Shown in pieces: positions 1 through 64,000 of a stretch of 64,000 bases of DNA. The position numbers were made by a program, and so were the translations under genes. The notes below the pieces were generated by a model that worked only from the letters and a program-made list of their open reading frames with translations, ran no database searches and was not told the origin of the DNA. Where the stretch lies: the IMG/VR virus record IMGVR_UViG_3300032322_001107, positions 8,850 through 72,849 of that record; one strand, 5' to 3'. Numbering within the stretch: the first letter of the stretch is position 1; each line of letters opens with the position of its first letter. This stretch comes from a virus.

Positions 1-213
1 GATAAGGGATCATTCCTCGTTCAAAGTCGGACGAATCGCGAAGACTACTACATGGTGGAATTCGCTACCGATGAAGTCGGGGATATCACAGGGTGTTCCT
101 GCACTTGTCCAAGCTATCAATTCCGCAAAGGGTGCTTCCACATCCGATACCTCTGTAAACTCTTGGGCGTCGAAACGCCGAAACCAACAAACAACCAACT
201 AATAGCAGCATAA
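1..213 (+). CDS. SWIM-type zinc finger protein (5' truncated)
   Basis: Frame 1 is open from the window start to TAA at 211-213 and encodes CSCTCPSYQFRKGCFHI (CxC-x7-CxH SWIM pattern). Not in the ORF track. Confidence 0.65.
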   Translation, partial: DKGSFLVQSRTNREDYYMVEFATDEVGDITGCSCTCPSYQFRKGCFHIRYLCKLLGVETPKPTNNQLIAA

Positions 214-216
214 TAT

Positions 217-378
217 ATGAAGAAGTCAGCACAACAAAAGAAGGTCAACAAAGTCATGGGGGAATACGGTAAGGGCAAACTTAAAAGTGGCTCTGGCAAA
301 AAGGTTACCAGCCAGAAGCAGGCCGTAGCTATCGCGATGAGCGAGGCTGGTATGAGCAAGAAGAAAAAGAAACGCTAA
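217..378 (+). CDS. Small basic protein, DUF6496-like
   Basis: MKKSAQQKKVNKVMGEYGKGKLKSGSGKKVTSQKQAVAIAMSEAG matches the family pattern KVMxEx3GKLKSGSGxxVxxxKQAxAIxxSEA; 53 aa. Confidence 0.75.
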   Translation: MKKSAQQKKVNKVMGEYGKGKLKSGSGKKVTSQKQAVAIAMSEAGMSKKKKKR

Positions 379-400
379 GTCTACAATCACACTGGGGTAT

Positions 401-1270
401 ATGCCTACTATTACTAACATATTCGGACTACCCCAGCCCTTTGTGGATTTGGTGAGCGAGTCCAGCTATTCGGCTGGCGAGGCTGATATCACAACCACCA
501 GCCTATTCCAGCCCCCAAAGATTCGGGAGTTGATGAAGCGCCATGGAGACAAGGTTACTGAGGATGCTTCAGATCGCGTATGGACAATGCTTGGAACAGC
601 CAACCACTACGTTCTGGAACAGATTGCCAAGCGCAACCCCGAACGCTACGTCTGCGAGGAGAGGTTCTATATGGATGTTGAAGGGGTGAAGCTTGGTGGC
701 CAGATCGATCTCTATGACAAGCAGGAGCAAGTCCTTTATGACTATAAGGTAAGCGGCGTATACAAGGCTATGAGCGATGATCGCTTTGAGTGGACGGCGC
801 AGGCGGCAGTCAATCGACTCCTACTGGAACACAACGGATATCCAGTAAAACGCGCAGCCATCATCTTAGTAATGAAAGATTGGAGGATGCGGGACTCCAA
901 GATCAAGGCCGACTATCCGAAGTGTGCAATTGTGGAAATCAAGCTGGATGCATGGAAGCCTGAAGAAACGTTTGCATATATCAAAAGCCGCATTACACTC
1001 CATCAGCAAGCAAAAGACCTTTCCGATGACCAGATCCCGATCTGCACACCTGAAGAGCGGTGGGAAAAACCCACCATCTACGCCGTCCTCCCGAAAGAAG
1101 GAGCGAAACGTGCCGTTAATGGAGGGCTGTACGAATCTGAATCTGAGGCTAAAGAACACGCAAAAAGAATTTCTGGTGCCGTCGAGAGACGGGATGGGAG
1201 TTGTGCGCGGTGTTTGGACTACTGTCGAGTGCGCCAGTTCTGCCAATTCGGAAGAAATCTAAAAGTATGA
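401..1270 (+). CDS. PD-(D/E)XK exonuclease (Cas4/RecB-like)
   Basis: Motifs GTANH, E-x-GQIDL, YDYK, Q-x-N and a C-terminal Cys cluster (CxxCxxYC...C). Confidence 0.85.
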   Translation: MPTITNIFGLPQPFVDLVSESSYSAGEADITTTSLFQPPKIRELMKRHGDKVTEDASDRVWTMLGTANHYVLEQIAKRNPERYVCEERFYMDVEGVKLGGQIDLYDKQEQVLYDYKVSGVYKAMSDDRFEWTAQAAVNRLLLEHNGYPVKRAAIILVMKDWRMRDSKIKADYPKCAIVEIKLDAWKPEETFAYIKSRITLHQQAKDLSDDQIPICTPEERWEKPTIYAVLPKEGAKRAVNGGLYESESEAKEHAKRISGAVERRDGSCARCLDYCRVRQFCQFGRNLKV

Positions 1271-1968
1271 ACAAAGAAATAGTAGTCGCAGCACATAACG
1301 AAATTATTAATTGGATCCCAGAACACTGGAAAAATATAACTACCATTTATAGGTGTGGAGCCCCAGAAAACAACATCACTAATAAAATTCAAAACCGAAA
1401 CAGACACCACGATCAAAATGACTTTTATGGGAAAATTGATCAACTGAGAGAATTGTATTATTTATTTAAAGAAGTTACTGAAATATTCCAAGAAAACCCA
1501 ACTTCATACGCACCCAACATTTTAACAAAAACAAAAAACACTGAAAATTGTCCTAAACTAAGGGAATCTAATCAATGGTTAAATCATATTACTTCTCGTT
1601 ACAATTGTTTGGCAGATATAACATTCTTTTTACAAGGATGTCCGTTCGATCATTGCAAAGAAATCATTGATTTGGTTGATTCAATTCAAAATGTTTCATT
1701 TTCATGTTTGCCGTATAAGGATGCTGGAAAAAACAATGAATCAATGGTTAATAATTTTTGGGAAAAAATAAACGATGGAGTTGTTCCAGAAAAAGTTTGT
1801 TGGGCTGCTGGCGCACAATTTGTAGCACATAAAAAAACTATACTTTCAAAACCAATAGAATGGTATAAAAAGATTCAACAAGAAGGACTTAAAACTGATA
1901 GAAGTGGGGAAATCCTTGAAAGAACTTGGTGGAATGTTTTAGGAGAACCAGAAATAACTAAACTATGA
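1267..1968 (+). CDS. DUF3431-like (glycosyltransferase-like) protein, AT-rich
   Basis: ATG 1267 overlaps the upstream stop. Motifs TFFLQGCPFDH, GAQFVAHKKTI, LERTW. Confidence 0.7.
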   Translation: MNKEIVVAAHNEIINWIPEHWKNITTIYRCGAPENNITNKIQNRNRHHDQNDFYGKIDQLRELYYLFKEVTEIFQENPTSYAPNILTKTKNTENCPKLRESNQWLNHITSRYNCLADITFFLQGCPFDHCKEIIDLVDSIQNVSFSCLPYKDAGKNNESMVNNFWEKINDGVVPEKVCWAAGAQFVAHKKTILSKPIEWYKKIQQEGLKTDRSGEILERTWWNVLGEPEITKL

Positions 1969-2201
1969 AAAAGAAATTCAGCAAAACAGTGACCAATCCC
2001 GATACGGGGCGTAAAAAAACTGTGAAATACGGAGAGAAGGGCAGCAAGATTGGCCCTATCGGTAGCCCCCGCGCCGATGCCTACTGCGCCCGTAGTAACA
2101 AAATCAAGGGTGATTGGCGAAGCGACCCAAACTCACCGAACAAACTTTCCCGCAAAAAATGGGGATGTAGCGGAAGCAAATCAGTTAAGAAAGGAAAATA
2201 A
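1965..2201 (+). CDS. Small basic protein (DUF6321-like)
   Basis: RADAYCARS...DPNSPNKLSRKKWGC, a pattern common in small phage proteins. Confidence 0.65.
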   Translation: MKKKFSKTVTNPDTGRKKTVKYGEKGSKIGPIGSPRADAYCARSNKIKGDWRSDPNSPNKLSRKKWGCSGSKSVKKGK

Positions 2202-2205
2202 TACT

Positions 2206-2343
2206 ATGAAGAAAAAAGGACTATACGATAATATCAACGCAAGAAAGAAGTCTGGCACTAGCCGCCCGAAATCCAAATCTACTATTGACCCCAAGGTCTA
2301 CAAGAAGATGAAGAGCAAAAAGGGTGGGTTCAAAGAGAAATGA
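2206..2343 (+). CDS. Small Lys-rich protein
   Basis: MKKKGLYDNINARKKSG..., a common phage motif (GLYxNIxAKR); ATG at 2206. Confidence 0.6.
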   Translation: MKKKGLYDNINARKKSGTSRPKSKSTIDPKVYKKMKSKKGGFKEK

Positions 2344-2567
2344 AACCACACCCAGACGATAGTATCTTCAAGGTCAAAGATTTTATCAACGAACTCTCAA
2401 GGGTTCAGGATTCTTACTTTGAGTCATTGTGCTTTGAGCTTGGTTTAGATGGAGAAGATAAACTCCGAGATTATCTATTCGACTATATCTATAACGAAAC
2501 GGAGATGATAACCTTCGGAGAATATCTAGACGAACTTGGTCAGGGAGATCTTTGGGACGGGCTGTGA
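2340..2567 (+). CDS. Hypothetical acidic protein
   Basis: ORF coupled by overlapping start/stop codons on both sides. Confidence 0.6.
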   Translation: MKPHPDDSIFKVKDFINELSRVQDSYFESLCFELGLDGEDKLRDYLFDYIYNETEMITFGEYLDELGQGDLWDGL

Positions 2568-3349
2568 CCCTAAACATCTTTACTATTATCCTTGATGGTT
2601 CTCCGTGGATCGGGGCGCAGTTTGCCGAACTCTGCCGATTAAAGGATACCGACTGGCATTGGTCGATTGTTGAGGGGGCGGCGATGCCGCAGAAGGATAC
2701 GGCTTGGATGGGGAACCAGACAGGGAAGGTCTCCCATGATGGCACTTATCAGTTCCTGCAAGCCTTGGCCACTCATCCCCGAATCACTGTTAATTCCAAA
2801 GCGGAATGGGGTGGGAAGACGGAGATGATCAATGCAGCGTTGACCGCATTTAAGAAAGATGGGGTTTTGCTTCAAATGGATAGTGATGAGTTGTGGACTG
2901 AGGAACAAATGCGGAGATTAATCGAGCTATTCGTCGCAAACCCCGAAGCAAATACCGCTCAGTTTGAAATGGATTACATGCTTGGGCCCAACGTAATATC
3001 CACATCCACAGATGGTTATGGGAATAGAGCCAATGAGTGGATTCGGGCTTGGCGCTACAGTGTTGGACTCTGGATGGAGCGGCATGAACCACCGATCTTT
3101 AATGGAAATAGGGGCAAGCCACTGGATCGCAAGGCAACATCCTCAACAGTTGGCAGCATTCTCCACATGGCATGGGTGACCCCTCAACAGGTGGCTCAGA
3201 AACAACGTATATACAAAGGTGGATACGAGAACGCCTGCGAAGACTGGGACAGGTTGCAGAAGAATAGCGAGTGGCCTGTTAAGGATCTTAAACAGTTTTT
3301 GCCATGGGTAGGAATCGGGGCTTCGGCAGATTTACTTTTCAAGGAATAA
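2564..3349 (+). CDS. Glycosyltransferase, GT-A/family 2-like
   Basis: Motifs IVEGA, SHDGT and LLQMDSDELW (DxD); GTG start overlaps the upstream TGA. Confidence 0.7.
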   Translation: MTLNIFTIILDGSPWIGAQFAELCRLKDTDWHWSIVEGAAMPQKDTAWMGNQTGKVSHDGTYQFLQALATHPRITVNSKAEWGGKTEMINAALTAFKKDGVLLQMDSDELWTEEQMRRLIELFVANPEANTAQFEMDYMLGPNVISTSTDGYGNRANEWIRAWRYSVGLWMERHEPPIFNGNRGKPLDRKATSSTVGSILHMAWVTPQQVAQKQRIYKGGYENACEDWDRLQKNSEWPVKDLKQFLPWVGIGASADLLFKE

Positions 3350-3356
3350 TCTGCTA

Positions 3357-3385
3357 TTGACCTTCTAGAGAGAGCATGGTAACTT
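3357..3385 (+). promoter_or_regulatory. Sigma70-like promoter for the virion-protein operon
   Basis: TTGACC-17 nt-TAACTT, preceded by TCTGCTA. The same TCTGCTATTGAC precedes the capsid gene at about 58029. Confidence 0.55.
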
Positions 3386-3395
3386 CGCGGGCAAA

Positions 3396-4370
3396 ATGTC
3401 CTCATTAAGTCTAGGTCTCGCTTGCGAGAGAATCCCCACATCAGTAAAACCAGTTGCCGATCCTCCCGATCTGGCGGGTTTTGATGCAGAGGCAGAACTC
3501 CGCAACAACATCAACCGCTTCTGTGAGCGGGTGCATTCGGAAGGGAAATGGGTCGGCACCTTGGTTCAGGCCATGATCACGGCCTACGAGGACGCCAACG
3601 ACAACAAGTTTATTACATTACCCCGTCATCTGGAGACCTGTATTCGGGCTGGTAAGGCGGGATATAAGACTTCAGCAGTCCAGAGTGAGTGGTACCAGTA
3701 TCTTCCTCAAGGGCGCGGCATCCGTAAGGCGGATGAGAAATACTATGGCCCGATTCAAGACATGGGCGAGGGGTTTGTAACCTTTCGGGACATTGAGACG
3801 CCGTCCCAACTTACCCTATCAAGCAGCGAAACAGAGTGTGCAGGAAGCTATATCTGGATTCGCGGAAAGGACTCAAATGGGAATAAAATTTATTCTACGG
3901 TGGATGGAGAACGAGTGGAGGGAATTCGTCTTGACCTTGGAGACGGAACCCAAACCACAGCCCAGACATTTGCGGAGATCTATTCTGTCGAGAAAACCCC
4001 TACAACGGGCGTTGTCTCTCTATCGGCTGGGGCAACTACCTTGGCGAAGTATGAGGCGGGTGAGCGGGTAATTAGCTACCGCCGCTATCTGGTAGATCGC
4101 AATTGGGACGCCGTCCAAGGCATCTTCAAGCGCAAGCATTGTTGGGCTATTAGCGACAATGATCCGCTTTATCCTGATTCTCTGGAAGCTATTAAGCTGG
4201 GCCTCATGGCCCTGAACGCCGAAGAGAAGGCTGATGTTGAGCGCGGACAATATTACATGGACAGAGCAATTTTGCTTCTCAACGCAGAACTAAAAGAGTA
4301 TAACGCAGGGCAAGAAGGGGTTATGCAAATCGCTCCTTGGCTTACCCGCCGACTCGTAAACATGACTTAA
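3396..4370 (+). CDS. Putative virion structural protein (head-tail/tail tubular-like)
   Basis: 324-aa ORF heading the operon of internal virion proteins; function inferred from position. Confidence 0.45.
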   Translation: MSSLSLGLACERIPTSVKPVADPPDLAGFDAEAELRNNINRFCERVHSEGKWVGTLVQAMITAYEDANDNKFITLPRHLETCIRAGKAGYKTSAVQSEWYQYLPQGRGIRKADEKYYGPIQDMGEGFVTFRDIETPSQLTLSSSETECAGSYIWIRGKDSNGNKIYSTVDGERVEGIRLDLGDGTQTTAQTFAEIYSVEKTPTTGVVSLSAGATTLAKYEAGERVISYRRYLVDRNWDAVQGIFKRKHCWAISDNDPLYPDSLEAIKLGLMALNAEEKADVERGQYYMDRAILLLNAELKEYNAGQEGVMQIAPWLTRRLVNMT

Positions 4371-4371
4371 T

Positions 4372-5217
4372 ATGACTGAAGAAGAACGCAGGAGAATGGC
4401 CTCTAGTGCCGTTCCTAAATTTCCAGAAGGACAGCCAACCGCATCTGTTCGCGATTGGTCTCAAAACCCCGCAGTTGCGGCAGCAATGAAAACTGGAAAT
4501 GTTGCTGATATTGAAAAAGCCACAATGGCCGCAAGAGATGCGTTTCGCGCTGGAGGAACGTGGGCAGAGGGTGCAAGACAGGTTCCGCTAAATCCCACAC
4601 CAGCATTGCAGCAAAGAACCCCAGAACAGCAACAAGATTTGTTGGCACAAATGAGAGAACGTGGTGCGGCTATTGGCCAACGACTTGAACAAGAATCAAT
4701 TCAACGTGGATATGCATTCCGTCAGGGATTGGCAGAGTCAGAAACACAGCGAGCTTTGACTCCTTCTTTTGGATCAACTGTTGGTCGCGAAGGAATTATG
4801 CGTGGAGCGCAAGCTACGGCTGAAGCCGAGCGATGGAGGTTGGCTCAAGCTGGTCGCGCCCCCATGAGTCAGGAACCAATTTCTGCTATGGGTCTTCAGT
4901 TTCGTCGCGGATCTATGGGGCAATATACTCCAGTTCGTGGACTTGGTGGCGGGCCGCAGCCACAACAAGGCATGGCAACAGCGCCTACAACACCATCTAC
5001 TCCAACTGCAAGTCTTGCTCCAATAATTCCTGAAAGATCATTGGGATTGACGGCTGAAAGCCCGCTTGCATTTACTCCGTTTGGAAGAACTATCGGTGAG
5101 TCGGCGTTCAGGACTCCAGAAATTCCCCCAGTTGTTAGATCTCCGCTTCCTAGAAATATTGCATCATCGATTAGATCTCCTCTTGGTGTTCCTAGATTTC
5201 CTTATTTGACGGCTTAA
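4372..5217 (+). CDS. Putative internal virion (ejection) protein
   Basis: Low-complexity Ala/Pro/Gln/Arg protein directly upstream of the giant ORF. Confidence 0.5.
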   Translation: MTEEERRRMASSAVPKFPEGQPTASVRDWSQNPAVAAAMKTGNVADIEKATMAARDAFRAGGTWAEGARQVPLNPTPALQQRTPEQQQDLLAQMRERGAAIGQRLEQESIQRGYAFRQGLAESETQRALTPSFGSTVGREGIMRGAQATAEAERWRLAQAGRAPMSQEPISAMGLQFRRGSMGQYTPVRGLGGGPQPQQGMATAPTTPSTPTASLAPIIPERSLGLTAESPLAFTPFGRTIGESAFRTPEIPPVVRSPLPRNIASSIRSPLGVPRFPYLTA

Positions 5218-5220
5218 TTT

Positions 5221-6183
5221 ATGGCTGAACCAATTCAATTTCCGCAGTCTGGACAAGGAGCCATATTAACTCCTTCAACCTTGGTTTCTCCCGATTTGCC
5301 AGAAGAGTGGGGTGGGCGACCCGCAGGAACATCCCGTAGAGCCATCCGAATGCAAGAAGATTGGGATAAGCGCAGAGCCGCAATGCTAGAAGAGCAGCAA
5401 ACCTCACAACAGATGGATGCACAGCGCAGGCAATTAGCTCTTCAAGAGCGGGATCAATTTATTCAAGATTCAGAATACAATCGCAAACTAAAAGAATACG
5501 AAGCGGAACAAGATATCAGGGGGCAGGCAGAAATGGAATCAAACAACATCCTTGATTGGCTAGGAGGCCGCGCTGTTGATAATCAAGGAAATCCCATTGC
5601 CAAACCAGACCCCAAAACTCCAGAATTTCAAACTGAATTTCTTCGCAGGCTTTCTGAAAATCCCCTTGGTGCAGAATTGAATAAGGGAATTGTAGATCAA
5701 TACATGGGCGCTAACAAAACCTATTTGGACGCCCAGCAAACCAAGCAAAGAGAAGAAGCCGCACTTCTGCGTGAAGAGAGGATGCTTGGTCGCCAATTGG
5801 CAGCAGAAGAAAGGGCCAAGGGCAGACAAATTGAAGCAGAAGAGAGGGCGCAAACACGCGCAGAAAAAAAAGCGGAAGAGTCACAAATAATTGGAATAGA
5901 TAAGGATATTCGCAGAGAAGAGCTTGCATTGGAAGATGTTGCGGCAAATCTTGGATTACAACGAGATCAGTCTGGAAGATTTAATATTGGCGGGCTTTCT
6001 GATACTCAGAAAAAAACATTTAGGGCGGCTGAGAATCGCGTTAGACTTTTGGAGCAAGACAGGGCACAATTGCAGGGATTTATGTTTGATACAGAGGCAG
6101 ATGCCCAAGCGGCAATTGAGGCCAAAACAGTTCCCAAGGGAGCTATTATATTTATTAATGGCAAAAAAGCTATCAACCGATAA
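5221..6183 (+). CDS. Putative internal virion protein, coiled-coil
   Basis: E/Q/R-rich helical protein with a C-terminal KGAIIFINGK cap typical of ejection proteins. Confidence 0.55.
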   Translation: MAEPIQFPQSGQGAILTPSTLVSPDLPEEWGGRPAGTSRRAIRMQEDWDKRRAAMLEEQQTSQQMDAQRRQLALQERDQFIQDSEYNRKLKEYEAEQDIRGQAEMESNNILDWLGGRAVDNQGNPIAKPDPKTPEFQTEFLRRLSENPLGAELNKGIVDQYMGANKTYLDAQQTKQREEAALLREERMLGRQLAAEERAKGRQIEAEERAQTRAEKKAEESQIIGIDKDIRREELALEDVAANLGLQRDQSGRFNIGGLSDTQKKTFRAAENRVRLLEQDRAQLQGFMFDTEADAQAAIEAKTVPKGAIIFINGKKAINR

Positions 6184-9100
6184 TGCCGATAGAATATCTA
6201 GATGATATCGAAGAGGATATTACAGAAGCGGCGGACACTACTCCTGTAGAGCAACCGCCCGTGGCTGGCATTTCTGAGCCAGTCGCACCAGAACCCTCTG
6301 GAGAGTTTGGCGGAAGGATTGAATACATCGAAGAAGAGCCTCTAGAAATAGAGCCTCCAAGAGATAATAGCTGGGACACACTCCGAGGTTTTGAGGTTTC
6401 GATGCGGCAAGTTCCGCAGTTGGCTTACGGGGTTGCGGGGTTGGTCGGTGAAACCGCAGAACAGCTTACAGGTTACGGAGAAAGTCTTCGGGATTTTGGA
6501 TTCAAGGGATACCAAGATTGGGCGCAAAGCATGGAGCCAATCTCCAAGGAAACTGACGATGTTACGGTGGCTTGGCAACGCGCAAAAGAAGGAGATGTTG
6601 GGGCTTTGGTGGATTGGGCACAATATGGAATTGGCTACGCTCTTGGACAGCTTGGAGAGACGGCGGCGGTTGCTGTATTGGGCGGGGTCGCTGGTGGTGC
6701 AGCGGGTGCGGCTGGTGGCCCAACAGCCGTTCCAGCGGCGGCGGGTGGCGCAGTAGCAGCGGCGGCTGGAAAACAAGGATTCAAGGCTCTTGCCCAAAAT
6801 CTTGTTGAGAAGGCCATTGCCAATCAGGCAACCAAGATTGTCACCAAACAAGCCCAAAAAGAAGGCGTTGAACTAACCGCCGAGCAATTAGCCAAACGTG
6901 CATCCCAAGAAGCCGTTAAGCGTCAGGCTGGAAAAGAGATTGGATCAAATGCCGCCATTTTTGCCAATGCTGTCGGTATGCAACTTGGTTCTATTTACGG
7001 ATCTGCCGAGGAACAGGCGCGAGCAGAGGGACGGGAACTTACGGGAGTTGACTTGGCTCGCATATGGGGAACTGGCGTTGCCACTGGCGGTATAGAAGGC
7101 GTTGTTGATAAATTTGGTTTGGATCTTTTGAAGGGCAAGCTTTCGGACAAACTTCCTGCTGGCAGGTTGGCTGGAGCAGCGGTGGCTGGCGGTATCGGAA
7201 CTGTTGGTGAGGCGGCAACCGAAGCCGTTCAAACCGTTGGAGAGCGTTTTGGTGCAGGAAAAGATATCCTTAGTGATGAGGCTATCAATGAATACATCAA
7301 TGCTTCCGCCTTGGGAGGTTTGGGTGGCGGGGCTATTGGTGGAGTTGGTGGATTTATCTCTGGCAACCCCAAGGAAAACGCCGCAGCCAAAGCCAAAGTA
7401 TCCTCTGAGGCAAATAAAGAGATTGCTCCCGCAAGCGCCGAAACCGTAGCCCGACAAGCCGATGCCGTCATTGCTGAGACAGTTCAAGAAACCCCCGAAC
7501 AGCGAGTGGCCCGTCTCCAAGAAGAAGCTACCGCAGCAGCAGGAATAGAACTAGAAGAAGAAGCTCCTGTTTCGGGGTTGCCCCCACAACCCGTCACCAC
7601 GCCCGTAGAACCCACAGCAGAAGGCGAGGTAGCCCCTGTAGAGCCAGTAGTTGAGCCAGCAGTAGCAGAGCCGCAGCCTGTCGCAGAAGTCGCGCCAGCA
7701 GACCAGCCATCGCCAAATCTTGCGCCCCGCGCCGAAGCAGCAGTGGAGGCACGGCCAGTCCGCCAAGAGGGCGAACCTATTGGAGACTTTCGCAATCGGA
7801 AGGATGCATGGGATGAACAATATGGCACAGATCGTCGCGGCGGGCGAACCCACAATGATGATGGAACTCCGTATCAGCCAACCGTTTTTGACGAAACAAT
7901 ATCACAGGTAAATGCGTCTGGTGTCATTGGCACAGATGAGGATGCGATGTCTGCCGCTATTGGAACAAGATCCGAACTGGAGGCTGGCAATGCCGTCAAG
8001 GATCTTGTGAATGCTGGATGGGTGTGGGATGCGGCACAAAACCGCATGGTCAACCCACAAAATCCCGAACAAAGACCCAGCGATGGACTCGTAGAAGCTA
8101 GGCAGGCACCAGCCCCTGTAACGCCAACTGCCCCCGCAGTGACTCCTCCCGCCGAGGTGGCTCCTGTTCCACAATTAGCACCAATAGAAGTAGAACCGCA
8201 AGTTGCCGCACAAAAAGCTATCGATGCCTCTAGACTTTCTGGAAGCACATTAGGCATGGACAGGGCCAATCAAGGAGTCGAACAGGCAAGAGAGGTTGCT
8301 TATGATGCGAAGAGAGAAGCATCACTTCCAAAAACACCGATTGATATTGCAATTCAAACATGGGAGGTGGCTGGTAATGAAACAAAATATGGAGAACCAA
8401 AATTTGCTTCTGGGGAGTTGGGCTTTGCTGTTTCAGGTGGGTACGATAAATCCACAAATGAAGTAAAACTTAGTAACAACCCAAGAGAATTTAGCTCCAC
8501 TTCTGGAGACTCAGCGTTGACCCCAAGATCTGTTGTGCGCCACGAACTTGGACATTGGGCATTGTTTAATGCGGCAGACAACGACTTGGTTCGTCGCCTG
8601 TTTGAGTGGGCTGACACCGCTGACAAAACTGGAATACTTAATCCTTGGCATGGAGGAAAAGCTGGAGTTGCTTATCCTAAAACAAAATTCGATTCACGCG
8701 ATGAATTGGTTTCTGAAGCATATTCCATATGGAAATCTGGAGGGAGTGTTCCAAATAATGTTATCCCGCTCTTACAGGATCTGGACGCACTTATTCCAAC
8801 CAATCTTCAAAATGAGGCATTGCAATTTGCAGATTCTCATTCAGAAAAACTTGGTGAACGCCCATCTGCTTCTCAGGTATTAAACGCGGATCGTCTACGC
8901 CGAGTAGTAAGAGCAGAACAAGCCCCAGAAGACGTTCCTTCCTTGGTGGATGCGGGGTTGGTCGAGGTGTATAAAGATCAACCAGTGCTTACCGAGGCAG
9001 GGATTGCCCAGTTGCCCGAAGCAGAACGCCCAAGGCTGAACCCCGAAGCCCGAAAGATCCAGATCGACACAGGATCAAACGAAGTAGTAGCCGAAGCCAT

Positions 9101-12100
9101 CGCGAAAAATCTTCGTATCGGGGTCGATCAGGTTGGAACTGGTGTGCGTATGCCCGCAGGCTGGACTCTGGTAGAGGATATCTATGTGCCGCCAGCCCCG
9201 CAGGAAGTTGTCCCAGAAGCGCCTGTTGCGCCAAAAGTTGAGCCAGAAGCCACTGAAGAAGAGCCAGCCAAAGTAGATCCTATCGACACGTTTAAGGGTG
9301 GTATTCGGGATTCGGGATTTAAATATCTAACATATTCAGATTTCAGAAGGGAAAACAAAACCCAAGACTGGGAAAAAGAAGGTGGGGTAACAATAGACGA
9401 AAGCTACTATCCTACGGCAGTTGTTGGCGATACCAGAGTAGCATTCGGAACCAACGGACTCTATGTATTCAAAAATCAAGTAAAAGAGCTTTACGAGTCC
9501 GATGTTGATGAAAACGGAAACACAATATTTACCATCCAGAGAATCGTTACCCCTGAAGACAAGCGTGGACAGGGGAGTGCGAGTAAGGCGCTGACCCAGA
9601 TCACAGATGCGGCGGACAAGGCTGGCCTAACACTCCAGCTTCAGCCCGCAGTAATCAGCACACTTGTCGGCAAAGGCGGCAAGGCTCTCAACGCAAAGCA
9701 ACTTGTGGATTGGTATAAACGAAATGGATTTGTCCAGAAGTTTGATGGCAGCGATGCCGTCCTTATCAGAAAACCAGTGACTTCAGCGGTTCCAGAGGTG
9801 ATTCCGCCAAGACCAGCAGATGTGGAGCCAGAACCCGCCGCAGAACAAGAGCTTCAATCCGTTGTCGATAAGTATCAAACATCCGAACCAACCGCTAGGA
9901 TGATACTTGCCAACCTTAATTTTGAAGCCAAAGAGGCTGGAGTTATTCCAGACGGGTGGGTTGTTGAAACAATAGGTGGTATAAAGACGGCACTTTCTCC
10001 CGTGTTTCAAAAAACAAGACGGGACATTCAAGTTGCAATTAGAAAATTTACAATACGTGAAAGAGGTGCATTGAGTGCTAGATTTTTCAAGGAAGGATGG
10101 ATTAATGAAGACCAAAGCAAGGAATATCTCCGTGAAGCAATTAGCCAAAGCTCTCAAGAGCGGGTCACAGCCGCCGAAGCCGAGGCGAACGAGAGATTCG
10201 ACGCTCTTGTTGAAAGAATTGTCGGAGAAAACAGAGCAAACATTTCAAGTGTTGTCGGAGAAGTATCAAAGCCGACAATTGATCTTGAGGCAGAAGAACA
10301 AGCCAGAGCAGAAAAGCCATCAGTATCTCCATCAGAAGTATTAGATCCGAATGAAATAGAGTTCATGTCGGCAAGACAGGCTTTGAAAAAGCTTGCCGAA
10401 TCCAATGTGATTAGTTTCAGCGATAGTGGAGCCAGCGGAAAAGCGCGGTGGAGATATACTGGAAAAATGGTAAAGCCTCAATATGTGAGGCTTCAAGAAG
10501 CGGCCTCTGTTCTTGCAAAAACTAATCTTCGCACCCTTGATGCCGAAAGAATAAACATCAGTGGAGATAAAAGCGGGAGAGCAAACAGAGCCTACGCTGG
10601 AGATATATTTATACCAAGAACAGAGGGCAGTGATAGACGCACTGCATATCTTGAACCATGGGTTTTGTTGCATGAGGTTGGGCACACCCTTACGTCTGAT
10701 GCATTTCAGAAATATGTTCCAGATAAGGGATTGATTGGTGCTGATTATTACAAACAGCTTAAAGACACACTAAAGAACAAGAAGGTTCCAAGAGAAGTAA
10801 GGCGGGCTATCACGCTTTACATAGACACAATCAAAGCACTTGGATTTGAAAAAGAATATTTCAAAAAGGGAGGACTTGCCAGCAACAACGCTGATCGCGG
10901 ATTGAGGAACGCAGCAGCAAGAACGTCAAATAAATTAATCAATCCGTTTACTGGAAATGAAATAACACGGGATGACATGTATGCGCTTGCCGACATGCAT
11001 GAGTTTTACGCGCAAGCTTGGAATAGCGAGTCCTTCCAAGACATTCTCAAGCAGATCAAGGTTGAGCCACAAAGAAGTGCATTCCAAAAGTTTGTAGAGA
11101 TCGTCAAAGACATTTTTGGATTTGAGTCGGACACAATGGCATATGCCGTGATCGATACCTCTCTCAGACTTGCCTCGCTTGAAGCACCAACAGACACTGG
11201 AGCTACTATTGAAAGCAGGATTAAAACGCAAAAAGAATTTCGCGCCGTCAAGGAGTTGCCGCGAACAAAAATGCGTTGGACGAATTTTGGCAACGGAAAA
11301 TACGGAGGAGACCGAGTCAAAATGTCCAGAAACAAGTTTGTAAAACTTGGATATGATATGGCCCATTTTACAATCACCAAAGGATACAAGGGTGTTTTCG
11401 GCGGTGGTGGTAATCAATGGTCTGTGCGTGTTTCCATAGAAGAGTTTTACAGCAAGGGTAAAAAAGCTAACCAGCTTTTGCCGCAGACTGAAATTTTTGT
11501 AAGGACATTTGATAGCAAGGCCACAGCCGAAGAATTTGCTGAAAGGCTTGCGTCTGATGTCAATGGGATGGTTAATGAAAAATACGGAGCCTTGAAGAAA
11601 GGGGCACCACAACCACCGACTACTCGCGGAAAGCCCGCTCCAAGACCAAGATTTGCCCCCGCCCCCGAAGTAAGAGAATCCCGCAGAGAAGACGCCATCC
11701 CCACCTTCTCCGAGGGAAGCCCCGAAGCCACAACCCTTTCTACTATGGCAGCAGCAATGGCCAAAGTGGATGGCGCATCCGAGGCCAAGCCAAACCCCGA
11801 AAACAAACCCACCTACAAGATCAGCGAGATAGCCTCCGTCTGGATGGATCAGGGTGGAGATGTTCGCCAACTCCAAGACCTTATCTCAGAGAATACCAAT
11901 CTTACCCCAACCAATGCAGCGAAGGTGGCCAATGCCATTGCCAAGCAATACGATATCCAGCAGTCCATTGCTACGGCCTTCATCGAAACCCAAACGGGAT
12001 TGTCTGTTGAGGCACTACCCGAAGGTGTAACCCTTCCCAAGGAGGTTGACCCTGATCGTCCGCGCCCCGTCATGCAACGCCTTTTTGATGTATTTATGGG

Positions 12101-15100
12101 TGTGCGCGTTAAACCAGTTAAGATTACTGGTGATGAAAAGGCATTGCTTAAAAGTCAAATTCGTCTAAAGGCCGCAGCCAATCGTGCGGCAAAACAGGAG
12201 CAGCAACGCACCGCAGACGAGGTTGTTGAGATTATCAAATCCATGGAGCTTCGCGGCCCCGTTCGTCCGAAACAAGCCCAAGCCCTTGCCAAACGTGCAG
12301 CCAAAGTCATTTGGACTAGCGAGAAGTCCATGGAGAGCTTTGTCGAATACGCTGCCAAGGTGGTAGAGAACGCCAACTATGATGCCGATCTTCGCGAGGC
12401 CAAGGCAGCACAGAAACGCGCCAAGGAACTTTCCAAACAGAAGAGAGTCGCTATGAGTCCGCAGCGCCTGATCTTGCAACAAATCGGAAATGTCGCAGTT
12501 AACAAGCTGGATGATCCGCGCATGTTTGCCGAGATGATCAACTACTACTTGCGTGGATTCAAGGATGTGCGTTCTCCTGATTATGTAGTTGTTCCTGATG
12601 AAGAAATCACGGGCTACATTTCTCAACTTGAAACAGAGTCTGTTAAGGATCAAGCCGAGGTAGAGCGCGAGACCAACGAAAGGCTTGCCCGCAAATACGA
12701 CCTTGATCCAAATACTATTCCAGAGTTGATGAGCCTTATCAACATCATTGAAGAGATTGAAGGCAGGGAGAATCGCGAAGCCTTGGAGTCCATCCTTACA
12801 GACAAAGCAATCGAAACCCAAGACGGGTTGCGCGGCTACGACACAACCGCGCTTACCAACACTCAAAAGAAATTGGTCGAGTCAATGCTTGGTGTGGATC
12901 TCAAATCCATCAATAACCAAGAGAAGCAAATGTTTATTCGTATTGCCAACAATATGATTTACAACAATCAGACCAATGGCGCGGAATACTTTGTGGCTAC
13001 AGCCAAGGGTCAGCAGAACGCTCGCAAGGCGGCACAGGATTCAAAAATGATCCAACGCAACAAGGCTTGGATTCCTCTTATTCCTTCATTCGGATCTTTG
13101 AAACTTCAGGAAACCCTTCGCAACTTCTCTTTGGAATTGCAATCGGTAGCCGACACCTTCCGCAACGTCTTCGGAAAAGACTTCATGGCCAAGGCTTACG
13201 AGATGATGGGCATGTTGGATTTGAACGAGGGATTCACCAAGGCCAATAACACCATTGATGAAATACAAGATCTGATGGCAGAGTTCCACCAAGGCAACGA
13301 AAAGACATACGGTGACGCAGCCCGCAATCAAGACGGCATTCTTTCTGAAGGTGTGGCTGGATTCTTGATCCAAGAATTTCCGTTCAAGGATGAAGCAACT
13401 TCAATTCAGCAACGCCGAAACCTGATCAATGAATATATCGCCAATGCCCGTGAGTCGCGCCAAAAAGACCGTGTGGCTATGGCAGATCGCGTTGAGGCAA
13501 TCCTAAACAAAGTTGATGGGGCTTCTGTTCAAGAGATCTTGAACAACATGAAGCGCGAATACCGCCCGAACTATGATTCTCTCATGTGGTATAAGGATGT
13601 TCTGTTCCCGAAATACAAAGACTTCCTCAAGCAGTTTGACGAGAACTTCAACGATCAGGCCAATAACTACGATAGCCCCAACTATCTTCCGATTGCCTTC
13701 ACTTCGGCTGGCCCAGCCTTGGCACTTGGCCCCGAAGACGTAAGTATTGCCAACTCAATTTCTCTCCAGCCCAAACAGTCGGTCTATACGATCAAGCGTC
13801 AGGATTACACCACGCTTCCAAAAGACAAGGACGGCAACCCTAAAGAAATTGAATTCAATCTTCGTCGCACCGCATTCAATAGCCTGTCAGACCAGATCAA
13901 TAAGGCTTACACCAACCCTGCTTGGCAGCAGATTTTTGCGTTTATGAAGACGCCAGAATCCATTGAGTTCTTTGGGGACAAAGCTAATCGTGATTTCTTT
14001 GTAGATCGCCTCAATAGGTTGCGAGCTTCCAGAGCAAGGCGTGGATCGGTAAGTGGAGGAGCTTTGGAAAAAGCACTTGATTCTTTCAGTATTATCTCCA
14101 GAAAGCTTGGCACTGGCATCGCGCTTGGTGGTGTATTCCAATGGATTAAGCAGCCCCCAGACCAGCTTCTTACGGCACTTGGAAGCGGAGGACGAGCAGA
14201 TCTTCTGGCTAAAAACATTGCTCCATCTACACAGAAAGCGGCTAGAGAACTATTAAATCAGTTTTCGATTGGAAGGCGCGGCGACTCATCTGCTGGTTAT
14301 AAATACATTAACCAGATGGAGGGCCATCAAAGCCGCATGGAGCGTTATTTCTCAGAAAGTAAATGGGAGCAGGCCAAGGAACAAGGCGGAAAGATTGCTG
14401 ATGTTTGGATGGTGGCTCTGAAGAAATCCGATTTCATTTCGGCCTCTGCTGCATGGATGACTTACTACGAAGGAGAGTTAAACAAGAACGACATCAAGAT
14501 TGATGATTGGGCCAAGGAAGCCGAGCTTGTCAAAACCGATCCTGTCAGACGTCAAGCGGCAGCGTATGCCGAGCAGATGACCGACATCTATCAGGGTTCT
14601 AGCGACCCGACATCCATGGCAACATTTGCCCAGAGCGGTAAAACTGGATGGGAGAACTTCACCAAGGCTTTGCTTGTTCCGTTCAACTCATTTGCCATCC
14701 AGCAACGCATGAGGCTTTACTCTGATGCCAGAGACGCACTTAATGGAACCAGTGGCGGCAAGGGAGGACTAGCTGGAACCATTGGTGGCCTTATCCTTTT
14801 CCATACCACAAAACGATTTGTTCTTCCTGTTATTTCTGGAGGAACCGCAGCCATTCTTTACGGAATGCTGGGAGTTGACATGGAAGAGCCAGACGAAGAG
14901 AAGCAGAAAGAGATGGCCGACAGGAACTGGCGTCAGTTCTTGGCCGACATTACTGGCAACTTGCTGGTTGGCGGAACCCCGCAGCTTGTTGAAAATAGGA
15001 CGATTGAAGCCTTTAACTATGCTTCTTACATGGTTGGTTTACAGCTTGAGAGCGAAACTGTCATGGATGAAAACGGAGAGATTATGTCATTTGACAAGTA

Positions 15101-15416
15101 TTCCAAAGAGCGTTCTCCATTCTATCGCTACAAGTCTTACGATAACGCCATGAGTCTTGGCATGTTTGATATCGGATTTGATCAAGCAAAAGAAACAGCC
15201 CTTCAAACCAAGATGCTGATGGATCGGGACGAGATGGAAATGTATACTCCAGAAGAACAGCGACTGCTTTACTTCTCCGCCCTTTCAGAATGGCTCTATC
15301 TCATGCGCCTCAATGACACAGACTTCGCTCGCATTGTGAAAAAGGCCCGCCGCGATATGATCAAAGCAGCCGAAGAACGCGAGAAGGAATTGGCCCGTAT
15401 CCGCGCTGGACGCTAG
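6183..15416 (+). CDS. Large polyvalent/internal virion protein (two zincin motifs, GNAT domain)
   Basis: 3077 aa. Gly/Ala hydrophobic N-terminal region, HELGH (8541-8555), GNAT motifs RGQGSASKAL...WYKRNGF (9561-9731), HEVGH (10671-10685). Confidence 0.8.
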   Translation: MPIEYLDDIEEDITEAADTTPVEQPPVAGISEPVAPEPSGEFGGRIEYIEEEPLEIEPPRDNSWDTLRGFEVSMRQVPQLAYGVAGLVGETAEQLTGYGESLRDFGFKGYQDWAQSMEPISKETDDVTVAWQRAKEGDVGALVDWAQYGIGYALGQLGETAAVAVLGGVAGGAAGAAGGPTAVPAAAGGAVAAAAGKQGFKALAQNLVEKAIANQATKIVTKQAQKEGVELTAEQLAKRASQEAVKRQAGKEIGSNAAIFANAVGMQLGSIYGSAEEQARAEGRELTGVDLARIWGTGVATGGIEGVVDKFGLDLLKGKLSDKLPAGRLAGAAVAGGIGTVGEAATEAVQTVGERFGAGKDILSDEAINEYINASALGGLGGGAIGGVGGFISGNPKENAAAKAKVSSEANKEIAPASAETVARQADAVIAETVQETPEQRVARLQEEATAAAGIELEEEAPVSGLPPQPVTTPVEPTAEGEVAPVEPVVEPAVAEPQPVAEVAPADQPSPNLAPRAEAAVEARPVRQEGEPIGDFRNRKDAWDEQYGTDRRGGRTHNDDGTPYQPTVFDETISQVNASGVIGTDEDAMSAAIGTRSELEAGNAVKDLVNAGWVWDAAQNRMVNPQNPEQRPSDGLVEARQAPAPVTPTAPAVTPPAEVAPVPQLAPIEVEPQVAAQKAIDASRLSGSTLGMDRANQGVEQAREVAYDAKREASLPKTPIDIAIQTWEVAGNETKYGEPKFASGELGFAVSGGYDKSTNEVKLSNNPREFSSTSGDSALTPRSVVRHELGHWALFNAADNDLVRRLFEWADTADKTGILNPWHGGKAGVAYPKTKFDSRDELVSEAYSIWKSGGSVPNNVIPLLQDLDALIPTNLQNEALQFADSHSEKLGERPSASQVLNADRLRRVVRAEQAPEDVPSLVDAGLVEVYKDQPVLTEAGIAQLPEAERPRLNPEARKIQIDTGSNEVVAEAIAKNLRIGVDQVGTGVRMPAGWTLVEDIYVPPAPQEVVPEAPVAPKVEPEATEEEPAKVDPIDTFKGGIRDSGFKYLTYSDFRRENKTQDWEKEGGVTIDESYYPTAVVGDTRVAFGTNGLYVFKNQVKELYESDVDENGNTIFTIQRIVTPEDKRGQGSASKALTQITDAADKAGLTLQLQPAVISTLVGKGGKALNAKQLVDWYKRNGFVQKFDGSDAVLIRKPVTSAVPEVIPPRPADVEPEPAAEQELQSVVDKYQTSEPTARMILANLNFEAKEAGVIPDGWVVETIGGIKTALSPVFQKTRRDIQVAIRKFTIRERGALSARFFKEGWINEDQSKEYLREAISQSSQERVTAAEAEANERFDALVERIVGENRANISSVVGEVSKPTIDLEAEEQARAEKPSVSPSEVLDPNEIEFMSARQALKKLAESNVISFSDSGASGKARWRYTGKMVKPQYVRLQEAASVLAKTNLRTLDAERINISGDKSGRANRAYAGDIFIPRTEGSDRRTAYLEPWVLLHEVGHTLTSDAFQKYVPDKGLIGADYYKQLKDTLKNKKVPREVRRAITLYIDTIKALGFEKEYFKKGGLASNNADRGLRNAAARTSNKLINPFTGNEITRDDMYALADMHEFYAQAWNSESFQDILKQIKVEPQRSAFQKFVEIVKDIFGFESDTMAYAVIDTSLRLASLEAPTDTGATIESRIKTQKEFRAVKELPRTKMRWTNFGNGKYGGDRVKMSRNKFVKLGYDMAHFTITKGYKGVFGGGGNQWSVRVSIEEFYSKGKKANQLLPQTEIFVRTFDSKATAEEFAERLASDVNGMVNEKYGALKKGAPQPPTTRGKPAPRPRFAPAPEVRESRREDAIPTFSEGSPEATTLSTMAAAMAKVDGASEAKPNPENKPTYKISEIASVWMDQGGDVRQLQDLISENTNLTPTNAAKVANAIAKQYDIQQSIATAFIETQTGLSVEALPEGVTLPKEVDPDRPRPVMQRLFDVFMGVRVKPVKITGDEKALLKSQIRLKAAANRAAKQEQQRTADEVVEIIKSMELRGPVRPKQAQALAKRAAKVIWTSEKSMESFVEYAAKVVENANYDADLREAKAAQKRAKELSKQKRVAMSPQRLILQQIGNVAVNKLDDPRMFAEMINYYLRGFKDVRSPDYVVVPDEEITGYISQLETESVKDQAEVERETNERLARKYDLDPNTIPELMSLINIIEEIEGRENREALESILTDKAIETQDGLRGYDTTALTNTQKKLVESMLGVDLKSINNQEKQMFIRIANNMIYNNQTNGAEYFVATAKGQQNARKAAQDSKMIQRNKAWIPLIPSFGSLKLQETLRNFSLELQSVADTFRNVFGKDFMAKAYEMMGMLDLNEGFTKANNTIDEIQDLMAEFHQGNEKTYGDAARNQDGILSEGVAGFLIQEFPFKDEATSIQQRRNLINEYIANARESRQKDRVAMADRVEAILNKVDGASVQEILNNMKREYRPNYDSLMWYKDVLFPKYKDFLKQFDENFNDQANNYDSPNYLPIAFTSAGPALALGPEDVSIANSISLQPKQSVYTIKRQDYTTLPKDKDGNPKEIEFNLRRTAFNSLSDQINKAYTNPAWQQIFAFMKTPESIEFFGDKANRDFFVDRLNRLRASRARRGSVSGGALEKALDSFSIISRKLGTGIALGGVFQWIKQPPDQLLTALGSGGRADLLAKNIAPSTQKAARELLNQFSIGRRGDSSAGYKYINQMEGHQSRMERYFSESKWEQAKEQGGKIADVWMVALKKSDFISASAAWMTYYEGELNKNDIKIDDWAKEAELVKTDPVRRQAAAYAEQMTDIYQGSSDPTSMATFAQSGKTGWENFTKALLVPFNSFAIQQRMRLYSDARDALNGTSGGKGGLAGTIGGLILFHTTKRFVLPVISGGTAAILYGMLGVDMEEPDEEKQKEMADRNWRQFLADITGNLLVGGTPQLVENRTIEAFNYASYMVGLQLESETVMDENGEIMSFDKYSKERSPFYRYKSYDNAMSLGMFDIGFDQAKETALQTKMLMDRDEMEMYTPEEQRLLYFSALSEWLYLMRLNDTDFARIVKKARRDMIKAAEEREKELARIRAGR

Positions 15417-16057
15417 ATCAGTCCGCGCTTCTTAGCCTCGTCCAATTCTTCCTGAGTCCATTGCTGGGCATACCAGACTTGGCTATCCCAAGGTAGCGGT
15501 CTCATGCGGTCAACTCCGAAAGAAAGCCTTCCGTAGTTGTTGGGGCTATTCTCTTCTAGCTTCACAAACTTGTCCTCTGGTAACATATCCTTATCATGGG
15601 GGAGGAATAAGTAGCCCCGCAAGAAATCCAGAATGAAACTATGGCGGATTAGGAAGGTTGATTGGGCGCAATTCATCCAAGGCGCGGCATCCATCTTTGC
15701 CCCAAAGACCATGCCCTTGTCACCAAGATCCTCGTACATCTTTTCAGGAACCCACCCGAACCACAGGCAATCAGCTTCTTTGTAAATGAAATCTCTACCA
15801 CAGTTGTAGGCAATCATAGCCAGCGCACAGACAGAGGCCGACCAGCCACACAACCCTTCGCGATCTTCTTTGATTAGGTCTCCGACATGGCCCACGTTAT
15901 TATCCAAAAAGATATCCCCCTCCAATCCACTACTGTAGTCCGTGGACATGATATAGTAGTTGTTGGAATACCCTTCGGTGTTAGCTTTCCAAACCCCAAG
16001 CATCATCTCGTCCCAATCGCAGCGACGATGGTAGCCCGAACCAATGATGTAATTCAT
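15413..16057 (-). CDS. Putative glycosyltransferase-like protein
   Basis: Likely start MNYIIGSGY at 16057, coupled to the upstream gene. YKEADCL motif. Last gene of the GT/MTase operon. Confidence 0.55.
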   Translation of the reverse strand: MNYIIGSGYHRRCDWDEMMLGVWKANTEGYSNNYYIMSTDYSSGLEGDIFLDNNVGHVGDLIKEDREGLCGWSASVCALAMIAYNCGRDFIYKEADCLWFGWVPEKMYEDLGDKGMVFGAKMDAAPWMNCAQSTFLIRHSFILDFLRGYLFLPHDKDMLPEDKFVKLEENSPNNYGRLSFGVDRMRPLPWDSQVWYAQQWTQEELDEAKKRGLI

Positions 16058-16617
16058 TTCTTGCGGTAGATAGATAGGGTGGGCTTTATCCAACGTGCCG
16101 TAGCAATAGACCTCAAATCCCGCGAGAAGTCTTCCATCCACTGGTATCCCCAAAACTCAAAGATATCATTCCAGTAGGATTGTGGCTGGCAGTTGACATG
16201 GTGGTGACCGCCCGTAGACCATTGCGGTTCCGAGTAGGTCATGGCCACGATCTGGGCTGAGTTAAACGTAGCCATATAGTTGTTAACATACTGCTGTTCA
16301 ACGTGTTCGACAAACTCGCAAGACCAAGCCAGATCAAAAGATCTATTTGGTTTGTATGGGCCTTGGGTGTAATCATGGATCATTATCTTGTCTTTGACTG
16401 GGCTATGCTCAAGAGCCTTGTAAGATCCCTCAATCCCGATGGCATCCACTCCGTTGTCCATAAACCACTTGATTGCGTGACCTTCTCCGCATCCAATATC
16501 AATCAAGTTTTTTGGTTGGAAGATATCGATTAGCTTCTGCCACACGATTGGATCGTAAGTATCTGGGTCTCCGCCCTGAACAAACCCTCCGAGATGGCCG
16601 TCTTGCACTAAAATCAT
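16054..16617 (-). CDS. Class I SAM-dependent methyltransferase
   Basis: LIDIGCGEG motif I, FDLAWSCEFVEH, GHHHVN. Confidence 0.85.
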   Translation of the reverse strand: MILVQDGHLGGFVQGGDPDTYDPIVWQKLIDIFQPKNLIDIGCGEGHAIKWFMDNGVDAIGIEGSYKALEHSPVKDKIMIHDYTQGPYKPNRSFDLAWSCEFVEHVEQQYVNNYMATFNSAQIVAMTYSEPQWSTGGHHHVNCQPQSYWNDIFEFWGYQWMEDFSRDLRSIATARWIKPTLSIYRKK

Positions 16618-17123
16618 TTTATTGCCTCCATAATAATGGTTTCGATTTCGTTATTGTGATCACCAATTACTTTTCCATGGCCTTCCAACTCACTAAATCC
16701 GCAGCCACAAATCTTATCTGGATCAAATCCAGCAGCAAAGAAACAAGCTTCAAGAATCGAATGATTCCAAGCCGAGAGATGGCCGTGATCCAATAGGATA
16801 GACTGAACAGCTTTTCGTTTCGATCCATCCCCGAATCCAGATTGCCCGTGCCATTTGAGATACGGCCCGTCTGCCAAATCGTAGATCTTATCTACGCTAG
16901 GAACTGCAATCCGTAGTATCCCATCTGGTTTTAGGATTCGGTAGGATTCAGTGAAAAACCTCACGGCATCAGGGGTTGTGGTATGCTCGACTACATGCTC
17001 CGCAAAGATAAAATCAATTGAATTGTCTTTATATGGAAGGGGTTTGGTAATGTCCAGATCCGCATCATGGTTCTCCCAGCCATTCAGAATGTTTCCGCCA
17101 CATCCAAGGTTTAGTTTAATCAT
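16614..17123 (-). CDS. Class I SAM-dependent methyltransferase (Methyltransf_11-like)
   Basis: KLNLGCG, IFAEHVVEH, RILKPDGILRIAVP. Confidence 0.85.
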   Translation of the reverse strand: MIKLNLGCGGNILNGWENHDADLDITKPLPYKDNSIDFIFAEHVVEHTTTPDAVRFFTESYRILKPDGILRIAVPSVDKIYDLADGPYLKWHGQSGFGDGSKRKAVQSILLDHGHLSAWNHSILEACFFAAGFDPDKICGCGFSELEGHGKVIGDHNNEIETIIMEAIK

Positions 17124-18433
17124 GTTAGTAGCATCTTGAATATTCTTTCATTCCATTTTGAGGCGGGACGATCCATGGAATCTGTCCAGCTTGATGGGTG
17201 GTCTTTATGGTAAAGTATTTTTTCATTCGGGATTTCGGCAGGATAGCGGTCTTCGATCAGGTTGTCCATCGTGGAAACCCATCCAAATTGACGCCTAATC
17301 CAAGCGGCTACGGCCAAGTCAAACCAAGGAGAAGCCACGGCACAGTCAGGGAAGTTATAGATTCGGTCTGCCAACCAGTCCCAACGGAAGGCGAATAGCT
17401 CCCTGCCTATGTGGGCGGGATCTCGCCTCACCCCGACAGCCCCGAACCTACGGCAATGCTCGACTACTTTATGGAGGTTAATTATCTGCACATCGTCATT
17501 AGTCCAGACAATGATGTCCCGACCCTTGGTAAACTTGAGAGCCTTGGCCAGCATCTCCTTCAGCATGGGCAAGGGGCGTCGATCCCCGATATTATTGGCT
17601 GTCCTATGGATATTTTCTGCTGTGAGCATATGGTCGAAGTGCGCTTTTTGGCTCTTAAAAGCCTCTCTATGGCGTTTTTCCTGCCCGAATCTATCCACAA
17701 TCGCCCAGACTTCACCCACTGGAAGCAGGGTTTTCTCCACCTCATCACAGATCTGGTCTATGTTATAGTCCCGATATCGGAAGGTGGAGGTAGCGGTAAC
17801 TGGCGGAGGACTGCCTCGCCATCCATCATTGATCAAAGCAATTGTCGGACACTTGGCAGCATTGGCCAGCCAGAGGTGGAGGGTATCGATAGTGACCAGA
17901 CATGACGCCGCATCCAAAACCCCCAATAAATCAAATGGCTTTTCTGCTTGGATGGTGGAGAGGTCTACGATTTTGTATTCGGGGAACCTTGCCTTGAGGC
18001 CGCGCACCAAATGTTCGCTATTCGCGAATGGCGAACTCACTCCATGGGTAGCCACGGCAATGAATGGGCCTTCTGGGATTAGCTTTTGTTCCCGTCTTGG
18101 GTCACGCCGATCAAAAACGTAGGGATGCTTGCGCCACTGATCCCGAAACCCACCCAAGCGATAGCTCTCCAAGGCATAATTCTTTTCCTGTTTGGTTTCT
18201 TTCGGATGCATGAAGACCTGTGCAACTCGTAGGTCTGGCAATCCTTGGCACAAATTTATACAGTGCTGTAACTCTACGGGATCTCCGCTATACTTCTTTG
18301 TCTGGCAGTAGCCTGTCCCCTCAAAGATCGAATAGTATTTCTCCGATGTTACAAAGGTGGTTCCCTTGTTGGCATAGGCCACGGGCAAGAGGTTGATATT
18401 ATCTCCGAGTCTCCCAAGATTCAGGATGGTCAT
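17120..18433 (-). CDS. GT9 (heptosyltransferase)-like glycosyltransferase with additional C-terminal GT-A-like domain
   Basis: N-terminal RLGDNINLLP, VTIDTLHLWLANA (GT9 DS/T-x-H pattern), C-terminal WTNDD. Confidence 0.65.
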   Translation of the reverse strand: MTILNLGRLGDNINLLPVAYANKGTTFVTSEKYYSIFEGTGYCQTKKYSGDPVELQHCINLCQGLPDLRVAQVFMHPKETKQEKNYALESYRLGGFRDQWRKHPYVFDRRDPRREQKLIPEGPFIAVATHGVSSPFANSEHLVRGLKARFPEYKIVDLSTIQAEKPFDLLGVLDAASCLVTIDTLHLWLANAAKCPTIALINDGWRGSPPPVTATSTFRYRDYNIDQICDEVEKTLLPVGEVWAIVDRFGQEKRHREAFKSQKAHFDHMLTAENIHRTANNIGDRRPLPMLKEMLAKALKFTKGRDIIVWTNDDVQIINLHKVVEHCRRFGAVGVRRDPAHIGRELFAFRWDWLADRIYNFPDCAVASPWFDLAVAAWIRRQFGWVSTMDNLIEDRYPAEIPNEKILYHKDHPSSWTDSMDRPASKWNERIFKMLLT

Positions 18434-20022
18434 AGCTTCTTGAGCGTATCCAAAAGAGGGAGGAGGTCAACCATGGAGGTACGGCGTTTGACCTCCGCTT
18501 CCAGCATGGACTTGTATATACCATGTATATCCAGATCTGCTATATCCTGATGGGATATACCTTGGATTGCCGCTTCCGCATTGTTGTCCAGTTGAGATAT
18601 GATCTTGGCTATAGATGACGGATTCCCTGCCTCGTAGTCCGAGGCCATGATGGTCTGAATGTCGCTGTCCGACAATAAATTCCAATTATAATTTGATGCG
18701 ATGTCCTTGCCGCATAGTAGAAGGTGGGCAACCAACTGCTTCCAAGCCTCTCCCTTCTGCTCTCCATAGCGGGTTTCGGTGGGCAGGGCTATATGTCCCC
18801 CACCCATAGCCATCTTTTTTTTGAGTTGGGCAGACTTAATGCCAAGCAACTTCGCACACCGATTGGCCAACTCATCCCGCTCAATCCCGTCTTCCAAGAC
18901 CGAGAGGGCTTGCCCGACTTTGCCCATGGCAATCTGTTTATCCTCAATTGAGTTTTTATCCAGCGATTCTGCCAATGCTTCAGGATAGATCTTGGCATTT
19001 GAGATCAGACTCGCAAGGTCTCCGCCCGAAACCAAGAAGGAATCGGGATCTCCATCTGGCAGCATAACGGCCCTAACCCTAACACCGAGGCTTGCCAGCC
19101 CCGCAAATGCCTTAAATGACGCCTCTCGCCCCGCTTTATCTCCGTCGAATACCAAGACAGCCTCTTCGCATAGACGGCGAATGGTGGCCCCGTGGATGGC
19201 GGTGAACCCTGTTCCGAGTGGAGCAACAGCATTGTTGATCCCGTTCAAGTGGCATCTGATAGTATCAATCTGTCCTTCAACAATGACCGCTTGACCCGAA
19301 TCAATGATAGATCGTTTGGCTTTATCTAGCCCGTAGAGAAGCTTTCCCTTGTGGAAGATGGAGGATTCGGGGGAGTTGAGATACTTGGCAGGGTGGTTGT
19401 CGGTGGTTCTGCCACTAAATCCGACCAGAGTCCCTGCTTCATCCGCTATCCCGAACATAATCCGATTGGTAAAACGTAGCGTCCCGTTGTCGTAAGTTAG
19501 ACCCGATAGGGTATGATGATCTGCTGATCTCTCTGTATTACCAAAAAGGCTATACCTGTTCGGGGCGAATCCAATCTTCCAATCCTCGCAGATCTCCTTA
19601 TTGAATCCTCGTTCCTTGAGAATCCTTCGGGCCTCGACCCCCTCCTTACTTAAAAGCAAACTGAAAAATTGTTGGTGGGCCTTATAGACTACCGATACCA
19701 AGCCCCTTCGCAGCTTGTCCGCTTCAGATTCCTGCTCCTCAATAGCTATGCCAGCCTTGGCCCCAAGCTTTCTTACAGCTTCGGGGAAGTTGATCTTGTC
19801 CATCTCCATGACAAAGCGGAAGACCGACCCCCCCGCCCCGCATCCAAAGCAATGGTAGGTGTTCTTCTCATCATTAATAAAGAAGGATGGACTCTTCTCC
19901 CGATGGAAGGGACACAAGGCAGAGAATCGCCCGCCCCTCTGTTTCACAGGGAAGTAATCCCCTGCTACTTCAGAGAGACGGACGTTCGCCGCTATCGAAG
20001 CAATGGTTGTATCAGAGATCAA
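18430..20022 (-). CDS. dnaG: DNA primase, bacterial DnaG type
   Basis: CPFH...CFGC zinc finger (CHC2), KYLNSPE, TOPRIM motifs VEGQID, FDGD, DPD. Confidence 0.95.
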   Translation of the reverse strand: MISDTTIASIAANVRLSEVAGDYFPVKQRGGRFSALCPFHREKSPSFFINDEKNTYHCFGCGAGGSVFRFVMEMDKINFPEAVRKLGAKAGIAIEEQESEADKLRRGLVSVVYKAHQQFFSLLLSKEGVEARRILKERGFNKEICEDWKIGFAPNRYSLFGNTERSADHHTLSGLTYDNGTLRFTNRIMFGIADEAGTLVGFSGRTTDNHPAKYLNSPESSIFHKGKLLYGLDKAKRSIIDSGQAVIVEGQIDTIRCHLNGINNAVAPLGTGFTAIHGATIRRLCEEAVLVFDGDKAGREASFKAFAGLASLGVRVRAVMLPDGDPDSFLVSGGDLASLISNAKIYPEALAESLDKNSIEDKQIAMGKVGQALSVLEDGIERDELANRCAKLLGIKSAQLKKKMAMGGGHIALPTETRYGEQKGEAWKQLVAHLLLCGKDIASNYNWNLLSDSDIQTIMASDYEAGNPSSIAKIISQLDNNAEAAIQGISHQDIADLDIHGIYKSMLEAEVKRRTSMVDLLPLLDTLKKL

Positions 20023-20265
20023 AAACTAAGCGGATTAGGATTTGTTTCCATCTCTTCAACGCGAGGCAAGACATAGATCTTGTCCTTGGTTGGTTTGCGC
20101 GGAGCCTCTACTGCCGAGATGATGGCAACAAAAACCGATAGCGAAACCATCATTGCTATGTATTTATTCCAGTTCATTTCTTTCTGTATTTGGTTATTTG
20201 ATCGATGTTGTAGTAGATGATGTATCCGAAAACGAATACAAACATGGTAATAAAGAATGCGTCAA

Positions 20266-20511
20266 TCATACGAGGCAGAGATCTTCCTGATCGTAGAGTT
20301 GACCGAGATCGCGAAAATTCTCCAAGATTTTACCCATCAAATCATTGGATACGATATCTTCAATGTCGATAAAGTGTTGACGTTCCAGCTTTCTGCATTC
20401 TACCACACTCATGGTTAGCTCAATGTTACTTGAGTCGTTCCAGATTGTGACCCTTCCCCTGCAACGCTTTTCGGCGTTGAGGCCAGCCTTAGTTATGTGA
20501 TGATGTGTCAT
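20266..20511 (-). CDS. Hypothetical protein
   Basis: ORF in the minus-strand gene run; ATG overlaps the upstream stop. Confidence 0.5.
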   Translation of the reverse strand: MTHHHITKAGLNAEKRCRGRVTIWNDSSNIELTMSVVECRKLERQHFIDIEDIVSNDLMGKILENFRDLGQLYDQEDLCLV

Positions 20512-20702
20512 TGGTCTCTCCCGTGCCATTGAAGCGGGGCAAGTTCATCGACTGCCATGCTGTAAATTAGTTCCCTCTGACTGTCACTCAATGGATTTCC
20601 AACATTGACTGAGTTTCTCAGTATAGTGATGGCACTCCTGACATTGGCGATGAGGATGTTGTTTCTTCCGAAGTCTTCACTGTGTGGATTTTTAGTTTTC
20701 AT
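20508..20702 (-). CDS. Hypothetical protein
   Basis: AC-rich leader (aaacacacaaacc) before ATG, MKTKNPH... Confidence 0.5.
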   Translation of the reverse strand: MKTKNPHSEDFGRNNILIANVRSAITILRNSVNVGNPLSDSQRELIYSMAVDELAPLQWHGRDQ

Positions 20703-20973
20703 GGTTTGTGTGTTTGATGGAGATCCAATCCTCCGTTTGTTGGTATGCGTCCAGACGGGGAACCCAAGGAACATTGCTGCACCATGAGATTCCTTCCGCC
20801 AGAAGCGAAGGTTGTTTAGGTTTGCGGACAAGCAGCATGAGGTCATGCCACAGATCACAAACAAATCTTACTTGATTTTTAGACATAGGAATCCTCCTGA
20901 CGTTGGCATTCCGCTTTAATGTCCTCCAAACTTGATGCCCTCCCAAAACTCAAAGTGGGTCTTCCCGCAGGCA

Positions 20974-21180
20974 TCAGTCCACATTGGAAACCTCCGTGTT
21001 TTTAACCATGCGATAGACCTTGATTGTGTCCCGCAAGTCATCCCTGTTCCACTTGTTGAAGGTGGGCAAGATTGATCGATTGCGGATTCTATATCCGTTG
21101 CGGATTGCGTTGCGTAGAACGCTGTCCATCAGGATCATGTTGGGCAACGTTGGTTTGAATGATTGGATTTTAGTTTTCAT
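20974..21180 (-). CDS. Hypothetical protein
   Basis: AC-rich leader before MKTKIQ... Confidence 0.5.
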   Translation of the reverse strand: MKTKIQSFKPTLPNMILMDSVLRNAIRNGYRIRNRSILPTFNKWNRDDLRDTIKVYRMVKNTEVSNVD

Positions 21181-21438
21181 GGGTGTGCTTGTTATGTTAG
21201 ACATTGTCCGTCACCTGACGTTCAATGAAAAGTAGCTGGTCAATCCACGATTTCCCGCCCGAAGAAGGCGAGGCTCCCGCCCCAGTGGTAGAGAAACCCT
21301 TTGTCCCTCCACCCTTGACCAGTAAAGAGAAGGAGGCAATCCGCTTTGCGGCCTTGCGGAATCGACCCGATAGAAAGGGAAGGGGAGCCAGACGGCGAGC
21401 GGGGGAAAAGAAGTGGGCAACAAAAGGCAAATAGGTGT

Positions 21439-21708
21439 TCATGCGGTTCTCCAGAATCGTAGCTTCTTCTTTCCGCCCTCTGTCACCATGCGCGTAGGGT
21501 AGCACTTTCCGTTGCGGCGTCCCTGTTTTGAGGCGAGCGAGCGCAGAAAATTCCAATCAGTTTCTAATCCAGTATCAGGCCAAGCAAAGGATTGGCCCAC
21601 CTCTAGTTTTGAAAGCATAAAGGGAAGGGGATGGACGAGCGGCCCTCTCTCCCCCTTGCGGGGGAGGAGGACTTTGTCATCTATCGTGATGGTATAGGTG
21701 CGCTTCAT
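21439..21708 (-). CDS. Small phage DNA-binding-like protein
   Basis: PF..LEVGQSF...LRFWR pattern shared with a widespread small phage protein family. Confidence 0.6.
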   Translation of the reverse strand: MKRTYTITIDDKVLLPRKGERGPLVHPLPFMLSKLEVGQSFAWPDTGLETDWNFLRSLASKQGRRNGKCYPTRMVTEGGKKKLRFWRTA

Positions 21709-21727
21709 AGATCGGTGTGGAGTTGTT

Positions 21728-21925
21728 TCATTCTTCGTCCTCCGTCTGGCGAGGCTCTGGATCAACGTTTAGCGAAGCCTCATGGTTAATGATCTCGCGT
21801 TCTGTCCATCCGTAGTAGGGATTGGTGTTGAGGCCGCGACGATGCTCGTCATCCATTGTCCTATACAGGTCGCGGCGGAAGTCATCCCGCAATTCCCGAA
21901 GGAATTCTCTGTCGAATTCAGTCAT
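21728..21925 (-). CDS. Hypothetical protein
   Basis: A-rich leader and ATG; charged 65-aa protein. Confidence 0.5.
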   Translation of the reverse strand: MTEFDREFLRELRDDFRRDLYRTMDDEHRRGLNTNPYYGWTEREIINHEASLNVDPEPRQTEDEE

Positions 21926-22081
21926 TGTGTTTTTCTCCTTTTGTTTTTGTTCCAGCATCGTGTCCATTCCAGTAGTCAGAATGGCGCTTTCCTAGTGGGT
22001 AGGGGTTGTTTTTTGGGAGATTGGCTTTGCCATCCCGAAATCCCTCCATCCATGCCTTGGGAAGTTTTGGTTTTAGGCTTG

Positions 22082-22261
22082 TCACAGTGTCTTTCCTTTC
22101 GATGGGGCTTGGGTCACGATAGCTTTGCAAGCAGAACGTGCCGCCGCTTCGACTCTGTCGATAGTTTCTTGTGACACTCTGGAAAACTTGTGGGCGCGAT
22201 TTGCCTCTGCGAATTCCAGAATGTATTTTTTGACTTTGGATTTATTGATTAGACTGTTCAT
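22082..22261 (-). CDS. Putative histone-fold protein (bacterial/phage histone-like)
   Basis: MNSLINKSKVKKYILE...RVSQETIDRVEAAARSACKAIVTQAPSKGKTL shows the alpha1 SKVKK-x-I, loop S-x-ETID and terminal KT pattern of bacterial histones; AC-rich leader. Confidence 0.6.
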   Translation of the reverse strand: MNSLINKSKVKKYILEFAEANRAHKFSRVSQETIDRVEAAARSACKAIVTQAPSKGKTL

Positions 22262-22344
22262 GGTGTATTTTGTGTGGTTTATTCGGGGAAGGTTCCCCCT
22301 GCTATCCTCCCGCCCGAATTGACGGGAGGATAGACGGGACAACC

Positions 22345-23382
22345 CTAGTTGGCTAGGACTGCTTGTCTGACTGCCTCGCGGCCCCGCGAGAGCATCTTGT
22401 CACGATCTCCCGCGAGCATACCGATGAAGTTGCGCTTATGCTCTGCTGCTGAACCGAGTTGCGAGCGATAAACACGCGAGGCAAGGTTAGCTTTACGCCC
22501 CGTGCCGTTACCGCTTGTCCAGTATTCCGTTGCACCATTGGCGAGGTCATACAGGTTGCGACCATTGTTCCCGATGCCATTAGCAAACAAATCAGCAATT
22601 TCCCGTGCCGCATTCATCGAACGGGTAGCGAGTTTGTTTTCCTTGGCATCTGTGGTCATGCAGAAATATCCCGCAGCCATTGCAAGCGCATCATTAGCGT
22701 CACACGCATGGTTTGCAAGGTATTCCATGACTTTGACAAGCTCAACACGCCCCTTGAGGATAGCGTTCAGGAGGTCACCGAGACCTTCCAAGGCAAACTC
22801 TGCATTTTTGGTATGGTAAACCTTCAAGACGTTTTCTGCCGCATCCCGTGACCATTGGAACGTATTCATGCAGACAATACGGATTGCGGAATCGAAAGAT
22901 TCCATAGCAATCGTGCCATCATGCGAGGTTACGAAATTCAAATTAGCTTTGAATTTGTCCCCATTGATGACCATGTCGGAATTCCCGATATCGCAGGAAA
23001 TGGAAAACTTTTTTCCACGCTCCAACGTGCAGACCGATGTCACCTTGCAATCAAGATCCCGAAGGGATTTTTGCATGACGTTCCAGATTTCGCGGTTGCT
23101 GATCACTTTATATCCCGCTTTGGGAATGTGCAAAGGAACCAAGGCATCCCGCCCTGAGAGATCAGGGCGAACTTTGCGATGGTCTGCAACGAGAACTTTG
23201 TAGTCTTCAAGCGTTGCCTGTTCCCCGTCCACCTGAACGTAAGCGGGGGACTCGATGATATCGAACAGCAAAGGAGAAACTTCCTGATCTCCAATTGCTG
23301 AAACGTGTTGCGCGAGCCCGTGCCATTCGGTTCCTTGAACGGAAAGAACGATGTCATGCGGTTGTTCGATTTTGTGACTCAT
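22345..23382 (-). CDS. DUF932 family protein (early phage/plasmid protein)
   Basis: WHGL, YKVISN, TSHDGT, IRIVCMNT, HTKNA and YDLANGATEY motifs. Confidence 0.85.
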   Translation of the reverse strand: MSHKIEQPHDIVLSVQGTEWHGLAQHVSAIGDQEVSPLLFDIIESPAYVQVDGEQATLEDYKVLVADHRKVRPDLSGRDALVPLHIPKAGYKVISNREIWNVMQKSLRDLDCKVTSVCTLERGKKFSISCDIGNSDMVINGDKFKANLNFVTSHDGTIAMESFDSAIRIVCMNTFQWSRDAAENVLKVYHTKNAEFALEGLGDLLNAILKGRVELVKVMEYLANHACDANDALAMAAGYFCMTTDAKENKLATRSMNAAREIADLFANGIGNNGRNLYDLANGATEYWTSGNGTGRKANLASRVYRSQLGSAAEHKRNFIGMLAGDRDKMLSRGREAVRQAVLAN

Positions 23383-23664
23383 ATGTGTGGTTTTTTCTAT
23401 GTGTGGTTTTGTTTTTGTTCGCCGCCCTTTGTCACCCTCAATTGAGGGGCAGAGTTTGTCGAACGAAATTGAATCTATTCGGGAAAGCTTTGTTGTCAAA
23501 TGTTTTTTTTGACATGGAAAGAAAAAAGATTTTGCCCCTTGTCACCTTGTTTTTCGGGAGTGTCATCATAGCGGGGCGGGAAAGAAAATCGTTTTGCGGG
23601 GCATTTAAAGCGCGAAAATCGGGCGGGACGGGGCGGAGGATCGGACTCCGCGCACCCTGTCACC

Positions 23665-23910
23665 CTATCCGCCGAAAAGGGCAACGTTCAGGTCTCGCGC
23701 CTTTGTCTGTTGTCCCGCATGCTCTACGGCTTGCCAAGTGTCCCCGATTAGGGCGGAAACAATATCGTGCGCGTAAACGCTCCCCGTTTCGGTGTAGTCT
23801 CCCTCTACTGTCGCGAGGCGGATGTTTCCCTTGCGATTATCTGCCATAGTCGCGAACCATCCGTTACGGAGGCGGAATCGCGTCCCTTTCTTTATATCAT
23901 TTGTTTTCAT
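23665..23910 (-). CDS. Conserved small phage protein
   Basis: MKTNDIKKGTRF...DNRKGNIR...EGDYTETGSVYAHDI. Confidence 0.65.
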   Translation of the reverse strand: MKTNDIKKGTRFRLRNGWFATMADNRKGNIRLATVEGDYTETGSVYAHDIVSALIGDTWQAVEHAGQQTKARDLNVALFGG

Positions 23911-23952
23911 TTGTATTTTTTTGCTCTGTTTTTCTCTTGTCACCTTCAGGAA

Positions 23953-24204
23953 TCAAAGCGAATCCCCAGCCCGTGCAACCTTCGCTCTGACAATGGCGTT
24001 GTGCATTGCGTTTCGTTTATCAATCGCAACGTCAAATTTCAGGTTTAATTTATCGTATTCTTTCGCGAGGTGTTGCGCTGTTTCGGACTCTCCGCCCGAA
24101 TAATCGTCTGCAAGAGCAATTGCGGCCCCTGCAATCTTCATTGCTTCAAAGAATAGATCTTGCAAGGCGGAATCCCCTTGCCCGTTTTCATGGTCTTTTT
24201 TCAT
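23953..24204 (-). CDS. Hypothetical helical protein
   Basis: A-rich leader and ATG in the early-gene run. Confidence 0.55.
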   Translation of the reverse strand: MKKDHENGQGDSALQDLFFEAMKIAGAAIALADDYSGGESETAQHLAKEYDKLNLKFDVAIDKRNAMHNAIVRAKVARAGDSL

Positions 24205-24282
24205 TTTGGTTTTTAGTTGGGGATTTTCCCCGTGTTGCCCCCTTGTCACACTCAAAGGGGCAAAGGCGGGAAAGACAGCCCG

Positions 24283-25143
24283 TCAGTGAACACCGATAGC
24301 AATCGGGACGCCCCGAAACTTTTCAGAGCCACAGGCATGACCTGACGGGGTGCAATCGCCACACTTGCCAGAGCAAACAAAAACCCGTTTGCCAGCCTGT
24401 TCCCTAACGTCCCGCGCATAATCCGCGAAACCCTCATTCCGCTTTGATTGATAGGCTCGCCCGTGATCCTTGGCGGTATTCACCGCGATGAATTCTCCCC
24501 GTGCAATGGGAAGTTTCGCCACCGCTTCTTTCTCAGCGTCTGAACCATTGCCACCGCTGGAAAGGTTCAACAGGTAGTTAGAAGGCCAGCGTCCGCCCGT
24601 TGCCTGATCATAAGACAGAAGCAAGCGCCAGCTTTTAGAGTAGCCGTAAACCTGAAGATCAGGACGGGCGAAACAAAGGCGCATCCAGAACGCGAGGATT
24701 TCGGGGGACGCGAAGTCTCCATCAACATACAAGCGGACAATGGCATTTTGTGGAAGCTTCATCCAAGCCGCGACTATTTCATCCCGCCCCTCTTTAGTTC
24801 GGAGGCGAATACTGTTGACCAGTTGGCGCATGAAAGCCGCAGGATAGCGCCATGCCTTGAAACTGTAGCAGAATCCCCCCATTAGCTCACCATTTGCCCC
24901 GTAAAGGCATTTACCAGCTTGGGGGCAATCAATCCCCGCGAGACTGGAGAACGCATAGAATGGAAGCTTGGAATTTCCACCCTCCGCAAAAACGGCGGGA
25001 AGCTTCCCCGAATCGATGCGTTTAAAGCAGGATTGCCAACCGATCCCGCGAGACATAAAGAGATCGCGCAAAGGTTCAACGGATTGCGCTTCCACGCATT
25101 GCAGAGCCCCCGAATAGAGGGAAAGAGTGAATTGTTTTTTCAT
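24283..25143 (-). CDS. GP88-like (radical-SAM-like Fe-S) protein
   Basis: CPQAGKC...CY cluster, VRLYVDGDF, YGYSK, PSNYLLNLS, C-terminal CxGxCGDC...C. Confidence 0.75.
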   Translation of the reverse strand: MKKQFTLSLYSGALQCVEAQSVEPLRDLFMSRGIGWQSCFKRIDSGKLPAVFAEGGNSKLPFYAFSSLAGIDCPQAGKCLYGANGELMGGFCYSFKAWRYPAAFMRQLVNSIRLRTKEGRDEIVAAWMKLPQNAIVRLYVDGDFASPEILAFWMRLCFARPDLQVYGYSKSWRLLLSYDQATGGRWPSNYLLNLSSGGNGSDAEKEAVAKLPIARGEFIAVNTAKDHGRAYQSKRNEGFADYARDVREQAGKRVFVCSGKCGDCTPSGHACGSEKFRGVPIAIGVH

Positions 25144-25155
25144 TAGGTGTTGGTG

Positions 25156-25359
25156 TTAGTGTTGAAAGAAACTATTGACAAGGGAAACCCCGAAAACAAA
25201 CAAGACACTCCCCCCCACGCATAGCGCAAAGAAAGAAGCCTGCTTGAATTCTCGCATGATCCCGTGAACGTAGAATGACGCACGGGACGGATTTTTAATG
25301 ATGGCGCGAACGTGCAAGGCGCATCGTCCGCCCGATGATGATGGATTAGTTTTTTTCAT
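25156..25359 (-). CDS. Small membrane protein
   Basis: C-terminal hydrophobic stretch FFALCVGGSVLFVFGVSLV. Confidence 0.5.
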   Translation of the reverse strand: MKKTNPSSSGGRCALHVRAIIKNPSRASFYVHGIMREFKQASFFALCVGGSVLFVFGVSLVNSFFQH

Positions 25360-25423
25360 GGTGTTGCGGGATTGTCTCCCCTGCTCCCCGCGAGACAGAG
25401 CCCACGGGGAGACGGGGAAGCAA

Positions 25424-25795
25424 TTAATCCATCCCCGATTCGGGTTGCAAGTAGGGAGCCGAACCGATGCCATAAGCCGCCGCTAGGCGAGCAAAGGCAA
25501 AATCCAGATCCCCGCTTTGTGCGCGATTCCTGCGCAATGCATAGACCTTCGCCGCATTAGTCCGATCAGGATGACGGCAAAGCTCATAGAAAGCTTCGCG
25601 AAGGCAATCTTGAACCTCCACGCCCCGCGCCCGAACCCGAACCACATTGCCAAAAACTTCCTTCGTAGCCTCGCCCCCGAACAAGGCAAAGTCCAAGGCA
25701 TAGATGGCCGACCATCTACGCTCGCTAGTGGATTCCTGATCATTACGCACGGCGGAAAGGTTCCCCGTGCCCGTTGTGGTGCATGTGTTTTCCAT
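25424..25795 (-). CDS. Hypothetical protein, first gene of the leftward early run
   Basis: ATG lies 6 nt after a TATTGT -10-like box, suggesting a leaderless transcript. Confidence 0.55.
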   Translation of the reverse strand: MENTCTTTGTGNLSAVRNDQESTSERRWSAIYALDFALFGGEATKEVFGNVVRVRARGVEVQDCLREAFYELCRHPDRTNAAKVYALRRNRAQSGDLDFAFARLAAAYGIGSAPYLQPESGMD

Positions 25796-26015
25796 ACGGG
25801 GACAATATCGGGCGGGACTAACTAAAACGCAACTAGTTTTTTCAAACGAATTGATAGAGCCTAATTAGAATTATTACAAATAATACTTGGCAATGTGCGG
25901 GAGGGGGGTAGGACACGAATGTCCGAGGGGGTAAGACATCGATGTCCTATGCCCCAGAAAATCAATTGAAAATAAAACTTGCCTGCGGATTGATCCCGCT
26001 CTATTTTTGCCCCTG

Positions 26016-26369
26016 ATGAACGCATCACCTACACACACACAAACGGGCGCGGGGGCAACTGCCGCGCAGACAGAGGCTAACTTTAAGGCCACGCTCGCGG
26101 GTCTTTTAGCGACTGGTAAAACCGAATCAGAGGCTTATGATATCCTCGCGGCAGACGGGACAGGGGTTTATTTTTATGACATCCTGCCCCCGAAAACTGT
26201 TTCTGTTTCGGAAGCGGAATTCCGCTCTATTGCCAGCACGAAGAACGCCCCCGCTGTTCGCATGCTCCAAAAGGCTGGGGGAACGGAGGATTCGTTTTCT
26301 GTAGTTTATAGGGCATGGGGGCGCGGCCCCGTCATTGACCTGATCCATGACTTTGTCCCTATCTTCTAG
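26016..26369 (+). CDS. Isolated plus-strand hypothetical protein
   Basis: Preceded by TTGCCT-17-TATTTT (25979-26007) and followed by a terminator. Confidence 0.6.
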   Translation: MNASPTHTQTGAGATAAQTEANFKATLAGLLATGKTESEAYDILAADGTGVYFYDILPPKTVSVSEAEFRSIASTKNAPAVRMLQKAGGTEDSFSVVYRAWGRGPVIDLIHDFVPIF

Positions 26370-26390
26370 GCGCGACCCAGTCTAGTCTTA

Positions 26391-26430
26391 AGACCCCGTC
26401 AGGCGAAAGCTTGGCGGGGTTTTTCTTTTC
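26391..26430 (+). terminator. Rho-independent terminator
   Basis: ACCCCGTCAGGC-GAAA-GCTTGGCGGGGT stem with GNRA loop, then TTTTCTTTT. Confidence 0.85.
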
Positions 26431-26825
26431 GGGTTTCCCCCCTAGCTTCTCCCGCTGTTCCCCCCTGCATGGTGCGCGTTCGCGTTGCCTTGCATTGTGC
26501 GCTTATTCTGTAAGCTTCCGAGGGTCATCATAGCGGACGCCTAATCAAAGCGTCTCATATGGCCGTATAAGCGGAGACTCATCTATCAGGTCAGGTGCAT
26601 GGGGCAGGATGGTGCGACAACAGCGAACCAGCTATCAGTGCGGACGGGTGGACGGGACGCGCAGGACAGCCAGCCGATAGACGCGAACCCACTCGCAGAT
26701 CACAGACCCCACCACACCCGTCTCACCCCCGACCTTCTCTTGGCGCGGGCACTGCGACTGGGAAAATACCCCCTCTCGAAAATTTTCTGTGCAAAAGTAA
26801 CCCGTCAAGTAATAATTTATTAGGA

Positions 26826-26920
26826 ACGCTACTACGCTATGGGACGCTATTTGAGCGTGGTATAGCGTGGACGCTATCGCGCTATCCGCCCTTATAGAGG
26901 GGCGGTAAAGCGTAGCGTTG
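26826..26920. repeat. Cluster of ACGCTA(T)/(A)TAGCGT repeats around a CCGCCC/GGGCGG hairpin
   Basis: About nine full or partial copies in both orientations within 95 bp of non-coding DNA. Confidence 0.7.
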
Positions 26921-27034
26921 CTTTAATAGGGAATCGTCTTATTAAATCTTGCGCCCACTTTCTTTAATAGCCCCCACCCCCGTCTTTTCTCTTTATGGAG
27001 AACCCCCTACCACCTTGTTTGAATGAACCCCGCT

Positions 27035-27376
27035 TTAAATATTTTTCTCTGAAATGTTTTCGGAGATCTTTATGTTATGGGATGTTCCGTTGGAGAACTG
27101 GATGCATACCCGTTTTTTGACGGTGGTTGTTTCGGTGATTGAGGTGATTCCCAGCCAGTTTAGGAGTAGATTGTGTCGGCGTTTGCCCCAGATTTTGCCA
27201 TTGTTGATCGCTATTTCTCCCTTTGCTAGTCCATCCAGAACACGGGCTTTGGTGATTATCCCCATTCTTCGGTGGAGGCTGACTCTACAGGTGGGAGCCA
27301 GTCCTTCTAGTTCGGGTGTAGCGTCTATTGATTCTTGTTCCCAAGGTTCTGGTTTGCGGGATTTGGTCGTGGTCAT
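27035..27376 (-). CDS. Hypothetical protein
   Basis: 113-aa ORF, last gene of the second leftward run. Confidence 0.55.
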   Translation of the reverse strand: MTTTKSRKPEPWEQESIDATPELEGLAPTCRVSLHRRMGIITKARVLDGLAKGEIAINNGKIWGKRRHNLLLNWLGITSITETTTVKKRVCIQFSNGTSHNIKISENISEKNI

Positions 27377-27402
27377 GTGAGTGGATGGGGCGTAATTGCG
27401 TT

Positions 27403-27684
27403 CTATAGCTCTTCTGGGGCGTTTTCTGTCCAGAGACCTATCAAGTCATCGTAATGGACTACAACGTCTCCTAGGGCTTTCTGGCGCTCTATGTAGTCTG
27501 TGGCTTTGGAAAGGACGTAGAAGTAGACTGGGTTTGCCCCGCCTGACCTTCCTCTGACTGGAACCTTGAAGTTGTGCCATTGCTCTCCTGTCTCTTCGTC
27601 TTGGTATTGGGGGATGAAGATAGGGACTTCGGGGTCTTCGGTCTTTTTGACTATCCTGTATGCTGTTCTGATGGATACTTTCAT
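27403..27684 (-). CDS. Hypothetical protein
   Basis: YRIVK...FIPQY...W pattern typical of small phage proteins. Confidence 0.6.
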   Translation of the reverse strand: MKVSIRTAYRIVKKTEDPEVPIFIPQYQDEETGEQWHNFKVPVRGRSGGANPVYFYVLSKATDYIERQKALGDVVVHYDDLIGLWTENAPEEL

Positions 27685-27736
27685 GGATTCGGGGTTTGAC
27701 TGTTAACTACAGGGGTTTATTCAAACCAAAATTGAA

Positions 27737-28033
27737 CTATTGTTCATTTGGTATGCAATTGTCATCTTCCAAGAAGATTGGGGTAGCGTCTCCGACATTG
27801 GCTCCAGCCACGTTGTAGTCGAAGTATTCTAGGGCTTGTTCTTCGTCCATGCCTTGGTCTATGAAGCATTGGATGGCTTTGGATTTGGAGTAGATGGCCA
27901 CTGGGGAGTAGTTTAGGTAGCCTATTCCCATAAAGGCTTCTTCTAGGCCGTCTGCGAATAAGGCGCTCTCTCCCCTTTCTTTTAGGAGCTTGTCTGCTTC
28001 TACTGTGGTCATGATTTGCGGGATTAAGGACAT
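27737..28033 (-). CDS. Conserved phage protein
   Basis: FADGLEEAFMG...ALEYFDYNVAGA.VG..TPIF, a widespread phage family. Confidence 0.7.
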   Translation of the reverse strand: MSLIPQIMTTVEADKLLKERGESALFADGLEEAFMGIGYLNYSPVAIYSKSKAIQCFIDQGMDEEQALEYFDYNVAGANVGDATPIFLEDDNCIPNEQ

Positions 28034-28215
28034 GATTCGGGGTTTTGGGTAGCCGCTATGGCCAATTGGCGGAAGTCTTTGAGGAGGCGGTCTAGCTCTT
28101 CCAGTATCTTACTATCAGAGGAGGTTATCTGTAGGGGCCAGTCGGCGGTTTCCCCGCTGTTGCTTCGTATGAAGTCGTGGAGGGCTATTGCTGCTTCTAG
28201 TGCTTTGTGGTTCAT
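28024..28215 (-). CDS. Hypothetical protein
   Basis: Overlap-coupled ORF. Confidence 0.5.
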   Translation of the reverse strand: MNHKALEAAIALHDFIRSNSGETADWPLQITSSDSKILEELDRLLKDFRQLAIAATQNPESCP

Positions 28216-28469
28216 TCTGATTCGGGGTTGGTCTCAATCGGGCCCAAGGATACAGGTTGTTTGAGCATAAAAGGCCTCTGGTGGGACTTTCTGCTGCTTG
28301 GCTTGCGACGATAGCCAACGAGGCACAAAGTCTCTCCTATGGCGTTGTAGATGGGAAGTAGCCTACCGTCTTTGAGCAGCTTATTGATCTTTGGGTTCAC
28401 GTTTCGGGGTTTTGGGGTATGGATTGCTGGGTTGCGGTCTTGCTTGACACCTATTTGTTTTGCTCGCAT
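28212..28469 (-). CDS. Hypothetical basic protein
   Basis: ATG at 28469 (MRAKQIG...). Confidence 0.5.
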   Translation of the reverse strand: MRAKQIGVKQDRNPAIHTPKPRNVNPKINKLLKDGRLLPIYNAIGETLCLVGYRRKPSSRKSHQRPFMLKQPVSLGPIETNPESE

Positions 28470-28539
28470 AAATAAAATCGTAGTTGTCCCGATACTTCGG
28501 CCCATCCACTTTCCTTGGTTTATCTCCCTTACCAGCCAT

Positions 28540-28737
28540 CTAAAACTCCAGTGGGTCAATAACCCAGCCTAGTTGGGGATGGCGGTCTATGATTCGGCGT
28601 TGTAGCCCCTTAACGAAGTCTTCTCCTGACTCCTTGATGTCGCTATCCAGCCAGTCGCGAGTGGATTCCAACAGTGTTCTTAACGTGGATTCGGCGTGGG
28701 CTAGATCGTCGTTAAGCTGTGTAATTGTATTATTCAT
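28540..28737 (-). CDS. Hypothetical protein
   Basis: 65-aa helical ORF. Confidence 0.5.
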   Translation of the reverse strand: MNNTITQLNDDLAHAESTLRTLLESTRDWLDSDIKESGEDFVKGLQRRIIDRHPQLGWVIDPLEF

Positions 28738-28808
28738 GTGAGAGGTTGGGGCGGGAGATAGGTCGAATTACCCCCCACCCCGTTGTCGGCGCAAACCAAA
28801 CGACAAAT

Positions 28809-29021
28809 TTAGAATGCCTCGTCTACTTCCTCTTCCTTCTTGTAAGGAGGAGAGAACTTAAGGCTGACGTAGTCCACTCCCTTTTGGGACTTCTGTTTCC
28901 AGCCCGCAACGTCGAGGAGGACTCCATTGACCATCACCTTACCCTTGTGGGTCGGGGCTTTGGGGTTATCACTTTTGTTCGGGAACAATGCTCCCGAATT
29001 ATCTTTTTGTTGGTTATTCAT
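28809..29021 (-). CDS. Small ssDNA-binding-like protein (DUF736-like)
   Basis: NSGALFPN...PTHKG...AGWKQKS..G.DYVSL with an acidic/aromatic tail (EVDEAF). Confidence 0.7.
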   Translation of the reverse strand: MNNQQKDNSGALFPNKSDNPKAPTHKGKVMVNGVLLDVAGWKQKSQKGVDYVSLKFSPPYKKEEEVDEAF

Positions 29022-29028
29022 AGTTATT

Positions 29029-29526
29029 TTATTTCTTTATTATCTCTTCACTAATGGCCAGTAGGTCTACTGTAGGTACTACGGTCATCAGATCTTGTCT
29101 ACCAGTTCTCTGGTAAAGTTTATAGACCTCTGGTTCGGCGCTGCGTTCATCTTTTTCTGTCAGCCCTTCGATGTAGGGCATGAGGGAACGTCTGTTAACG
29201 ACGATCCAGTAGCGTCTGGTTTCAAAGACGATATAGTCGGCCTCTCCATAGAGCCATCCCAGTTCTCCGTGGACGTTGCGGAGTTCGACGTAATGCATGC
29301 GGTCTGTGGGTTCGGGATTTTCCCGCTTCCACTTCTTCATCGCCTTAACATCGTAACGCTTACCGTCTGACTCCACATCCCAATGTTCTTTCATGTCCTG
29401 TTCAGGAGTTGAGAATGTAGGATTGTTTAGCAGTTCGGCAAAGCGTTGTTCGGCTTTTTGCCCGATTTCATAGCATGATTGGGTTGTTTCATAGCATGAC
29501 GGGGTTGTTTCGCAGTATGTATTCAT
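29029..29526 (-). CDS. PD-(D/E)XK family nuclease
   Basis: GQKAEQRF, HWDV...YDVK, YVELRNV.G..GWLYG. Confidence 0.7.
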   Translation of the reverse strand: MNTYCETTPSCYETTQSCYEIGQKAEQRFAELLNNPTFSTPEQDMKEHWDVESDGKRYDVKAMKKWKRENPEPTDRMHYVELRNVHGELGWLYGEADYIVFETRRYWIVVNRRSLMPYIEGLTEKDERSAEPEVYKLYQRTGRQDLMTVVPTVDLLAISEEIIKK

Positions 29527-29533
29527 AGAAGGT

Positions 29534-29740
29534 TTAGACGCTGTAGTTTTGGAAACGTTCAAAGTTTATTGCCATACACCGCATGGCCTTTCCATCATTC
29601 CCCACATCCTTGGCCCAGACAGCATTATCGCTCACCACCCCGTATTCTTGGAGGAAGTTCATTACTTTAACTTCGTCCTCAGATCGGGTTTTGATCCACC
29701 TCTCTAGCTTATTCCCAGTATAGGAGGGCATAGATACCAT
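29534..29740 (-). CDS. Hypothetical protein
   Basis: VMNFLQEYGVVSDNAVWAKDV pattern. Confidence 0.55.
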   Translation of the reverse strand: MVSMPSYTGNKLERWIKTRSEDEVKVMNFLQEYGVVSDNAVWAKDVGNDGKAMRCMAINFERFQNYSV

Positions 29741-30002
29741 AGGAGAATGTTCCCCAAAAGATAATGGCTAGGACGGATGCTGCGACTATTGTGGTTAGCT
29801 TCATTGTGGTTTGATTCGGTCTTTGATGACCTTGAGGGCTACAATAAGCATAGCCCCCCAGAAAACAATAGCTACAAATGAGTCAACCATTGAGATAATT
29901 AGTCAACCATCAGTCAAGATGCTTGCCTGTGATTTTCCACCAGCCGATAAACAAACAGGCCAGCATTGCGTAGATAGATCCTATAGCTTCCATAAAATAA
30001 AT

Positions 30003-30029
30003 AGGGAGGAGGCTAATTGCCCCCTCCCT
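30003..30029. terminator. Intrinsic terminator, possibly bidirectional
   Basis: AGGGAGGAGGC-TAATT-GCCCCCTCCCT, flanked by an A-rich tract on the left and a T-rich tract on the right. Confidence 0.75.
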
Positions 30030-30055
30030 TTGTTTCTGTAGTTTGAACCCGTTGT

Positions 30056-30196
30056 CTACAGAAAGAGATACGCAAACCAGCGGCACAACCCGAAACAGTT
30101 GGGTTTATCCTGCTTCGTTTTGAGTCGCGGGGCGTAGCCAATCCCCCCATAAGGGCCGTAGACAATACCGAATTCATTAGTGTAGTAGTTATTCAA
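30056..30196 (-). CDS. 46-aa peptide with perfect SD (type I toxin-like)
   Basis: AAAGGAGGTG upstream of TTG. MNNYYTNEFGIVYGPYGGIGYAPRLKTKQDKPNCFGLCRWFAYLFL. Own promoter and terminator. Confidence 0.5.
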   Translation of the reverse strand: MNNYYTNEFGIVYGPYGGIGYAPRLKTKQDKPNCFGLCRWFAYLFL

Positions 30197-30247
30197 TTCC
30201 TTTCCACCTCCTTTCTGTAAAAGAACGAAGCTGGAATTATGCCAGAA

Positions 30248-30406
30248 TTACTTGGTTCCGTAAAGCGTTACCCAAAGCAATCCCCATTGGGAGAAACAAT
30301 ATCCTCCCCAGACAACTGACAGGGCGTAGTTTCCGCGCACAGCTTGCTCTAGAGAGACAATACCATAGCAGATACCTACCGCCCCAATCAGCCAGATGCT
30401 AGTCAT
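30248..30406 (-). CDS. Small two-helix membrane protein
   Basis: MTSIWLIGAVGICYGIVSLEQAVRGNYALSVVWGGYCFSQWGLLWV..., 52 aa; ATG overlaps the upstream stop. Confidence 0.6.
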   Translation of the reverse strand: MTSIWLIGAVGICYGIVSLEQAVRGNYALSVVWGGYCFSQWGLLWVTLYGTK

Positions 30407-30654
30407 TCAGAAGACTCTTCTTTGACTTCTTCTTGTTTCGTCGTGGTGGATTCCTTGAGAGACTTGAGGACTTCTTCCATGCCATCATAGGTAAGAAGAA
30501 CGTCCACAGGATCAGAGTCTTTGCGCTCTCCTTGGATCATCACGATGTTATCGGTGCCGCCGTTAAGCAGTGTGTAGTCCTTGGCCACATAGGCGCTGTT
30601 CACGCGATTAGTAAGCACTTCGGACGGGTCTTGTTGTTTGGTTTCTTCACTCAT
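30403..30654 (-). CDS. Hypothetical protein
   Basis: Overlap-coupled ORF. Confidence 0.55.
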   Translation of the reverse strand: MSEETKQQDPSEVLTNRVNSAYVAKDYTLLNGGTDNIVMIQGERKDSDPVDVLLTYDGMEEVLKSLKESTTTKQEEVKEESSE

Positions 30655-30872
30655 AGATTTATTTGGTAGTCTTCGCTGAATCGGACGAATAGATTTCCGT
30701 CCATGTACATATGGTCGAGGTGGACTGGCTCTTTGTCAACCCGCCAAAGAAACATTGCCTTTCCTTCTCCGACTCGTTCGGTTGTGATGTAGCCTTCGTA
30801 GTCATGTTCAAACTGCGAACACTCTTTCCAGCCACTGACCATTTCAAAGACTTTGGATAGTCCTTCGCTCAT
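30651..30872 (-). CDS. Hypothetical protein
   Basis: ATG at 30872 (MSEGLSK...). Confidence 0.5.
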   Translation of the reverse strand: MSEGLSKVFEMVSGWKECSQFEHDYEGYITTERVGEGKAMFLWRVDKEPVHLDHMYMDGNLFVRFSEDYQINL

Positions 30873-30906
30873 AATTTGGTTAATAGAGACGAGGATTCGG
30901 GGGATG

Positions 30907-31353
30907 TCAAGAGAAAATAACGCGAACCTCAGCTTCGTCAAACATCTGGAGAGCGGCTTTGAAGGAGTCGGCCCAACGCTCGTAGCTATCAAGATGGGCG
31001 TTGAATGGGCAATACACATCTTTAATTCCAGACTGAATAATAGACGCCGCACAATGGGCACATGGCTGGAATGGCCAGACAAAGAGAGAGTAGCCTTTAA
31101 GTGGTTCTTTAGCAGACAAGATGGCGTTCATCTCGGCGTGGATTGTGTAGAGAAGTTTGATGTCCCGATTTACAATCCGCTCATGGCAATCCTCTACTCC
31201 TCTAGGAAATCCATTGAATCCCACAGATGCTATGGTTCGGTCTGGTCGGACGATGACCGCGCCCACTCTGCTGCTGGAATCTTTGCTCCATGTGGAGACT
31301 TCTTCAGCTAACTTGATAAACCGCGCAACCCACTTGTCTTCAATTGTTTTCAT
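30907..31353 (-). CDS. dCMP deaminase
   Basis: SKD...VGAVIV, GFNGFPRG, HAEMNA and PCAHC zinc motifs. Confidence 0.92.
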   Translation of the reverse strand: MKTIEDKWVARFIKLAEEVSTWSKDSSSRVGAVIVRPDRTIASVGFNGFPRGVEDCHERIVNRDIKLLYTIHAEMNAILSAKEPLKGYSLFVWPFQPCAHCAASIIQSGIKDVYCPFNAHLDSYERWADSFKAALQMFDEAEVRVIFS

Positions 31354-31603
31354 CAACTTGGAATCCTTTGCTTTCTAGCTTCTTAACCATAGAAGAAATC
31401 ATAGTGGACTTGAGCTTGCGTTCGTAAGCTTCTTTACTTCTCCACATCTTAACTTCCGAAATTAGTAGATCAATTGAGATAATCGGGCTTTCTCCCTCAA
31501 AGGTCTGATATTCAGCAAGTAGTTGCTTGATTTCATCAATCTGCGAGCAGGAAGGGCACGGTATGTAGTCTTTTCCATTACTTCCGTTGAGTAGGTCAAT
31601 CAT
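31340..31603 (-). CDS. Hypothetical protein (CxxC)
   Basis: Overlap-coupled ORF. Confidence 0.5.
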   Translation of the reverse strand: MIDLLNGSNGKDYIPCPSCSQIDEIKQLLAEYQTFEGESPIISIDLLISEVKMWRSKEAYERKLKSTMISSMVKKLESKGFQVDENN

Positions 31604-32174
31604 AGTATGGATCTGTTAATTTGGCTGGGGGGAACAGCGCAGTCTTTAGGGGGATGATTTTTTCGGGCATCAGGCTCCAGATGCGGGTGGTTTCGTAGCT
31701 CTTCTTGCACCACTTGCGATTGTTGAACATCCAGTGATAGCCCAAGATGTAGGCGTTAGCCATCTGGGCATAGCGTTTAAGATCTACGGGTAGTTTATTG
31801 CGGGCAAGCTTCCGCACAGACCTTTTCTCGCAATCCCACTCCAGTTCAACAACGAGTCGGATATACTTATCCACATATTCTACTTTTTTGCCAGCAAGCC
31901 ATTCATCCAACTTTCCAAGGGCGTCCTCCCTGACATCGTGCCACTTGGGTCTTTGGAGTTGCTGGTCTAGGTGACAGGTCTCATGGACAAAGACATCAAG
32001 CCATGTAGATAGCGGGCGTTTGGTGGCTATGCGTAACTCTTTGTCATCCGCCCACCCTACAGAGGTGGCTTTGCCCGTGATGAGGTATTTCTGGGGAACA
32101 AACGAAAGTTTGAACTGGCGGTATTTAAGGATGGCCCGCCCTAGAAAGTTGATTGTCGCCTGATCCATCGTCAC
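31596..32174 (-). CDS. HExxH metallopeptidase-like protein
   Basis: FVHETCHLDQ with a downstream ELEWDCE. Confidence 0.6.
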   Translation of the reverse strand: MTMDQATINFLGRAILKYRQFKLSFVPQKYLITGKATSVGWADDKELRIATKRPLSTWLDVFVHETCHLDQQLQRPKWHDVREDALGKLDEWLAGKKVEYVDKYIRLVVELEWDCEKRSVRKLARNKLPVDLKRYAQMANAYILGYHWMFNNRKWCKKSYETTRIWSLMPEKIIPLKTALFPPAKLTDPYYD

Positions 32175-32359
32175 TCTTCTTCGACATCGGTTTCATCAAT
32201 TTGTTCAAATAGCTTTCTGATAGGATTGTCGCAAAAGCCTTCTTCTTGTTCTGGAAATGGCATCAGAACCCCCGTGTCATCGTAGGCGACTTTTAGATCA
32301 GCATCGAATTGGCTCTGGTTCATTTGCCCTATACTACTGGCTTCTGTCCCAAACTTCAA
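32171..32359 (-). CDS. Hypothetical acidic protein
   Basis: ORF in the operon; start uncertain. Confidence 0.45.
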   Translation of the reverse strand: MKFGTEASSIGQMNQSQFDADLKVAYDDTGVLMPFPEQEEGFCDNPIRKLFEQIDETDVEEE

Positions 32360-32726
32360 TTATGGTTTTCTCTTCTTCGCCTTTTTTCGCTTTCCTTTGC
32401 GTGACTTTGAGTTCGATCTGGTCTTCTGTATCGTCAGGGATTGCCCCGCAGTAGCGTAAAAAATCGCAATAAAATTTCGCACCACCATAGAGATTGTCGG
32501 TGTCGAGGAGTCGATTTTTTCGGACGCTTTCAATGCAGACAAGCAGGCGGCTTGGATCTCCTTCTTTTCCCTCAACCTCTGAAAGTGGTTCATCGAAAAG
32601 AGGCGGTTGAGTGACGGCAGGCGGTGCCTTACGTTTAGTCTTAGCACTAGCCTTTTGTTTGATGATGTCTCTTCGTTCATAGACTCCTTTACTTACTTCC
32701 ACATAGCCCGCTGGTAGTTCCTTCAT
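32334..32726 (-). CDS. RusA-like Holliday junction resolvase
   Basis: LDTDNL...K...D.L...G.I.DD catalytic pattern. Confidence 0.75.
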   Translation of the reverse strand: MKELPAGYVEVSKGVYERRDIIKQKASAKTKRKAPPAVTQPPLFDEPLSEVEGKEGDPSRLLVCIESVRKNRLLDTDNLYGGAKFYCDFLRYCGAIPDDTEDQIELKVTQRKAKKGEEEKTIIEVWDRSQ

Positions 32727-32898
32727 TGCTCAAGCAATACTTCCTCTTTAAGCTTTTCGGCTTCGGGGTCGGGGGCGATGCACATCATCAGTGCTTGGCG
32801 GGCTTTTTCCAGTTGTCTTTCTTTTAGTTCCAGTAACGCCTCCATAGTCATCATTGGAGCCTCTTGTTTGAGATAGGCTGGATAAATTCGTCCCACTG

Positions 32899-33228
32899 TC
32901 ATTTGATGATTCCTTCTTCACGGGCAATGGCCTCAATCTGACTCACATACTCGCGGGTACAATTGAATTGTTCGGCAACGGCAGTAAAGTTCATTTCGGG
33001 ATTGGCCATGAGATGGCCCAACACCTTGAACGCCCTTCCCCCGTTGGACAGACGCCTCTTGGTGGTTTTCTTCCGCCTCGCCCGAATGCCAGTCCGCTTC
33101 AACGCCGAAGCCATGGCATGGTAGCTTGATCCGTGTTTTACGGCCAGTTCGCCAATGGTGATTTCGGGGTTTTCTTGAATTTCAGTAGGTAGAATGGTTG
33201 TATCGATCATATGATTATATATTGACAC
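32899..33228 (-). CDS. Helix-turn-helix DNA-binding protein (two HTHs)
   Basis: TIGELAVKHG and FTAVAEQFNCTREYVSQI. Confidence 0.7.
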   Translation of the reverse strand: MSIYNHMIDTTILPTEIQENPEITIGELAVKHGSSYHAMASALKRTGIRARRKKTTKRRLSNGGRAFKVLGHLMANPEMNFTAVAEQFNCTREYVSQIEAIAREEGIIK

Positions 33229-33262
33229 TTAAACCTAGCTGTTGTTCAATATACGTCAAATA

Positions 33263-33793
33263 TTATCGGCGCTTCTTTTGGGCGCGGATATTCTTTCCAG
33301 CCAAGGCTTGCTGGTAAGCTTCTTCGGTAATGACTCGGCCTCGGAGCTTAAATACCCAATTACGTTGGCGCGTAAAACTCCAACTTAGTCCCAAGGCTTT
33401 GAGGGTTGCCGCTGTCATTCCACCTTTAATTTTGAGGCTTTCAATAATCTTGGAGTCAATAACTCTGGTAGATGTAAGCTTGTCCCGCCTGTTTGGCTCC
33501 ACGGGATCAACCATGGGTTCGGGCTTTGGTCTGGAAATCTTCCGTTGAAACTTGCGGGACTCCTCGCGTTCCACAGCGTGGAAGTTCTTGTGGCACTTTT
33601 TACAGAGACAAATCAAGTCATCAAGGTGGTTTAGCTCATCTCCCTTATGCTCGTAAGTTCGATGGTGTGCCTGCAAATCTAGGGGGCTGTTACAGAGTTG
33701 ACAGCGGAATCCTGCTCGCTTTTTGACGGCCCTACTCACCTCTCGCCAGTAAGGAGTTGTAAGGTAGGCTTGGTATTGAAATTTCGTTATCAT
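33263..33793 (-). CDS. HNH endonuclease
   Basis: YLTTPYW, CQLC, HHRTY, LCKKCH. Confidence 0.85.
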   Translation of the reverse strand: MITKFQYQAYLTTPYWREVSRAVKKRAGFRCQLCNSPLDLQAHHRTYEHKGDELNHLDDLICLCKKCHKNFHAVEREESRKFQRKISRPKPEPMVDPVEPNRRDKLTSTRVIDSKIIESLKIKGGMTAATLKALGLSWSFTRQRNWVFKLRGRVITEEAYQQALAGKNIRAQKKRR

Positions 33794-33862
33794 CGCGGAA
33801 CCCTTGCGCTGCGCGGCTTATCGGTTCGGTCAGTAACTGGATTATTTCGAGATTTCATCCGA

Positions 33863-34384
33863 TTACCACAATCCCCGAATTTCTCCCTGATACTCTTCCT
33901 CGTCCCCATAACCTGATACAATATTCTCATCATATATTGTATTCTGTATATTGGTATTCTCTGATATTGGTGTTATAATGTGGTCGAAGTTTCCCGTGGA
34001 CGGAATTTCCCGTGCGCTAGAAACCTTGACCACGGAAAGAGGGGAACGCCAATTTGTGCGATTGCTACGCTGATCTTCCGCAACTGGTGCATCATAAAAT
34101 GTCCAAGTATTGCAGAATCCTCCCTTACCCCCGCCAGAAAGCTCATACTTTACATAGCCAAGACTTTCCAATTCCCGAAAGTAGGTCTTGACCCTGTTGG
34201 CCCCGTCTGTGGTGTTGTTTACAAAGTAAGCCCGATTTGCCACCCACTCATCGGCGTTGGATAGCACCATAGCCAGCAAACCTCTCGCCCCAAATGACAA
34301 CTTCTTATCTCTTACGAGATCGTTTGATAGCTGGACAAATCCGCCCCTAGTTACCCGCTTATAGACTGTTTGATTCTTTTTCAT
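33863..34384 (-). CDS. Phage replication initiator / replisome organizer (wHTH)
   Basis: FVQLSNDLVRDKKLSFGARGLLAMVLS...ELESLGYV; contains internal iteron-like repeats. Confidence 0.75.
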   Translation of the reverse strand: MKKNQTVYKRVTRGGFVQLSNDLVRDKKLSFGARGLLAMVLSNADEWVANRAYFVNNTTDGANRVKTYFRELESLGYVKYELSGGGKGGFCNTWTFYDAPVAEDQRSNRTNWRSPLSVVKVSSAREIPSTGNFDHIITPISENTNIQNTIYDENIVSGYGDEEEYQGEIRGLW

Positions 34385-34399
34385 AGCAATAAATAAAAT

Positions 34400-34546
34400 T
34401 GCCACTCAAATGACGGGGCGTGGGATGATTGAGAACCCGACAATGAAACAAGCAAGTTACTCCCTCACCCCGCCACTTGAATGGCAGATTAATATTTATT
34501 GTTATTTCTTGTTTCATACTCAATCGTCTGGGTTCTCACGTCAGAC
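34400..34546 (-). ncRNA. Structured leader / antisense RNA switch upstream of the replication initiator
   Basis: 26-bp stem (34400-34425 with 34461-34486). Its loop is complementary to 34508-34517 and 34530-34538. Confidence 0.65.
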
Positions 34547-34739
34547 TGTTGTAACTTCTCACAAAGGGTCAGACATGGCAAGTTCAAAAACGCTCAAAAA
34601 AACATTGAACGCCCCGAAGGGGCCATGGTCTATGTCTATATGAATACTTTTGGAGGCGGGGAGACTCGGCATGAAAATGCGAAGGCTTCAAAGATCGGGG
34701 GGTCAATGAAGTTGCGCCACCCCGTTTCCAATCTCTTTT

Positions 34740-35093
34740 ATGAACAGACAAGAAGCAATACAACTACAGATCGATGAAATCATGGATAGTTTTGACTTCC
34801 AATCAGCCATGAGGGTATTGGAGGTCTACAAGTCCATGGAGCGGGGTTATCCCAAAGACTGGTTCCTAGACGATGAGCCGTTTGAGCCTGCTATTCGGGC
34901 AGCAGCCCGCGAGTGCATGAAGGCGGCGGTCAAGCATAGTTATGCTGGTCATAGCTATTTTGAGTCCCGCTTTGAAGAGGGAGAAGACGATGACGGCCCA
35001 TGGGTCAGGATTTTCTTCAACTTCGGAGATCATAGCCACAATGACGGAGTATCTTATGAAAAAACTGCTACTACTACCACTGTTACTGAGTAA
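34740..35093 (+). CDS. Hypothetical protein
   Basis: IDEIMDSFDF pattern, common in phages. Confidence 0.6.
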   Translation: MNRQEAIQLQIDEIMDSFDFQSAMRVLEVYKSMERGYPKDWFLDDEPFEPAIRAAARECMKAAVKHSYAGHSYFESRFEEGEDDDGPWVRIFFNFGDHSHNDGVSYEKTATTTTVTE

Positions 35094-35337
35094 TACCCTT
35101 GCCCAAGATGGATCGTTTAATGGAACGGTTTATGACTTGGATTCGGGGCGGATACAGGTCATTAGTGGGTCTGTGGATATCAAGCCAAAGGAGGATACAT
35201 ATCTTTCTACCCTTCGTCGCATCAATGCGGAGTTGGCGGAATCAAACGCTCGTATGAGTGCGGAGATTACAGCCAACAATCAACTTTATGAACTGCGCGA
35301 GCAGACAAGGCTCCTGCGTAAAATTGCCGACCAATGA
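35056..35337 (+). CDS. Putative secreted protein
   Basis: Signal peptide MKKLLLLPLLLSNTLA|Q. Confidence 0.6.
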   Translation: MKKLLLLPLLLSNTLAQDGSFNGTVYDLDSGRIQVISGSVDIKPKEDTYLSTLRRINAELAESNARMSAEITANNQLYELREQTRLLRKIADQ

Positions 35338-35981
35338 GTAACTATCTCAACGTCAATATCCCCACCTTCTTTGCTTTTGTAGATGAGGGATTCTTTTACG
35401 ATCTTGAACCATGTGTCAGCAGGGAGAGACAACTAGTCGAGGTATTTGCCTTCACCTCCATCCCCCAACGGTGTGGGTTGTTTAGCGTGATGACAGAATA
35501 CGGAAGCCAGCATGCCCGTGTCCCGATCCATTACCTTCATACTGATGAGACTGGAGGCACATCTTACCCCTTGGACTGGATACAACTCTGGGACTCCATG
35601 AGCTACTATTGTAGTGTTACGATGCATGATTATTGCAAAAACCGTGCAGCAAACATCATGTTGAAGAACAAAATCTTTGAAAAAGGGAAATACATGTTCA
35701 CGCTGGACTGGTGTTTCGGCCCCCACTATACCTCTGGCTACGGCGAGATGGCGGCTGGGCATAAGTGCGGTCATGTGTTTGCGGGCGATGGGCAATACTT
35801 TATCCAGCCCAACAATCGTGTGCTGTGGATGGACGGGGGATCGTTCATTGCCAAGAAGTTTCCACAAAAGCCCGATTGGAAGGTATTTAGCCAAGAATTT
35901 AGCTGCGAAAGCACAGGAAGCCGCTGGGTTAGCGAAAGCGAGGAGGAGCTATGGTTTTACGACTTCAAAGAGCAGGGATAG
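35334..35981 (+). CDS. Conserved phage protein
   Basis: LNVNIP, QLWD, YMFTLD, HKCGH and QPNNR motifs. Confidence 0.7.
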   Translation: MSNYLNVNIPTFFAFVDEGFFYDLEPCVSRERQLVEVFAFTSIPQRCGLFSVMTEYGSQHARVPIHYLHTDETGGTSYPLDWIQLWDSMSYYCSVTMHDYCKNRAANIMLKNKIFEKGKYMFTLDWCFGPHYTSGYGEMAAGHKCGHVFAGDGQYFIQPNNRVLWMDGGSFIAKKFPQKPDWKVFSQEFSCESTGSRWVSESEEELWFYDFKEQG

Positions 35982-36241
35982 TAATTGCACTACTTATTAC
36001 AAGTGGTTGTGTTTCCTATCCACCCCGCCCCTATCCTTGGAACTTCCCCCCAGAGCATGAGTGGAACGCTCCCTTGGAGACTAGCTGGGTTAATGCCATT
36101 GATACCTTCCGCAACTGGACGGCACCGAAAGGTAAGATTTGGAACCCGCTTATTCGGGAGTATGAGCCTGACTTTGGCTATGAGATTGAGCTTCTGAAGG
36201 CTTTTCCGCCAGATACTGAGGAACATGAACTGTATCAATAA
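35951..36241 (+). CDS. Putative lipoprotein
   Basis: Hydrophobic stretch followed by a lipobox-like ITSG|C. Confidence 0.5.
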   Translation: MVLRLQRAGIVIALLITSGCVSYPPRPYPWNFPPEHEWNAPLETSWVNAIDTFRNWTAPKGKIWNPLIREYEPDFGYEIELLKAFPPDTEEHELYQ

Positions 36242-36250
36242 TCCAACCTT

Positions 36251-36275
36251 GCTAACGGGCTTCGCGCCCGTTAGC
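36251..36275. terminator. Hairpin between convergent genes
   Basis: GCTAACGGGC-TTCGC-GCCCGTTAGC, a perfect 10-bp stem. Confidence 0.65.
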
Positions 36276-36298
36276 GTGGCAAAAATCATGGCAGGCTA

Positions 36299-36877
36299 TT
36301 ATGCGTATTTCCAAATTCTTCCCTTTGCCGTATTGCACCTTCCAGCAAGAACATTAGATACGCCCTTTCCGTATTTTTTAATTGCAAAACTGGTTGATTC
36401 AAATTTTTCAATATTTCCATTTTCATCAATTCCAATTACTGGTTTCTTCGTTTTTTGATTTCTAGATTTTTCGATGAACAATCTTTTGACTTCTGCTGGA
36501 TCTTTGGGGCGTGAATATCCATTCCGTCTAAAATATTCATTACAAGCATGGCAAATTCCCCTTCTTGATTGTCCGCGACACGGAGCGCCACAATTTTTAC
36601 AATGAGTATTAACTGGTCTCAATTTTGTTTCGCTTTGTTGCTTTGGAGTTGCCCAGCGGCAATTTTTCTTTTCGTAGTTTCCGTTTGGGTCAATTCTGTC
36701 CAAAGATGTTCCAAATGGTCTTGGCCCCATATCCTTGTCAAAATTTTTAAAAATCCTCCATCGATCACAAACCTTAATGCCTCTTGCGCCATACCATTTC
36801 CAAGATTCTCTTTTTGGGTTTGTGCAGCGTTGTATCATTGCTGCCCAACATGAATATGAAGATATTGTTTTAATCAT
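36299..36877 (-). CDS. Free-standing HNH homing endonuclease with NUMOD1-like C-terminus
   Basis: WAAMIQRC, YGARGIKVCDRW, SLDRIDPNGNYEKKNCRWAT; C-terminal TAKGRIWKY; AT-rich. Confidence 0.85.
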   Translation of the reverse strand: MIKTISSYSCWAAMIQRCTNPKRESWKWYGARGIKVCDRWRIFKNFDKDMGPRPFGTSLDRIDPNGNYEKKNCRWATPKQQSETKLRPVNTHCKNCGAPCRGQSRRGICHACNEYFRRNGYSRPKDPAEVKRLFIEKSRNQKTKKPVIGIDENGNIEKFESTSFAIKKYGKGVSNVLAGRCNTAKGRIWKYA

Positions 36878-36915
36878 GTTGCCACAATACATCCTATTAT
36901 GGCAGAAATCAAGAA

Positions 36916-37266
36916 CTATTTAATATTGTCTTCGTTTTCCTCTCCAAAAGTTATTTTATGAGAATCTATTATCCATCCACTTCTTCTAGCTTCTTTTGCA
37001 TTTTTATGAATTTCGTTATGACACAATCGACAAAGCGCGGCAAAAAGACTGTAGTCACAAAGATAGCGACCAACCCTGCCCGCCTTATGATGGATATCTT
37101 GACTCTTCGCCTTCTTACATTTCTCGCATATGGGATGCAGTGCCAAGTAGGCTTTTTTTACCTTTGTATACTCATTGTATTCACGCTGGCGTTTGGGGGA
37201 TGCGCTCCGCAACCTTCCGCTGCGCTTAAGTGGGGTTTTTGAACGAAGTGGAGTTTTTCTTGTCAT
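36916..37266 (-). CDS. HNH/NinG-like nuclease
   Basis: Basic N-terminus, CEKC, DIHHKAGR, LCRLCHNEIH. Confidence 0.75.
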   Translation of the reverse strand: MTRKTPLRSKTPLKRSGRLRSASPKRQREYNEYTKVKKAYLALHPICEKCKKAKSQDIHHKAGRVGRYLCDYSLFAALCRLCHNEIHKNAKEARRSGWIIDSHKITFGEENEDNIK

Positions 37267-37273
37267 ACCTACT

Positions 37274-37462
37274 ATGATCACTTGGAACGATTACAATAAT
37301 ACAAAGCCCGATGCAGAGGGAATCTACCTCATCAAAAACGATGAGTCAAACCCTCCATTAAAGTGGGCCTGCCACTATCACCCCCACCATGGATGGAGCG
37401 GGATTGGACATATCCTTGAACGTGTGATTAAGTATTGGAGTCCATGGCCCGATTCAAAGTAG
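37274..37462 (+). CDS. Hypothetical protein (DUF551-like)
   Basis: W...KP...G.YL...V.YWxxWP pattern. Confidence 0.6.
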   Translation: MITWNDYNNTKPDAEGIYLIKNDESNPPLKWACHYHPHHGWSGIGHILERVIKYWSPWPDSK

Positions 37463-37671
37463 TCTTAACCGTTATCAATGAGGACTCCGTTTCTCCATTC
37501 GTTGTCGGCCCAAGATTTCGTAGGGGGAGGCCCATGCCGATGGAAGCACTCCACACTGAACGTGGCGGTTACTTCTTCGACCCAGAATCAGAAATCGAGA
37601 TGGCCAGAGATTGCGCTGAACAGTTTACCAAATACCTCAATCAAACAGAAACCAAGAAAAAGAAAAAATGA
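37444..37671 (+). CDS. Hypothetical protein
   Basis: ORF in the operon. Confidence 0.55.
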   Translation: MARFKVVLTVINEDSVSPFVVGPRFRRGRPMPMEALHTERGGYFFDPESEIEMARDCAEQFTKYLNQTETKKKKK

Positions 37672-37856
37672 CTAAAGACAAAACATTCATTGTGTGCTAC
37701 GGGGATAAAGTTGTGGAACTCCATGCCTCTGGACTAAGCAAGGAAGAAGCAACCATTGAGTCTGAAAGGCTAACAGGCAAAGGATATAACAACGTTCGTA
37801 TTCGCTTGGAAGATCCCGTCCACCCGACTTGGCCGCTCAACTTTGACGCACAGTGA
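37668..37856 (+). CDS. Hypothetical protein
   Basis: Overlap-coupled ORF. Confidence 0.55.
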   Translation: MTKDKTFIVCYGDKVVELHASGLSKEEATIESERLTGKGYNNVRIRLEDPVHPTWPLNFDAQ

Positions 37857-38863
37857 ATATTGCTTTTGCTTATCACAACGGGGACGCCGAATTAGCCATG
37901 GAGTCGGCCAAGGCGATTACGGCTTTTGGCATCAACATGCGACATAAGGCGACTTTGTGCTGTACGAAAGATACATTTGGAGCTTCTGATATCATCCATG
38001 AACTAAAGAAAAGCTTTCCCGAAGTAGACCAGCTGTTTGTTCAAGACGGATTTGACGGCTGGCCTCTTGGCCCAAACCAGATGTTTGCCGATGTGGCTGC
38101 TGCCATGTACTCAACCAATACCCCATTCTACTTCTGGGAGCCAGATTGTGTTCCCATGAAAGAAGGATGGGCTGACGATCTCGACGCCGAATATCACAAA
38201 CAGGTTGGTATCCTTGGTCATCTCTACGAAGGCGGAATGGCTTCCAATGGAAAAAACATCTACAAAATGATTGTGGGCAGTGCGGTCTACCCTCCTAATT
38301 TCTTAGACTTTTGTCCTTCAGCCCAATCTTTATCAACTTACAATTTGGCATATAGGGAATCGGGAAACGTTCCAGAGCCTTGGGATGTTCGTTGCCGATG
38401 GAACTTTATGGAGATTGGCCGCGACACGCCGCTCATCCGAACCTACTGGAAAAGCGTTAACTACCAATGGAAGGATGGAAAGATCGTTTTTTACGCCGAA
38501 GATCCCGAAGCCCAAGCAGTTCAAGGGGTTACTTGCCCAGATAGAATCATCTCTAGCCAAGCTGTAGTCATCCACGGATGTAAAGACGGGTCTCTCCACA
38601 AAATGGCACAAGAGGGGTTTCCAATGCCGTCAGATTCCATGGGATTAAATACCCCATCGAATTCGATGGGATTAGAGCAAAGCGTCAAAAATGATACACA
38701 AGTGGGGACATTTTGCGATAAAGCCACAGAAGTGGTGCGAAAACCGCCCAAAAAAGCCAAGAAAAAGCGGGTAATCTCGGAAGTAGAGCGCGAACGCCGT
38801 AGGCAGTCCATGATGGAAATTTTGCAAAGAAAGCGTGAACGAAAGGCCCAAGGGGTTGTCTAA
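37853..38863 (+). CDS. Glycosyltransferase-like protein (GT-A) with basic tail
   Basis: GPNQMF, FYFWEPDCVPM (ExD), HGCKDGS. Confidence 0.55.
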   Translation: MNIAFAYHNGDAELAMESAKAITAFGINMRHKATLCCTKDTFGASDIIHELKKSFPEVDQLFVQDGFDGWPLGPNQMFADVAAAMYSTNTPFYFWEPDCVPMKEGWADDLDAEYHKQVGILGHLYEGGMASNGKNIYKMIVGSAVYPPNFLDFCPSAQSLSTYNLAYRESGNVPEPWDVRCRWNFMEIGRDTPLIRTYWKSVNYQWKDGKIVFYAEDPEAQAVQGVTCPDRIISSQAVVIHGCKDGSLHKMAQEGFPMPSDSMGLNTPSNSMGLEQSVKNDTQVGTFCDKATEVVRKPPKKAKKKRVISEVERERRRQSMMEILQRKRERKAQGVV

Positions 38864-38871
38864 CGCTTCCT

Positions 38872-40176
38872 ATGCAAGAAGTCATCTTTGAACCATCCGC
38901 CGAAACCGCCATCCTTTCCTGCCTCTGTCATGCCCCGTCAGAGGATCAGCGCGAGATCCTTTTATCTATAAAGGAAGATCATTTCTACCTTCAGGAGAAC
39001 AAGATCATCTTTCGGGCGGTCATGCGCTGTATCGCCAAGGGGATGCAGGCTGACATCATCAATGTTAAAGGAGAGATCGAAGCTGCCAACGAATACGATA
39101 TCGTTGGGGGTGAACAAAAGATTACAGAAGTTGCAACTTCATGTGTAGCCCATAACAACTGGAAGCGTTACTATCCCAAGCTGGAGGAAGCCCGCTACAG
39201 AAGGTCTCTGGAATACTTAGCCAATGACATGGTTCACAAAGCCAGAGATCGCGAGCTAAAGATTGAAGAACTCAAGAACTGGTCAGAGACCACCGTCATG
39301 CGGGCTGACTACGAGATGGATGATGGTAGTAAGCTTTCCATCAACAACGCCTTGGATCGCGCTGCCCAGAACATCGAATCCACGATTGCTGGAAAACCCT
39401 GTATCGGCATTCGCACTGGCATCACTCCATTGGATGACCTTCTCATGTTTGGCTTGCGCGGCGGGGACATGGTTGTATTGGCCGCAAGACCAGCGGTTGG
39501 TAAGACGGCAAGCGCCCTTCAGATTGCAGAAAACGTGGCACTTAACCAAAAGAAGCGGGTCTTGATCTTCTCTTTGGAGATGACCAGCGTTGCCCTCATG
39601 GAGCGCATGATCCGCTCGCGGGCGAGGGTGGGTGCTGCTGATATCCTTTCTGGTCGGGTGACTCCGCATCAGAAACAGTCTCTCGGACGGGCCGTGCAGG
39701 AAATCCAAGCATCCGAAATCATCTGCGATGACAGTTCGGCCAAATCCATTGGCTATCTCAAGGCGGTAGCTCGCCGCGCCCACCAGCGCACTCCGCTAGA
39801 CCTCATCATCATTGACTACCTCCAGTTGGTTAAGGGCGATAGTAAGCGCGGAAAAGACAATCGCGTGTGCGAGGTGGAAGAGATTAGCGGTGGCATCAAG
39901 GATCTAGCCAAGACCCTTAAGGTTCCAGTTTTAGTGCTGGCCCAACTCAACCGCGACCCAGACAAGCGCGGAGGACGCCCAAGCCTTTCAGACCTTAAAG
40001 GATCTGGAGCCATCGAACAGGACTCAGATATCGTCATTTTAATTCACAACGAAGAGGCGCAGGATCATACACAGATGCCGAATATAGAATTTATTGTAGC
40101 GAAACATCGTGACGGTGGAACAGGAGTTGCTAATATGGCATTTAACAAAGCAATAACTAGATTTGAATTGCCGTGA
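38872..40176 (+). CDS. dnaB: Replicative DNA helicase
   Basis: AARPAVGKT (Walker A), FSLEM, IIIDYLQL, LAQLNR, SDLKGSGAIEQDSD. Confidence 0.96.
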   Translation: MQEVIFEPSAETAILSCLCHAPSEDQREILLSIKEDHFYLQENKIIFRAVMRCIAKGMQADIINVKGEIEAANEYDIVGGEQKITEVATSCVAHNNWKRYYPKLEEARYRRSLEYLANDMVHKARDRELKIEELKNWSETTVMRADYEMDDGSKLSINNALDRAAQNIESTIAGKPCIGIRTGITPLDDLLMFGLRGGDMVVLAARPAVGKTASALQIAENVALNQKKRVLIFSLEMTSVALMERMIRSRARVGAADILSGRVTPHQKQSLGRAVQEIQASEIICDDSSAKSIGYLKAVARRAHQRTPLDLIIIDYLQLVKGDSKRGKDNRVCEVEEISGGIKDLAKTLKVPVLVLAQLNRDPDKRGGRPSLSDLKGSGAIEQDSDIVILIHNEEAQDHTQMPNIEFIVAKHRDGGTGVANMAFNKAITRFELP

Positions 40177-40670
40177 TAAAAAAGCATACATATCAAGAAG
40201 TTTCAAAAATATTAGATTACAACCCAAGCACTGGTCGATTTTATAGAAAAATTAATACATCGGCCAATGGAAGAACTGGACTTGTAAAAGGATATATCAA
40301 TAACGCTGGATACAGAAAAACCAGCGTTTTGGATTATCAATATTACGATCATCATTTGGCTTGGTTGCTACATTATGGCGAATGGCCGCAAAAACAAATT
40401 GACCACATCAACAATAAAAAGTCGGATAACAGAATAAAAAATCTTCGACTTGCTACCGTTAGCCAAAACGGAATGAATCGGTCTTTTCAAAAAAATAGCA
40501 TATCAAAAGAAAAGTGTATTCATTGGAAAAAAGAAAAGAAAAGGTATTTGGTCAGAATTGGCGTTAATAGAAAATATCGACATTTTGGATATTTTAAAAC
40601 AGTTGAAGAAGCAATTGTGGCTAGAGACAAAGCCATCAAAAAACTTCATGGCGAATTCGCCAAAGTTTAA
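40173..40670 (+). CDS. HNH-AP2 homing endonuclease
   Basis: IDHINNKKSDNRIKNLR plus an AP2 domain ending HGEFA; AT-rich. Confidence 0.9.
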   Translation: MIKKHTYQEVSKILDYNPSTGRFYRKINTSANGRTGLVKGYINNAGYRKTSVLDYQYYDHHLAWLLHYGEWPQKQIDHINNKKSDNRIKNLRLATVSQNGMNRSFQKNSISKEKCIHWKKEKKRYLVRIGVNRKYRHFGYFKTVEEAIVARDKAIKKLHGEFAKV

Positions 40671-41273
40671 TTACTCGCTTTGAGCCTGCGTAGCCTTCCA
40701 GCAAAAGGCGGGGAAGCTCAAGCCTTCTCCACCCTGTGTGTCAACTGGAAGATGGACTGAGACCGCATTGTAGCATCCACAAATTCCACAGGCTTTAAGC
40801 TGCTGGTCATAAGATGTTGTTTTTGCTCCCGCAATATGGGGTAGCATTCCAGCAATTCCCTTGCATCCCCAACAGCCAGAAGTGGCAATTTGATTTGGAC
40901 AGGCCGCGCAAATCTTGGCCCTGCGCTCCGCCTCCTCTTGATCGACTAGCTGGAACTTGTTGTCTTTGGCAAAGTGATACATTGCCTTGACCCAACGGAC
41001 AATTTGAGAAAATCCCAAAGTTTGTTTTTCTTGGGTGCATGGCACACAGTTTTCATTGCCAGCCATTCTGTCACAAAGATTGTGTTCTATTTGTGATACA
41101 AGATCCACGGGCGGGGTAATGTTTTTGGAGATCAAAAGCTTCTCGCAATTCGCAACCATATCATGCCAATCGCCTCCGCGAACGGGATCGCCAACAATCG
41201 GACAATTCACCCACCATCCTTGTGGTGGAACATTCGATTTTCTCTCGTAGCAAAATTTCGGAGCCTCACTCAT
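40671..41273 (-). CDS. Cys-rich putative metal-binding protein
   Basis: AERRAKICAACP, CWGC, CGICGC and terminal CW. Confidence 0.65.
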   Translation of the reverse strand: MSEAPKFCYERKSNVPPQGWWVNCPIVGDPVRGGDWHDMVANCEKLLISKNITPPVDLVSQIEHNLCDRMAGNENCVPCTQEKQTLGFSQIVRWVKAMYHFAKDNKFQLVDQEEAERRAKICAACPNQIATSGCWGCKGIAGMLPHIAGAKTTSYDQQLKACGICGCYNAVSVHLPVDTQGGEGLSFPAFCWKATQAQSE

Positions 41274-42036
41274 TGACAACTAACTCCGCTTCATAAGTGT
41301 TGTTTTCGGGAATTTTCATGGATTCCAGCTTGGTGGCAATGTTAATCTGAATTGCATTCTGCTGATTATTGCCCTCAGAAAAGTTGATGGCAGCAGCTTC
41401 TGCCAACTGCTTGATGTTCCGCATCATGCCAAGAGCTTCCATGCCATCTAGGTCTTGCGCGGCATCCGCAGCCTTCACCAGAACCTTTCCAGTCAAAAAT
41501 TTAATCGATTTCTTCATGGTTTCCAGCGATGCCGTGATTTCCGACATAACAGAAGGAACTCCGTCATCTTCCCAAGGGGCGGGAGATTGCTCGTTGACCA
41601 GACGTTCGCGGCATTGAATCCAGCGTTGGGTGTCCCGCCACAAACAAACAGTAGATTCGCTTACCTTCAGTTCCTCGGCAATATCCCGCAGGGTGCGTCC
41701 CGAACAATACATGGAGAATCCCTTAATACACTCAAGCCTACGTTTTTTATCCATCTCCTCCATTCTGGCGGGAGGAGCAACTAGAGCCACGGGACGCTCT
41801 TTATCCCAAGGGTAGAGGTTTTCTGCTTCGGGATTTTCCTGCCAGATCTTGGCATAGTCATCCCATTTCTCGCTATAGATCATCTTTTCAAGAGTGGGTT
41901 TGTGCTTAGTGTCCAAAGCCTTCATCACCTCTGGCAAATCCCTACCAGCAGCATAGAGCCGAAATGCATTCTGTTTTTTAATACGGTTTTCGGGCGCGTC
42001 CCAATCCCGCTCTCCGCTCTTGCGCTTTTTCTCCAT
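41266..42036 (-). CDS. Putative terminase small subunit (tandem HTH)
   Basis: Two HTH repeats (AFRLYAAGRDLPEVM; MYCSGRTLRDIAEELKVSESTVCLWR), a helical region and a QINI tail; adjacent to TerL. Confidence 0.55.
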   Translation of the reverse strand: MEKKRKSGERDWDAPENRIKKQNAFRLYAAGRDLPEVMKALDTKHKPTLEKMIYSEKWDDYAKIWQENPEAENLYPWDKERPVALVAPPARMEEMDKKRRLECIKGFSMYCSGRTLRDIAEELKVSESTVCLWRDTQRWIQCRERLVNEQSPAPWEDDGVPSVMSEITASLETMKKSIKFLTGKVLVKAADAAQDLDGMEALGMMRNIKQLAEAAAINFSEGNNQQNAIQINIATKLESMKIPENNTYEAELVVNE

Positions 42037-42064
42037 CCAGATTAGTTTAGTATAAATTTCATAA

Positions 42065-43906
42065 ATGGCAACAGTTGATCAAGGAATAGAGAAATACGGG
42101 AGGTTGTGGTTACCCAAAGACGGACAGGCGATTACGCCAATCCGCATCGAGATGGATGCCTTCTTGCAGGGACTTACTCCCGAAGAGGGAGGACTCGGAA
42201 AGGCTCGCCATTATCGTAATATTGTCTCTGCTATATGGCCCACATTCCAGTGGCACAGGTGGGCAGAACTCAGCGCACAAGCATTCTGCAACCAAATTTA
42301 CGAGGTAGATGAGGCTACGGGCAATCGATTCGTCCGAAGCGTGACAGGTCTCGCTGGCGGAACAGACTCTGGCAAATCCTACGGGATGGCGGCGTTTGCG
42401 CTGGTCAATTGGTTCTGCGACCCCATCAATACGATGACAATTGTTGTCTCTACGTCCAAGATTGACGCCAAACAGCGTATCTGGGCGGCACTGGTCAAGA
42501 TGTATCGTGAAGCCCGAAACATGGGGTTGGCATCTGGCAGGCTCATTGAGTCCATGGATATCATCAAGCTCTCAGACGAAGAGGGGGCCGTGATCGATCC
42601 CGAAACAGGAGTTAGTGATGCCTCATCTATTATGCTTTTGGCGGCGGGTGATGAATATAAAGATGACGCCCAGAAACGACTTCAGGGTAAGAAGAATCGT
42701 CGCATCGTGTTAATCGTGGATGAGCTTCAGGATTGCGCGAATTCTGTAATTACCCAAGCTATTTGGGGATTTAAGGGCGCACAGGAGCTTTACATTGTAG
42801 GCGCGGGAAACCCTGCCTCCATCTTCGATCCCCACGGGAAGTTTTGCGAACCCATCAAGGGATGGATGAGCGTGGATGAGGAAACTCCGAACTGGAAGAT
42901 ACGGGTAGCGGGAATTGAAGGTGTTTGTATTCGATTTGACTCTGAAAAAGACAACCCAAACCAGCAGTCCTTCGATGCTGGTAAGGGACTGCGCTATCCG
43001 TTTCTTCCAAAACCCAATGATGTGGCGTTGGCCCGAAAAGAACTCGGAGAACTTAATCCCCAGTATTGGAGAAAGTTTCGGGGCTTCTGGCCTCCTGCTG
43101 ATGCTGATGACTCCACGATTGTCTCTGATATCCTATTGGCTCGCCATGGTGCGCTAGACAAACCGATCTGGGATGGAACCCCGAAAGATATTGCTGGCAT
43201 TGACCCAAGCTATACTGAGGGCGGTGATAGATTTGTGTTTACCCACCTTAAGTATGGAAAATTAATCAGTGGAAAATGGGCGATAGCTGTTGAGAAACAG
43301 TATGTCCTCAACCGAAGGGCGGGGTCTCAAGAAGACTTCCAATACGAAATGATCCAACAAATCCACGATCTCTCTCTTAAGTTGGGAATTCCAAATCAAT
43401 GGATGGGCGTAGACGCCTCGGCTGGTGGTATCTTTTGGTCGATTGGAGAAAGGGAACTGCTAAAGGGTTGGCACGCAGTAAGTTTTGCAGGAGCGGCTTC
43501 AGATCTTCCAGTAAGCGCCCAATACGCCATGAGGAACGAAGCCACGGGAAAACCCCAAGTAGGCAAGGAATTGTTCCACAACATGGCGTCAGAACTTTGT
43601 TTCGCCGCCCGATACTTCTTGGAGTGTGAACAACTCAAGGGAATCACCCCAGATCTGGCATGGGAGATGACCCAGAGAAAGTATGTGCGCCGAACCCGCA
43701 AGATTATCATTGAATCCAAGACCGACATGAAAAAACGGATTGGAAAGTCTCCCGACTTATTTGACTCATTTGCAGTCGGATTGTTTGTCGCCCGCAAGGT
43801 ATTTGGAGCCATGGCTGGTAGTGAGGCGATTGAGGAAAAGAAACGGCTCAATAAAGAAACGTTCAAGAAGCTTAAACAAGCCTTGACTATAAGGAAGAAT
43901 TGGTAG
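42065..43906 (+). CDS. terL: Terminase large subunit
   Basis: GGTDSGKS (Walker A), LIVDE (Walker B), GAGNP, and nuclease motifs GIDP, GVDA, SPDLFDS. Confidence 0.92.
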   Translation: MATVDQGIEKYGRLWLPKDGQAITPIRIEMDAFLQGLTPEEGGLGKARHYRNIVSAIWPTFQWHRWAELSAQAFCNQIYEVDEATGNRFVRSVTGLAGGTDSGKSYGMAAFALVNWFCDPINTMTIVVSTSKIDAKQRIWAALVKMYREARNMGLASGRLIESMDIIKLSDEEGAVIDPETGVSDASSIMLLAAGDEYKDDAQKRLQGKKNRRIVLIVDELQDCANSVITQAIWGFKGAQELYIVGAGNPASIFDPHGKFCEPIKGWMSVDEETPNWKIRVAGIEGVCIRFDSEKDNPNQQSFDAGKGLRYPFLPKPNDVALARKELGELNPQYWRKFRGFWPPADADDSTIVSDILLARHGALDKPIWDGTPKDIAGIDPSYTEGGDRFVFTHLKYGKLISGKWAIAVEKQYVLNRRAGSQEDFQYEMIQQIHDLSLKLGIPNQWMGVDASAGGIFWSIGERELLKGWHAVSFAGAASDLPVSAQYAMRNEATGKPQVGKELFHNMASELCFAARYFLECEQLKGITPDLAWEMTQRKYVRRTRKIIIESKTDMKKRIGKSPDLFDSFAVGLFVARKVFGAMAGSEAIEEKKRLNKETFKKLKQALTIRKNW

Positions 43907-43922
43907 ATTCTATTTGCCATTT

Positions 43923-44285
43923 ATGGCTCAACTACCGATTGCCGAAGCTGATATCTGCATATTTCAGGGGGCAACTTTCAATCAAACATTGTTTTATGAG
44001 ACGGGCGAACCCTCGGCTCCAGTTAATCTTGCGGGGTTTACGGCTAAGATGCACATTCGGTCAAAGCCCGAATCCAAAGCACTAATTCTTGAATTGTCCA
44101 CAAGTAATGGTAGAATCGTATTGAATGAAGCTACGGGATCTATTAGACTGTTTATTTCGGCATCTGACACGGCATCGCTCTCGGTCTGTGATAAAGCCGT
44201 ATATGACCTTGAGCTATACAACGGGGCCGTCACAACCCGAATCCTGCAAGGCAATGTTATCATTTCACCAGAGGTTACACGATAA
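43923..44285 (+). CDS. BppU-like fibre/baseplate adaptor
   Basis: QGATF...VNLAGFTAKMHIR...YDLEL...RILQG..ISPEVTR. Confidence 0.7.
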   Translation: MAQLPIAEADICIFQGATFNQTLFYETGEPSAPVNLAGFTAKMHIRSKPESKALILELSTSNGRIVLNEATGSIRLFISASDTASLSVCDKAVYDLELYNGAVTTRILQGNVIISPEVTR

Positions 44286-44609
44286 ATGAGCAAGATTTGT
44301 ATCCCCATTCCTTCTTCAAGTGTTATAGGTGTATCCTCAACCCCGATTTCCACACCAAGTGTTAATATCCTTCGTGTCGAACCATCAATTACAGGACTTG
44401 ATGGCGGAGGAACAACCAATCTAGACAGCCTTAATACAGTCAGTGGAACCTATGCGGTTGGTATTGTTATTTTTCTTATTCTCGATGGGCTTCCTGCCAT
44501 CTATCAACTGACCAATGGCACCGATGCCCAAAATCTTCCTTTTGTAGTCCGACCCAACGACTATGATAGCCAAACAGGAACCAAGCGGGTTTGGAAGCGA
44601 CTAATGTAA
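44286..44609 (+). CDS. Virion-associated hypothetical protein
   Basis: LDGGGTTNLD...RPNDYD...WKR; located in the fibre block. Confidence 0.6.
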   Translation: MSKICIPIPSSSVIGVSSTPISTPSVNILRVEPSITGLDGGGTTNLDSLNTVSGTYAVGIVIFLILDGLPAIYQLTNGTDAQNLPFVVRPNDYDSQTGTKRVWKRLM

Positions 44610-44611
44610 CA

Positions 44612-47035
44612 ATGAAATATATTCTCTCACTTATTATCAGTGGAGCCTTGGTTGTTTCGGGCTTCGGGCAAACTCGGAACGTTCTTGTCGGCACCAATAA
44701 TGCCGTAGTCCAACCGACTAATTTTTGGAGCGCGGACGCTTCCAACGCTCGCACGGGACTAGGATTGGGAACCTCCGCTACCAATCCCGCATCCGCATTT
44801 CAACCTTCTTCTGCCACGCTTTCCAACTTGGCTGCGAGTAATGGCGGAAACTTAACAAATCTTCAGTCCGCAAATTTAGTTGGCATTATTCCAGCGTCCA
44901 ACATTCCGTCAACCACGTTAACCAATATTTCTGGAACTCTTTCGATTGCTTCTGGCGGAACGGGAGCCACCAACGCGGGTGGGGCAAGGACGAATTTGGG
45001 GTTGGGGTGGACGGCTCTTGCCAATACCAATAGTGCAACATCGCTTATGGGGCTTGTTGTTGATACTGGAGCAACAAACATTTTTTATGTAACTGGGGCT
45101 GGGAGTCCATCAAATTCTATTATTTTTACCAATCCCGTTGAATTGTCTGGAGGGGCACATGGATTGAGAATTGCTGATGGAACAAATGAAGCTTGGGATT
45201 TTCCAAATGACGCAGCGGCTGAGTTTTATTATTCGTTTGGGTTTTATGGGGCCAATGCTTCAAATAACGCAGCAACAGCAAGAACAAACCTTGGATTGGG
45301 AGCCACATGGCTCACAAACACTAATGCTCCAGTATTTGTGAATACCAATGGAGAAGTGGTGAGTCCGACCAACTTTTGGCAGGTAGCCCCGATATCCACA
45401 ACTGTCCAATACCAAACAAATGTTACTGGAACATCAACAAATGCTGCAACAAACAGTCGCAATCTATTTCTGTTCAGTCTTTCTCCTTCGGTGTCGGGAA
45501 TTACCAATACGGTGACATTGCCCACAAATCCCGCAACCACATTTGAAGGAGATAGAGCTACTGTTACCCATCTTGCCCAGACAACCAACGCAGTGACGGC
45601 TATCAGGCAATTGGGCGCAGCAACCAATATTATTACGCTCAACCAGCTTGATGAAACGGTTCTATTGATGTATCGCAGCGGAGCATGGATATTGGCCGAC
45701 AACATTTCCTACATTGAGCCTATCTATTTTTCTGGCACTAACGCAGCAGCCAATGCGGCGGCAAGCAGAACCAATTTGGGGCTAGGAGCGACTTGGCTCA
45801 CGAACACCAACGTCACAAATTTCCGCACGGCGATTGGGTTGGGGGAAGAGGACTCTCCGCAATTTGATGATATAAGCTCATCTTCGGCAAATATTTCGCA
45901 AATTTCTGCCAATGCTATAGGCATGAATGGTGCAATTTCTTGGACTGGAACAAACGCAACAGCAAACGCCGCCACAACCCGCACCAATTTGGGATTGGGA
46001 TCAACAAATAATGTTATTTTTTTATCTTTGATAACGGCAAATACCAATGGATCACTCATTAATTTGGATCCATCTGAAACGCTTGGGCAGTCCTTGACTG
46101 GTATTGGAAGGACTTCAAATTCAATTTATTTTACTTATGCAGCATTTACATATCTAGAAGCCAACACCAATGGGTGGACAGTTCATAGGCCGTTTTCATT
46201 TTCGTCAGACGGGATAAGGCTTGGAACATTAACAAACTTGCAACTTGCTTCTACTAATATTGTTACATTCGCTGGCATCACCAACAACGGCGACATCACA
46301 ATCAACAGCACCACGGCCAGCAACGGCCTGCTTTACATCCGCCGCACCAACAACGAACCCTTCCTCGGCCTTGCCAACCTCATCGCGTCGAACAATACGA
46401 CGATCAGCAACGAAACTTTATTTCGCGTAGGCGTTTCAGAGGCGACCAACAAAGCCGCGCAATTCGGCTTCCGTAGCACCAACACCAACGGCAACGGCGT
46501 GGCGGTGTTCAGCGTGTTTGGTTACAACGCGCTGATGATGATCGGCCCCTCCGATCCCGAAGCAGGAACTAACCCCATCGAAGCAACGGTGTATTCCGTT
46601 AATCCAACAAACAAGGTGATGACTCTTATTAGAACCAACACTGGAGCTACGATGTTCCATCGTCCTATTGAGTTTGAAAATACCACCAACCAAGCTGTGA
46701 CTCGCACCAACCTTGGCCTTGGCCAAACCAATAGCGTCACATTTTCTTCGCTAACTCTTTCAAGTGATCTAACTTTTGGCAGTGGAGATAACATTGTTCT
46801 GTCCACAACAAATGGGACGAAGATTGGAACAGCAACAAACCAGCTTCTTGGCTTTTATAATCAAACTCCTATTGTGCAACCATCCACAACAGGAGTTACC
46901 ACCAACGGATTTACTCAGGGAAGCGGAAACAATGTCCACCCAAATAGCACATTTACTGGTGGCATAGGAACAAATGCATACACAATTTCGGATATTGTAG
47001 CGCATTTGAAATCGCTTGGGCTGATCGCTCCTTAA
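44612..47035 (+). CDS. Asn/Thr-rich fibre-like protein with N-terminal signal peptide
   Basis: Repeated (A)RTNLGLG motifs, C-terminal LKSLGLIA, N-terminus MKYILSLIISGALVVSGFG|Q. Confidence 0.75.
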   Translation: MKYILSLIISGALVVSGFGQTRNVLVGTNNAVVQPTNFWSADASNARTGLGLGTSATNPASAFQPSSATLSNLAASNGGNLTNLQSANLVGIIPASNIPSTTLTNISGTLSIASGGTGATNAGGARTNLGLGWTALANTNSATSLMGLVVDTGATNIFYVTGAGSPSNSIIFTNPVELSGGAHGLRIADGTNEAWDFPNDAAAEFYYSFGFYGANASNNAATARTNLGLGATWLTNTNAPVFVNTNGEVVSPTNFWQVAPISTTVQYQTNVTGTSTNAATNSRNLFLFSLSPSVSGITNTVTLPTNPATTFEGDRATVTHLAQTTNAVTAIRQLGAATNIITLNQLDETVLLMYRSGAWILADNISYIEPIYFSGTNAAANAAASRTNLGLGATWLTNTNVTNFRTAIGLGEEDSPQFDDISSSSANISQISANAIGMNGAISWTGTNATANAATTRTNLGLGSTNNVIFLSLITANTNGSLINLDPSETLGQSLTGIGRTSNSIYFTYAAFTYLEANTNGWTVHRPFSFSSDGIRLGTLTNLQLASTNIVTFAGITNNGDITINSTTASNGLLYIRRTNNEPFLGLANLIASNNTTISNETLFRVGVSEATNKAAQFGFRSTNTNGNGVAVFSVFGYNALMMIGPSDPEAGTNPIEATVYSVNPTNKVMTLIRTNTGATMFHRPIEFENTTNQAVTRTNLGLGQTNSVTFSSLTLSSDLTFGSGDNIVLSTTNGTKIGTATNQLLGFYNQTPIVQPSTTGVTTNGFTQGSGNNVHPNSTFTGGIGTNAYTISDIVAHLKSLGLIAP

Positions 47036-47048
47036 ACACATTTTATAA

Positions 47049-47417
47049 ATGACCAACTACTGGAGACTTGAGAGGGATATTGATATCGTCCAAGGAAAAA
47101 CTTGGACGGCGAAGTTTCGTTATCTGACAAAATCCTGCAAGGGCAAGTCAAATGTCCCAGTCAATCTTTCGGGCTACGGGGCGAACATGGTCATTCGGGA
47201 GTGCGCCAAGGATAGTGCTACTTTGCTCACATTGACCGCAGGAAGCGGGATTACGCTAGGATCTGATGGGACTATCGAAATAGTAATGACGGCCACGCAG
47301 GCGTCAAATCTGACGGCGGGAGACAATGTCTACGAAATCGAACTAAGCCAAGGCTACACCTATATCGCATTTGCCACAGGTAAAGCCAAAGTCTACGAGG
47401 AGATTGCCCGAAGCTAA
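47049..47417 (+). CDS. Second BppU-like adaptor paralogue
   Basis: QGKTW...[13 protein letters not shown]...YEIEL, similar to 43923-44285. Confidence 0.7.
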
Positions 47418-47418
47418 A

Positions 47419-50400
47419 ATGGAAGTCATCGAAGTAGTAGAGAGGGAAGTTGAGGTCATTGAGTTGATCGAACGTGGCCCCGCTGGCCCTACAGGCCCGC
47501 AGCCCGACATCAATTACACTGTAGTCTCGTCAGCCCGCACCCTAGAGGCAGCAGATTTAATCGCAGCAGACACCTCTGGAGGGGCGTTTACTCTTACTCT
47601 TCCACTTAATCCTAGTAATGGAGATGCGGTAGACATCTTTGATTTCTCGGAAACCTTTGATACGAACAATCTGACCATCGCCCGAAACGGACAAAGAATC
47701 GAATCTATCGAAGAAGATCTTATCTGTAACGTCGAAGGAGCCTACTTCACCTTAATCTACACTGGAGCAACAAGAGGCTGGCAAGTATTACCACGATATG
47801 GAACTTCGGGCGGTGGAGGCGGGGAATCTGTTCTTACAAATACAGGAGATATGCTTTATCGGGGTGTCGGTGTCAACGCCCGCCTCCCTATCGGAACCGC
47901 AGGACAGGTTCTGAAAGTAAACAGCGGAGCCACGGCCCCCGAATGGGGAACCATCTCCACAGCACCCAGTGGCCCCGCAGGAGGAGACCTCACTGGAACT
48001 TACCCCAATCCCACTTTAACCACTTCAGGGGTAAGCGCGGGAACCTATACCAAGGTCACCGTTGATGCCAAGGGGCGGGCGACTGTCGGAGCTTCCGCCA
48101 CAAAGTCTGATGTTGGACTCGGTAATGTCGATGACACAAGTGATGCCTCAAAACCCGTCTCAACAGCTACCCAGACTGCGCTAAATCTAAAGGCTAATCT
48201 AGACTCCCCCGCGCTCACTGGAACCCCGACAGCACCTACCGCTGCTGCTGGAACTGACACCACACAAGTCGCCACTACGGCATTTACGCTGGCAAATCGC
48301 GGAGACCGATACCTCACAACCAGCACATCTTCTCATTCGCTTACTACAGGTTCCAAAACATTTACTGTACAGTCGGGACTTAGTTATACTCCAACACAGG
48401 ACGTTACCATTGTATACGATGCAGCCCGTCATATGCATGCTATTGTTACCAGCTATTCTGGAACATCATTGGTAGTTAATGTCGATACCGTAGAAGGTAG
48501 TGGCGGGCCATTTACAGCTTGGACAATCAATGTGGGTGGGCTTTTGACAGCACAGGGGGCACTACTTGAGGTTAACAATCTCAGTGATGTCAGCAACCCC
48601 GCAACCGCATTAACCAATATCGGTGGTGTACCAACAAGCCGATCTATCAGCGCGGGAACGGGGCTTACTGGCGGTGGAGATCTTACGGCTAATAGAACGC
48701 TCACAGTTAGCTATGGATCTACAGCAGGAACTGCCTGCCAAGGCAATGATGCGCGGTTGAGTGATGCGAGGACGCCTGCGGCTCACGCCGCCAGTCACAG
48801 AGCGGCGAAGCCCGCCGTTGCCGCCAGATACACAGGCATTGGCGATAACGAAACCTTTTCCGAAGAAGTAGTAATTATAGCAAACACCGCAGGGACGGCG
48901 GGCAATAGCATCACGCTGACCTTTGATGGCGTGGATGATGTGGATACCGTGTTGGCCGCTTGGAACGCAGCCAATCCGTCAAACCAAGCCACATTAGACA
49001 GTGGCGATGGCGAACAAGTCCCCGCCGATGGCGACTTTCTTACGCTTTCGGGCGGAGTTGCGGCGATTGTTGGCGGCAGTGATCCGTTTGCCAACATCAA
49101 CCAAGACCTTGGCACGACCGACCAAGTAAATTTTTCCACACTTACCCTAACCGCTCCCCTCAATGGCGAAGTCATTCGTATCAATGGGGTTGATCCATTG
49201 GGCAGTGACACAGGCTTCGCCGTCTACAACACCACAGGCAACCAATCCAACTCGTTCTATTTTAACAAAAACAACTCCTTTATCGGCATTGGCGTAGGAG
49301 CGAGCCGAAATTACATTCAGTCCTCGCAGCCAGTGGATGTTGGCGCGGAGCTTGCTGTGGCGGGGCCAATAAACATCACGGGGGCGAGCGCATCTACTCA
49401 CAAGGCAACCACTCGCACCAACCTTGGCGCAGCCGCCTCTGGCTCCATCACCTCCAGCGGCCTCACGCAATCCACCGCAAGAATTTTAGGCCGCACGACA
49501 GCCAGCACAGGCTCCATCGAGGAGATCCAAATCGGCTCGGGCCTTTCGCTTTCGGCGGGGGAGTTGTCTTCCACAGTCAGCGCGGGCATCCCTGCAACCC
49601 TCCTCGACGCCAAAGGCGATCTCATCGTGGCCTCGGCGGCGGATACGGCGGCGCGGCTGGCGGTGGGCGGGACGAATGGTCATGTGCTGACGGTGGACTC
49701 GACGGAGACGCTGGGGGTGAAGTGGGCGGCGGCGGCAGGAGGCGTCTCTGGCGTCGATAGCACCACCGACGATGTCTTCAGCGTATCGGGCAGCAACCTC
49801 GTTGCCGACGATGGCGGGCTAATCGACTCGGCCAATCCTTTCGTTCAGTGGAACGACACATCGGGCAAGCTCGTCTACGCCAACCCGCTCAGTCGGCCAT
49901 CTGGCGCTTTCTATGTCGGGCTGGCTCCGACTACCACGGCGCTCGGAACGCGGGCGATCAACATTCAAAGCAACAGGGCGGGCGCGACAAGCGTTGCCGC
50001 CAACACTGACGCCATTGTCATTGGAGACGCCGCCACCACAGGCTCAAGCTCGGTTGCCATCGGCCTCCGCGCATCGGCGGGAGGAAGTAGTGTGGCAATC
50101 GGACTTGATGCCACCACTTTTAGCAATCCCAGTGGTGCAATCGCCATCGGTCGCTCTGCAAGCGCAAGTGGAACAAGTTGGCCTATAGCCCTTAACGGAA
50201 CCGCTTCCGAATCTGACGCTATTGCCATCAACGGCACGGCCTCAAATCTTAACAGCGTAGCCATCGGGCGCGGAATTACAGCGAACTTGATGGGCCAATT
50301 TTTCACGCGCTCCTTTGGCGTGAATTATTGGGGCGGGCAAACAACCAACAACACGGCGACCATATTAAATCTGGATGCAGGCGCAGGAGGAACCGCTCGC

Positions 50401-50697
50401 TTCACCATCGCCGCCAACACCGCCTTGGCCGTGGACATCACCCTTGTAGCGCGGCGATCTGGAACACAAGACAAGTGGCTGGTTGCCCGCCGTTTTTTGG
50501 GCATCCGTCGAGACGCAACGAACACCGCGCTGATCGGGTCAGTTGGAAACTACGGACTTGATCAAAGCGCAGGATCTCCGACTTGGACATTTGCGTTGAC
50601 CGCCGACACGACCAACAATGCGCTTCAGTTGCAAGTTACGGGGGAGACAGGCGAGACCGTAGAATGGAGAGCAACTGCATTTTATAGAGTTGTCTAA
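47419..50697 (+). CDS. Mosaic tail fibre protein
   Basis: Collagen-like [59 protein letters not shown], and YadA-head-like SVAIG repeats. Confidence 0.85.
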
Positions 50698-50699
50698 TT

Positions 50700-51233
50700 A
50701 TGAACCCCAAAGAAATCTACAACGTATTACTTACCGAGCCGAAAGTTATCGACGGCAAAACGTGGCACAACCTCTCTTACCAGATAACCCGCGACGAAGC
50801 GGGCAAGATCGAAGTCACCGAGTTTGGCTGGCCGACTAAGCTGACGATTTACGAGCAGGACGGCCCCGAACTGGATGCGCTGGACGAGGCAACGGTGAAA
50901 GCCGCCGTTGAAGCCGCGCTGCCTGTGGATGAGGGTTATGTGATTCCGCCGCCGCCGACTCCGTATGTTGAGGCTTTCACGCCCGAAGCATGGGTGACGC
51001 GGCACCTTACATCCCTGCAAATTCTTTCCCTGCAACGTCTGGAAATGGCCCTGCTTCAAGCGAGCTTGCCGCTCGGCACGAACATGGCCGCGCTCAAGGG
51101 TTGGCTGGAGGCCATGATGTTGGCGAGCGTTGACCCGACTCCACGCACATTTCCTGCCCCGCCGTGTTCCTACGAGGTTGCGTCAGCGGAGGCGGTGGCT
51201 GGGTTGCAATCAGGTCAAAATCCCGAAACATAA
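50700..51233 (+). CDS. Putative tail-fibre assembly/chaperone protein
   Basis: 177 aa, immediately after the fibre gene and sharing its higher-GC composition. Confidence 0.5.
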   Translation: MNPKEIYNVLLTEPKVIDGKTWHNLSYQITRDEAGKIEVTEFGWPTKLTIYEQDGPELDALDEATVKAAVEAALPVDEGYVIPPPPTPYVEAFTPEAWVTRHLTSLQILSLQRLEMALLQASLPLGTNMAALKGWLEAMMLASVDPTPRTFPAPPCSYEVASAEAVAGLQSGQNPET

Positions 51234-51237
51234 TCTT

Positions 51238-53481
51238 ATGGCAAACCTCTCTTCATTCTATCCCCAGCCAGTAGTACCCAATGCTATAGAAGTTACTGCT
51301 TCTGGGTCTACAACTGCAAGAACTCTATCAACGAGGTTTGCCGACATAGTAAATGTTAAAGATTTTGGTGCGGTGGGTGACGGGGTTTCCGATGATTGGT
51401 TAGCTATTCAGAGGGCAATTGCCGCAGCGGCAGATGTACCAAACGCCGCAACATTAACAATGCCAGCAGCACTGGGTGTTTCAGATCCAATGTCTGTCAA
51501 CGCCTTTGGCATATGGATTCCTAAACTTTTTTATTTTGGTGTTTCTAGACGTATTGTCTATTTCCCTTCTGGCCAATACGCAATTTCTAGGCCACTTGTT
51601 GCCAGCGGAGAACAAATTCATTTATTGGGATACAGTGGACGCATGTCTCGCATTAATGTGAGTAAAAACGCAGCAACATCCGCTGGTCTTGCAACAATGT
51701 TTAATGGTGTTGAACCGCTTAACGAATGGGTTTATAGAGAATTAGTTGCCGTTGATGGCACAGAGCCAGTTGGATTTTGGTCTCTGTGGCCAGATTACGG
51801 TCATGGAAATCGCATTGAAGGTCTTGGAGTTGGTTTAACAGAACTTGATGAAAACAATCAAACGACAATCCGACCATTTGATACAGTGTCAGATGTTCTG
51901 GCATATTTGCCGTTTACAGAAGGCCCTCCGCCATTTGCAAAAGTTTCTGGAACACAGGGAACAAACACTCTAACTATTAATACAGAAATTCGGTGCTGGG
52001 TTGGAATGAAAATAAAACCCAGAAATCATGCCACAACTTACACTGTTGCATCTTTTTCTGTTGGTTCAAATAGCGTAACAATAACAACAGTCGAAACAGT
52101 TACTAGCAATATCGTTAATGAAATGGCGCTTCGTGGAAAATCGGCAGCAAATGGAATTCTTTTAAATGGCGGAGAAAATATGGCAATTATTAGGTGCTTT
52201 GCCGATGGATTTTATTATGGTTCTGGAATTTCGCTATTAGGAGGTTCCCCAGCAGCAATTATTGATAATTGCATGGTTAATTCTAATAAAGTTGGTTACG
52301 AAATAGAATCTGGGCCATCCATACTTATAAAACCTTCTGGTGATAACAATCAAACATTTGTTCGCGCTGGATTTAAATCTCTAGCCACACTTTATATTGA
52401 AGGAATAAAAATGGAGAATTTTGGATCACCTCCATTTTTTGGTTTTGAAACTGGAATAAAAGAGATTTTTCAACTTGGAAGTTATGGTGGTCAAGGGCGA
52501 CCATCCAGCATGAAAATTGTTGGAGGATCTATCAATATTAATGTAAGCCCCAATCTTGAAGACTCCGTTATTTATGCTGAATACGCTACGGTTTACCCAG
52601 CAAATATACAAACCAGCGGACTAAACATGCAAAACCAATGCTCGATTATTCATCAAAGGCGCAACCTTTTGAATAATGATATTTTGAAACGCATTGGAAG
52701 GTCTGATTGGCAAAGCACACAGCATGCAGAACGTTATGGTGGTAAATCTGAACGAATGAGCGATGGATTGGTAGATTGGTATGTTTATGGAGATAGGCGC
52801 AATGCTGTTTTTGACTTGATAGATAATCGCGGAGGAATAGTGGCAGATTCTGGATCTGGAAGACCTTCAGGTAATGCAACATTTGAAAGAGACGGACAAA
52901 CAGTAACGTTTACTCAGGCAAATCACGGACTACAAGTTGGAAATCAAATTTTTGTGGCACAGTATATTTCTACCGACCCACCAAATACATTTTTTACAGC
53001 AACGGGAAGCGCATCTGATGGAAGCTTTACTGGATCGTTATTTGTTAAATCTGTAAACGGAAACGATTTTACATGCACCGTAGCCAATAGCGGTCCAGAT
53101 GAAGGAACCGTAAAGCTTATTTATGGAAAATATTGGGATTTTCACAGTTTTTACGACAATAGGCATATTGTTCAAATACCAAGCGATTTGGGTTCTCCGA
53201 ACATTAATAGGGAAGTTTTTGTTTTTAAAGATTTACAAAATAGAAATCTGTCTGGATTGCGAGTTGCTACAGCTACTGAAGGTGATTGGTGGGCAAGTAA
53301 ATCTCTAAACATAGGCGGAACCATCGATAGCCCCTCATCCCGAATCTTGACTGGCACAGGCGCACCTAGTGCGCCCGCACCCAATGGATCTATCTATCTC
53401 AGAACAGATGGAGATGCTTCCAGCACAGTATATGTGAGAGCGGGAGATCAATGGAGGCCACTTGGAGCTTATGAACCTTAA
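51238..53481 (+). CDS. Tailspike / pectate-lyase-like beta-helix protein
   Basis: VNVKDFGAVGDGVSDD..AIQ.AI, VYFPSGQY; C-terminal GTGAP..APNGSIYLRTDG. Confidence 0.85.
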   Translation: MANLSSFYPQPVVPNAIEVTASGSTTARTLSTRFADIVNVKDFGAVGDGVSDDWLAIQRAIAAAADVPNAATLTMPAALGVSDPMSVNAFGIWIPKLFYFGVSRRIVYFPSGQYAISRPLVASGEQIHLLGYSGRMSRINVSKNAATSAGLATMFNGVEPLNEWVYRELVAVDGTEPVGFWSLWPDYGHGNRIEGLGVGLTELDENNQTTIRPFDTVSDVLAYLPFTEGPPPFAKVSGTQGTNTLTINTEIRCWVGMKIKPRNHATTYTVASFSVGSNSVTITTVETVTSNIVNEMALRGKSAANGILLNGGENMAIIRCFADGFYYGSGISLLGGSPAAIIDNCMVNSNKVGYEIESGPSILIKPSGDNNQTFVRAGFKSLATLYIEGIKMENFGSPPFFGFETGIKEIFQLGSYGGQGRPSSMKIVGGSININVSPNLEDSVIYAEYATVYPANIQTSGLNMQNQCSIIHQRRNLLNNDILKRIGRSDWQSTQHAERYGGKSERMSDGLVDWYVYGDRRNAVFDLIDNRGGIVADSGSGRPSGNATFERDGQTVTFTQANHGLQVGNQIFVAQYISTDPPNTFFTATGSASDGSFTGSLFVKSVNGNDFTCTVANSGPDEGTVKLIYGKYWDFHSFYDNRHIVQIPSDLGSPNINREVFVFKDLQNRNLSGLRVATATEGDWWASKSLNIGGTIDSPSSRILTGTGAPSAPAPNGSIYLRTDGDASSTVYVRAGDQWRPLGAYEP

Positions 53482-54037
53482 AAATACACTTCTAGCATTG
53501 CTGGCGATGTCTTCCTCGCTCTGGGGACAGACGATCACCACAAATACTAATGATCTAACCACCCCTTGGTCTAATTCGTTTTCGGGATTTCAAGGTATAA
53601 CCAACACAGGTCGGGCGTTTCGCGTCACGGCATCCAATCTCACGACCAACATCACAGTGGCTCTTTCCGACTCTACAAACTGGCAAGTATCGACGAACAA
53701 CACCGCCTTCACCAATACCCTGTCAATGGCGAGTAATTCCTCCAACGCTCTCTTATGGGTAAGGATGAGCGGGTCAAATGTCGGAACATTCACTAATATC
53801 ATCAGCCTGACCAGCACTGGAACGAACGGAACAAATACCAACAACGTAACAAACACTACCACAATTACGGGAACGGTGGTCGCTTCGTTGGCTTCGGTCA
53901 TGTATGATAAGGCCACAGCACTCATTGTCCGTCCGACCAATTTGGGACTGAATACCAACATTACTTTCGTTGACGCCGCAACCAACACCAATACAGTATC
54001 GATCTCCAATGGTATTATTACTGGCTGGACACAATAG
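53471..54037 (+). CDS. Asn/Thr-rich protein with signal peptide and fibre-type C-terminus
   Basis: MNLKNTLLALLAMSSSLWG|Q; ends TVSISNGIITGWTQ. Confidence 0.7.
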   Translation: MNLKNTLLALLAMSSSLWGQTITTNTNDLTTPWSNSFSGFQGITNTGRAFRVTASNLTTNITVALSDSTNWQVSTNNTAFTNTLSMASNSSNALLWVRMSGSNVGTFTNIISLTSTGTNGTNTNNVTNTTTITGTVVASLASVMYDKATALIVRPTNLGLNTNITFVDAATNTNTVSISNGIITGWTQ

Positions 54038-54064
54038 ACTTAACACCTTACACTTTCTACTTTA

Positions 54065-56341
54065 ATGGCAACAGGCAACGCAGAACTGGAAAATCTACCA
54101 GAGAGTGGTAGTCCACCGAAAAAACGCATCAAATCATCTGATAACCTTGTGGCAATCGCTAACAAGTATATCGAACAAGATGAGGATGCGGCGTATCTTA
54201 GGGCGCGGGCGCAAGCCCTAGTCAATGGCGAAGCCCCCTACGATGCCGAAGAATTGAAGAGCAAAGGACTAACCCATGTGGTCAATGCCAACTTCGGGGA
54301 GGCCAATGCCATCATGGAAGCAGCCTTGGCCCCGTATATTGAACTCCAAAATGGGGTTCCCCGCATCGCCAACGTCATCATGGAATCTTATCAGGGGGAC
54401 TCCAATGAAGACTCCGAAATCATCTCTGAGGAGTTTGATTGGATGCTTAAGGAGTGGAGTGATCATGCCTACAATATGCAACTCCTTTCCCGCGAGTTTG
54501 TGGGTGACGGGGTCGGGGTGGCTATGTGGCCCGATGAAAGGTCAATCTTCTGGGAGCCTTGCGGACTTAAAGATTTCAAAGTAGCCCGTGACACCAAAGT
54601 ATCAGATGAGTCCATTGAAGTTGCTATCGTCCAACGCTCCATGAGCGTGAGTGAACTTTACCGCTATATCCGCAATCCCAAAGCCGCGAAAGAACTTGGC
54701 TGGAATCTCAACGCAGTTAAGCAGGCAATTTGGAAGGCTTCGACCAAGCGCGACCAGTGGAAGAACTATACCGCTCACTGGGAAGACTTTGAGCGCGAAA
54801 TCAAGGAGAATGACCTCTACGCTGGGGAATCGGCCTACCACCGCGCCCAACTAATCTACGGCTACAACCGCGAATTCGATGGTAAGTTTACACAGCTTAT
54901 CGGATCTCGCGATTCTTCGGATTTCCTCTACGAGCGTTATAGCCGCTATGGAAATGTGAACCAATGCTTCGTCATCTTTACCTACGGAGTCGGACAGGGA
55001 ACCTTCCATACGATTCGCGGACTCAAGCAGAAGATCTACAACCAAATCCAGATTTCCAATAGGGTTCTTTGCCAGTCAGCCCAAGCCGCCATCACTTCTG
55101 GACTTATTCAGTTGCAGGGGGACGCCGAAGCCATCCAAGACTTTCAATATATTGAGGTCGGGCCTTATACGTTCATCCCTAGCGGGCTGACCCCGATCCA
55201 ACTTCAACCGCCATCCATTGCTACTCAGGGTCTTCCTGTCTACAATCTTATGAGCCAAGTGTTGCAGAACAACACGGGTAGCTATCGTTCGCGTCAGGCC
55301 ACTCCAGACGGCCAAGCCCGTTCTGCCACGGAAGTTGTCCAGCAAGCCCGCCAAGAGTCCACGCTCAACGCCGCTGCATTGGAGCTTTTCTACACTCCGT
55401 ATAACAAGCTTCTGACCGAACAATACCGCAGGGCGGTCAATCCTCTTCTAACTGCTAATGATAAGGGTGGACAACTCGCCCTTGAATTCCGCCGCCGCTG
55501 TGCGCGTCGAGGAGTTTCTATTGAGCGTATGCGCCAGTTTCTCAAGGTCACGGCCTTCCGCGCCATGGGTGACGGAAGCCCCGTAATGACCGAAATGGCA
55601 AGCAAGCAACTCATGGAGCTTTATTCCTTGATGGACGAGAAGGGCAAAGAAAACACCTTGCGTTCCGTTATTGCTGGTATCTCTGGAGTGGGTTGGCAGA
55701 AAGTTAATCTTTTTGTATCTGATAAAGGCCCGCGCCGTGTGGTTGATTTTGACATCGCCAACCTTGAGAATGGCAACCTCCGTCAGGGTATTCCTCAGAT
55801 GGTTCACGATAGCCAGAATCATGCTGTGCATATTGAGGCCCACATCCCGATGATTGCCGAGATCATTGAGGCCCACAGGCAGCAGCAGATGGCCGATGAG
55901 CAAGCAATGCAAATCTTGCGCCCCGCCGCAGACCATGTGACCGAACACCTCGTCTTCTTCTCAAATAATAGCTATCGGGCGCAGGAAGTCCGCGAACTCA
56001 AACGCCAACTCCAAAACCTCACGGCTTATATCGATGAGCTTGAACAGCAGGTGATCAATCGCATGATGGCCCAACAAAGCCAAGCCCAAGAACAGGCTAT
56101 GCAGGCTGGGCAACAACCGCAGGGACAGATTGATCCCAAGATGGAAATGGAAATGCAAAAAGCGCAACTCAAGTTGGCAGAAATGCAGGAAAAACGCATG
56201 ATGAACCAAGAAACTCATCAGCAGAAAATGGAAACTATTCGTCAGCAGATGGCTCTTAATGATCTTAAAACGCGCAGTTCTATTCTTGAGAAAACAGCCA
56301 GACCCGCAGGCCGTCCGCCGATGGCTGCACAAACAGCTTAA
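54065..56341 (+). CDS. Portal protein
   Basis: 758 aa. RSATEV motif of P22/T7-like portals, H..HI..H motif, Gln-rich barrel tail; lies upstream of scaffold and capsid. Confidence 0.8.
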   Translation: MATGNAELENLPESGSPPKKRIKSSDNLVAIANKYIEQDEDAAYLRARAQALVNGEAPYDAEELKSKGLTHVVNANFGEANAIMEAALAPYIELQNGVPRIANVIMESYQGDSNEDSEIISEEFDWMLKEWSDHAYNMQLLSREFVGDGVGVAMWPDERSIFWEPCGLKDFKVARDTKVSDESIEVAIVQRSMSVSELYRYIRNPKAAKELGWNLNAVKQAIWKASTKRDQWKNYTAHWEDFEREIKENDLYAGESAYHRAQLIYGYNREFDGKFTQLIGSRDSSDFLYERYSRYGNVNQCFVIFTYGVGQGTFHTIRGLKQKIYNQIQISNRVLCQSAQAAITSGLIQLQGDAEAIQDFQYIEVGPYTFIPSGLTPIQLQPPSIATQGLPVYNLMSQVLQNNTGSYRSRQATPDGQARSATEVVQQARQESTLNAAALELFYTPYNKLLTEQYRRAVNPLLTANDKGGQLALEFRRRCARRGVSIERMRQFLKVTAFRAMGDGSPVMTEMASKQLMELYSLMDEKGKENTLRSVIAGISGVGWQKVNLFVSDKGPRRVVDFDIANLENGNLRQGIPQMVHDSQNHAVHIEAHIPMIAEIIEAHRQQQMADEQAMQILRPAADHVTEHLVFFSNNSYRAQEVRELKRQLQNLTAYIDELEQQVINRMMAQQSQAQEQAMQAGQQPQGQIDPKMEMEMQKAQLKLAEMQEKRMMNQETHQQKMETIRQQMALNDLKTRSSILEKTARPAGRPPMAAQTA

Positions 56342-56398
56342 TTTTTAAGATATTTATACTAGACAAAGTTAGAATCTGCGTATAGTTAGACTTTATTA

Positions 56399-56686
56399 AT
56401 GGATTGGACAGATCAGGATTCGCGTGAGTGGAGCAAAACTTGGGCTATGCCCCATATGCAAAAGGGGCTTAAGTTTATCTCCAAACGGGTTCGTCCGAAG
56501 CGGAGCAGTAGTCCTGTGGCGCAAGGTTTTGATCTGTCGCCAGTGTTCATTAAGAGCGCGGGTTTTTATGAGGGCAGTCAAGAGGTTATGGATCTCATTG
56601 ATACCTTGGGTCAAGGACAGGTAAATAAACCTAAATTTGACTTGCCAGAACCCTTCTCTCATATAACTTCAGAAGAAACCAACTAA
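56399..56686 (+). CDS. Hypothetical head-module protein
   Basis: Between portal and scaffold; preceded by TAGACA-17-TAGTTA. Confidence 0.6.
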   Translation: MDWTDQDSREWSKTWAMPHMQKGLKFISKRVRPKRSSSPVAQGFDLSPVFIKSAGFYEGSQEVMDLIDTLGQGQVNKPKFDLPEPFSHITSEETN

Positions 56687-56704
56687 CATAACTAATATAC
56701 TATT

Positions 56705-58024
56705 ATGGCCGATATCCTCAATTCAGCCCTCACGGGTGACGCAGACTTTGCTGGCACAATCTTTGGTGGCAAAAATCAAGAATCTGTAGAACCTAATCCG
56801 AGTGAGACGCCCGCCCCCGAAACCCAGCAAGAAGAGCCCAAGCCCGCCGCCGAAACCCCGAAAGAGGAAGCTCCCAAGGCGGAGAAAAAAGCTCCCGTTA
56901 AAGCGGAGCCCAAGGCCAAGGCAACCAAGGAAGAGGTAGAGAAGAAGGTTGCAGATATTACCAAGGAAGTGTCTTCGGAGAAGACTACAGAGAAATCAAA
57001 TGAAAATACTTCGGATGATGATCTCCCGCTTAACCCCCACTTCTCCGACAAGCCCGTCTCTGATAAACCCGAAGGGGATGATTCTGAGAAAGGTGTCTCA
57101 AGCTGGAAAGAGATCAAAAGCGAAATGAAAAAGGCCCGCGAGGAGCGGGATCGCCTGAAGGCCGAATTGGACGCCACCAAAGAGAAGGTGGGCAAATATG
57201 AGGGTGAAACAGTCAAAACCCTTCAGGAAGAGCTTGAGGGCTACAAAACCCGCCTTGCCGAACTAGGACGCGAGCTAAAGGCCGCAAGCGTCGAGCGAAC
57301 CCCAGAGTATATCGAAAGGGTTTCAACGCCCCTAAGTGGTCTTCAGGGCGATTTAAAAGCCATTGCAGAAGCCAATGACGCCGATTATTCAAAGCTGTGG
57401 CAAGCCATCGCAGAGCCAGATGCCCGCAAACGAATCGACTCCTTAGAAGACCTTACCTCCGATTTTAAGCGCATGGAACAGTTATCCATCGTCAAGATGG
57501 CTGATAAATACCATGAACTGGCACAAATTCATGACAGGCTTAAAAAAGAATCTGATTCTATTTCTGAGGCCGAAAACGCCCGCAAGGCCCAGTCTGAGCA
57601 GGAGTTTATTGAGAACGATCAAAGGCTCCAGAAGGCGTTCACGGCCAAGACTTGGACAAATCTGGAAGACCGCTATAATTTCCTTCAAGAAATTGATGGA
57701 CAGGATGAATGGAATGGAAGCATCCGCAGCGCCAAGAAAAACGCCGCAGAGACCAATCTGGATCGCTTGAGCGTCGAAGACCGAAGTGCCATCCTAGCGC
57801 GGGCTGCTGTTGTCCCCTTCCTTGAAAGCGCCATCAACCACTATTCTTCCCAATTGCAGAAGGTTAGCGAGACAAAGGATGCCGAAATCAAAGAACTCAA
57901 AACCCAACTGGAAGGATTGGTTGGAGCTACTCCGAGTCTTGGTAAGGCGACCGAAACGGATGCCAGCGAAGAAGACGAAGATGTGGATAGCTTGATGAAT
58001 TTCGGAAAATCTATATTCCGTTAA
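56705..58024 (+). CDS. Capsid scaffolding protein
   Basis: Acidic disordered N-terminus plus long coiled coil, directly before the capsid gene. Confidence 0.7.
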   Translation: MADILNSALTGDADFAGTIFGGKNQESVEPNPSETPAPETQQEEPKPAAETPKEEAPKAEKKAPVKAEPKAKATKEEVEKKVADITKEVSSEKTTEKSNENTSDDDLPLNPHFSDKPVSDKPEGDDSEKGVSSWKEIKSEMKKAREERDRLKAELDATKEKVGKYEGETVKTLQEELEGYKTRLAELGRELKAASVERTPEYIERVSTPLSGLQGDLKAIAEANDADYSKLWQAIAEPDARKRIDSLEDLTSDFKRMEQLSIVKMADKYHELAQIHDRLKKESDSISEAENARKAQSEQEFIENDQRLQKAFTAKTWTNLEDRYNFLQEIDGQDEWNGSIRSAKKNAAETNLDRLSVEDRSAILARAAVVPFLESAINHYSSQLQKVSETKDAEIKELKTQLEGLVGATPSLGKATETDASEEDEDVDSLMNFGKSIFR

Positions 58025-58034
58025 AATTCTGCTA

Positions 58035-58063
58035 TTGACAATTTGGCGTAAATGTAATAGTTT
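58035..58063 (+). promoter_or_regulatory. Promoter for the major capsid gene
   Basis: TTGACA-17-TAGTTT, followed by a leader of about 170 nt. Confidence 0.65.
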
Positions 58064-58234
58064 GCGCTCAAGACTTAAGTCTGAGTTGGTCGCAGACGCC
58101 TCGCTGGCTGGTTAGCCTTCAAAATTTGTAGCCGTAAATCTCTGGTCGCGGCCCAGAAAATCAACCGATAGACGGGCATCCTATGCCTATCAATCAAACC
58201 TAACCCTTAAACTAAATAGAAAAAATATACTAAT

Positions 58235-59461
58235 ATGTCAGCACAAACTGCTACTACTTGTGAAGCTATTAGCGACCAGTTTCAACGCGAGACTGGACGT
58301 ATCGCTCTTGGCACACATCGCTTGGGTCTTTACAAAGATCCCTATATGCGTTTTGTAACGCAATCCGCTTTCCCCGACAATATGGGAGCGGTTATCACCA
58401 ACACCATCGCCCAGCGCACTGTTGCCGTTGGCAGCGGATGGGAAGATGTCGGCGTCACTGGCGTTGATGGCGAAGCCAACTCCTGCTTGGCCCCCGTCAA
58501 AACCGTTGGCTATGCCTTCGATCAGAAAACCTTCAAACTCCGCCATCAGGCGATTGAGTCGAACTGGATCTGCTTGGAAGACGTTCGTACTTCGGCGTTC
58601 CCGATTGACGATGTCAACAACTACATCAAGATCCTTGCCGACAACGTCAATAAAGAGTGGGTTGAGCGTTATGACAACGACTACTACGCAGCCGTGACGA
58701 AAGTCTCTGTGGAACCTGGCCTTGCCGAGTCCACGGGATCGACTTTTGGTTCGCTGCCGAACCCGACCTCCGTCCTCACGGTTGGCGTCCTTCGCGAACT
58801 CTATGATCGTCTCTACCAGAACAACGCTGGTGATGACGGTGATGCGGTGACCGATGACGGCTCGCCTGTGTTCAACGTGTTTGCCGAACGCGCCACGATT
58901 GAGAACCTGATCAAACTCAACGAAGATGTCCGTCAGGATATCCGCTGGAGTGATCGCGTTAACGATCTGCTTGGTGCTAATGGCTCCTCGCTCCTGCCCC
59001 GTAAGGCTTACGGTGGATTTGTGTTCCATAGCCGCCCGTTCCCGAAGCGTTTCAACGACAACGGATCTGGTGGTTATACCGAAGTTGCTCCTTACGTCTC
59101 CACGACTGGCGCGACCAAGGGCACGAAGTTCATCATCAACCCCGCCTACAAGGCTGCGAAATACACCTCCACGGTTGTTTTCCATCCGAAGGCCGTTGAG
59201 TGGCTGGTTCCGAATCCTAACCTGAAAGTTGGAAAACTCGTTTACGATGCCCAAAACTATCGTGGCGATTTCCGCTGGATCAACGAGTTCGACCGCAATT
59301 GTAACCCTGACAAAAACAGCGGTTACTGGCGGGCGAAGATGGCGTGTGCCGCGAAACAGGTGTTCCCTGAATTCGGCTATTACCTGATTCATCTCCGTTG
59401 TAACCTCGCTAATGACTTGGTTGCATGCTCTTCGGGCAGTGGGTACGGGTACCTTAGTTGA
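58235..59461 (+). CDS. Major capsid protein
   Basis: 408 aa, strong codon bias, own promoter and downstream hairpin, position after the scaffold. Confidence 0.8.
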   Translation: MSAQTATTCEAISDQFQRETGRIALGTHRLGLYKDPYMRFVTQSAFPDNMGAVITNTIAQRTVAVGSGWEDVGVTGVDGEANSCLAPVKTVGYAFDQKTFKLRHQAIESNWICLEDVRTSAFPIDDVNNYIKILADNVNKEWVERYDNDYYAAVTKVSVEPGLAESTGSTFGSLPNPTSVLTVGVLRELYDRLYQNNAGDDGDAVTDDGSPVFNVFAERATIENLIKLNEDVRQDIRWSDRVNDLLGANGSSLLPRKAYGGFVFHSRPFPKRFNDNGSGGYTEVAPYVSTTGATKGTKFIINPAYKAAKYTSTVVFHPKAVEWLVPNPNLKVGKLVYDAQNYRGDFRWINEFDRNCNPDKNSGYWRAKMACAAKQVFPEFGYYLIHLRCNLANDLVACSSGSGYGYLS

Positions 59462-59482
59462 CCAATTCGGGTTAAATAAAGA

Positions 59483-59520
59483 TTGACTCACTAGAGGGGG
59501 TGGCGTAAGCTGCCCCCTCT
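59483..59520 (+). terminator. Capsid-gene terminator hairpin overlapping a promoter for the HNH gene
   Basis: 12-bp stem with GTAA loop (59493-59520) overlapping TTGACT-17-TAAGCT. Confidence 0.65.
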
Positions 59521-59522
59521 TT

Positions 59523-60248
59523 ATGTTTAAATATATTCAATTAACCAAAGGACTATGGGCATTGGTTAACGATGCCGACTACGAGAAATTCAATCAATTT
59601 AATTGGTGTGCCCACCCTAATGGACATGGCAAAAAATTTTATGCCGTCCGAAGGTCAAAAACAGATGGAAAATCTAGGGAGATTTACTTGCACCGAGAAA
59701 TAATGGAAGCCCCACACGGAATGTTTGTTGACCATATTAACGGCGATACGCTTGATTGCCGCAGGGAAAATATGCGTTTAGTAACCATGTCCCAAAACGC
59801 AATGAACAGGAGGCTAAGAAGTGATAATAAACTTGGCGCTGTTGGCGTTTCTCAGCTTAAAGACGGAAGATATTTTGCTTACATTTCAATTAACGGAAAG
59901 CGCACAAAGCTTGGGAAGTTCGCCACACTTGAAGAGGCAAAAGCCGCCAGAGAGGCGGCAGAGGCCCAACACTATGGCGAATATGCCAGATCTAAGGATC
60001 TTCTGGTTGAGCAACTTCCAGAGGCCAAGCCCGAAGATAAACCATTCCAGCTTTACAGGAAAAGGGTCAATAATAAGAGTGGAAAAACTGGAGTATCATA
60101 TTTTCGTCCCATGAAGGCATGGAGAGCGAGAATTGTGTTGCAATACAAAGAAAAGACGCTAGGATACTTCAAGACATACGAGGAGGCTTGTGCGGCCCGC
60201 GAAAATGCAGAACGCCAATACTTTCCGCAATACTTTAAACAAAACTAA
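59523..60248 (+). CDS. HNH homing endonuclease with two AP2 domains
   Basis: IQLTKG..ALV, VDHINGDTLDCRRENMR, and two AP2 repeats. Confidence 0.9.
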   Translation: MFKYIQLTKGLWALVNDADYEKFNQFNWCAHPNGHGKKFYAVRRSKTDGKSREIYLHREIMEAPHGMFVDHINGDTLDCRRENMRLVTMSQNAMNRRLRSDNKLGAVGVSQLKDGRYFAYISINGKRTKLGKFATLEEAKAAREAAEAQHYGEYARSKDLLVEQLPEAKPEDKPFQLYRKRVNNKSGKTGVSYFRPMKAWRARIVLQYKEKTLGYFKTYEEACAARENAERQYFPQYFKQN

Positions 60249-60252
60249 TATT

Positions 60253-60498
60253 ATGAAGATTCCGATCCCAGAAAATTACACGCTCCCCGCCGAAACAGAG
60301 GATGGGCAATCCTTTGAAGAACTCGTTACCTTCCGTGTTGAAGGCGACTCGCTTGTTCCGACCATGATTGCTGGCGTCGAGATTGCGGCTGAAGAGGCCG
60401 AAGACGAAGACGAGATGGAGGACGAGGCTGCTGACGAAATGGAAGCGGGCGTGTCCCCAATGGCTGGCATGGGTGAGCGTATCATGGGCATGGCTTAA
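60253..60498 (+). CDS. Small acidic protein
   Basis: ATG at 60253; Glu/Asp-rich. Confidence 0.6.
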   Translation: MKIPIPENYTLPAETEDGQSFEELVTFRVEGDSLVPTMIAGVEIAAEEAEDEDEMEDEAADEMEAGVSPMAGMGERIMGMA

Positions 60499-60519
60499 GC
60501 TGGTAGGGTTCCATAGACT

Positions 60520-61470
60520 ATGGCCCTTCCAACTTTAAATGCTACCTTCGCTTCGGCGGCGGATCTGCCCCGAAGGATGATGCTTGCCAAGTGGCTTGTT
60601 GAAGAACTTGGAGAAACACAGGCTCCTTCTTCTGTTTTGGTTTCGGGGGCTGGCACTACCACATCTAATGGTATCTATACATTTTATGGCCAAGGAAACG
60701 GGAAAAATGAATACATTTATGGGGAAAATTCCATTTATTGGCAGGATATTAATTGGTCTTTATATGATGATTCTTTAGGCCAGATTTCATATGTGCTTCA
60801 AGAAGACGTTCAATTTCCTTGGCTTGGATCTTGGACTGATGATAATGGAATCGCACCATTTCCAACTGTCACCGAGATCCCCGCAGTAAATCCTATAGCC
60901 AACTACGTCAGCCTCCCAGAACGCTATCTCTGGGCCAAGATTGCCGTAGCCGCAGGAGGCCCCAAGACCGAAGCAGACTACATCTCTCTTCCTAAACAAT
61001 ATGTATGGAAGGCTATCTATGATGCTGTTTCGGGGTCGAGCGCGGGCACTACGGACTGGAGTGAGAAACAAGCTTTGGGGCATATTGCCGCCGCCTATCG
61101 CGGAGATACGGCCAATCCCGCAAACCTAGCCACCTATATCAACTGGCCTTGGCGCTATCAAGTAGCCTCCATCATTACCAGCCTAGCCACACCAACAACC
61201 TTTAACGCCGTCATTGTTTCGGGGGCTGGGTCGAGCGGGGTTAATGGAATTTATCAATTTACAGGAAATGTATTCAATGGAAAGAATAGTTATGCTGATG
61301 ATCAAGGAAACACAATTGCTTGGTATTCTTTTTGGAATATTTATTCCGCAGAAATAGGGGACGATGCTTATCTATCTTATTCAGATACAGAATTTCCATG
61401 GCAAGCCACTGGATGGGAAATTATTAATGGATCAAATCCAGTTCCGACTTTAACCCCAACCAACGTGTAG
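60520..61470 (+). CDS. Putative capsid decoration protein with a duplicated GAG-x-NGxY domain
   Basis: Two similar ~80-aa domains, VSGAG..NGIY...NGKN.Y...FPW...P.PT. Confidence 0.55.
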   Translation: MALPTLNATFASAADLPRRMMLAKWLVEELGETQAPSSVLVSGAGTTTSNGIYTFYGQGNGKNEYIYGENSIYWQDINWSLYDDSLGQISYVLQEDVQFPWLGSWTDDNGIAPFPTVTEIPAVNPIANYVSLPERYLWAKIAVAAGGPKTEADYISLPKQYVWKAIYDAVSGSSAGTTDWSEKQALGHIAAAYRGDTANPANLATYINWPWRYQVASIITSLATPTTFNAVIVSGAGSSGVNGIYQFTGNVFNGKNSYADDQGNTIAWYSFWNIYSAEIGDDAYLSYSDTEFPWQATGWEIINGSNPVPTLTPTNV

Positions 61471-61474
61471 CACT

Positions 61475-61759
61475 ATGAGCGTAGAAGAAATACCAAGACG
61501 TAGGGGGATGGAGCGAGGAGTGAAGCTTACGATGAGCGAGTTGATTGCGGGCATTGCTCTGATGGTCACTTTGTTTTCGGCCCTCAATGGATGGGTAGTT
61601 CTCCCAGAACAAATGCGGTCTATCCAAGCCAATGATGCTAAGCAGGATGCGCGGATTGAGATGATTAATAAGGAAAACCAAGAGAGATCTGAGACCTTGG
61701 CCCGAATTGACGAGCGCACAAAAAGAATCGAAGATTACTTGAAATCCAAGGGATTCTAG
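61475..61759 (+). CDS. Membrane/coiled-coil protein (holin-associated)
   Basis: One TM helix plus a LARIDERT coiled coil. Confidence 0.6.
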   Translation: MSVEEIPRRRGMERGVKLTMSELIAGIALMVTLFSALNGWVVLPEQMRSIQANDAKQDARIEMINKENQERSETLARIDERTKRIEDYLKSKGF

Positions 61760-61774
61760 TCTAGCTTTAAGCCT

Positions 61775-62059
61775 ATGAAATCATTCTTTGCCAAAATCTG
61801 GGGGATTACCTCAAATGTCTTCAACTTCTTCCTTCCTGTGCTTCGGGAAATTGCCTCCTCTTCGGTAGCAGTCCTTCTCCCAATTGCCTTGGAGATTGTC
61901 CAGTCGCTGGCCTCTACCGACAAGACGGGAGCCGAAAAACGCGAAACCGCAGTCAAAAAACTCACTGCTGCTGCTAAAAAGCAGGGCGTCAGTGCCTCTG
62001 AATCTCTGATTCGTTTTACTGTTGAATCGGCGGTTCAACGCTACAAGCTGGAGCAATAA
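61775..62059 (+). CDS. Putative holin (LL-H-like)
   Basis: TGAEKRETAV...IRFTVESAV pattern. Confidence 0.6.
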   Translation: MKSFFAKIWGITSNVFNFFLPVLREIASSSVAVLLPIALEIVQSLASTDKTGAEKRETAVKKLTAAAKKQGVSASESLIRFTVESAVQRYKLEQ

Positions 62060-62063
62060 CCAA

Positions 62064-62396
62064 ATGAAAGATAAAATCCTCGCATTTCTAGTTAGCAAGC
62101 TGGGCGGAGTTATCACCCCCCTCATTGCCATGGTGGTTGCCGCTATTGTCTCTCGCCTTGCTATGGTTGATCCCAAGTTGGCGGAGTCCGTTGATCAGGT
62201 CAGCCTTACTGGCTTCATTGTGGCTCTGCTTATTTCTATCGTTAACTACGTTACAAACGAAGTGAACGTCAGGGGCGTCAAGAAGATCCAAGCCTTGGTT
62301 CATACTGACGAGGATGGGGTGGCTGGGCCGATTACCTACACAGAGGTTCGTCGGGCTATCGCCATCAAAAAGCCTGTTCGCCGCAAGAAGAAATGA
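62064..62396 (+). CDS. Membrane protein with peptidoglycan-binding motif
   Basis: Two TM helices and the PG-binding signature IQ..V...DGVAGP.T. Confidence 0.65.
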   Translation: MKDKILAFLVSKLGGVITPLIAMVVAAIVSRLAMVDPKLAESVDQVSLTGFIVALLISIVNYVTNEVNVRGVKKIQALVHTDEDGVAGPITYTEVRRAIAIKKPVRRKKK

Positions 62397-62569
62397 GATT
62401 ATCCCATGAAACCCTCAAAGCAATACTCGTCCCAAGTCCCCCTAAAGAAGATCGCAGAAGTTTCCTTGTCCGTCTATTCAGTTCCCTCAAAGTTGGCATC
62501 CAAATCAAGCGGGGCCATGATGGAAAAATTACCAAGTCCTACCGAATCGGAGGTAGAGCGGATTTCTAG
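62393..62569 (+). CDS. Small hypothetical protein in the lysis module
   Basis: ATGA-coupled 58-aa ORF ending GGRADF. Confidence 0.5.
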   Translation: MRLSHETLKAILVPSPPKEDRRSFLVRLFSSLKVGIQIKRGHDGKITKSYRIGGRADF

Positions 62570-62623
62570 GAATTGGGATATTGGGCGGCGTAAGTGTTGC
62601 TGGTAACCTGATGGGGTCTACCC

Positions 62624-63217
62624 ATGTGGAAATCAATCCTGAAACTACTTGGGCTAGAGTCAAAAAGTGGCCCAGTGCCGTCCTTGCCGAATTCGCCATC
62701 CGCATCCAAGCCGAACTCCATGACAGAGCCGAATCCCGAAAAGAAAGCCTATCGGGAGACCAAGGTAACAACCCCGAACAAAAGCCGAAAGCCCATAAAG
62801 CCACAGGCCATCGTTCTCCACCACAGCGGGGGAACTTACGCAGGGGGAGTAAGCTGGATCAAAAACCCCGCAAGTAAGGTCTCCTACCATTGTTTAATTG
62901 CGCGAGATGGTCGCAGGACGGTCTTTGGTAACGACACAGATCGGATGTGGCATGCAGGGGTCAGCAGCTACAAAGGGAAGAAAGACGCCAATAGCTGGTC
63001 AATCGGGGTGAGCTTTGAGGGGGACAGCTACAAGGAACCTTTAAGTGATGACATGATTGAGAGTGCTATTGAGTACATCAAGCCAAGGATGGAAAAGTGG
63101 GGAATAGGACTAGACATGGTGTTGGATCATCGTATCATTTCCTCACCAAGGAAGAACGACCTCAATCCCGAAGAATACCGAAAATTTATCACCCGTCTTA
63201 AAAAAGCAGTAAAATGA
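62624..63217 (+). CDS. Endolysin, N-acetylmuramoyl-L-alanine amidase (Amidase_2)
   Basis: IVLHHS, VSYH, WHAG.S, N..SIGVSFEG, H...RK.D. Confidence 0.9.
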   Translation: MWKSILKLLGLESKSGPVPSLPNSPSASKPNSMTEPNPEKKAYRETKVTTPNKSRKPIKPQAIVLHHSGGTYAGGVSWIKNPASKVSYHCLIARDGRRTVFGNDTDRMWHAGVSSYKGKKDANSWSIGVSFEGDSYKEPLSDDMIESAIEYIKPRMEKWGIGLDMVLDHRIISSPRKNDLNPEEYRKFITRLKKAVK

Positions 63218-63366
63218 GCAAGCCGTTGAAGCCCAAGAAGAAAAGCTACCCAAAAAAGCCCGAAGTCAGATCCTGCTACTATTGCGGGTCAGAAAAGATT
63301 GAACGCCTGTCAGTGGGTAATGTCAATATCCTCCGATGCAAGAATTGCGGAGAAACCCAAGACTAG
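63214..63366 (+). CDS. Zinc-ribbon protein
   Basis: CYYCGS...CKNCG, 50 aa. Confidence 0.55.
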   Translation: MSKPLKPKKKSYPKKPEVRSCYYCGSEKIERLSVGNVNILRCKNCGETQD

Positions 63367-63370
63367 ACCC

Positions 63371-63634
63371 ATGGCCTCTCACGACAAGAGACTCCAGAAC
63401 GTATTGGACAAACTATGTCGCGATTTGGTTGAATATTTTGATTCGGGCTTTGTCGTTGCCACTTTTCAGGATGGCCCCGAAACCAAAAACGCTTTCCTCA
63501 AATTCGGAAATGATTACGCCATCGAAGGCATTGTATCCAATATCCATGACATCCTCTACGGGCAAGAAGAGGACGAGGACGGGGATGACGATTTAGATGA
63601 CGGGGATCTGAAGAAGATCATCAAAGACTCTTAA
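63371..63634 (+). CDS. Hypothetical acidic protein
   Basis: L.EYFDS...GN.YA..G pattern. Confidence 0.6.
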   Translation: MASHDKRLQNVLDKLCRDLVEYFDSGFVVATFQDGPETKNAFLKFGNDYAIEGIVSNIHDILYGQEEDEDGDDDLDDGDLKKIIKDS

Positions 63635-63654
63635 CAACCACACAAACACAACAC

Positions 63655-64000
63655 ATGACTACAGTATACATCTGTGGGCCTATGCGCTCGCATCCAAACC
63701 TTAATCATCCTGCATTCTTTGAGGCCGAAGAGACCCTGCTGAAAGCGGGGCACAAGGTTATCAACCCTGCAAGGATGGATCAGGAGCTAGGGCTAGATCC
63801 CCACAATTCCCAAATGGACAGCAAGTTCATTGAGGACTGTGCCCGAAGGGACATTGATGCAGTCTTTGAATGCGACGAGTTGGTTCTTCTTCCCAAGTGG
63901 GAAAAATCCAAGGGAGCCAGAGCGGAGGTCGCCGTGGCCCAATGGCTAGAAAAACCCTTGCGTCTCTACCCATCTATGGTTAGATTAGACAAAGAAGATG
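63655..64000 (+). CDS. DUF4406 / nucleoside deoxyribosyltransferase-like protein (3' truncated)
   Basis: YICGPM...NHPAF...INPA...CDELVLLPKWEKSKGARAE. Confidence 0.85.
   Translation, partial: MTTVYICGPMRSHPNLNHPAFFEAEETLLKAGHKVINPARMDQELGLDPHNSQMDSKFIEDCARRDIDAVFECDELVLLPKWEKSKGARAEVAVAQWLEKPLRLYPSMVRLDKED

Follow-up and report, generated by a model that had tools for sequence, protein, structure and literature searches.

The window considered here is a 64-kb stretch of a 72.8-kb genome from an uncultured, lytic-looking lake phage, and no integrase or lysogeny genes were seen within it. On its minus strand, inside a block of replication and nucleotide-metabolism genes, lies a compact unit consisting of a sigma-70-type promoter with an extended -10 (30236..30264), an extended Shine-Dalgarno (SD) sequence (30205..30216), a 46-aa ORF (30056..30196) and an intrinsic terminator (29994..30029). 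The original prediction described this unit as self-contained, and all four motifs are indeed in the sequence and kept among alleles. The promoter, the 5' end, termination and the resulting transcription unit are themselves predictions made from sequence. Genes flanking the cassette match records of cyanophages, Flavobacterium phages and pelagiphages at 33-41% identity, the nearest being mostly cyanophages, and matches to the primase are spread across many host groups. Among cultured phages, no match was found for the TerL of this phage or for the 2.5 kb of DNA around the cassette. Searches for Rfam families at gathering thresholds across the whole window and for tRNA or tmRNA genes each returned 0 matches. 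The public sequencing runs listed for this DNA comprise 20 DNA runs from lake-water or unspecified metagenomes, with no RNA run among them.

The promoter comprises TTTACG (30264-30259), a 17-nt spacer and CATAAT (30241-30236), with a TG at 30244-30243. It is present as first described and scores 9 of 12 matches with the TG in place, though by match alone it is no better than chance, since a 6-kb stretch contains 7 promoter-like sites where 6.5 would be expected. The close, L108-type and L011-type alleles all retain the pattern TG-n-[CT]A[TC]AAT, in the forms TG-n-CATAAT, TATAAT or CACAAT. The extended -10 sits at the first bases of a 255-nt indel that is described below; the -35 hexamer is outside this indel, within the end of the coding sequence of the upstream 52-aa ORF. 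An overlapping -24/-12-like motif, TGGCAT-N5-CAGCT, offers an alternative reading of the same promoter. The distance of TGGCAY-N5-YYGCT from the start is -44 to -52 in most lineages carrying it and -70 in L104. The L108-type alleles have lost the -12 GC and retained TG-n-CATAAT. Of the sigma-54 and extended -10 readings, the latter accounts for several other lineages.

The SD, AGAAAGGAGGTG, is 12 nt long with its GGAGG core at 30211-30207. Its predicted pairing with a generic 16S 3' tail has an energy of -15.9 kcal/mol, while none of the 75 other genes in the window, under crude gene calls and a generous choice of starts, reaches -12 kcal/mol. The claim that this SD is unusual for the genome is therefore borne out, and AAGGAGG itself occurs 6 times in the 64 kb against 10.1 expected. 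The accompanying statement that other genes have AC-rich, SD-less leaders holds for the lack of SDs, but the AC richness is not evident in base frequencies. The same element is present in 34/34 distinct cassettes of the family, with a median of -15.7 kcal/mol and 33 of the 34 at or below -12 kcal/mol. For 392 neighbouring genes of these cassettes, by comparison, the median is -3.7 kcal/mol and only 1.3% reach -12 kcal/mol. When the cassettes are aligned on the SD, gaaaGGAGGtg is nearly invariant, and the complement to the 16S rRNA 3' tail in the family leaders extends over 11-15 nt. Across the aligned family, the very long SD is the one feature conserved throughout, and some special use of it, along the lines of the ribosome-titrating RNA in the original prediction, is possible.

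The ORF starts at a TTG (30196), ends at a TAG (30058-30056) and encodes a member of a family of small basic phage proteins with at least 210 clusters at E <= 0.001. The family residues are G10, I11, G14, P15, Y16, G17, G20 ... R39 and W40, giving the signature GIVYGPYGxIGY...RW, within which G-I-x-x-G-P-Y-G-x-x-G is invariant in the alignments. Among 12 unique ORFs of the close clade pN/pS is 0.17, and the variable sites are distributed over the three codon positions as 5/4/16, with third positions making up 16 of the 25. Together, the low pN/pS and the conserved family alignments indicate that the 46-aa ORF is a genuine coding gene, as had been claimed. The further claim of a hydrophobic C-terminus does not hold up. 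The hydrophobic stretch spans 13 residues and is broken by an Arg, and the tail is not conserved, being basic or hydrophilic in relatives (hydrophilic, for example, in P0009 and P0010). With a transmembrane cut-off of 1.6 for the best 19-residue Kyte-Doolittle window (KD19), 0 of 34 members reach the threshold and the window protein scores 0.18 (row L058). Net charges range from 0 to +8 and are positive in 33/34 members. Structural modeling suggests a beta-hairpin at residues 11-21 and a helix at 34-45, with low confidence at a mean pLDDT of about 65 (in AlphaFold, 65.7 from 28 input sequences and 64.5 from 109).

In Pfam and PHROGs, 28 members of the family matched nothing at E <= 0.01, Pfam gave no match for the window protein or for the 28 relatives, and no similarity to ribosomal protein families was found. 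When four family members were compared by tblastn with 50,697 cultured-phage records, there were no matches or only chance ones at E >= 2. The family motif was absent from 185,579 prokaryote species (GTDB) apart from one unconvincing 13-residue match in an actinomycete. The ESM Atlas held no usable match for the protein, a profile search of the PDB gave only chance-level matches of 8-16 residues at E >= 0.52, and no longer, fused forms of the family were found, which given the search is weak evidence. In the literature, neither a described family for the protein nor this SD pattern was found. By these searches, the family had no earlier name, and all the members found come from contigs of uncultured aquatic phages.

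Downstream of the ORF, the claimed terminator is a strong hairpin at 30029-30003 with 11 pairs, 8 of them G-C, followed by ATTTATTTT and ending in the tail AUUUAUUUU. Termination at this site is predicted. The hairpin is the strongest on the minus strand within 27-33 kb and is present in every fold computed. Within the close clade, changes in the hairpin are one-sided, affect 3 pairs and keep the pairing. A terminator-like hairpin with a T tract lies within 90 nt past the stop in 21/34 family cassettes. Between the stop and the hairpin, the 3' UTR contains the segment CUACAGAAA (30033..30041), which is a direct repeat of the leader's UACAGAAA. The stop codon itself falls inside a 9-bp hairpin in which UUUCUGUAG pairs with CUACAGAAA and which immediately precedes the terminator. 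In the L108-type allele the CUACAGAAA segment is absent and the terminator hairpin begins 5 nt past the stop.

Comparison of related contigs shows that the cassette behaves as a unit. Specifically, the accessory segment, which has the extended -10 at one end and the U tract at the other (29992..30246, minus strand), is present or absent as a whole block between two small-ORF genes. Compared to L053 and L013, the indel is exactly 255 nt and its flanks are near-identical over the aligned 44 and ~20 nt. In the same comparison, removing the cassette restores a TAATG stop/start overlap of the flanking genes. Of the 23 related contigs in which the junction could be followed, 15 have the close allele and 4 a diverged one, and the remaining 4 lack a cassette. 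Between alleles, the flanking regulatory DNA is about 81-88% identical in blastn segments, while the ORFs share 45-47% amino-acid identity. The cassette is thus gained, lost or swapped for diverged alleles as one block. On a wider scale, family loci were found at 59 sites in viral contigs whose backbones range from 32 to 62% G+C and whose neighbouring genes differ. One of these unrelated backbones, L104, shares the 3' UTR and the hairpin with the window cassette, the latter identical at 26 of 27 nt.

A further claim for this locus was that the end of the ORF can hide the SD. The complementarity exists: the ORF-end segment UAUCUCUUUCUGUAG (30056..30070, minus strand) can pair with leader positions 30220-30205 over 15 bp with one bulge, with a duplex energy of -16.4 kcal/mol. 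Leader-to-body complementarity of this kind is modestly unusual, being equalled or bettered by 2.8-3.6% of random windows of the genome. The two alternative pairings of 9 and 8 bp also exist as complementarity, and the second proposed pairing arises because CUACAGAAA repeats the leader's UACAGAAA. Occlusion itself, however, was not upheld. Forcing the SD:ORF-end pairing gives -75.0 kcal/mol against a minimum free energy (MFE) of -81.2 kcal/mol, a cost of 6.2 kcal/mol, and in the ensemble the pairing appears only as a trace (~0.07). The SD core is unpaired with a probability of 0.63-0.74, and when the full-length transcript is folded from three assumed 5' ends, the ORF end is the top partner of no SD base. 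Within the close clade, 11 of the pairs do not vary, 3 show one-sided changes and 1 departs only via unpaired cells; 99% of cells still pair and 3 pairs become wobbles. Looking for covariation among these close-clade cassettes gave 0 compensatory pairs. The L058 and L064 alleles lose outer pairs without compensation, and the pairing is kept neither in L011 nor in most other lineages, with a mean z of -0.42 over all 34, close clade included. A long-range clamp between the SD and the ORF end is not supported as part of the mechanism. Predicted SD accessibility nevertheless swings from 0.16 to 0.75 when the assumed 5' end is shifted by 5 nt, so some structural gating is possible. In transcripts folded only to the stop codon the SD is mostly closed (0.26). 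Truncated-transcript folds in the close clade give accessibilities of 0.06-0.20, compared to 0.17-0.28 for shuffled sequences, a difference within 1 sd.

The first interpretation of the locus was a unit like the type I toxins, in which the ORF end would silence a toxic peptide by pairing with the SD and the alternative pairings would reopen it. Type I toxin-antitoxin systems such as hok/Sok and tisB/IstR combine a small transmembrane toxin with an antisense RNA and an mRNA fold that hides the SD, and the described loci are mostly chromosomal, plasmid or prophage. The cassette shares with them a small ORF, possible complementarity between the leader and SD and a downstream segment, and a compact unit with its own terminator. 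The 15-bp complementarity, its persistence in the close clade and the closed SD of truncated transcripts are what this interpretation can draw on. However, the family is basic and lacks transmembrane segments, the hydrophobic tail is replaced in relatives, and the occluding fold is neither favoured nor conserved. Likewise, the sequence showed no antisense RNA gene or convincing antisense promoter, the only nearby promoter-like site on the plus strand (29971-29998, 9/12) having a start that would fall inside the hairpin. Nor was the family found in cellular genomes. The type I toxin interpretation is largely refuted, and we consider it very unlikely. An attenuator is a different way of reading the same order of parts. 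Here the ORF would be a leader peptide whose translation sets whether the hairpin ends transcription or lets it run on into the small genes downstream, which suits the succession of promoter, short ORF, terminator and co-directional genes as well as the stop codon within the 9-bp hairpin. Against this, the peptide is conserved at the protein level, including motifs near its N-terminus and centre, in unrelated contexts with different downstream genes. In addition, no fold contains an anti-terminator or a pairing that competes for the 5' arm of the ever-present terminator, the 9-bp element is missing from the L108-type allele, and in cassette-free relatives those downstream genes are expressed through direct TAATG coupling. 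Attenuation is accordingly regarded as highly improbable.

Two further possibilities concern the product and its mRNA. In three backbones (L088, L091 and L104) the family gene lies immediately downstream of an endolysin, which raises the possibility that the product is a small regulator linked to lysis or acting near the membrane, for instance by modulating holin or endolysin, with its own timing of expression. The window gene also sits among tiny ORFs of 52, 27, 29 and 31 aa whose KD19 values of 1.56-2.36 are at or near the transmembrane threshold, and a holin PHROG gives a very weak match in 3 of 28 members. Those matches are not significant (E = 0.13), and adjacency to endolysin is weak evidence because the ends of late operons commonly take accessory insertions. 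Moreover, the window's own holin and amidase (61775-62059 and 62624-63217) are on the opposite strand about 32 kb away, and no family member has a transmembrane segment; a role in lysis is quite unlikely. The other possibility starts from the mRNA, which would seize the 16S 3' tail and either be translated selectively by ribosomes with a free anti-SD or serve as an anti-SD decoy, in hosts whose ribosomes normally leave the anti-SD unused or keep it hidden. The protein, being basic, could act on the ribosome. This possibility accommodates the sole exceptional SD in an SD-less genome, a situation repeated in all 34 lineages, and energies of -14 to -16 kcal/mol that match the class described for rpsU (PMC9976891, PMC13000453). 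The terminator hairpin is also of interest here, as its arms resemble an SD and an anti-SD and their sequence is conserved in the close clade and in the unrelated L104. On the other hand, the nearest cultured matches of the flanking genes are mostly cyanophages rather than phages of Bacteroidota. The phage lacks a bS21 gene, with only a 13-bit match to PF01165 that is below the cut-off, and the protein resembles no ribosomal protein family. Furthermore, a strong SD may simply mean high expression. Seizure of the 16S tail is rather unlikely. In a bolder form of this idea, the cassette would let the phage exploit or manipulate the free anti-SD of host ribosomes, being translated only by tail-exposed ribosomes or occupying the tail while its protein acts on the ribosome. 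This we consider unlikely. The option of translation by tail-exposed ribosomes would, by analogy with rpsU in Bacteroidota, amount to a readout of ribosome state.

Overall, the locus is reasonably likely to be a 'moron'-type cassette, accessory and autonomous in its expression, whose product is a small soluble phage protein. In backbones whose other genes are SD-less, the gene is accompanied by the very long SD and usually by the terminator as well. In such a cassette, the long SD would allow direct, anti-SD-dependent capture of the 30S subunit by this one mRNA. Capture could then provide high or privileged translation where initiation in both host and phage is otherwise SD-independent. The terminator would insulate the cassette, and local pairing of UCUUUU (30224-30219) with AAAGGA in the leader may tune access to the SD. 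The product would not be a membrane toxin but a soluble protein that binds a host macromolecule. One point that runs counter to an autonomous cassette is that a strong terminator amid co-directional genes should be polar on the downstream genes.

Hendrix and colleagues are said to have described the moron as an autonomous insertion of promoter, gene and terminator between adjacent phage genes. The cassette likewise lies exactly at the junction of two genes whose translation is otherwise coupled; it varies among close relatives and recurs with different neighbours in unrelated phage backbones (59 loci). It differs in taking its -35 hexamer from the neighbouring gene. Classical morons are known chiefly from temperate phages, whereas no integrase or lysogeny genes were seen in the window. 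Also outside the moron concept (PMC3594210) is the membership of the cassette gene in a conserved family that is widespread and has a maximal SD throughout. The promoter/stem-loop (PeSL) cassettes of T4-like phages, which mediate modular shuffling (PMC4122927, PMC2839356), provide a second comparison. As in those cassettes, a small variable ORF has a promoter on one side and a stem-loop on the other, the region is plastic, and the regulatory DNA is better conserved than the ORF. In contrast, the promoter-leader and the hairpin each have 1 match in the window at up to 3 mismatches, and no repeat family of the PeSL type matches within 26-36 kb. Because both elements are unique, there is no PeSL network within this phage.

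A parallel for the SD itself comes from rpsU (bS21) in Flavobacteriales and other Bacteroidota. In PMC9976891, this gene is described as having an extended SD below -13 kcal/mol, found on one gene per genome, and as monocistronic with a short leader; PMC13000453 and PMC7797042 also deal with the extended SD of rpsU in this phylum. The cassette resembles rpsU in its lone, exceptionally strong SD amid an SD-less gene set and, as predicted, in its monocistronic message, short leader and small basic product. However, its product is unrelated to bS21 and is neither bS21 nor bS18, the two proteins that in the rpsU type of regulation occlude the anti-SD themselves and so close an autoregulatory loop, and the gene is encoded by phages. 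With the false lead of a type I toxin removed, what seemed a one-off curiosity becomes a family-level rule in which an unnamed family of small proteins is coupled to a maximal SD in a compact, portable expression unit. Its contrast with SD-less neighbours makes it a natural test case for the use of the anti-SD in SD-poor hosts during infection, and the relatives that lack the 255-nt block are natural knock-outs for comparison. Among the family leaders, those of the L075 group carry CCTCC or CCCCC upstream of GGAGG or GGGGG and would form an anti-SD hairpin, with one apparent compensatory change in L086; this stretch is probably upstream of the transcription start.

The elements named in the original prediction are all present on the minus strand. 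A promoter-like sequence (TTTACG, 30264-30259, and CATAAT, 30241-30236, with a 17-nt spacer and a TG before the CATAAT) precedes the Shine-Dalgarno (SD) sequence AGAAAGGAGGTG (30216-30205), a 46-codon ORF from the TTG start at 30196 to the TAG stop at 30058-30056, and a terminator hairpin of 11 bp, including 8 G-C pairs (30029-30003), followed by ATTTATTTT. The promoter match alone is at chance level (7 sites in 6 kb vs 6.5 expected), and where transcription begins and ends, and how strongly the unit is expressed, are predictions from sequence. The SD is a genuine outlier in the window genome. Scored against a generic 16S 3' tail, it pairs at -15.9 kcal/mol, and none of the 75 other crudely called genes reaches -12 kcal/mol, even when the most favourable start within each ORF's first quarter is taken. 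The leaders of those genes had been described as AC-rich and SD-less. The latter is correct because a purine-rich peak is absent upstream of the phage's genes, but an AC-rich composition is not obvious.

Sequence comparison shows that the 46-codon ORF is a genuine gene. Starting from relatives of two proteins encoded nearby, 56 viral-contig loci were collected. About 20 of these, belonging to 15 contigs with the close allele, have a cassette of 92-98% identity, and four other contigs possess a homologous ORF at the same position with just 45-47% amino-acid identity. Within the close clade, pN/pS is 0.17 (12 unique ORF sequences), and 16 of the 25 variable sites are third codon positions. Profile searches extended the family to 59 loci in viral contigs, with 16 representatives at 50% identity, and to 210 clusters at 90% identity (E <= 0.001), each unnamed or labelled 'hypothetical protein'. 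Members are mostly 42-58 residues long, some 63-94. Among 28 diverse members seven residues do not vary (G10, I11, G14, P15, Y16, G17 and G20), and R24 and R39 hardly do; in an alignment of 109 sequences P15, Y16, G17 and G20 still show no variation, and conservation is 90% or more at G10, G14, R24, R39 and W40. Pfam and PHROG searches of the family gave zero matches, and no relative was found in the PDB, no copy in cultured phages and no convincing copy in prokaryotes (185,579 species, one genome each). A longer fused form was likewise not found, which is weak evidence. The AlphaFold model, of low confidence (mean pLDDT ~65), places a beta-hairpin at residues 11-21 and a C-terminal helix at 34-45.

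The strong SD is a property of the family. Nearly all SD-aligned lineages read t-GAAAGGAGG-tg, 5-11 nt ahead of the start, and in locus L074 the SD is a 15-nt run, AGAAAGGAGGTGATC. Over 34 distinct cassettes the median pairing energy is -15.7 kcal/mol, and 33 reach -12 or lower. Among 392 genes that neighbour them in the same loci (G+C 0.32-0.62) the median is -3.7, and 1.3% reach -12. In 21 of the 34 cassettes the stop is followed, at 90 nt or less, by a terminator-like hairpin with a T tract, and a promoter-like element lies about 50 nt or less upstream in every lineage inspected. Many lineages can be read as having an extended -10 (TG-n-TAnnnT or CATAAT). Several others have a -24/-12-like TGGCAY-N5-YYGCT of sigma-54 geometry at near-constant distance. 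Written as TGGCA[CT]-N5-[TCA][TCA]GC[TA], this motif occurs in the window (30231-30246, minus strand, overlapping the CATAAT -10) and at L088, L091, L095, L099, L100, L104, L106, L107, L113 and L114, loci of very different G+C, and in most carriers begins 44-52 nt upstream of the start codon (-70 in L104). The L108-type alleles have lost the GC of the -12 element and an extended -10 would explain many cases, so that the promoter may be of either class. In six further loci (L075, L078, L086, L087, L093 and L096) GATCTTTGAAA occurs twice upstream of the family gene, ~27 nt apart, and a C-rich run precedes the SD, CCTCC before GGAGG or, in L086, CCCCC before GGGGG. It is possible that this run forms a covarying anti-SD hairpin, or that it is part of a promoter.

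The 3' hairpin may also be more than a terminator. Locus L104 (G+C 0.59; protein 37% identical), on an unrelated, integrase-bearing backbone, shares 26 of 27 nt of it (window 30007-30033, minus strand; L104:3163-3189), and the L104 copy is without a U tract. The 5' arm is SD-like (AAAGGGAGGGGG) and the 3' arm anti-SD-like (CCUCCUCCC or CCUCCUUCCC). This conservation suggests a role beyond termination.

Pairing of the leader (30220-30205) with the ORF end (30070-30056) had been proposed to hide the SD. The complementarity exists (15 pairs, one bulge, duplex -16.4 kcal/mol), but the evidence argues against occlusion. Leader-to-body complementarity is only moderately unusual, being equalled by 2.8-3.6% of random 166-203-nt windows of the genome. 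The minimum free energy (MFE) structure of the 236-nt transcript (-81.2 kcal/mol) avoids the pairing, and forcing it raises the energy to -75.0 kcal/mol. The SD core stays largely open (0.63-0.74 unpaired), and the sole trace of the pairing has a probability of 0.07. Among 14 sequences of the close clade, 11 of the 15 pairs are invariant, three show a one-sided change to wobble, the remaining pair departs by unpaired cells only, and none has a two-sided change. Alleles L058 and L064 have lost outer pairs with no compensation. Over the 34 distinct cassettes, close clade included, the SD-region:ORF-tail duplex is no better than random windows of the same locus (mean z -0.42). Compared with shuffles, SD accessibility shows no systematic shift (higher in 19/34, Wilcoxon p = 0.12); close-clade members fall below their own shuffles, 0.06-0.20 vs 0.17-0.28, within one sd. 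Predicted accessibility depends strongly on the assumed 5' end (0.69 from 30229, 0.18 from 30224, 0.48 from 30219 for the full-length RNA), and is 0.26 in RNAs cut at the stop codon. In closed states the SD pairs not with the ORF end but with UCUUUU in the nearby leader (30224-30219) and with codons 5-6 (30182-30179). Of two further proposed pairings, GUAGACAA with UUGUCUAC, involving the Ile-Val-Tyr codons, is used by the MFE structure but is impossible in diverged alleles. The other, UUUCUGUAG with CUACAGAAA, is explained by a second copy of the leader's UACAGAAA in the 3' UTR, a piece that the L108-type allele lacks.

Comparison of related contigs indicates that the cassette is accessory and mobile. 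Aligned with L053 and L013, the window carries 255 extra nt as one exact insertion (30246-29992) with AT microhomology at both ends; once it is taken out, the flanking small genes again overlap stop to start in a TAATG. Of 23 contigs covering the junction, 15 have the close allele, four the diverged allele and four no cassette. The TG-n-CATAAT opens the insertion, and the -35 hexamer falls within the last coding part of the 52-aa ORF upstream. This ORF is one of four tiny flanking ORFs (52, 27, 29 and 31 aa; 29709-29993 and 30248-30406, minus strand) that are kept in relatives and tightly coupled by TAATG overlaps; each contains a stretch whose hydrophobicity reaches or nearly reaches the transmembrane threshold (best 19-residue Kyte-Doolittle window, KD19, of 1.56-2.36). 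Many diverged family members lie in syntenic phages with a common 192-aa HExxH-motif ORF, dCMP deaminase and 177-aa ORF. The 192-aa ORF (31596-32174, minus strand; motif VHETCH) has no family match, and its homologues accompany the family gene in 18 of 34 representative loci, AT-rich large contigs included. Other members occupy very different contexts; L091 and L104, for example, have an integrase no more than ~2 kb from the family gene. Downstream of the cassette, the 177-aa ORF weakly matches the Pfam domain 'histidine kinase in conflict contexts' (E = 0.0013, below cut-off) and contains two tandem copies of a 21-nt repeat, 90% identical (29466-29507).

Overall, the cassette is probably, with moderate confidence, a moron-type autonomous unit producing a small, basic, soluble phage protein. 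On this reading the maximal SD would allow direct 30S capture by the cassette mRNA, all other initiation there being SD-independent. The type I toxin-like reading is now very improbable. None of the 34 distinct family peptides reaches the KD19 threshold of 1.6 (0.18 for the window's protein, row L058), and net charge ranges from 0 to +8, positive in 33. The hydrophobic C-terminus noted earlier is replaced in relatives by basic (AKRKLL) or hydrophilic (SKEQGTREVSLNDT) tails. A membrane toxin was rejected on these grounds. The family gene directly follows an endolysin in L088, L091 and L104; a lysis-linked role for the protein is nonetheless unlikely, and a leader-peptide attenuator scarcely credible. 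These three readings are less likely than either the moron-type unit or the alternative that follows.

That alternative, the main rival though itself doubtful, is that the long SD would be the point of the device. A lone exceptional SD among SD-less genes is exactly the pattern described for rpsU in Bacteroidota, where ribosomes without bS21 expose the anti-SD (PMC9976891; PMC13000453). However, the window's flanking genes are at least as similar to cyanophage genes as to Flavobacterium-phage genes, the phage has no bS21, and the cassette product is unrelated to ribosomal proteins. Morons are a known kind of element; a maximal SD coupled to the gene throughout the family, in phages that are SD-less, is a new form of it. 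Neither the protein family nor its SD rule was found described in the literature searched or in any family library. With the toxin reading set aside, this coupling is a solid, testable regularity.

The parent record (72,849 bp, of which the window is bases 8850-72849) has direct terminal repeats and is rated complete. The window encodes a tailed-phage gene set: primase, DnaB-type helicase, dCMP deaminase, RusA-like resolvase, terminase large subunit, tail proteins, holin, amidase and several HNH endonucleases. No close cultured relative was found, neither the cassette-region DNA nor the terminase (tblastn) having a match in 50,697 phage records. The 3077-aa ORF (6183-15416, plus strand) has zero Pfam or PHROG matches, as do ORFs of 437, 814, 758 and 439 aa. 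The phage represents a deeply novel lineage. Similar DNA occurs in lake-water metagenomes (DNA rows only). The window phage is essentially SD-free (even with starts chosen generously, the best pairing has a median of -5.6 kcal/mol), as are the neighbourhoods of all 34 family loci, which points to SD-poor hosts. Five HNH-endonuclease-like ORFs (33263-33793, 36299-36892 and 36916-37281, minus strand; 40173-40670 and 59523-60248, plus strand) are an unusually high load of homing-type nucleases for 64 kb.

Follow-up and report, generated by a model that had tools for sequence, protein, structure and literature searches.

Immediately upstream of a replication-initiator-like gene, the stretch of viral DNA analyzed here (64,000 nucleotides, hereafter the window) encodes a leader that, on comparative sequence evidence, appears as a real, conserved and strand-specific RNA element equipped for two-box pairing, intra- or intermolecular, in a narrow set of uncultivated phages. 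The loop of a long hairpin in its minus-strand transcript carries two words exactly complementary to two upstream boxes, one of which begins with the start codon of a short leader ORF. On balance, we favor reading this leader as an RNA-RNA switch that would mask the start of the leader ORF and so gate the initiator operon, the hairpin RNA being able also to act in trans.

The source record is a complete 72,849-bp virus with direct terminal repeats, of which the window represents bases 8850-72849. A PHROG scan covering 47 of the window's 85 crude ORFs identified an exonuclease, a primase, a DnaB-type helicase, a dCMP deaminase and a RusA-like resolvase, along with a terminase, tail proteins and four HNH endonucleases; none of these 47 ORFs matched an integrase, a repressor or an antirepressor, and no lysogeny gene was seen among them. 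A 3077-aa ORF, considered as an N4-like giant RNA polymerase, has no PHROG match, and this assignment was dropped. Among GenBank phages, no DNA match was found to positions 33800-35400 and none to the terminase, and the initiator and the primase gave distant protein matches only, so the host is not inferable from them. Searches of prokaryote genomes, with either a single-protein or an alignment query, returned no relative of the initiator. Only 21 of the 85 crude ORFs have a Shine-Dalgarno-like motif upstream, and the host therefore probably does not rely on such sites. One run of contigs that are probably DNA (X1) contains a 158-nt contig over positions 34368-34525.

The RNA element lies where two gene sets diverge, in the 355 bp that separate the rightward genes, which start at 34740, from the leftward run, which starts at 34384. 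The first gene of this long leftward run, which includes the dCMP deaminase and the primase, encodes a 173-aa protein whose residues 1-150 match PHROG 4707, 1456, 186, 270 and 428 (E 1e-13 to 1e-9). In phage replication initiators and DnaD-like loaders, the region matched is the N-terminal winged-helix part; against Pfam, the protein scores above the cut-off with no family. An earlier note on this DNA had called the gene a replication initiator, a name that is reasonable but must be qualified, as the 173-aa product contains no more of a phage initiator than this N-terminal part. A split initiator was considered and dropped: the C-terminal domain of a distant full-length homologue (contig L097, described below) has no match in the genome of the window or in a 109-aa ORF. 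Read 5' to 3' along the transcript, the leader and the gene comprise the following features.

34549..34594, minus strand: conserved block upstream of the small hairpin, with a second GUCUGAC...UGUGAGAA copy
34526..34546, minus strand: small hairpin, GUCUG (34546-34542) with CAGAC (34530-34526), presenting box a in its 11-nt loop
34530..34538, minus strand: box a, UGAGAACCC, a 9-mer complementary to a'
34508..34517, minus strand: box b, AUGAAACAAG, a 10-mer that opens with the leader-ORF AUG and is complementary to b'
34359..34517, minus strand: leader ORF, 52 codons plus stop (ATG at 34517, stop at 34361-34359)
34461..34486, minus strand: long stem, 5' strand (fold; covariation in relatives)
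34426..34460, minus strand: 35-nt apical loop holding b' and a' (sequence, fold, duplex)
34452-34443, minus strand: b', CUUGUUUCAU, exact complement of box b
34438-34430, minus strand: a', GGGUUCUCA, exact complement of box a
34400..34425, minus strand: long stem, 3' strand (fold; covariation in relatives)
34385..34399, minus strand: A/U-rich spacer AAUUUUAUUUAUUGC(U), from the stem to the initiator AUG
33863..34384, minus strand: winged-helix, replication-initiator-like gene, 173 aa (PHROG matches)

Sequence inspection and folding bear out the stem, loop, boxes and short upstream ORF that the earlier note had described at these positions. The long stem (34486-34461 with 34425-34400) spans 26 positions, comprising 25 pairs, four of them G-U, and one A.A mismatch, and ends 15 nt before the initiator ATG at 34384. 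Its interior is a single 35-nt loop that forms at most a weak 5-bp G-U-rich hairpin. The upstream boxes and the loop boxes are arranged in colinear antiparallel order, with partners 56-91 nt apart on one transcript; their pairs cross the long stem, not nested within it, and this pairing is topologically compatible with the stem. On the minus strand, the sites listed above are the only exact copies of AUGAAACAAG and UGAGAACCC, both in the window and in the 72,849-bp genome.

Shuffling provides a measure of how unusual this arrangement is. For the 98-nt hairpin the predicted folding energy is -48.9 kcal/mol, whereas its shuffled versions average -23.65 (z -8.28) and none of 200 does as well. When the upstream 114 nt were dinucleotide-shuffled 20,000 times, two colinear exact complementary words of at least 9 nt arose in 11 cases; one exact match of at least 9 nt is not rare (1,212 of 20,000). 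The duplex between loop and upstream region scores -30.2, compared with a shuffle mean of -19.0, and a value as low occurred in 6 of 2,000 shuffles. This duplex is not the single best in a genome-wide scan, in which a different site, picked up by two overlapping windows, reached -31.1 and a further one -30.0; the exact two-box target is unique to the leader, as nowhere else in the genome has both boxes.

Protein- and pattern-based scans recovered the leader in 17 further contigs, 13 viral and 4 metagenomic, for a total of 18. The complementarity that the earlier note had described in this genome holds up in its homologues: it is kept in all 18 leaders, with b and b' switching as a matched block. 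The core of the leader, 162 nt that start with the small hairpin and end at the initiator ATG, has a mean identity of 93%, or 97% outside b/b', and the 800-nt flanks on either side show 0-55% DNA identity by the measure used. Pairs were counted on an alignment of the 18 leaders, which form 14 distinct rows, under an author-specified pseudoknotted structure. Pairing is retained in 97.5% of 686 paired cells, versus 37-46% when the partners are slid, and neither the observed pairing percentage nor the covariation score was reached in any of 500 shuffles. The number of pairs changed on both sides is 6, which is not above the shuffles (mean 5.3; 207 of 500 reach 6). The long stem contributes one A-U to G-C pair (three distinct rows), two one-sided G-U/A-U changes and one broken cell (L084). 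Box a/a' is invariant in 18 of 18 leaders, as are the five pairs of the small hairpin in the 14 distinct rows; because they never vary within the 18 leaders, neither carries a covariation signal. The covariation evidence in these sequences is thus real but shallow, since the b/b' switch is most simply one event and the both-sides count does not exceed that of the shuffles.

The substitutions that do occur are informative about strand sense. The G-U pairs and the one-sided G-U/A-U stem changes keep pairing only in the minus sense, and the plus-sense fold of the hairpin reaches only -32.1 kcal/mol versus -48.9 for the minus sense, which makes it weaker by 17. This wobble-specific pairing, together with boxes that cross the stem, speaks against a double-stranded DNA palindrome and favors initiator-sense RNA. 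The sequence evidence therefore argues for an element that works as initiator-sense RNA, single-stranded DNA being less likely. Phage origins often adjoin or lie within initiator genes, with AT-rich stretches and repeats, and AT-rich tracts do flank the GC-rich inverted repeat of the leader. Nevertheless, a DNA-level element beside the initiator gene, whether a replication origin, a cruciform or a protein-bound inverted repeat, is very improbable: it would not account for four G-U pairs and one-sided changes that pair in one sense only, nor for boxes that cross the stem where a palindrome would nest them, and no iteron array is present.

Box b/b' exists in two versions. Type 1, AUGAAACAAG with CUUGUUUCAU, occurs in 11 contigs, and type 2, AUGAACACU with AGUGUUCAU, in 7 contigs, each with the matching b'. 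In both types the helix continues through a mismatch into two further pairs, one of which is also re-matched; between the types, 5 of the 12 b/b' pairs have changed on both sides as a block. This switch is probably one evolutionary event common to the 7 contigs. Cognate b duplexes are predicted at -11.9 kcal/mol, compared with -3.1 and -3.2 kcal/mol for the non-cognate combinations. Further searches yielded no additional version: the pattern TGAGAACCC...GGGTTCTCA gave 12 extra loci in viral contigs, all unrelated chance matches, and a stem-anchored pattern gave 7 loci in metagenomes, four real and three chance, with no new box type. Leader variants were also sought by proxy, through proteins resembling the antisense 77-aa frame; the six clusters obtained are all of type 1, and from the protein of one (P0006) b' is predicted to carry CGU in place of CAU, which would preserve a G-U pair.

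The distribution of the two versions is uncoupled from the surrounding sequence. Initiator type A is found with box type 1 in nine contigs and with type 2 in two, and initiator type B with box type 1 in two and with type 2 in four, the combination in one contig being unknown. Initiators A and B are 52-53% identical, yet their a boxes are identical, and both box types occur with similar upstream flanks. As box type does not follow the flanks, specificity is attributed to the leader itself and not to a neighboring protein. Matched block switches uncoupled from flanks are typical of specificity determinants acting between genomes. It is here that a serious rival must be weighed, namely a cis-only long-range pseudoknot that would hold leader-ORF initiation at a fixed low level, or act on mRNA folding or stability, with no diffusible regulator. 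At the spacing given above, cis pairing is kinetically favored and may dominate, its compatibility with the long stem poses no obstacle, and the genome contains no second target elsewhere. However, a purely cis-acting fold offers no obvious reason for a matched block switch into two coexisting types on exchangeable flanks, and we consider it unlikely.

The leader ORF crosses the long hairpin, and its last 26 nt lie within the initiator gene. All 17 leaders that extend as far as its stop have the frame open, and its AUG is kept in both box types as well as in a variant with a G-U change (AUGGAACAAG, L031); the encoded peptide is not conserved where the boxes switch. No Shine-Dalgarno sequence precedes this AUG, such motifs being rare in the phage anyway. 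Translation of the ORF is plausible from its context, since both AUGs lie in unstructured A/U-rich sequence and the phage is poor in Shine-Dalgarno motifs.

A distant lineage displays a comparable layout. L097 is a 43-kb viral contig whose initiator, a full-length O-like/DnaD-like protein, is about 40% identical (44% in the best tblastn segment, 33% over the aligned N-terminal region and 41% in a second tblastn). Its small hairpin has a different stem, CGGG/CCCG, with the loop CCUGAGAAA, and its leader has two in-frame AUGs. The long stem, of more than 20 bp and different in sequence, encloses a 34-nt loop containing GCUUGUUCUUGG, and a UUUUUGUUU tract follows. The leader ORF has 45 codons, and its stop overlaps the initiator ATG as ATGA. 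Between loop and upstream region the complementarity is weak, amounting to 7 bp and 6+3 bp, which alone does not reach significance, and the initiator frame is also open through the leader region; L097 therefore supports the architecture more than the boxes. A search for its relatives returned only L097 itself. Three more distant initiator homologues (L134-L136, 37% identity) have no hairpin leader, their initiator gene being preceded by an ordinary upstream gene with an ATGA overlap.

The regions bordering the boxes and the stem bear on a further rival. The spacer at 34385-34399 is invariant in all leaders that reach it, adjoins the stem, which is followed by AAUUUUAUUUAUU, and may serve as the U-tract of a terminator or as an unstructured landing site for ribosomes. 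As a terminator, a stem of 25 bp with a loop of 35 nt is atypical, and a terminator scan, which accepts only loops of 3-8 nt, made no call at the long stem. At the other end, the block at 34549..34594 is mostly invariant in the 18 leaders, and the next 8 nt and the sequence farther upstream vary or carry indels; the block is a possible promoter or operator region. A promoter scan called no sigma-70-like promoter on the minus strand, and the lone plus-strand promoter-like site (34370-34399, a 9-of-12 match) is at chance level, with one found against a shuffle mean of 1.8. TGAGAA occurs within 135 nt in two direct copies and one inverted copy, all invariant, and given these three copies the invariant a/a' boxes and small hairpin could also be DNA sites. 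Two other features were rejected: an alternative MFE hairpin (34578-34537), which uses the variable 8-nt segment and is thus not conserved, and the extra complementarities AAGUUAC/GUAACUU and GAUUGAG/CUCAAUC, which are not kept in relatives.

Taken by themselves, these elements would suit a leader-peptide attenuator only, in which leader translation melts a terminator made of the hairpin and its U-tract, the complementarity is secondary, and the TGAGAA a-type boxes are operator sites for a regulator, for example the winged-helix protein itself. The U-rich tract after the stem and a leader ORF spanning the stem are found in both lineages (the 18 leaders and L097), and the invariant TGAGAA copies fit operator sites. 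What such an attenuator leaves unexplained is the exact 10-nt b/b' match and its compensatory switch, with which the flanking proteins do not covary; initiators as different as types A and B would also have to share identical a boxes, and the terminator scan, within its limit on loop size, lends no call. The joint version of attenuator and operator sites is therefore quite improbable.

From the observed structure, the conserved complementarity with its compensatory switch and the strand sense, we infer that the leader ORF is translated, that termination occurs, that control is negative and that a discrete RNA is set free to act in trans; in the favored RNA-RNA switch these steps would fit together as follows. 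Loop boxes b' and a' would pair with box b and with box a, the latter through a kissing contact at the small hairpin loop. Pairing at box b would cover the leader AUG and the 7-9 bases that follow, hiding the start codon. Without translation of the leader, the long hairpin would stay folded, leading to termination at the U-tract and/or to a lack of translational coupling, so that expression of the initiator and the downstream genes would fall. Conversely, leader translation would melt the terminator-like hairpin and/or couple to the initiator. Every transcript would also yield a hairpin RNA, whether through termination or through cleavage (RNase III would be suited to a stem of 25 bp), and this RNA would accumulate and act in trans on other leader copies, resulting in a dose-dependent, box-type-specific shut-off of the replication genes. 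Trans action is proposed mainly, and indirectly, because two matched box types coexist on shuffled backgrounds.

The earlier note had described the leader as C4/CI-like, and an Infernal comparison with the Rfam families divides that description in two. At the gathering score, no Rfam family matches in the window, and at E<=10 over 33900-35100 there is nothing but a chance snoRNA match; C4 (RF01695, cut-off at least 45 bits) is found neither in the whole 72,849-bp genome nor in 14 control genomes. The P1 immI region, used as a positive control, scores 68.8 bits with C4, 51 bits with c4-a1b1 (RF03163, cut-off at least 46.7 bits) and, at a1b1, a weak 35.1 bits with isrK (RF01394), the last below its cut-off. 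As P1 is found and the window is not, the leader is not a member of the C4, c4-a1b1 or isrK families. The analogy of layout, in contrast, closely parallels P1 a1/b1 plus C4 and stands, so the leader is C4/CI-like in logic, not in ancestry.

According to the P1 annotation and the Rfam alignment, P1 C4 shares with the leader a regulator and its targets on one transcript and the use of two short boxes. In both, b' lies 5' of a' and both are held within a long basal stem (17 bp in P1), while on the target side box a lies in a small hairpin loop, with box b linear just downstream (7 nt in P1); P1 a1 lies within the second hairpin loop of the c4-a1b1 model. A short ORF (icd) likewise overlaps the start of the controlled gene (ant). 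The differences are equally clear. P1 C4 has two inner hairpins, the second of which displays b' in its loop, with a' placed at the junction, whereas the leader has one open 35-nt loop, and its boxes are 7-8 nt long compared with 9-10 nt here. Downstream, P1 also has a2/b2, which cover the ribosome site of the ORF that follows, whereas a genome scan finds targets of the leader upstream only. In the leader, unlike in P1, the upstream b box is a start codon and the regulator lies inside that very ORF. C4 is matured by RNase P and has a CCA-like 3' end, whereas sequence inspection finds AAUUUU and no CCA 3' of the long stem, so RNase P maturation as in C4 is without sequence support here. Finally, P1 controls an antirepressor, whereas the leader adjoins an initiator-like gene in a genome in which the 47 scanned ORFs include no lysogeny gene.

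In purpose, the closest system is the CI RNA of P4, since the leader likewise lies immediately 5' of an initiator-like gene, here heading a dCMP deaminase/primase run. P4 immunity operates in lysogens, and CI is processed from an untranslated transcript, whereas the leader element lies within an ORF. As far as the account in PMC4825925 goes, the P4 CI RNA (seqA/seqB/seqC) comes from the replication-operon leader, pairs with an upstream site on the same transcript and prevents expression of the replication genes of P4 itself by premature termination (PMC4825925). In the same account CI also has a downstream site, seqC (PMC4825925), whereas none was found for the leader in the genome. That source further describes how, for Gifsy-1 IsrK, a single promoter yields both a short isoform and a read-through mRNA, on which the short RNA acts, thereby controlling a small ORF to which a downstream regulator is coupled, and it calls IsrK a structural homologue of P4 seqA RNA (PMC4825925). 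IsrK differs in that it activates its target, and the isrK model has no match at the leader.

The coupling of an initiator to a leader ORF has its parallel in plasmids. In the passages of PMC8053102 that concern R1 (CopA/tap/repA) and IncI1/IncB (Inc RNA/repY/repZ), initiator synthesis is coupled to a leader peptide, the ORF of which extends over the rep start; translation of this peptide is blocked by an antisense RNA, and in IncI1/IncB a hairpin loop forms a long-range leader pseudoknot (PMC8053102). The leader ORF described here overlaps the initiator start in the same manner, by 26 nt, or as ATGA in L097. However, the antisense RNA of R1 and IncI1 comes from the opposite strand, whereas the complementarity of the leader is within one strand, and the IncI1 pseudoknot activates rep translation, whereas pairing in the leader covers a start codon.

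A more ambitious version of the RNA-RNA switch can be offered only tentatively, and we regard it as doubtful. It portrays an RNA-only, self-targeting regulator located inside its own leader ORF and acting in trans between co-infecting genomes of an apparently lytic lineage. The box versions would then be compatibility types, each phage silencing the replication genes of its own type only, and the system would have evolved independently, outside lysogeny and the C4/CI family, in a host that hardly uses Shine-Dalgarno sequences. P1 and P7 differ in c4 specificity, and compatibility types of this kind would be an RNA analogue of plasmid incompatibility groups or of P1/P7 heteroimmunity.

To our knowledge, same-transcript antisense regulators are known only from a few proteobacterial temperate elements (P1/P7 C4, P4 CI and relatives). 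If the proposed switch is correct, the same logic would have arisen in an unrelated, uncultivated 73-kb phage with no recognizable lysogeny genes, where a leader ORF and a terminator-like hairpin would link it to an initiator-like gene. The two types found in nature, which differ only in one 9-12 bp helix, would form a ready set of compensatory mutations and an orthogonal pair of RNA regulators. More broadly, conserved islands in the mosaic control regions of phages would in that case be able to be RNA switches and not protein operators.

The initiator-like gene downstream of the conserved leader encodes a 173-aa protein, and four endonuclease genes lie around it:

33863-34384, minus strand: initiator-like gene (173 aa), homologous to positions 1483-2424 of L097, a distant relative with a full-length initiator
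33263-33793, minus strand: HNH endonuclease gene
36299-36892, minus strand: HNH endonuclease gene
36916-37266, minus strand: HNH endonuclease gene
40173-40670, plus strand: HNH endonuclease gene

The DnaD-like C-terminal domain of the L097 homologue is absent from the 173-aa protein and finds no match anywhere in the 72.8-kb genome. The relatives in L004, L005 and L084 carry a C-terminal tail of another kind. No relatives of the initiator were found among 185,579 species genomes. The four HNH endonuclease genes surround the replication genes within ∼7.4 kb, one of them directly following the initiator-like gene. Across the genome, Shine-Dalgarno-like motifs are found before only 21 of 85 crude ORFs, and A/U-rich sequence surrounds many start codons. 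Elsewhere lies one very long reading frame:

6183-15416, plus strand: 3077-aa ORF without a PHROG match

N4-like phages encode a giant virion RNA polymerase, and this genome is reminiscent of theirs in its size (72.8 kb) and terminal repeats. Assignment of the 3077-aa ORF to that role is unsupported. A PHROG search with the ORF returned zero matches at E≤1e-5.

Beyond the upstream boxes, the loop of the long hairpin has another exact complement in the window:

58897-58907, plus strand: 11 nt exactly complementary to the loop (GAUUGAGAACC), within a rightward gene for 408 aa

This site is probably not a target, because about one such 11-nt match is expected by chance according to our rough estimate. 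The two matched versions of the b/b' pairing (types 1 and 2) apparently coexist in one community, given that the names of L003 (type 1 leader) and L007 (type 2 leader) have a dataset prefix in common.

A direct repeat accompanies the box-a hairpin:

34553-34572, minus strand: GUCUGAC...(U)GUGAGAA
34533-34546, minus strand: GUCUGAC...(U)GUGAGAA

The upstream copy equals the box-a hairpin in its invariance. The duplication could represent a duplicated operator or promoter, or it could supply a third, weak partner (UGAGAA) for loop box a'.

Further upstream, the intergenic region is variable:

34605-34626, minus strand: GCCCC-UUCG-GGGGC tetraloop hairpin, followed after 8 nt by a run of seven U

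Most relatives keep this hairpin, with non-hairpin sequence in its place in L004, L005, L031 and L084. Alignment to window positions 34595-34650 located lineage-specific insertions upstream of the conserved leader, of ∼66 nt in L001, L002 and L007 and of ∼59 nt in L004 and L005. These insertions show the leader core to be a conserved island within a mosaic control region.

Follow-up and report, generated by a model that had tools for sequence, protein, structure and literature searches.

The assembly of tailed phages is, by textbook account, wholly cytoplasmic. Virion proteins that carry leaders and are exported before assembly are known from the Ff filamentous phages in the form of the pIII and pVIII coat proteins, and T5 encodes, beside its receptor-binding genes, the exported receptor-blocking protein Llp, a small lipoprotein with a lipobox Cys. 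The absence of leaders has been used as support for phage origin (PMC6199706). Gln at position +1 is described, in passages of PMC5837995 and PMC10653852, as the Bacteroidota Q-rule signature of Sec/signal-peptidase-I (SPI) substrates, and a part of PMC10367356 describes Q-rule leader genes of unknown function in P. gingivalis prophages that are thought to be host-surface modifiers. In T5-like phages the lateral fibres are held by the collar protein LtfC by means of β-strand augmentation with the fibre N-terminus, as set out in a section of PMC10713586.

Here we compare with these systems two proteins, P0001 and P0002, of an uncultured phage whose 72.8-kb genome is complete with terminal repeats and whose host is probably a member of the Bacteroidota; no cultured relative of its lineage was found in database searches. 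The window that was analysed is a 64,000-nucleotide stretch of DNA (positions 8,850 to 72,849 of IMG/VR record IMGVR_UViG_3300032322_001107), and all features given below are on its + strand. Judged from their sequences, P0001 and P0002 are host-recognition-type proteins that probably leave the cytoplasm.

Gene order and leader peptides

Both proteins are encoded in the late structural block, where the genes from terminase to portal run in one direction with intergenic gaps of -11 to 27 nt, and this common direction and tight spacing are counted in favour of late co-expression of P0001 and P0002. The upstream limit of the block is the large terminase (42065..43906; phrog_2, E 2.2e-14), followed by the first of two LtfC-like proteins (43923..44285; phrog_1084, E 6.4e-23; phrog_3304 'L-shaped tail fiber protein assembly', E 9.7e-9), a small β-sandwich protein and candidate fibre-docking collar or adaptor, whose match to Pfam PF23926 LtfC is at 17.2 bits under the 27-bit cut-off, whose ATG start is kept in relatives and whose median identity across related loci is 93.5%. 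The small protein orf107 (44286..44609), always located between this gene and the leader-bearing fibre gene and found in 73 of the 77 related loci, is invariant at all of residues 1-16 and at 28 of its first 33 positions; no Pfam or PHROG family was found for it, and its AF2 model is unusable (pLDDT 37). P0001, a fibre-like protein of 807 aa (44612..47035), is followed by the second LtfC-like copy (47049..47417; phrog_1084, E 7.2e-17; phrog_3304, E 1.4e-4; no Pfam match), by a canonical tail fibre of 1092 aa from its ATG (47419..50697; phrog_1197, E 2.5e-20, and nine further PHROG families, among which five are tail or tail-fibre), the N-terminus of which has no hydrophobic leader, by a 177-aa protein for which no Pfam or PHROG family was found (50700..51233), and by a leaderless tailspike-like protein with a pectate-lyase-type β-helix (51238..53481; PF12708, E 1.2e-13), 12 of whose 14 matched PHROG families are tail, tail-fibre or tail-spike. 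P0002, an all-β protein of 188 aa (53471..54037), occupies the slot directly upstream of a portal-like gene (54065..56341), a label that is a lead provided by ESM-Atlas feature matches (0.96-0.97) to viral clusters partly with PF23899 SU10_portal or named P22-like portal. The portal-like protein gave no Pfam, PHROG or PDB sequence match, and the phage is judged from the Atlas leads to be probably short-tailed. Lysis genes, holin-like (phrog_2609, E 3.1e-7) and amidase endolysin (phrog_1794, E 3.2e-13), are found at 61775..63217. As regards the host, a Shine-Dalgarno-like motif is found ahead of only 2 of 30 genes (background 13%), and TAnnTTTG, which we take to be the Bacteroidota -7 promoter motif, is not enriched in this phage (37 observed, 39.3 expected).

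The first-pass annotation had pointed out that both ORFs begin with signal peptides, and indeed each starts with a signal-peptide-like n-h-c leader ending in G|Q, namely MKYILSLIISGALVVSGFG|QT in P0001 and MNLKNTLLALLAMSSSLWG|QT in P0002. The ATG of P0001 is found 2 nt past the stop of the preceding gene and that of P0002 within the end of the tailspike gene, with an 11-nt overlap. The P0001 leader (residues 1-19, 44612..44668) is composed of an n-region MK, a Ser- and Gly-rich h-region YILSLIISGALVV and a c-region SGFG, with cleavage predicted before Gln20, and its residues 3-15 form the top hydropathy window of the entire protein (2.31). The P0002 leader (residues 1-19, 53471..53527), with cleavage likewise predicted before Gln20, has a short h-region (LLALLAM) that is not the top 15-residue hydropathy window of the protein and is kept in relatives. 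The positive charge of the n-region is provided by K2 in P0001 and K4 in P0002, and the residues at the cleavage site are G-F-G| and L-W-G|, respectively, Leu at -3 being tolerated by signal peptidase I. The leader scan of this phage, carried out with a crude n-h-c heuristic of our own, furthermore returned another ORF with an unrelated leader that also ends in A|Q.

Conservation of leaders and fibre modules

The leaders are made convincing by comparative data. A search of 1.84 billion proteins gave 297 matches at E<=1e-3, each a cluster at 50% identity, of which 150 representatives are listed. A hydrophobic N-terminus followed by Gln is found in 143 of these 150, with 98 distinct leader strings among the listed representatives. 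The strict leader-[AGS]|Q pattern fits 124 of the 150, with G in 53, A in 39 and S in 32 at -1 (the pattern demands K or R, which all 124 therefore have), while 19 more have the hydrophobic N-terminus and Q with another residue at -1 (T, C or P) or in the c-region, and the seven without a leader are fragments or internal-Met starts. Unrelated leaders all stop before Gln and the sequence downstream varies (QTRNV, QTNFR, QTIKS, QTITT, QYTPL, QNAVM); likewise Gln20 of P0002 is invariant in 15 of 15 aligned members (alignment A1) with very different leaders. On viral contigs, 133 of 134 matched stretches encode a P0001 relative and the leader is present in all 77 related viral loci (64 directly, 12 at the true ORF start and one cut by the contig end), though N-terminal conservation among these 77 largely reflects close kinship, their terminase being 98.5% identical. 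Among 21 close relatives of P0001 (alignment A4) 6 of 19 leader positions are invariant as opposed to 27 of 34 in the N-module that follows, and the leader changes are conservative hydrophobic ones with G, A or S at -1. Three representatives (P0166, P0167 and P0232) have an extra linker between cleavage site and N-module, which is Pro/Thr-rich in two of them. The signal is in other words conserved in related phages as the same architecture in different sequences, far beyond chance. The N-termini of P0001 and P0002 are genuine-looking Sec/SPI leaders of the Bacteroidota type, and it appears very likely from these comparisons that they constitute a functional export signal.

The description of both proteins as Asn/Thr-rich and fibre-like proved accurate. 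N and T make up 11.8% and 14.7% of P0001 and 14.4% and 21.3% of P0002, R-x-NLGLG occurs five times in P0001, V-x-PTN is common to both (three times in P0001 and once in P0002), and the proteins end in LKSLGLIAP and NGIITGWTQ, respectively. The shaft of P0001 gives weak matches to tail-fibre PHROGs (phrog_10316, E 1e-4; phrog_1591, E 4.9e-4), and the protein is weakly matched by PDB 7z47_D 'putative tail fiber' (E 0.0064). Its C-terminal module (residues 727-807, GTKIGTATNQ...LKSLGLIAP, 46790..47035) shares 47.5% identity with the C-terminal end of CPKG_00048, a leaderless protein of Cyanophage KBS-S-2A, and is common to leaderless fibres and tailspikes of other phages that have pectate-lyase, β-helix or laminin-G domains. 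The mature N-terminal module (residues 20-53, QTRNVLVGTNNAVVQPTNFW...GLGLG, 44669..44770) is invariant and a candidate docking module. Identity falls along P0001 from N- to C-terminus (96, 74, 52 and 26%; median 95.6% for residues 1-45 and 26% for residues 401-807), a gradient of the same kind as that of the canonical neighbouring fibre, which is conserved at its N-terminus (82%) and variable at its C-terminus (35%). P0001 accordingly has the look of a receptor-binding fibre in its evolution, with an invariant N-module and a hypervariable distal part. Family members reach 1658 aa with repeated shaft modules, and the position of P0001 inside the structural operon is fixed in 77 loci. We can conclude that the proteins are composed of phage-fibre modules and belong to the late structural operon, as had been proposed.

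In P0002 the conserved end is, unlike in P0001, the C-terminal one. This protein has no Pfam or PHROG family match, and its relatives comprise 11 full-length proteins and 12 with the C-terminal module alone (V-R-PTN ... ITFVD..NTNTVSISNGIITGWTQ, 53918..54037; 19 of 39 positions invariant in alignment A1), a module that occurs in proteins 115-538 aa long whose N-terminal parts are unrelated. A leader-bearing protein ending in ISNGIITGWTQ/R is found directly 5' of the portal-like gene in 10 of 12 loci examined. The AF2 monomer of P0002 (pLDDT 49) shows an all-β character only, with a low-confidence helix at residues 3-17.

Proposed export and docking, and alternative explanations

The notion that we favour, with a probability of roughly one half, is that P0001 and P0002 are fibre-module proteins of the late structural operon which are made as pre-proteins with Sec/SPI leaders, exported, and then become part of the virion. 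The leader would direct the chain through SecYEG, and signal peptidase I would cleave after Gly19 in both proteins to expose Gln, which a host glutaminyl cyclase would probably turn into pyroglutamate, and the mature proteins would fold in the periplasm. By opening the cell, holin and endolysin would merge periplasm and cytoplasm, whereupon the mature proteins may meet the tailed particles assembled in the cytoplasm and dock to them, P0001 by its invariant mature N-module, the N-terminus of which would be the docking strand, and P0002 by its invariant C-terminal module. Candidate docking partners are the adjacent LtfC-like protein and orf107; the pairing of the first LtfC-like copy with P0001 is however a matter of position, since in more distant lineages the LtfC-like gene follows the leader-bearing gene and precedes the leaderless fibre. 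We infer export, cleavage, pyroglutamate formation and periplasmic folding, and docking to the virion is the least certain of the steps. Somewhat more tentatively, a part of the host-recognition gear may be Sec-routed, pyroglutamate-capped and joined to finished particles at lysis, perhaps generally in Bacteroidota phages, with neither disulfides nor glycans as the reason for export.

The export reading of the first-pass annotation is in agreement with the leaders, the fibre modules and the late operon, but the periplasmic glycosylation that it invoked is not borne out. The richness in N-x-S/T is a composition effect, since shuffled sequences give 22.5 sites where P0001 has 17 and 8.4 where P0002 has 8, and D-[ST]-[AILVMT], the O-glycosylation motif of the Bacteroidota, is not enriched either (0 against 2.1 expected in P0001, 1 against 0.7 in P0002). 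Across the 150 listed representatives this motif seems if anything depleted (150 against 264 expected, a ratio of 0.57 where control motifs give 0.73-0.77), a mild depletion that could mean selection to escape glycosylation once outside. Cys is absent from P0001 and P0002 and, after residue 25, from 140 of the 150 listed representatives, and disulfides and glycosylation are thus unlikely reasons for export in this family. No Pfam family of a type IX C-terminal sorting domain (Por_Secre_tail and similar) was found at E<=0.01 in either protein.

Leaders that look real, and distal parts that are hypervariable as those of receptor binders would be, are also what one would expect of exported proteins that never join the virion but, released or periplasmic, bind the receptor of the phage or an envelope polysaccharide, so as either to cover receptors on dying cells and their debris and spare progeny from being lost, or to block superinfection, an Llp-like function carried out with fibre modules. 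Leaderless fibre and spike could suffice as the receptor-binding proteins of the virion, and no module is common to the leader-bearing and the leaderless fibres or spikes of the same phages, leader-bearing proteins matching no more than 3 of 138 non-leader ORFs, two of them truncated copies and the third matched over 54 residues. Furthermore, leader-bearing genes adjoin lysis genes in one lineage (L107, L109), and the host-surface role considered for the P. gingivalis genes (in that part of PMC10367356) would be a precedent. We nonetheless find this explanation rather unlikely, since the invariant N- and C-modules point to a conserved docking partner for which a free decoy has no obvious need, since up to 1658 aa of repeated shaft modules would be costly for a decoy, and since the genes are found inside the late structural operon in tight coupling with fibre, spike and portal genes. 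In addition, the lipobox Cys at +1 of an Llp-like lipoprotein is found in neither P0001 nor P0002, and database annotations place seven leader-bearing proteins of a comparable kind in the virions of cultured Cellulophaga phages. An N-terminus that stays uncleaved, be it as a signal-anchor that holds the fibre at the inner membrane until lysis (similar to signal-anchor-release) or as a hydrophobic cytoplasmic plug into a virion adaptor, would suit the Ser/Gly-rich h-region of P0001, the conservation of the N-terminus in close relatives and the low-confidence helix of P0002. The sequence of a plug should however be retained, yet all that the 98 leader strings have in common is charge, hydrophobicity, a small residue at -1 and Gln at +1, and in close relatives no part of residues 1-53 is less conserved than the leader. 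As linkers are moreover inserted between leader and N-module, and as the [AGS]|Q junction corresponds exactly to the SPI pattern of the Bacteroidota given in a passage of PMC5837995, an uncleaved N-terminus seems improbable.

The Asn/Thr-rich, low-charge composition resembles that of bacterial surface proteins, and the G+C content is 42% around P0002 as opposed to 56% in the leaderless fibre, which might suggest host-derived surface-protein genes carried as cargo (morons) and unrelated to virion or infection. This is made very improbable by the facts that no relative was found in 185,579 prokaryote species, represented by one genome each (with P0001 and the small family member P0025 as queries), that the operon positions are fixed (P0001 in 77 loci, the P0002 slot in 10 of the 12 examined), and that the C-terminal module is common to phage fibres. 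Finally, the leaders could be artefacts of gene calling with true starts downstream of the hydrophobic stretch, as in 3 of the 150 listed representatives the start is a Met within the N-module and the database calls of the P0002 relatives P0010 and P0013 start at the position of Met13. Downstream starts of homologues, named by the first-pass annotation as grounds for doubt, were checked: P0001 has no in-frame ATG, GTG or TTG between codons 13 and 52, and a start at codon 52 would remove the invariant module, its most conserved part, whereas relatives of P0002 have V, A or I in place of Met13, with the 12 codons upstream open and showing conservative changes. An artefact is hence exceedingly unlikely, and export followed by docking is still the explanation that we prefer.

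Comparison with known systems

If fibres are exported and added later, the accepted place and order of tailed-phage assembly change, and so does the recognition of fibre genes, since a leader usually counts against a virion protein. For structural work or engineering, such fibres should then be produced either leaderless or in the periplasm, and phage infectivity would be linked to the Sec pathway and the glutaminyl cyclase of the host. With its 297 clusters the family is large, and the lineage is widespread and uncultured, but cultured Cellulophaga phages show the same feature and the question is directly testable there.

The Ff filamentous phages differ in being non-tailed and assembled at the membrane without lysis, and share no homology with the proteins described here, and T5 Llp differs in that P0001 and P0002 are devoid of Cys and made of fibre modules. 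Q-rule substrates have in common with our proteins the n-h-c leader, the small residue at -1 and Gln at +1, from which periplasmic pyroglutamate is expected, but those treated in the relevant passages of PMC5837995 and PMC10653852 are cellular envelope proteins and not phage fibre-module proteins encoded between terminase and portal. The P. gingivalis prophage proteins are likewise phage-encoded, with predicted export by the Sec pathway of the host and exposure of an N-terminal Gln, yet as presented in that part of PMC10367356 they belong to temperate phages and are not fibre-module proteins of a structural operon. The LtfA/LtfC pair of DT57C (PMC10713586) is similar in that a small LtfC-like β-sandwich gene adjoins a gene for a fibre that is conserved at its N-terminus and variable in its distal part, and the free N-terminal fibre strands of DT57C augment the LtfC sheets; LtfA is however assembled in the cytoplasm without a leader. 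Furthermore, the LtfC match of our phage is below the Pfam cut-off, and the phage is, unlike the T5-like DT57C, probably short-tailed.

The closest likeness is to two Cellulophaga phages, and it bears on the claim that the route is undescribed: our literature search found no paper describing exported tailed-phage fibres, but leader-bearing structural proteins are already held in the Cellulophaga records, and the raw fact of such proteins is apparently present in public data without comment. Leaders ending in [SAG]|Q are found in gp085, gp086 and gp087 of phi18:3 (NC_021794, Pachyviridae) and in gp091 to gp094 of phi10:1 (KC821618, Assiduviridae), and all seven proteins are annotated in the GenBank/RefSeq records as 'structural/tail protein, based on experimental MS/MS proteomics'; that they occur in virion preparations is known from these database notes only. 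Detection by MS in such preparations could reflect co-purifying envelope material. The precedent is one of analogy, since no sequence similarity was detected between our phage and bases 1-2000 and 30000-71443 of phi18:3, and the gene order differs as well. The host is nonetheless a member of the Bacteroidota there and probably here as well, the phi18:3 genome is of similar size (71.4 kb), and the genes are consecutive late genes for large proteins of fibre or pectate-lyase type with n-h-c leaders. Indeed gp086 has the same modular pattern as the proteins of our phage, a leader and conserved N-terminus on variable distal parts, in that its leader and first ~100 residues are found again, with 82-83% identity, in four more phages on proteins that are otherwise different. 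By analogy, these MS/MS-annotated leader proteins favour the notion that P0001 and P0002 are likewise part of the virion.

Organization of the structural block

The virus record is 72,849 bp long, carries a 123-bp direct terminal repeat and is rated complete, the window corresponding to its bases 8850-72849. No match to its terminase was found among 50,697 phage records and it has no close relative among cultured phages, in which the sole match to P0001, an 807-aa fibre-like protein, is an 80-residue C-terminal stretch in a cyanophage. The genes of the structural block are co-directional and closely packed, with intergenic distances of -11 to 27 nt, and run on the plus strand from the large terminase (42065-43906; phrog_2, E 2.2e-14) through a first LtfC-like protein (43923-44285), the small orf107 (44286-44609), P0001 (44612-47035), a second LtfC-like protein (47049-47417), a leaderless tail fibre (47419-50697), a 177-aa protein (50700-51233) and a leaderless pectate-lyase-type tailspike (51238-53481) to the 188-aa P0002 (53471-54037) and end with a portal-like protein (54065-56341). 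The portal label is based on Atlas feature matches of 0.96-0.97 only, and the protein has no Pfam, PHROG or PDB match. The G+C content of the fibre block is mosaic, with 56.4% in the leaderless fibre (48001-50000) as against 41.7% at the spike end and P0002 (52001-54000), and this is consistent with modules of different origin.

Further downstream, a 408-aa ORF (58235-59461, plus strand), likewise without Pfam, PHROG or PDB match, is the putative major capsid gene by position only, and the 417-aa ORF that overlaps it almost exactly in antisense (58238-59491, minus strand) is probably a shadow ORF. One of four HNH endonuclease genes (33263-33793 and 36299-36892 on the minus strand, 40173-40670 and 59523-60248 on the plus strand) is inserted after this ORF, and genes for a holin-like protein and for an amidase endolysin are found at 61.8-63.2 kb. 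A giant ORF of 3077 aa (6183-15416, plus strand) belongs to no Pfam or PHROG family and could encode a protein that a short-tailed phage carries inside its virion or ejects; four ORFs of 265-324 aa, likewise without matches, lie before it.

Predicted export leaders and the probable host

P0001 and P0002 indeed have the N-termini that the first-pass annotation had described at 44612 and 53471, namely a predicted signal peptide followed by Gln20. In the leader of P0001, K at position 2 is followed by an uncharged hydrophobic core of 13 residues, the highest-hydrophobicity window of the whole protein, and then by S-G-F-G before the glutamine; the leader of P0002 has K at position 4, the short core LLALLAM and S-L-W-G. 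True starts downstream of the hydrophobic segment are implausible in both proteins, and the fibre motifs that the annotation had listed are all present (five repeats of R-x-NLGLG, three copies of V-x-PTN in P0001 and one in P0002, and both C-terminal ends). BLASTP of the two proteins against each other without composition correction gave matches of about 26%, which are regarded as low-complexity noise.

The reality of the leaders was judged by sequence comparison among relatives, and the expectation that the signal would be conserved in related phages is borne out in close relatives as well as in the wider family. A relative of P0001 is encoded on 133 of 134 matched viral-contig stretches, and all 77 retained loci carry the leader (64 directly, 12 at the true ORF start and one cut by the contig end), but since the terminases of these loci are 98.5% identical and the loci thus close kin, sequence conservation of the leader is by itself weakly informative. 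The pattern of variation is more telling: across 21 relatives the leader is invariant at just 6 of its 19 positions and the mature module that follows at 27 of 34, and the substitutions in the leader replace hydrophobic by hydrophobic residues and leave G, A or S at position -1. A wider search with residues 1-130 of P0001 (phmmer, 1.84 billion representatives, E<=1e-3) returned 297 proteins. Of the 150 matches listed, 124 conform strictly to the pattern leader-[AGS]|Q; in 19 more a hydrophobic N-terminus precedes Gln, but position -1 is T, C or P or the c-region contains a polar residue; and 7 lack the N-terminus (4 fragments or starts within the leader and 3 starts at a Met within the N-terminal module). 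These 150 comprise 98 distinct leader strings, and unrelated leader families (MMKKLALTLLFGILGVGVYG|Q, MRYLSTILAALIFAAIAQA|Q, MKRFAAVLIAAAASAHA|Q and others) sit before related mature modules, with residues after the Gln varying between them and with an extra linker between cleavage site and module in three representatives, Pro/Thr-rich in two. In the P0002 family Gln20 is likewise invariant (15/15) despite highly divergent leaders. Judged from these comparisons, such variation is the evolutionary mode of signal peptides and not of a partner-binding segment, and the export signal of P0001 and P0002 is very probably genuine. The leader-bearing proteins share no significant similarity with leaderless ORFs of the same loci, of which only 3 in 138 were matched, two being truncated copies and the third a match over 54 residues.

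A third leader, unrelated to those of P0001 and P0002 and ending A|Q (MKKLLLLPLLLSNTLA|QDG), begins an ORF of 93 aa from its ATG (35056-35337, plus strand, inside ORF 34942-35337) that has no family match and lies in the early/middle region, adjoining a ferredoxin-like gene (phrog_3704, 35334-35981). The host is probably a member of the Bacteroidota, in keeping with the A|Q end of this third leader and with the scarcity of Shine-Dalgarno-like motifs, found before 2 of 30 genes where the background is 13%. The Bacteroidota promoter motif TAnnTTTG is however not enriched in this phage, and this counts against such a host, as does the lack of a host genome match. Relatives of P0001 and of P0025, a small family member, are absent from one genome each of 185,579 prokaryote species, and the DnaB query gave a single match, of 29%, in one metagenome-assembled genome.

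Modules of the leader-bearing proteins and their neighbours

P0001 has weak PHROG tail-fibre matches and a weak PDB match to a putative tail fibre (7z47_D, E 0.0064). Its last 80 residues form a module that leaderless fibres and tailspikes of other phages carry at their C-terminus or in repeated copies, examples being Cyanophage KBS-S-2A CPKG_00048 and proteins with pectate-lyase, beta-helix or laminin-G domains. The relatives are about 500 to 1658 aa long, and identity among them falls from 96% (residues 1-45) over 74% and 52% to 26% (residues 401-807), a gradient similar to that of the neighbouring canonical fibre (82% down to 35%). The polarity of P0002 is reversed as compared to P0001, in that its C-terminal module (...ITFVD..NTNTVSISNGIITGWTQ) is conserved and the N-terminal parts differ in proteins of 115-538 aa, and in 10 of the 12 loci inspected the P0002-type gene immediately precedes the portal-like gene. 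The smallest family members consist of leader, P0001-like N-terminal module and P0002-like C-terminal module and nothing more. Atlas matches to P0002 are all below 0.8, with BACON and Ig-like leads only, and the AF2 models of P0002 (pLDDT 49) and orf107 (pLDDT 37) were too poor for a fold search. Pfam revealed no type IX sorting domain in P0001 or P0002.

Among leaderless tailspikes and other proteins encoded immediately before the leader-bearing slot, endings such as ...VTNDGELEVSK or ...VTIDTNGVLTATKQ are frequent (loci L085, L086, L089, L049 and L066 and protein P0150). They resemble the ...ISNGIITGWTQ end of leader-bearing proteins and may represent a common terminal strand. In the L107/L109 lineage, holin-like genes come after the ISNGIITGWTQ gene and precede a further pair of leader-bearing fibre-like genes (546 aa and more than 133 aa); here the genes for the predicted exported proteins adjoin the lysis cassette and not the portal gene.

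The two LtfC-like proteins are paralogues (phrog_1084, 33% identical), each encoded directly upstream of one fibre gene set, and the distant relatives L049 and L065 have a single copy, flanked by the leader-bearing gene and the gene of the leaderless fibre. LtfC is described as a dodecameric collar that grips T5-like lateral fibres by beta-augmentation with fibre N-terminal strands (PMC10713586). A relation of orf107 to the N-terminus of the leaderless fibre was rejected (hhalign probability 0.3), and orf107 has no PHROG family; a longer fused form was not found either, which is weak evidence.

Purpose of the predicted export and comparison with known systems

Disulfide formation was rejected as the reason for export, since P0001 and P0002 have no Cys at all; the mature part is likewise free of Cys in 140 of the 150 listed representatives. 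Glycosylation in the periplasm, as had been proposed, finds no support either: the N-x-S/T triplets occur at the level expected from an Asn/Thr-rich composition (17 against 22.5 expected in P0001 and 8 against 8.4 in P0002), and there is no enrichment of the O-glycosylation motif of Bacteroidota (0 against 2.1 and 1 against 0.7, respectively). Family-wide the ratio for the latter motif is 0.57, as compared to 0.73-0.77 for control motifs and 0.84 in leaderless fibres and spikes, but as the sequences are related this additional depletion is a hint only.

With a probability of about 0.5, P0001 and P0002 are exported and then added to virions. This is in agreement with the long shaft repeats, with the close coupling of leader-bearing and structural genes and with the invariant end modules, which imply a conserved docking partner, and the adjacent LtfC-like genes are suggestive in the same direction; in distant lineages, however, the LtfC-like gene pairs by position with the leaderless fibre, which counts against incorporation. 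That the proteins are exported yet never join the virion, acting instead as receptor maskers or decoys, is a tentative alternative and distinctly less likely, and it is improbable that the N-terminus is an uncleaved anchor.

Literature searches yielded no description of Sec leaders on the fibres of tailed phages, and the term 'signal peptide' is absent from the crAss001 structural atlas (PMC10172136). The absence of leaders is treated as typical of phage proteins in one study (PMC6199706), and in another Porphyromonas gingivalis prophages are stated to carry five genes with Q-rule leaders whose function is unknown (PMC10367356).

The strongest argument for addition to virions is an analogy to Cellulophaga phages. 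According to public records, the leaders of phi18:3 gp085, gp086 and gp087 and of phi10:1 gp091 to gp094 all end [SAG]|Q, and for all seven proteins the assignment to structural or tail proteins is marked 'based on experimental MS/MS proteomics analysis', an annotation that reportedly originates from Holmfeldt et al. 2013. The same leaders are found in phi46:3 gp079 to gp081, annotated by similarity only. Homologues of gp086 occur in 25 records, and in four further phages conservation (82-83%) is confined to its N-terminal 118 residues, which include the leader. Against this argument, the Cellulophaga proteins have no detectable relation to those of this phage in a comparison covering phi18:3 bases 1-2000 and 30000-71443, and their detection by MS/MS may be due to co-purification. 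Receptor-binding fibres routed through Sec are a notion that can be tested directly in these cultured Cellulophaga phages.
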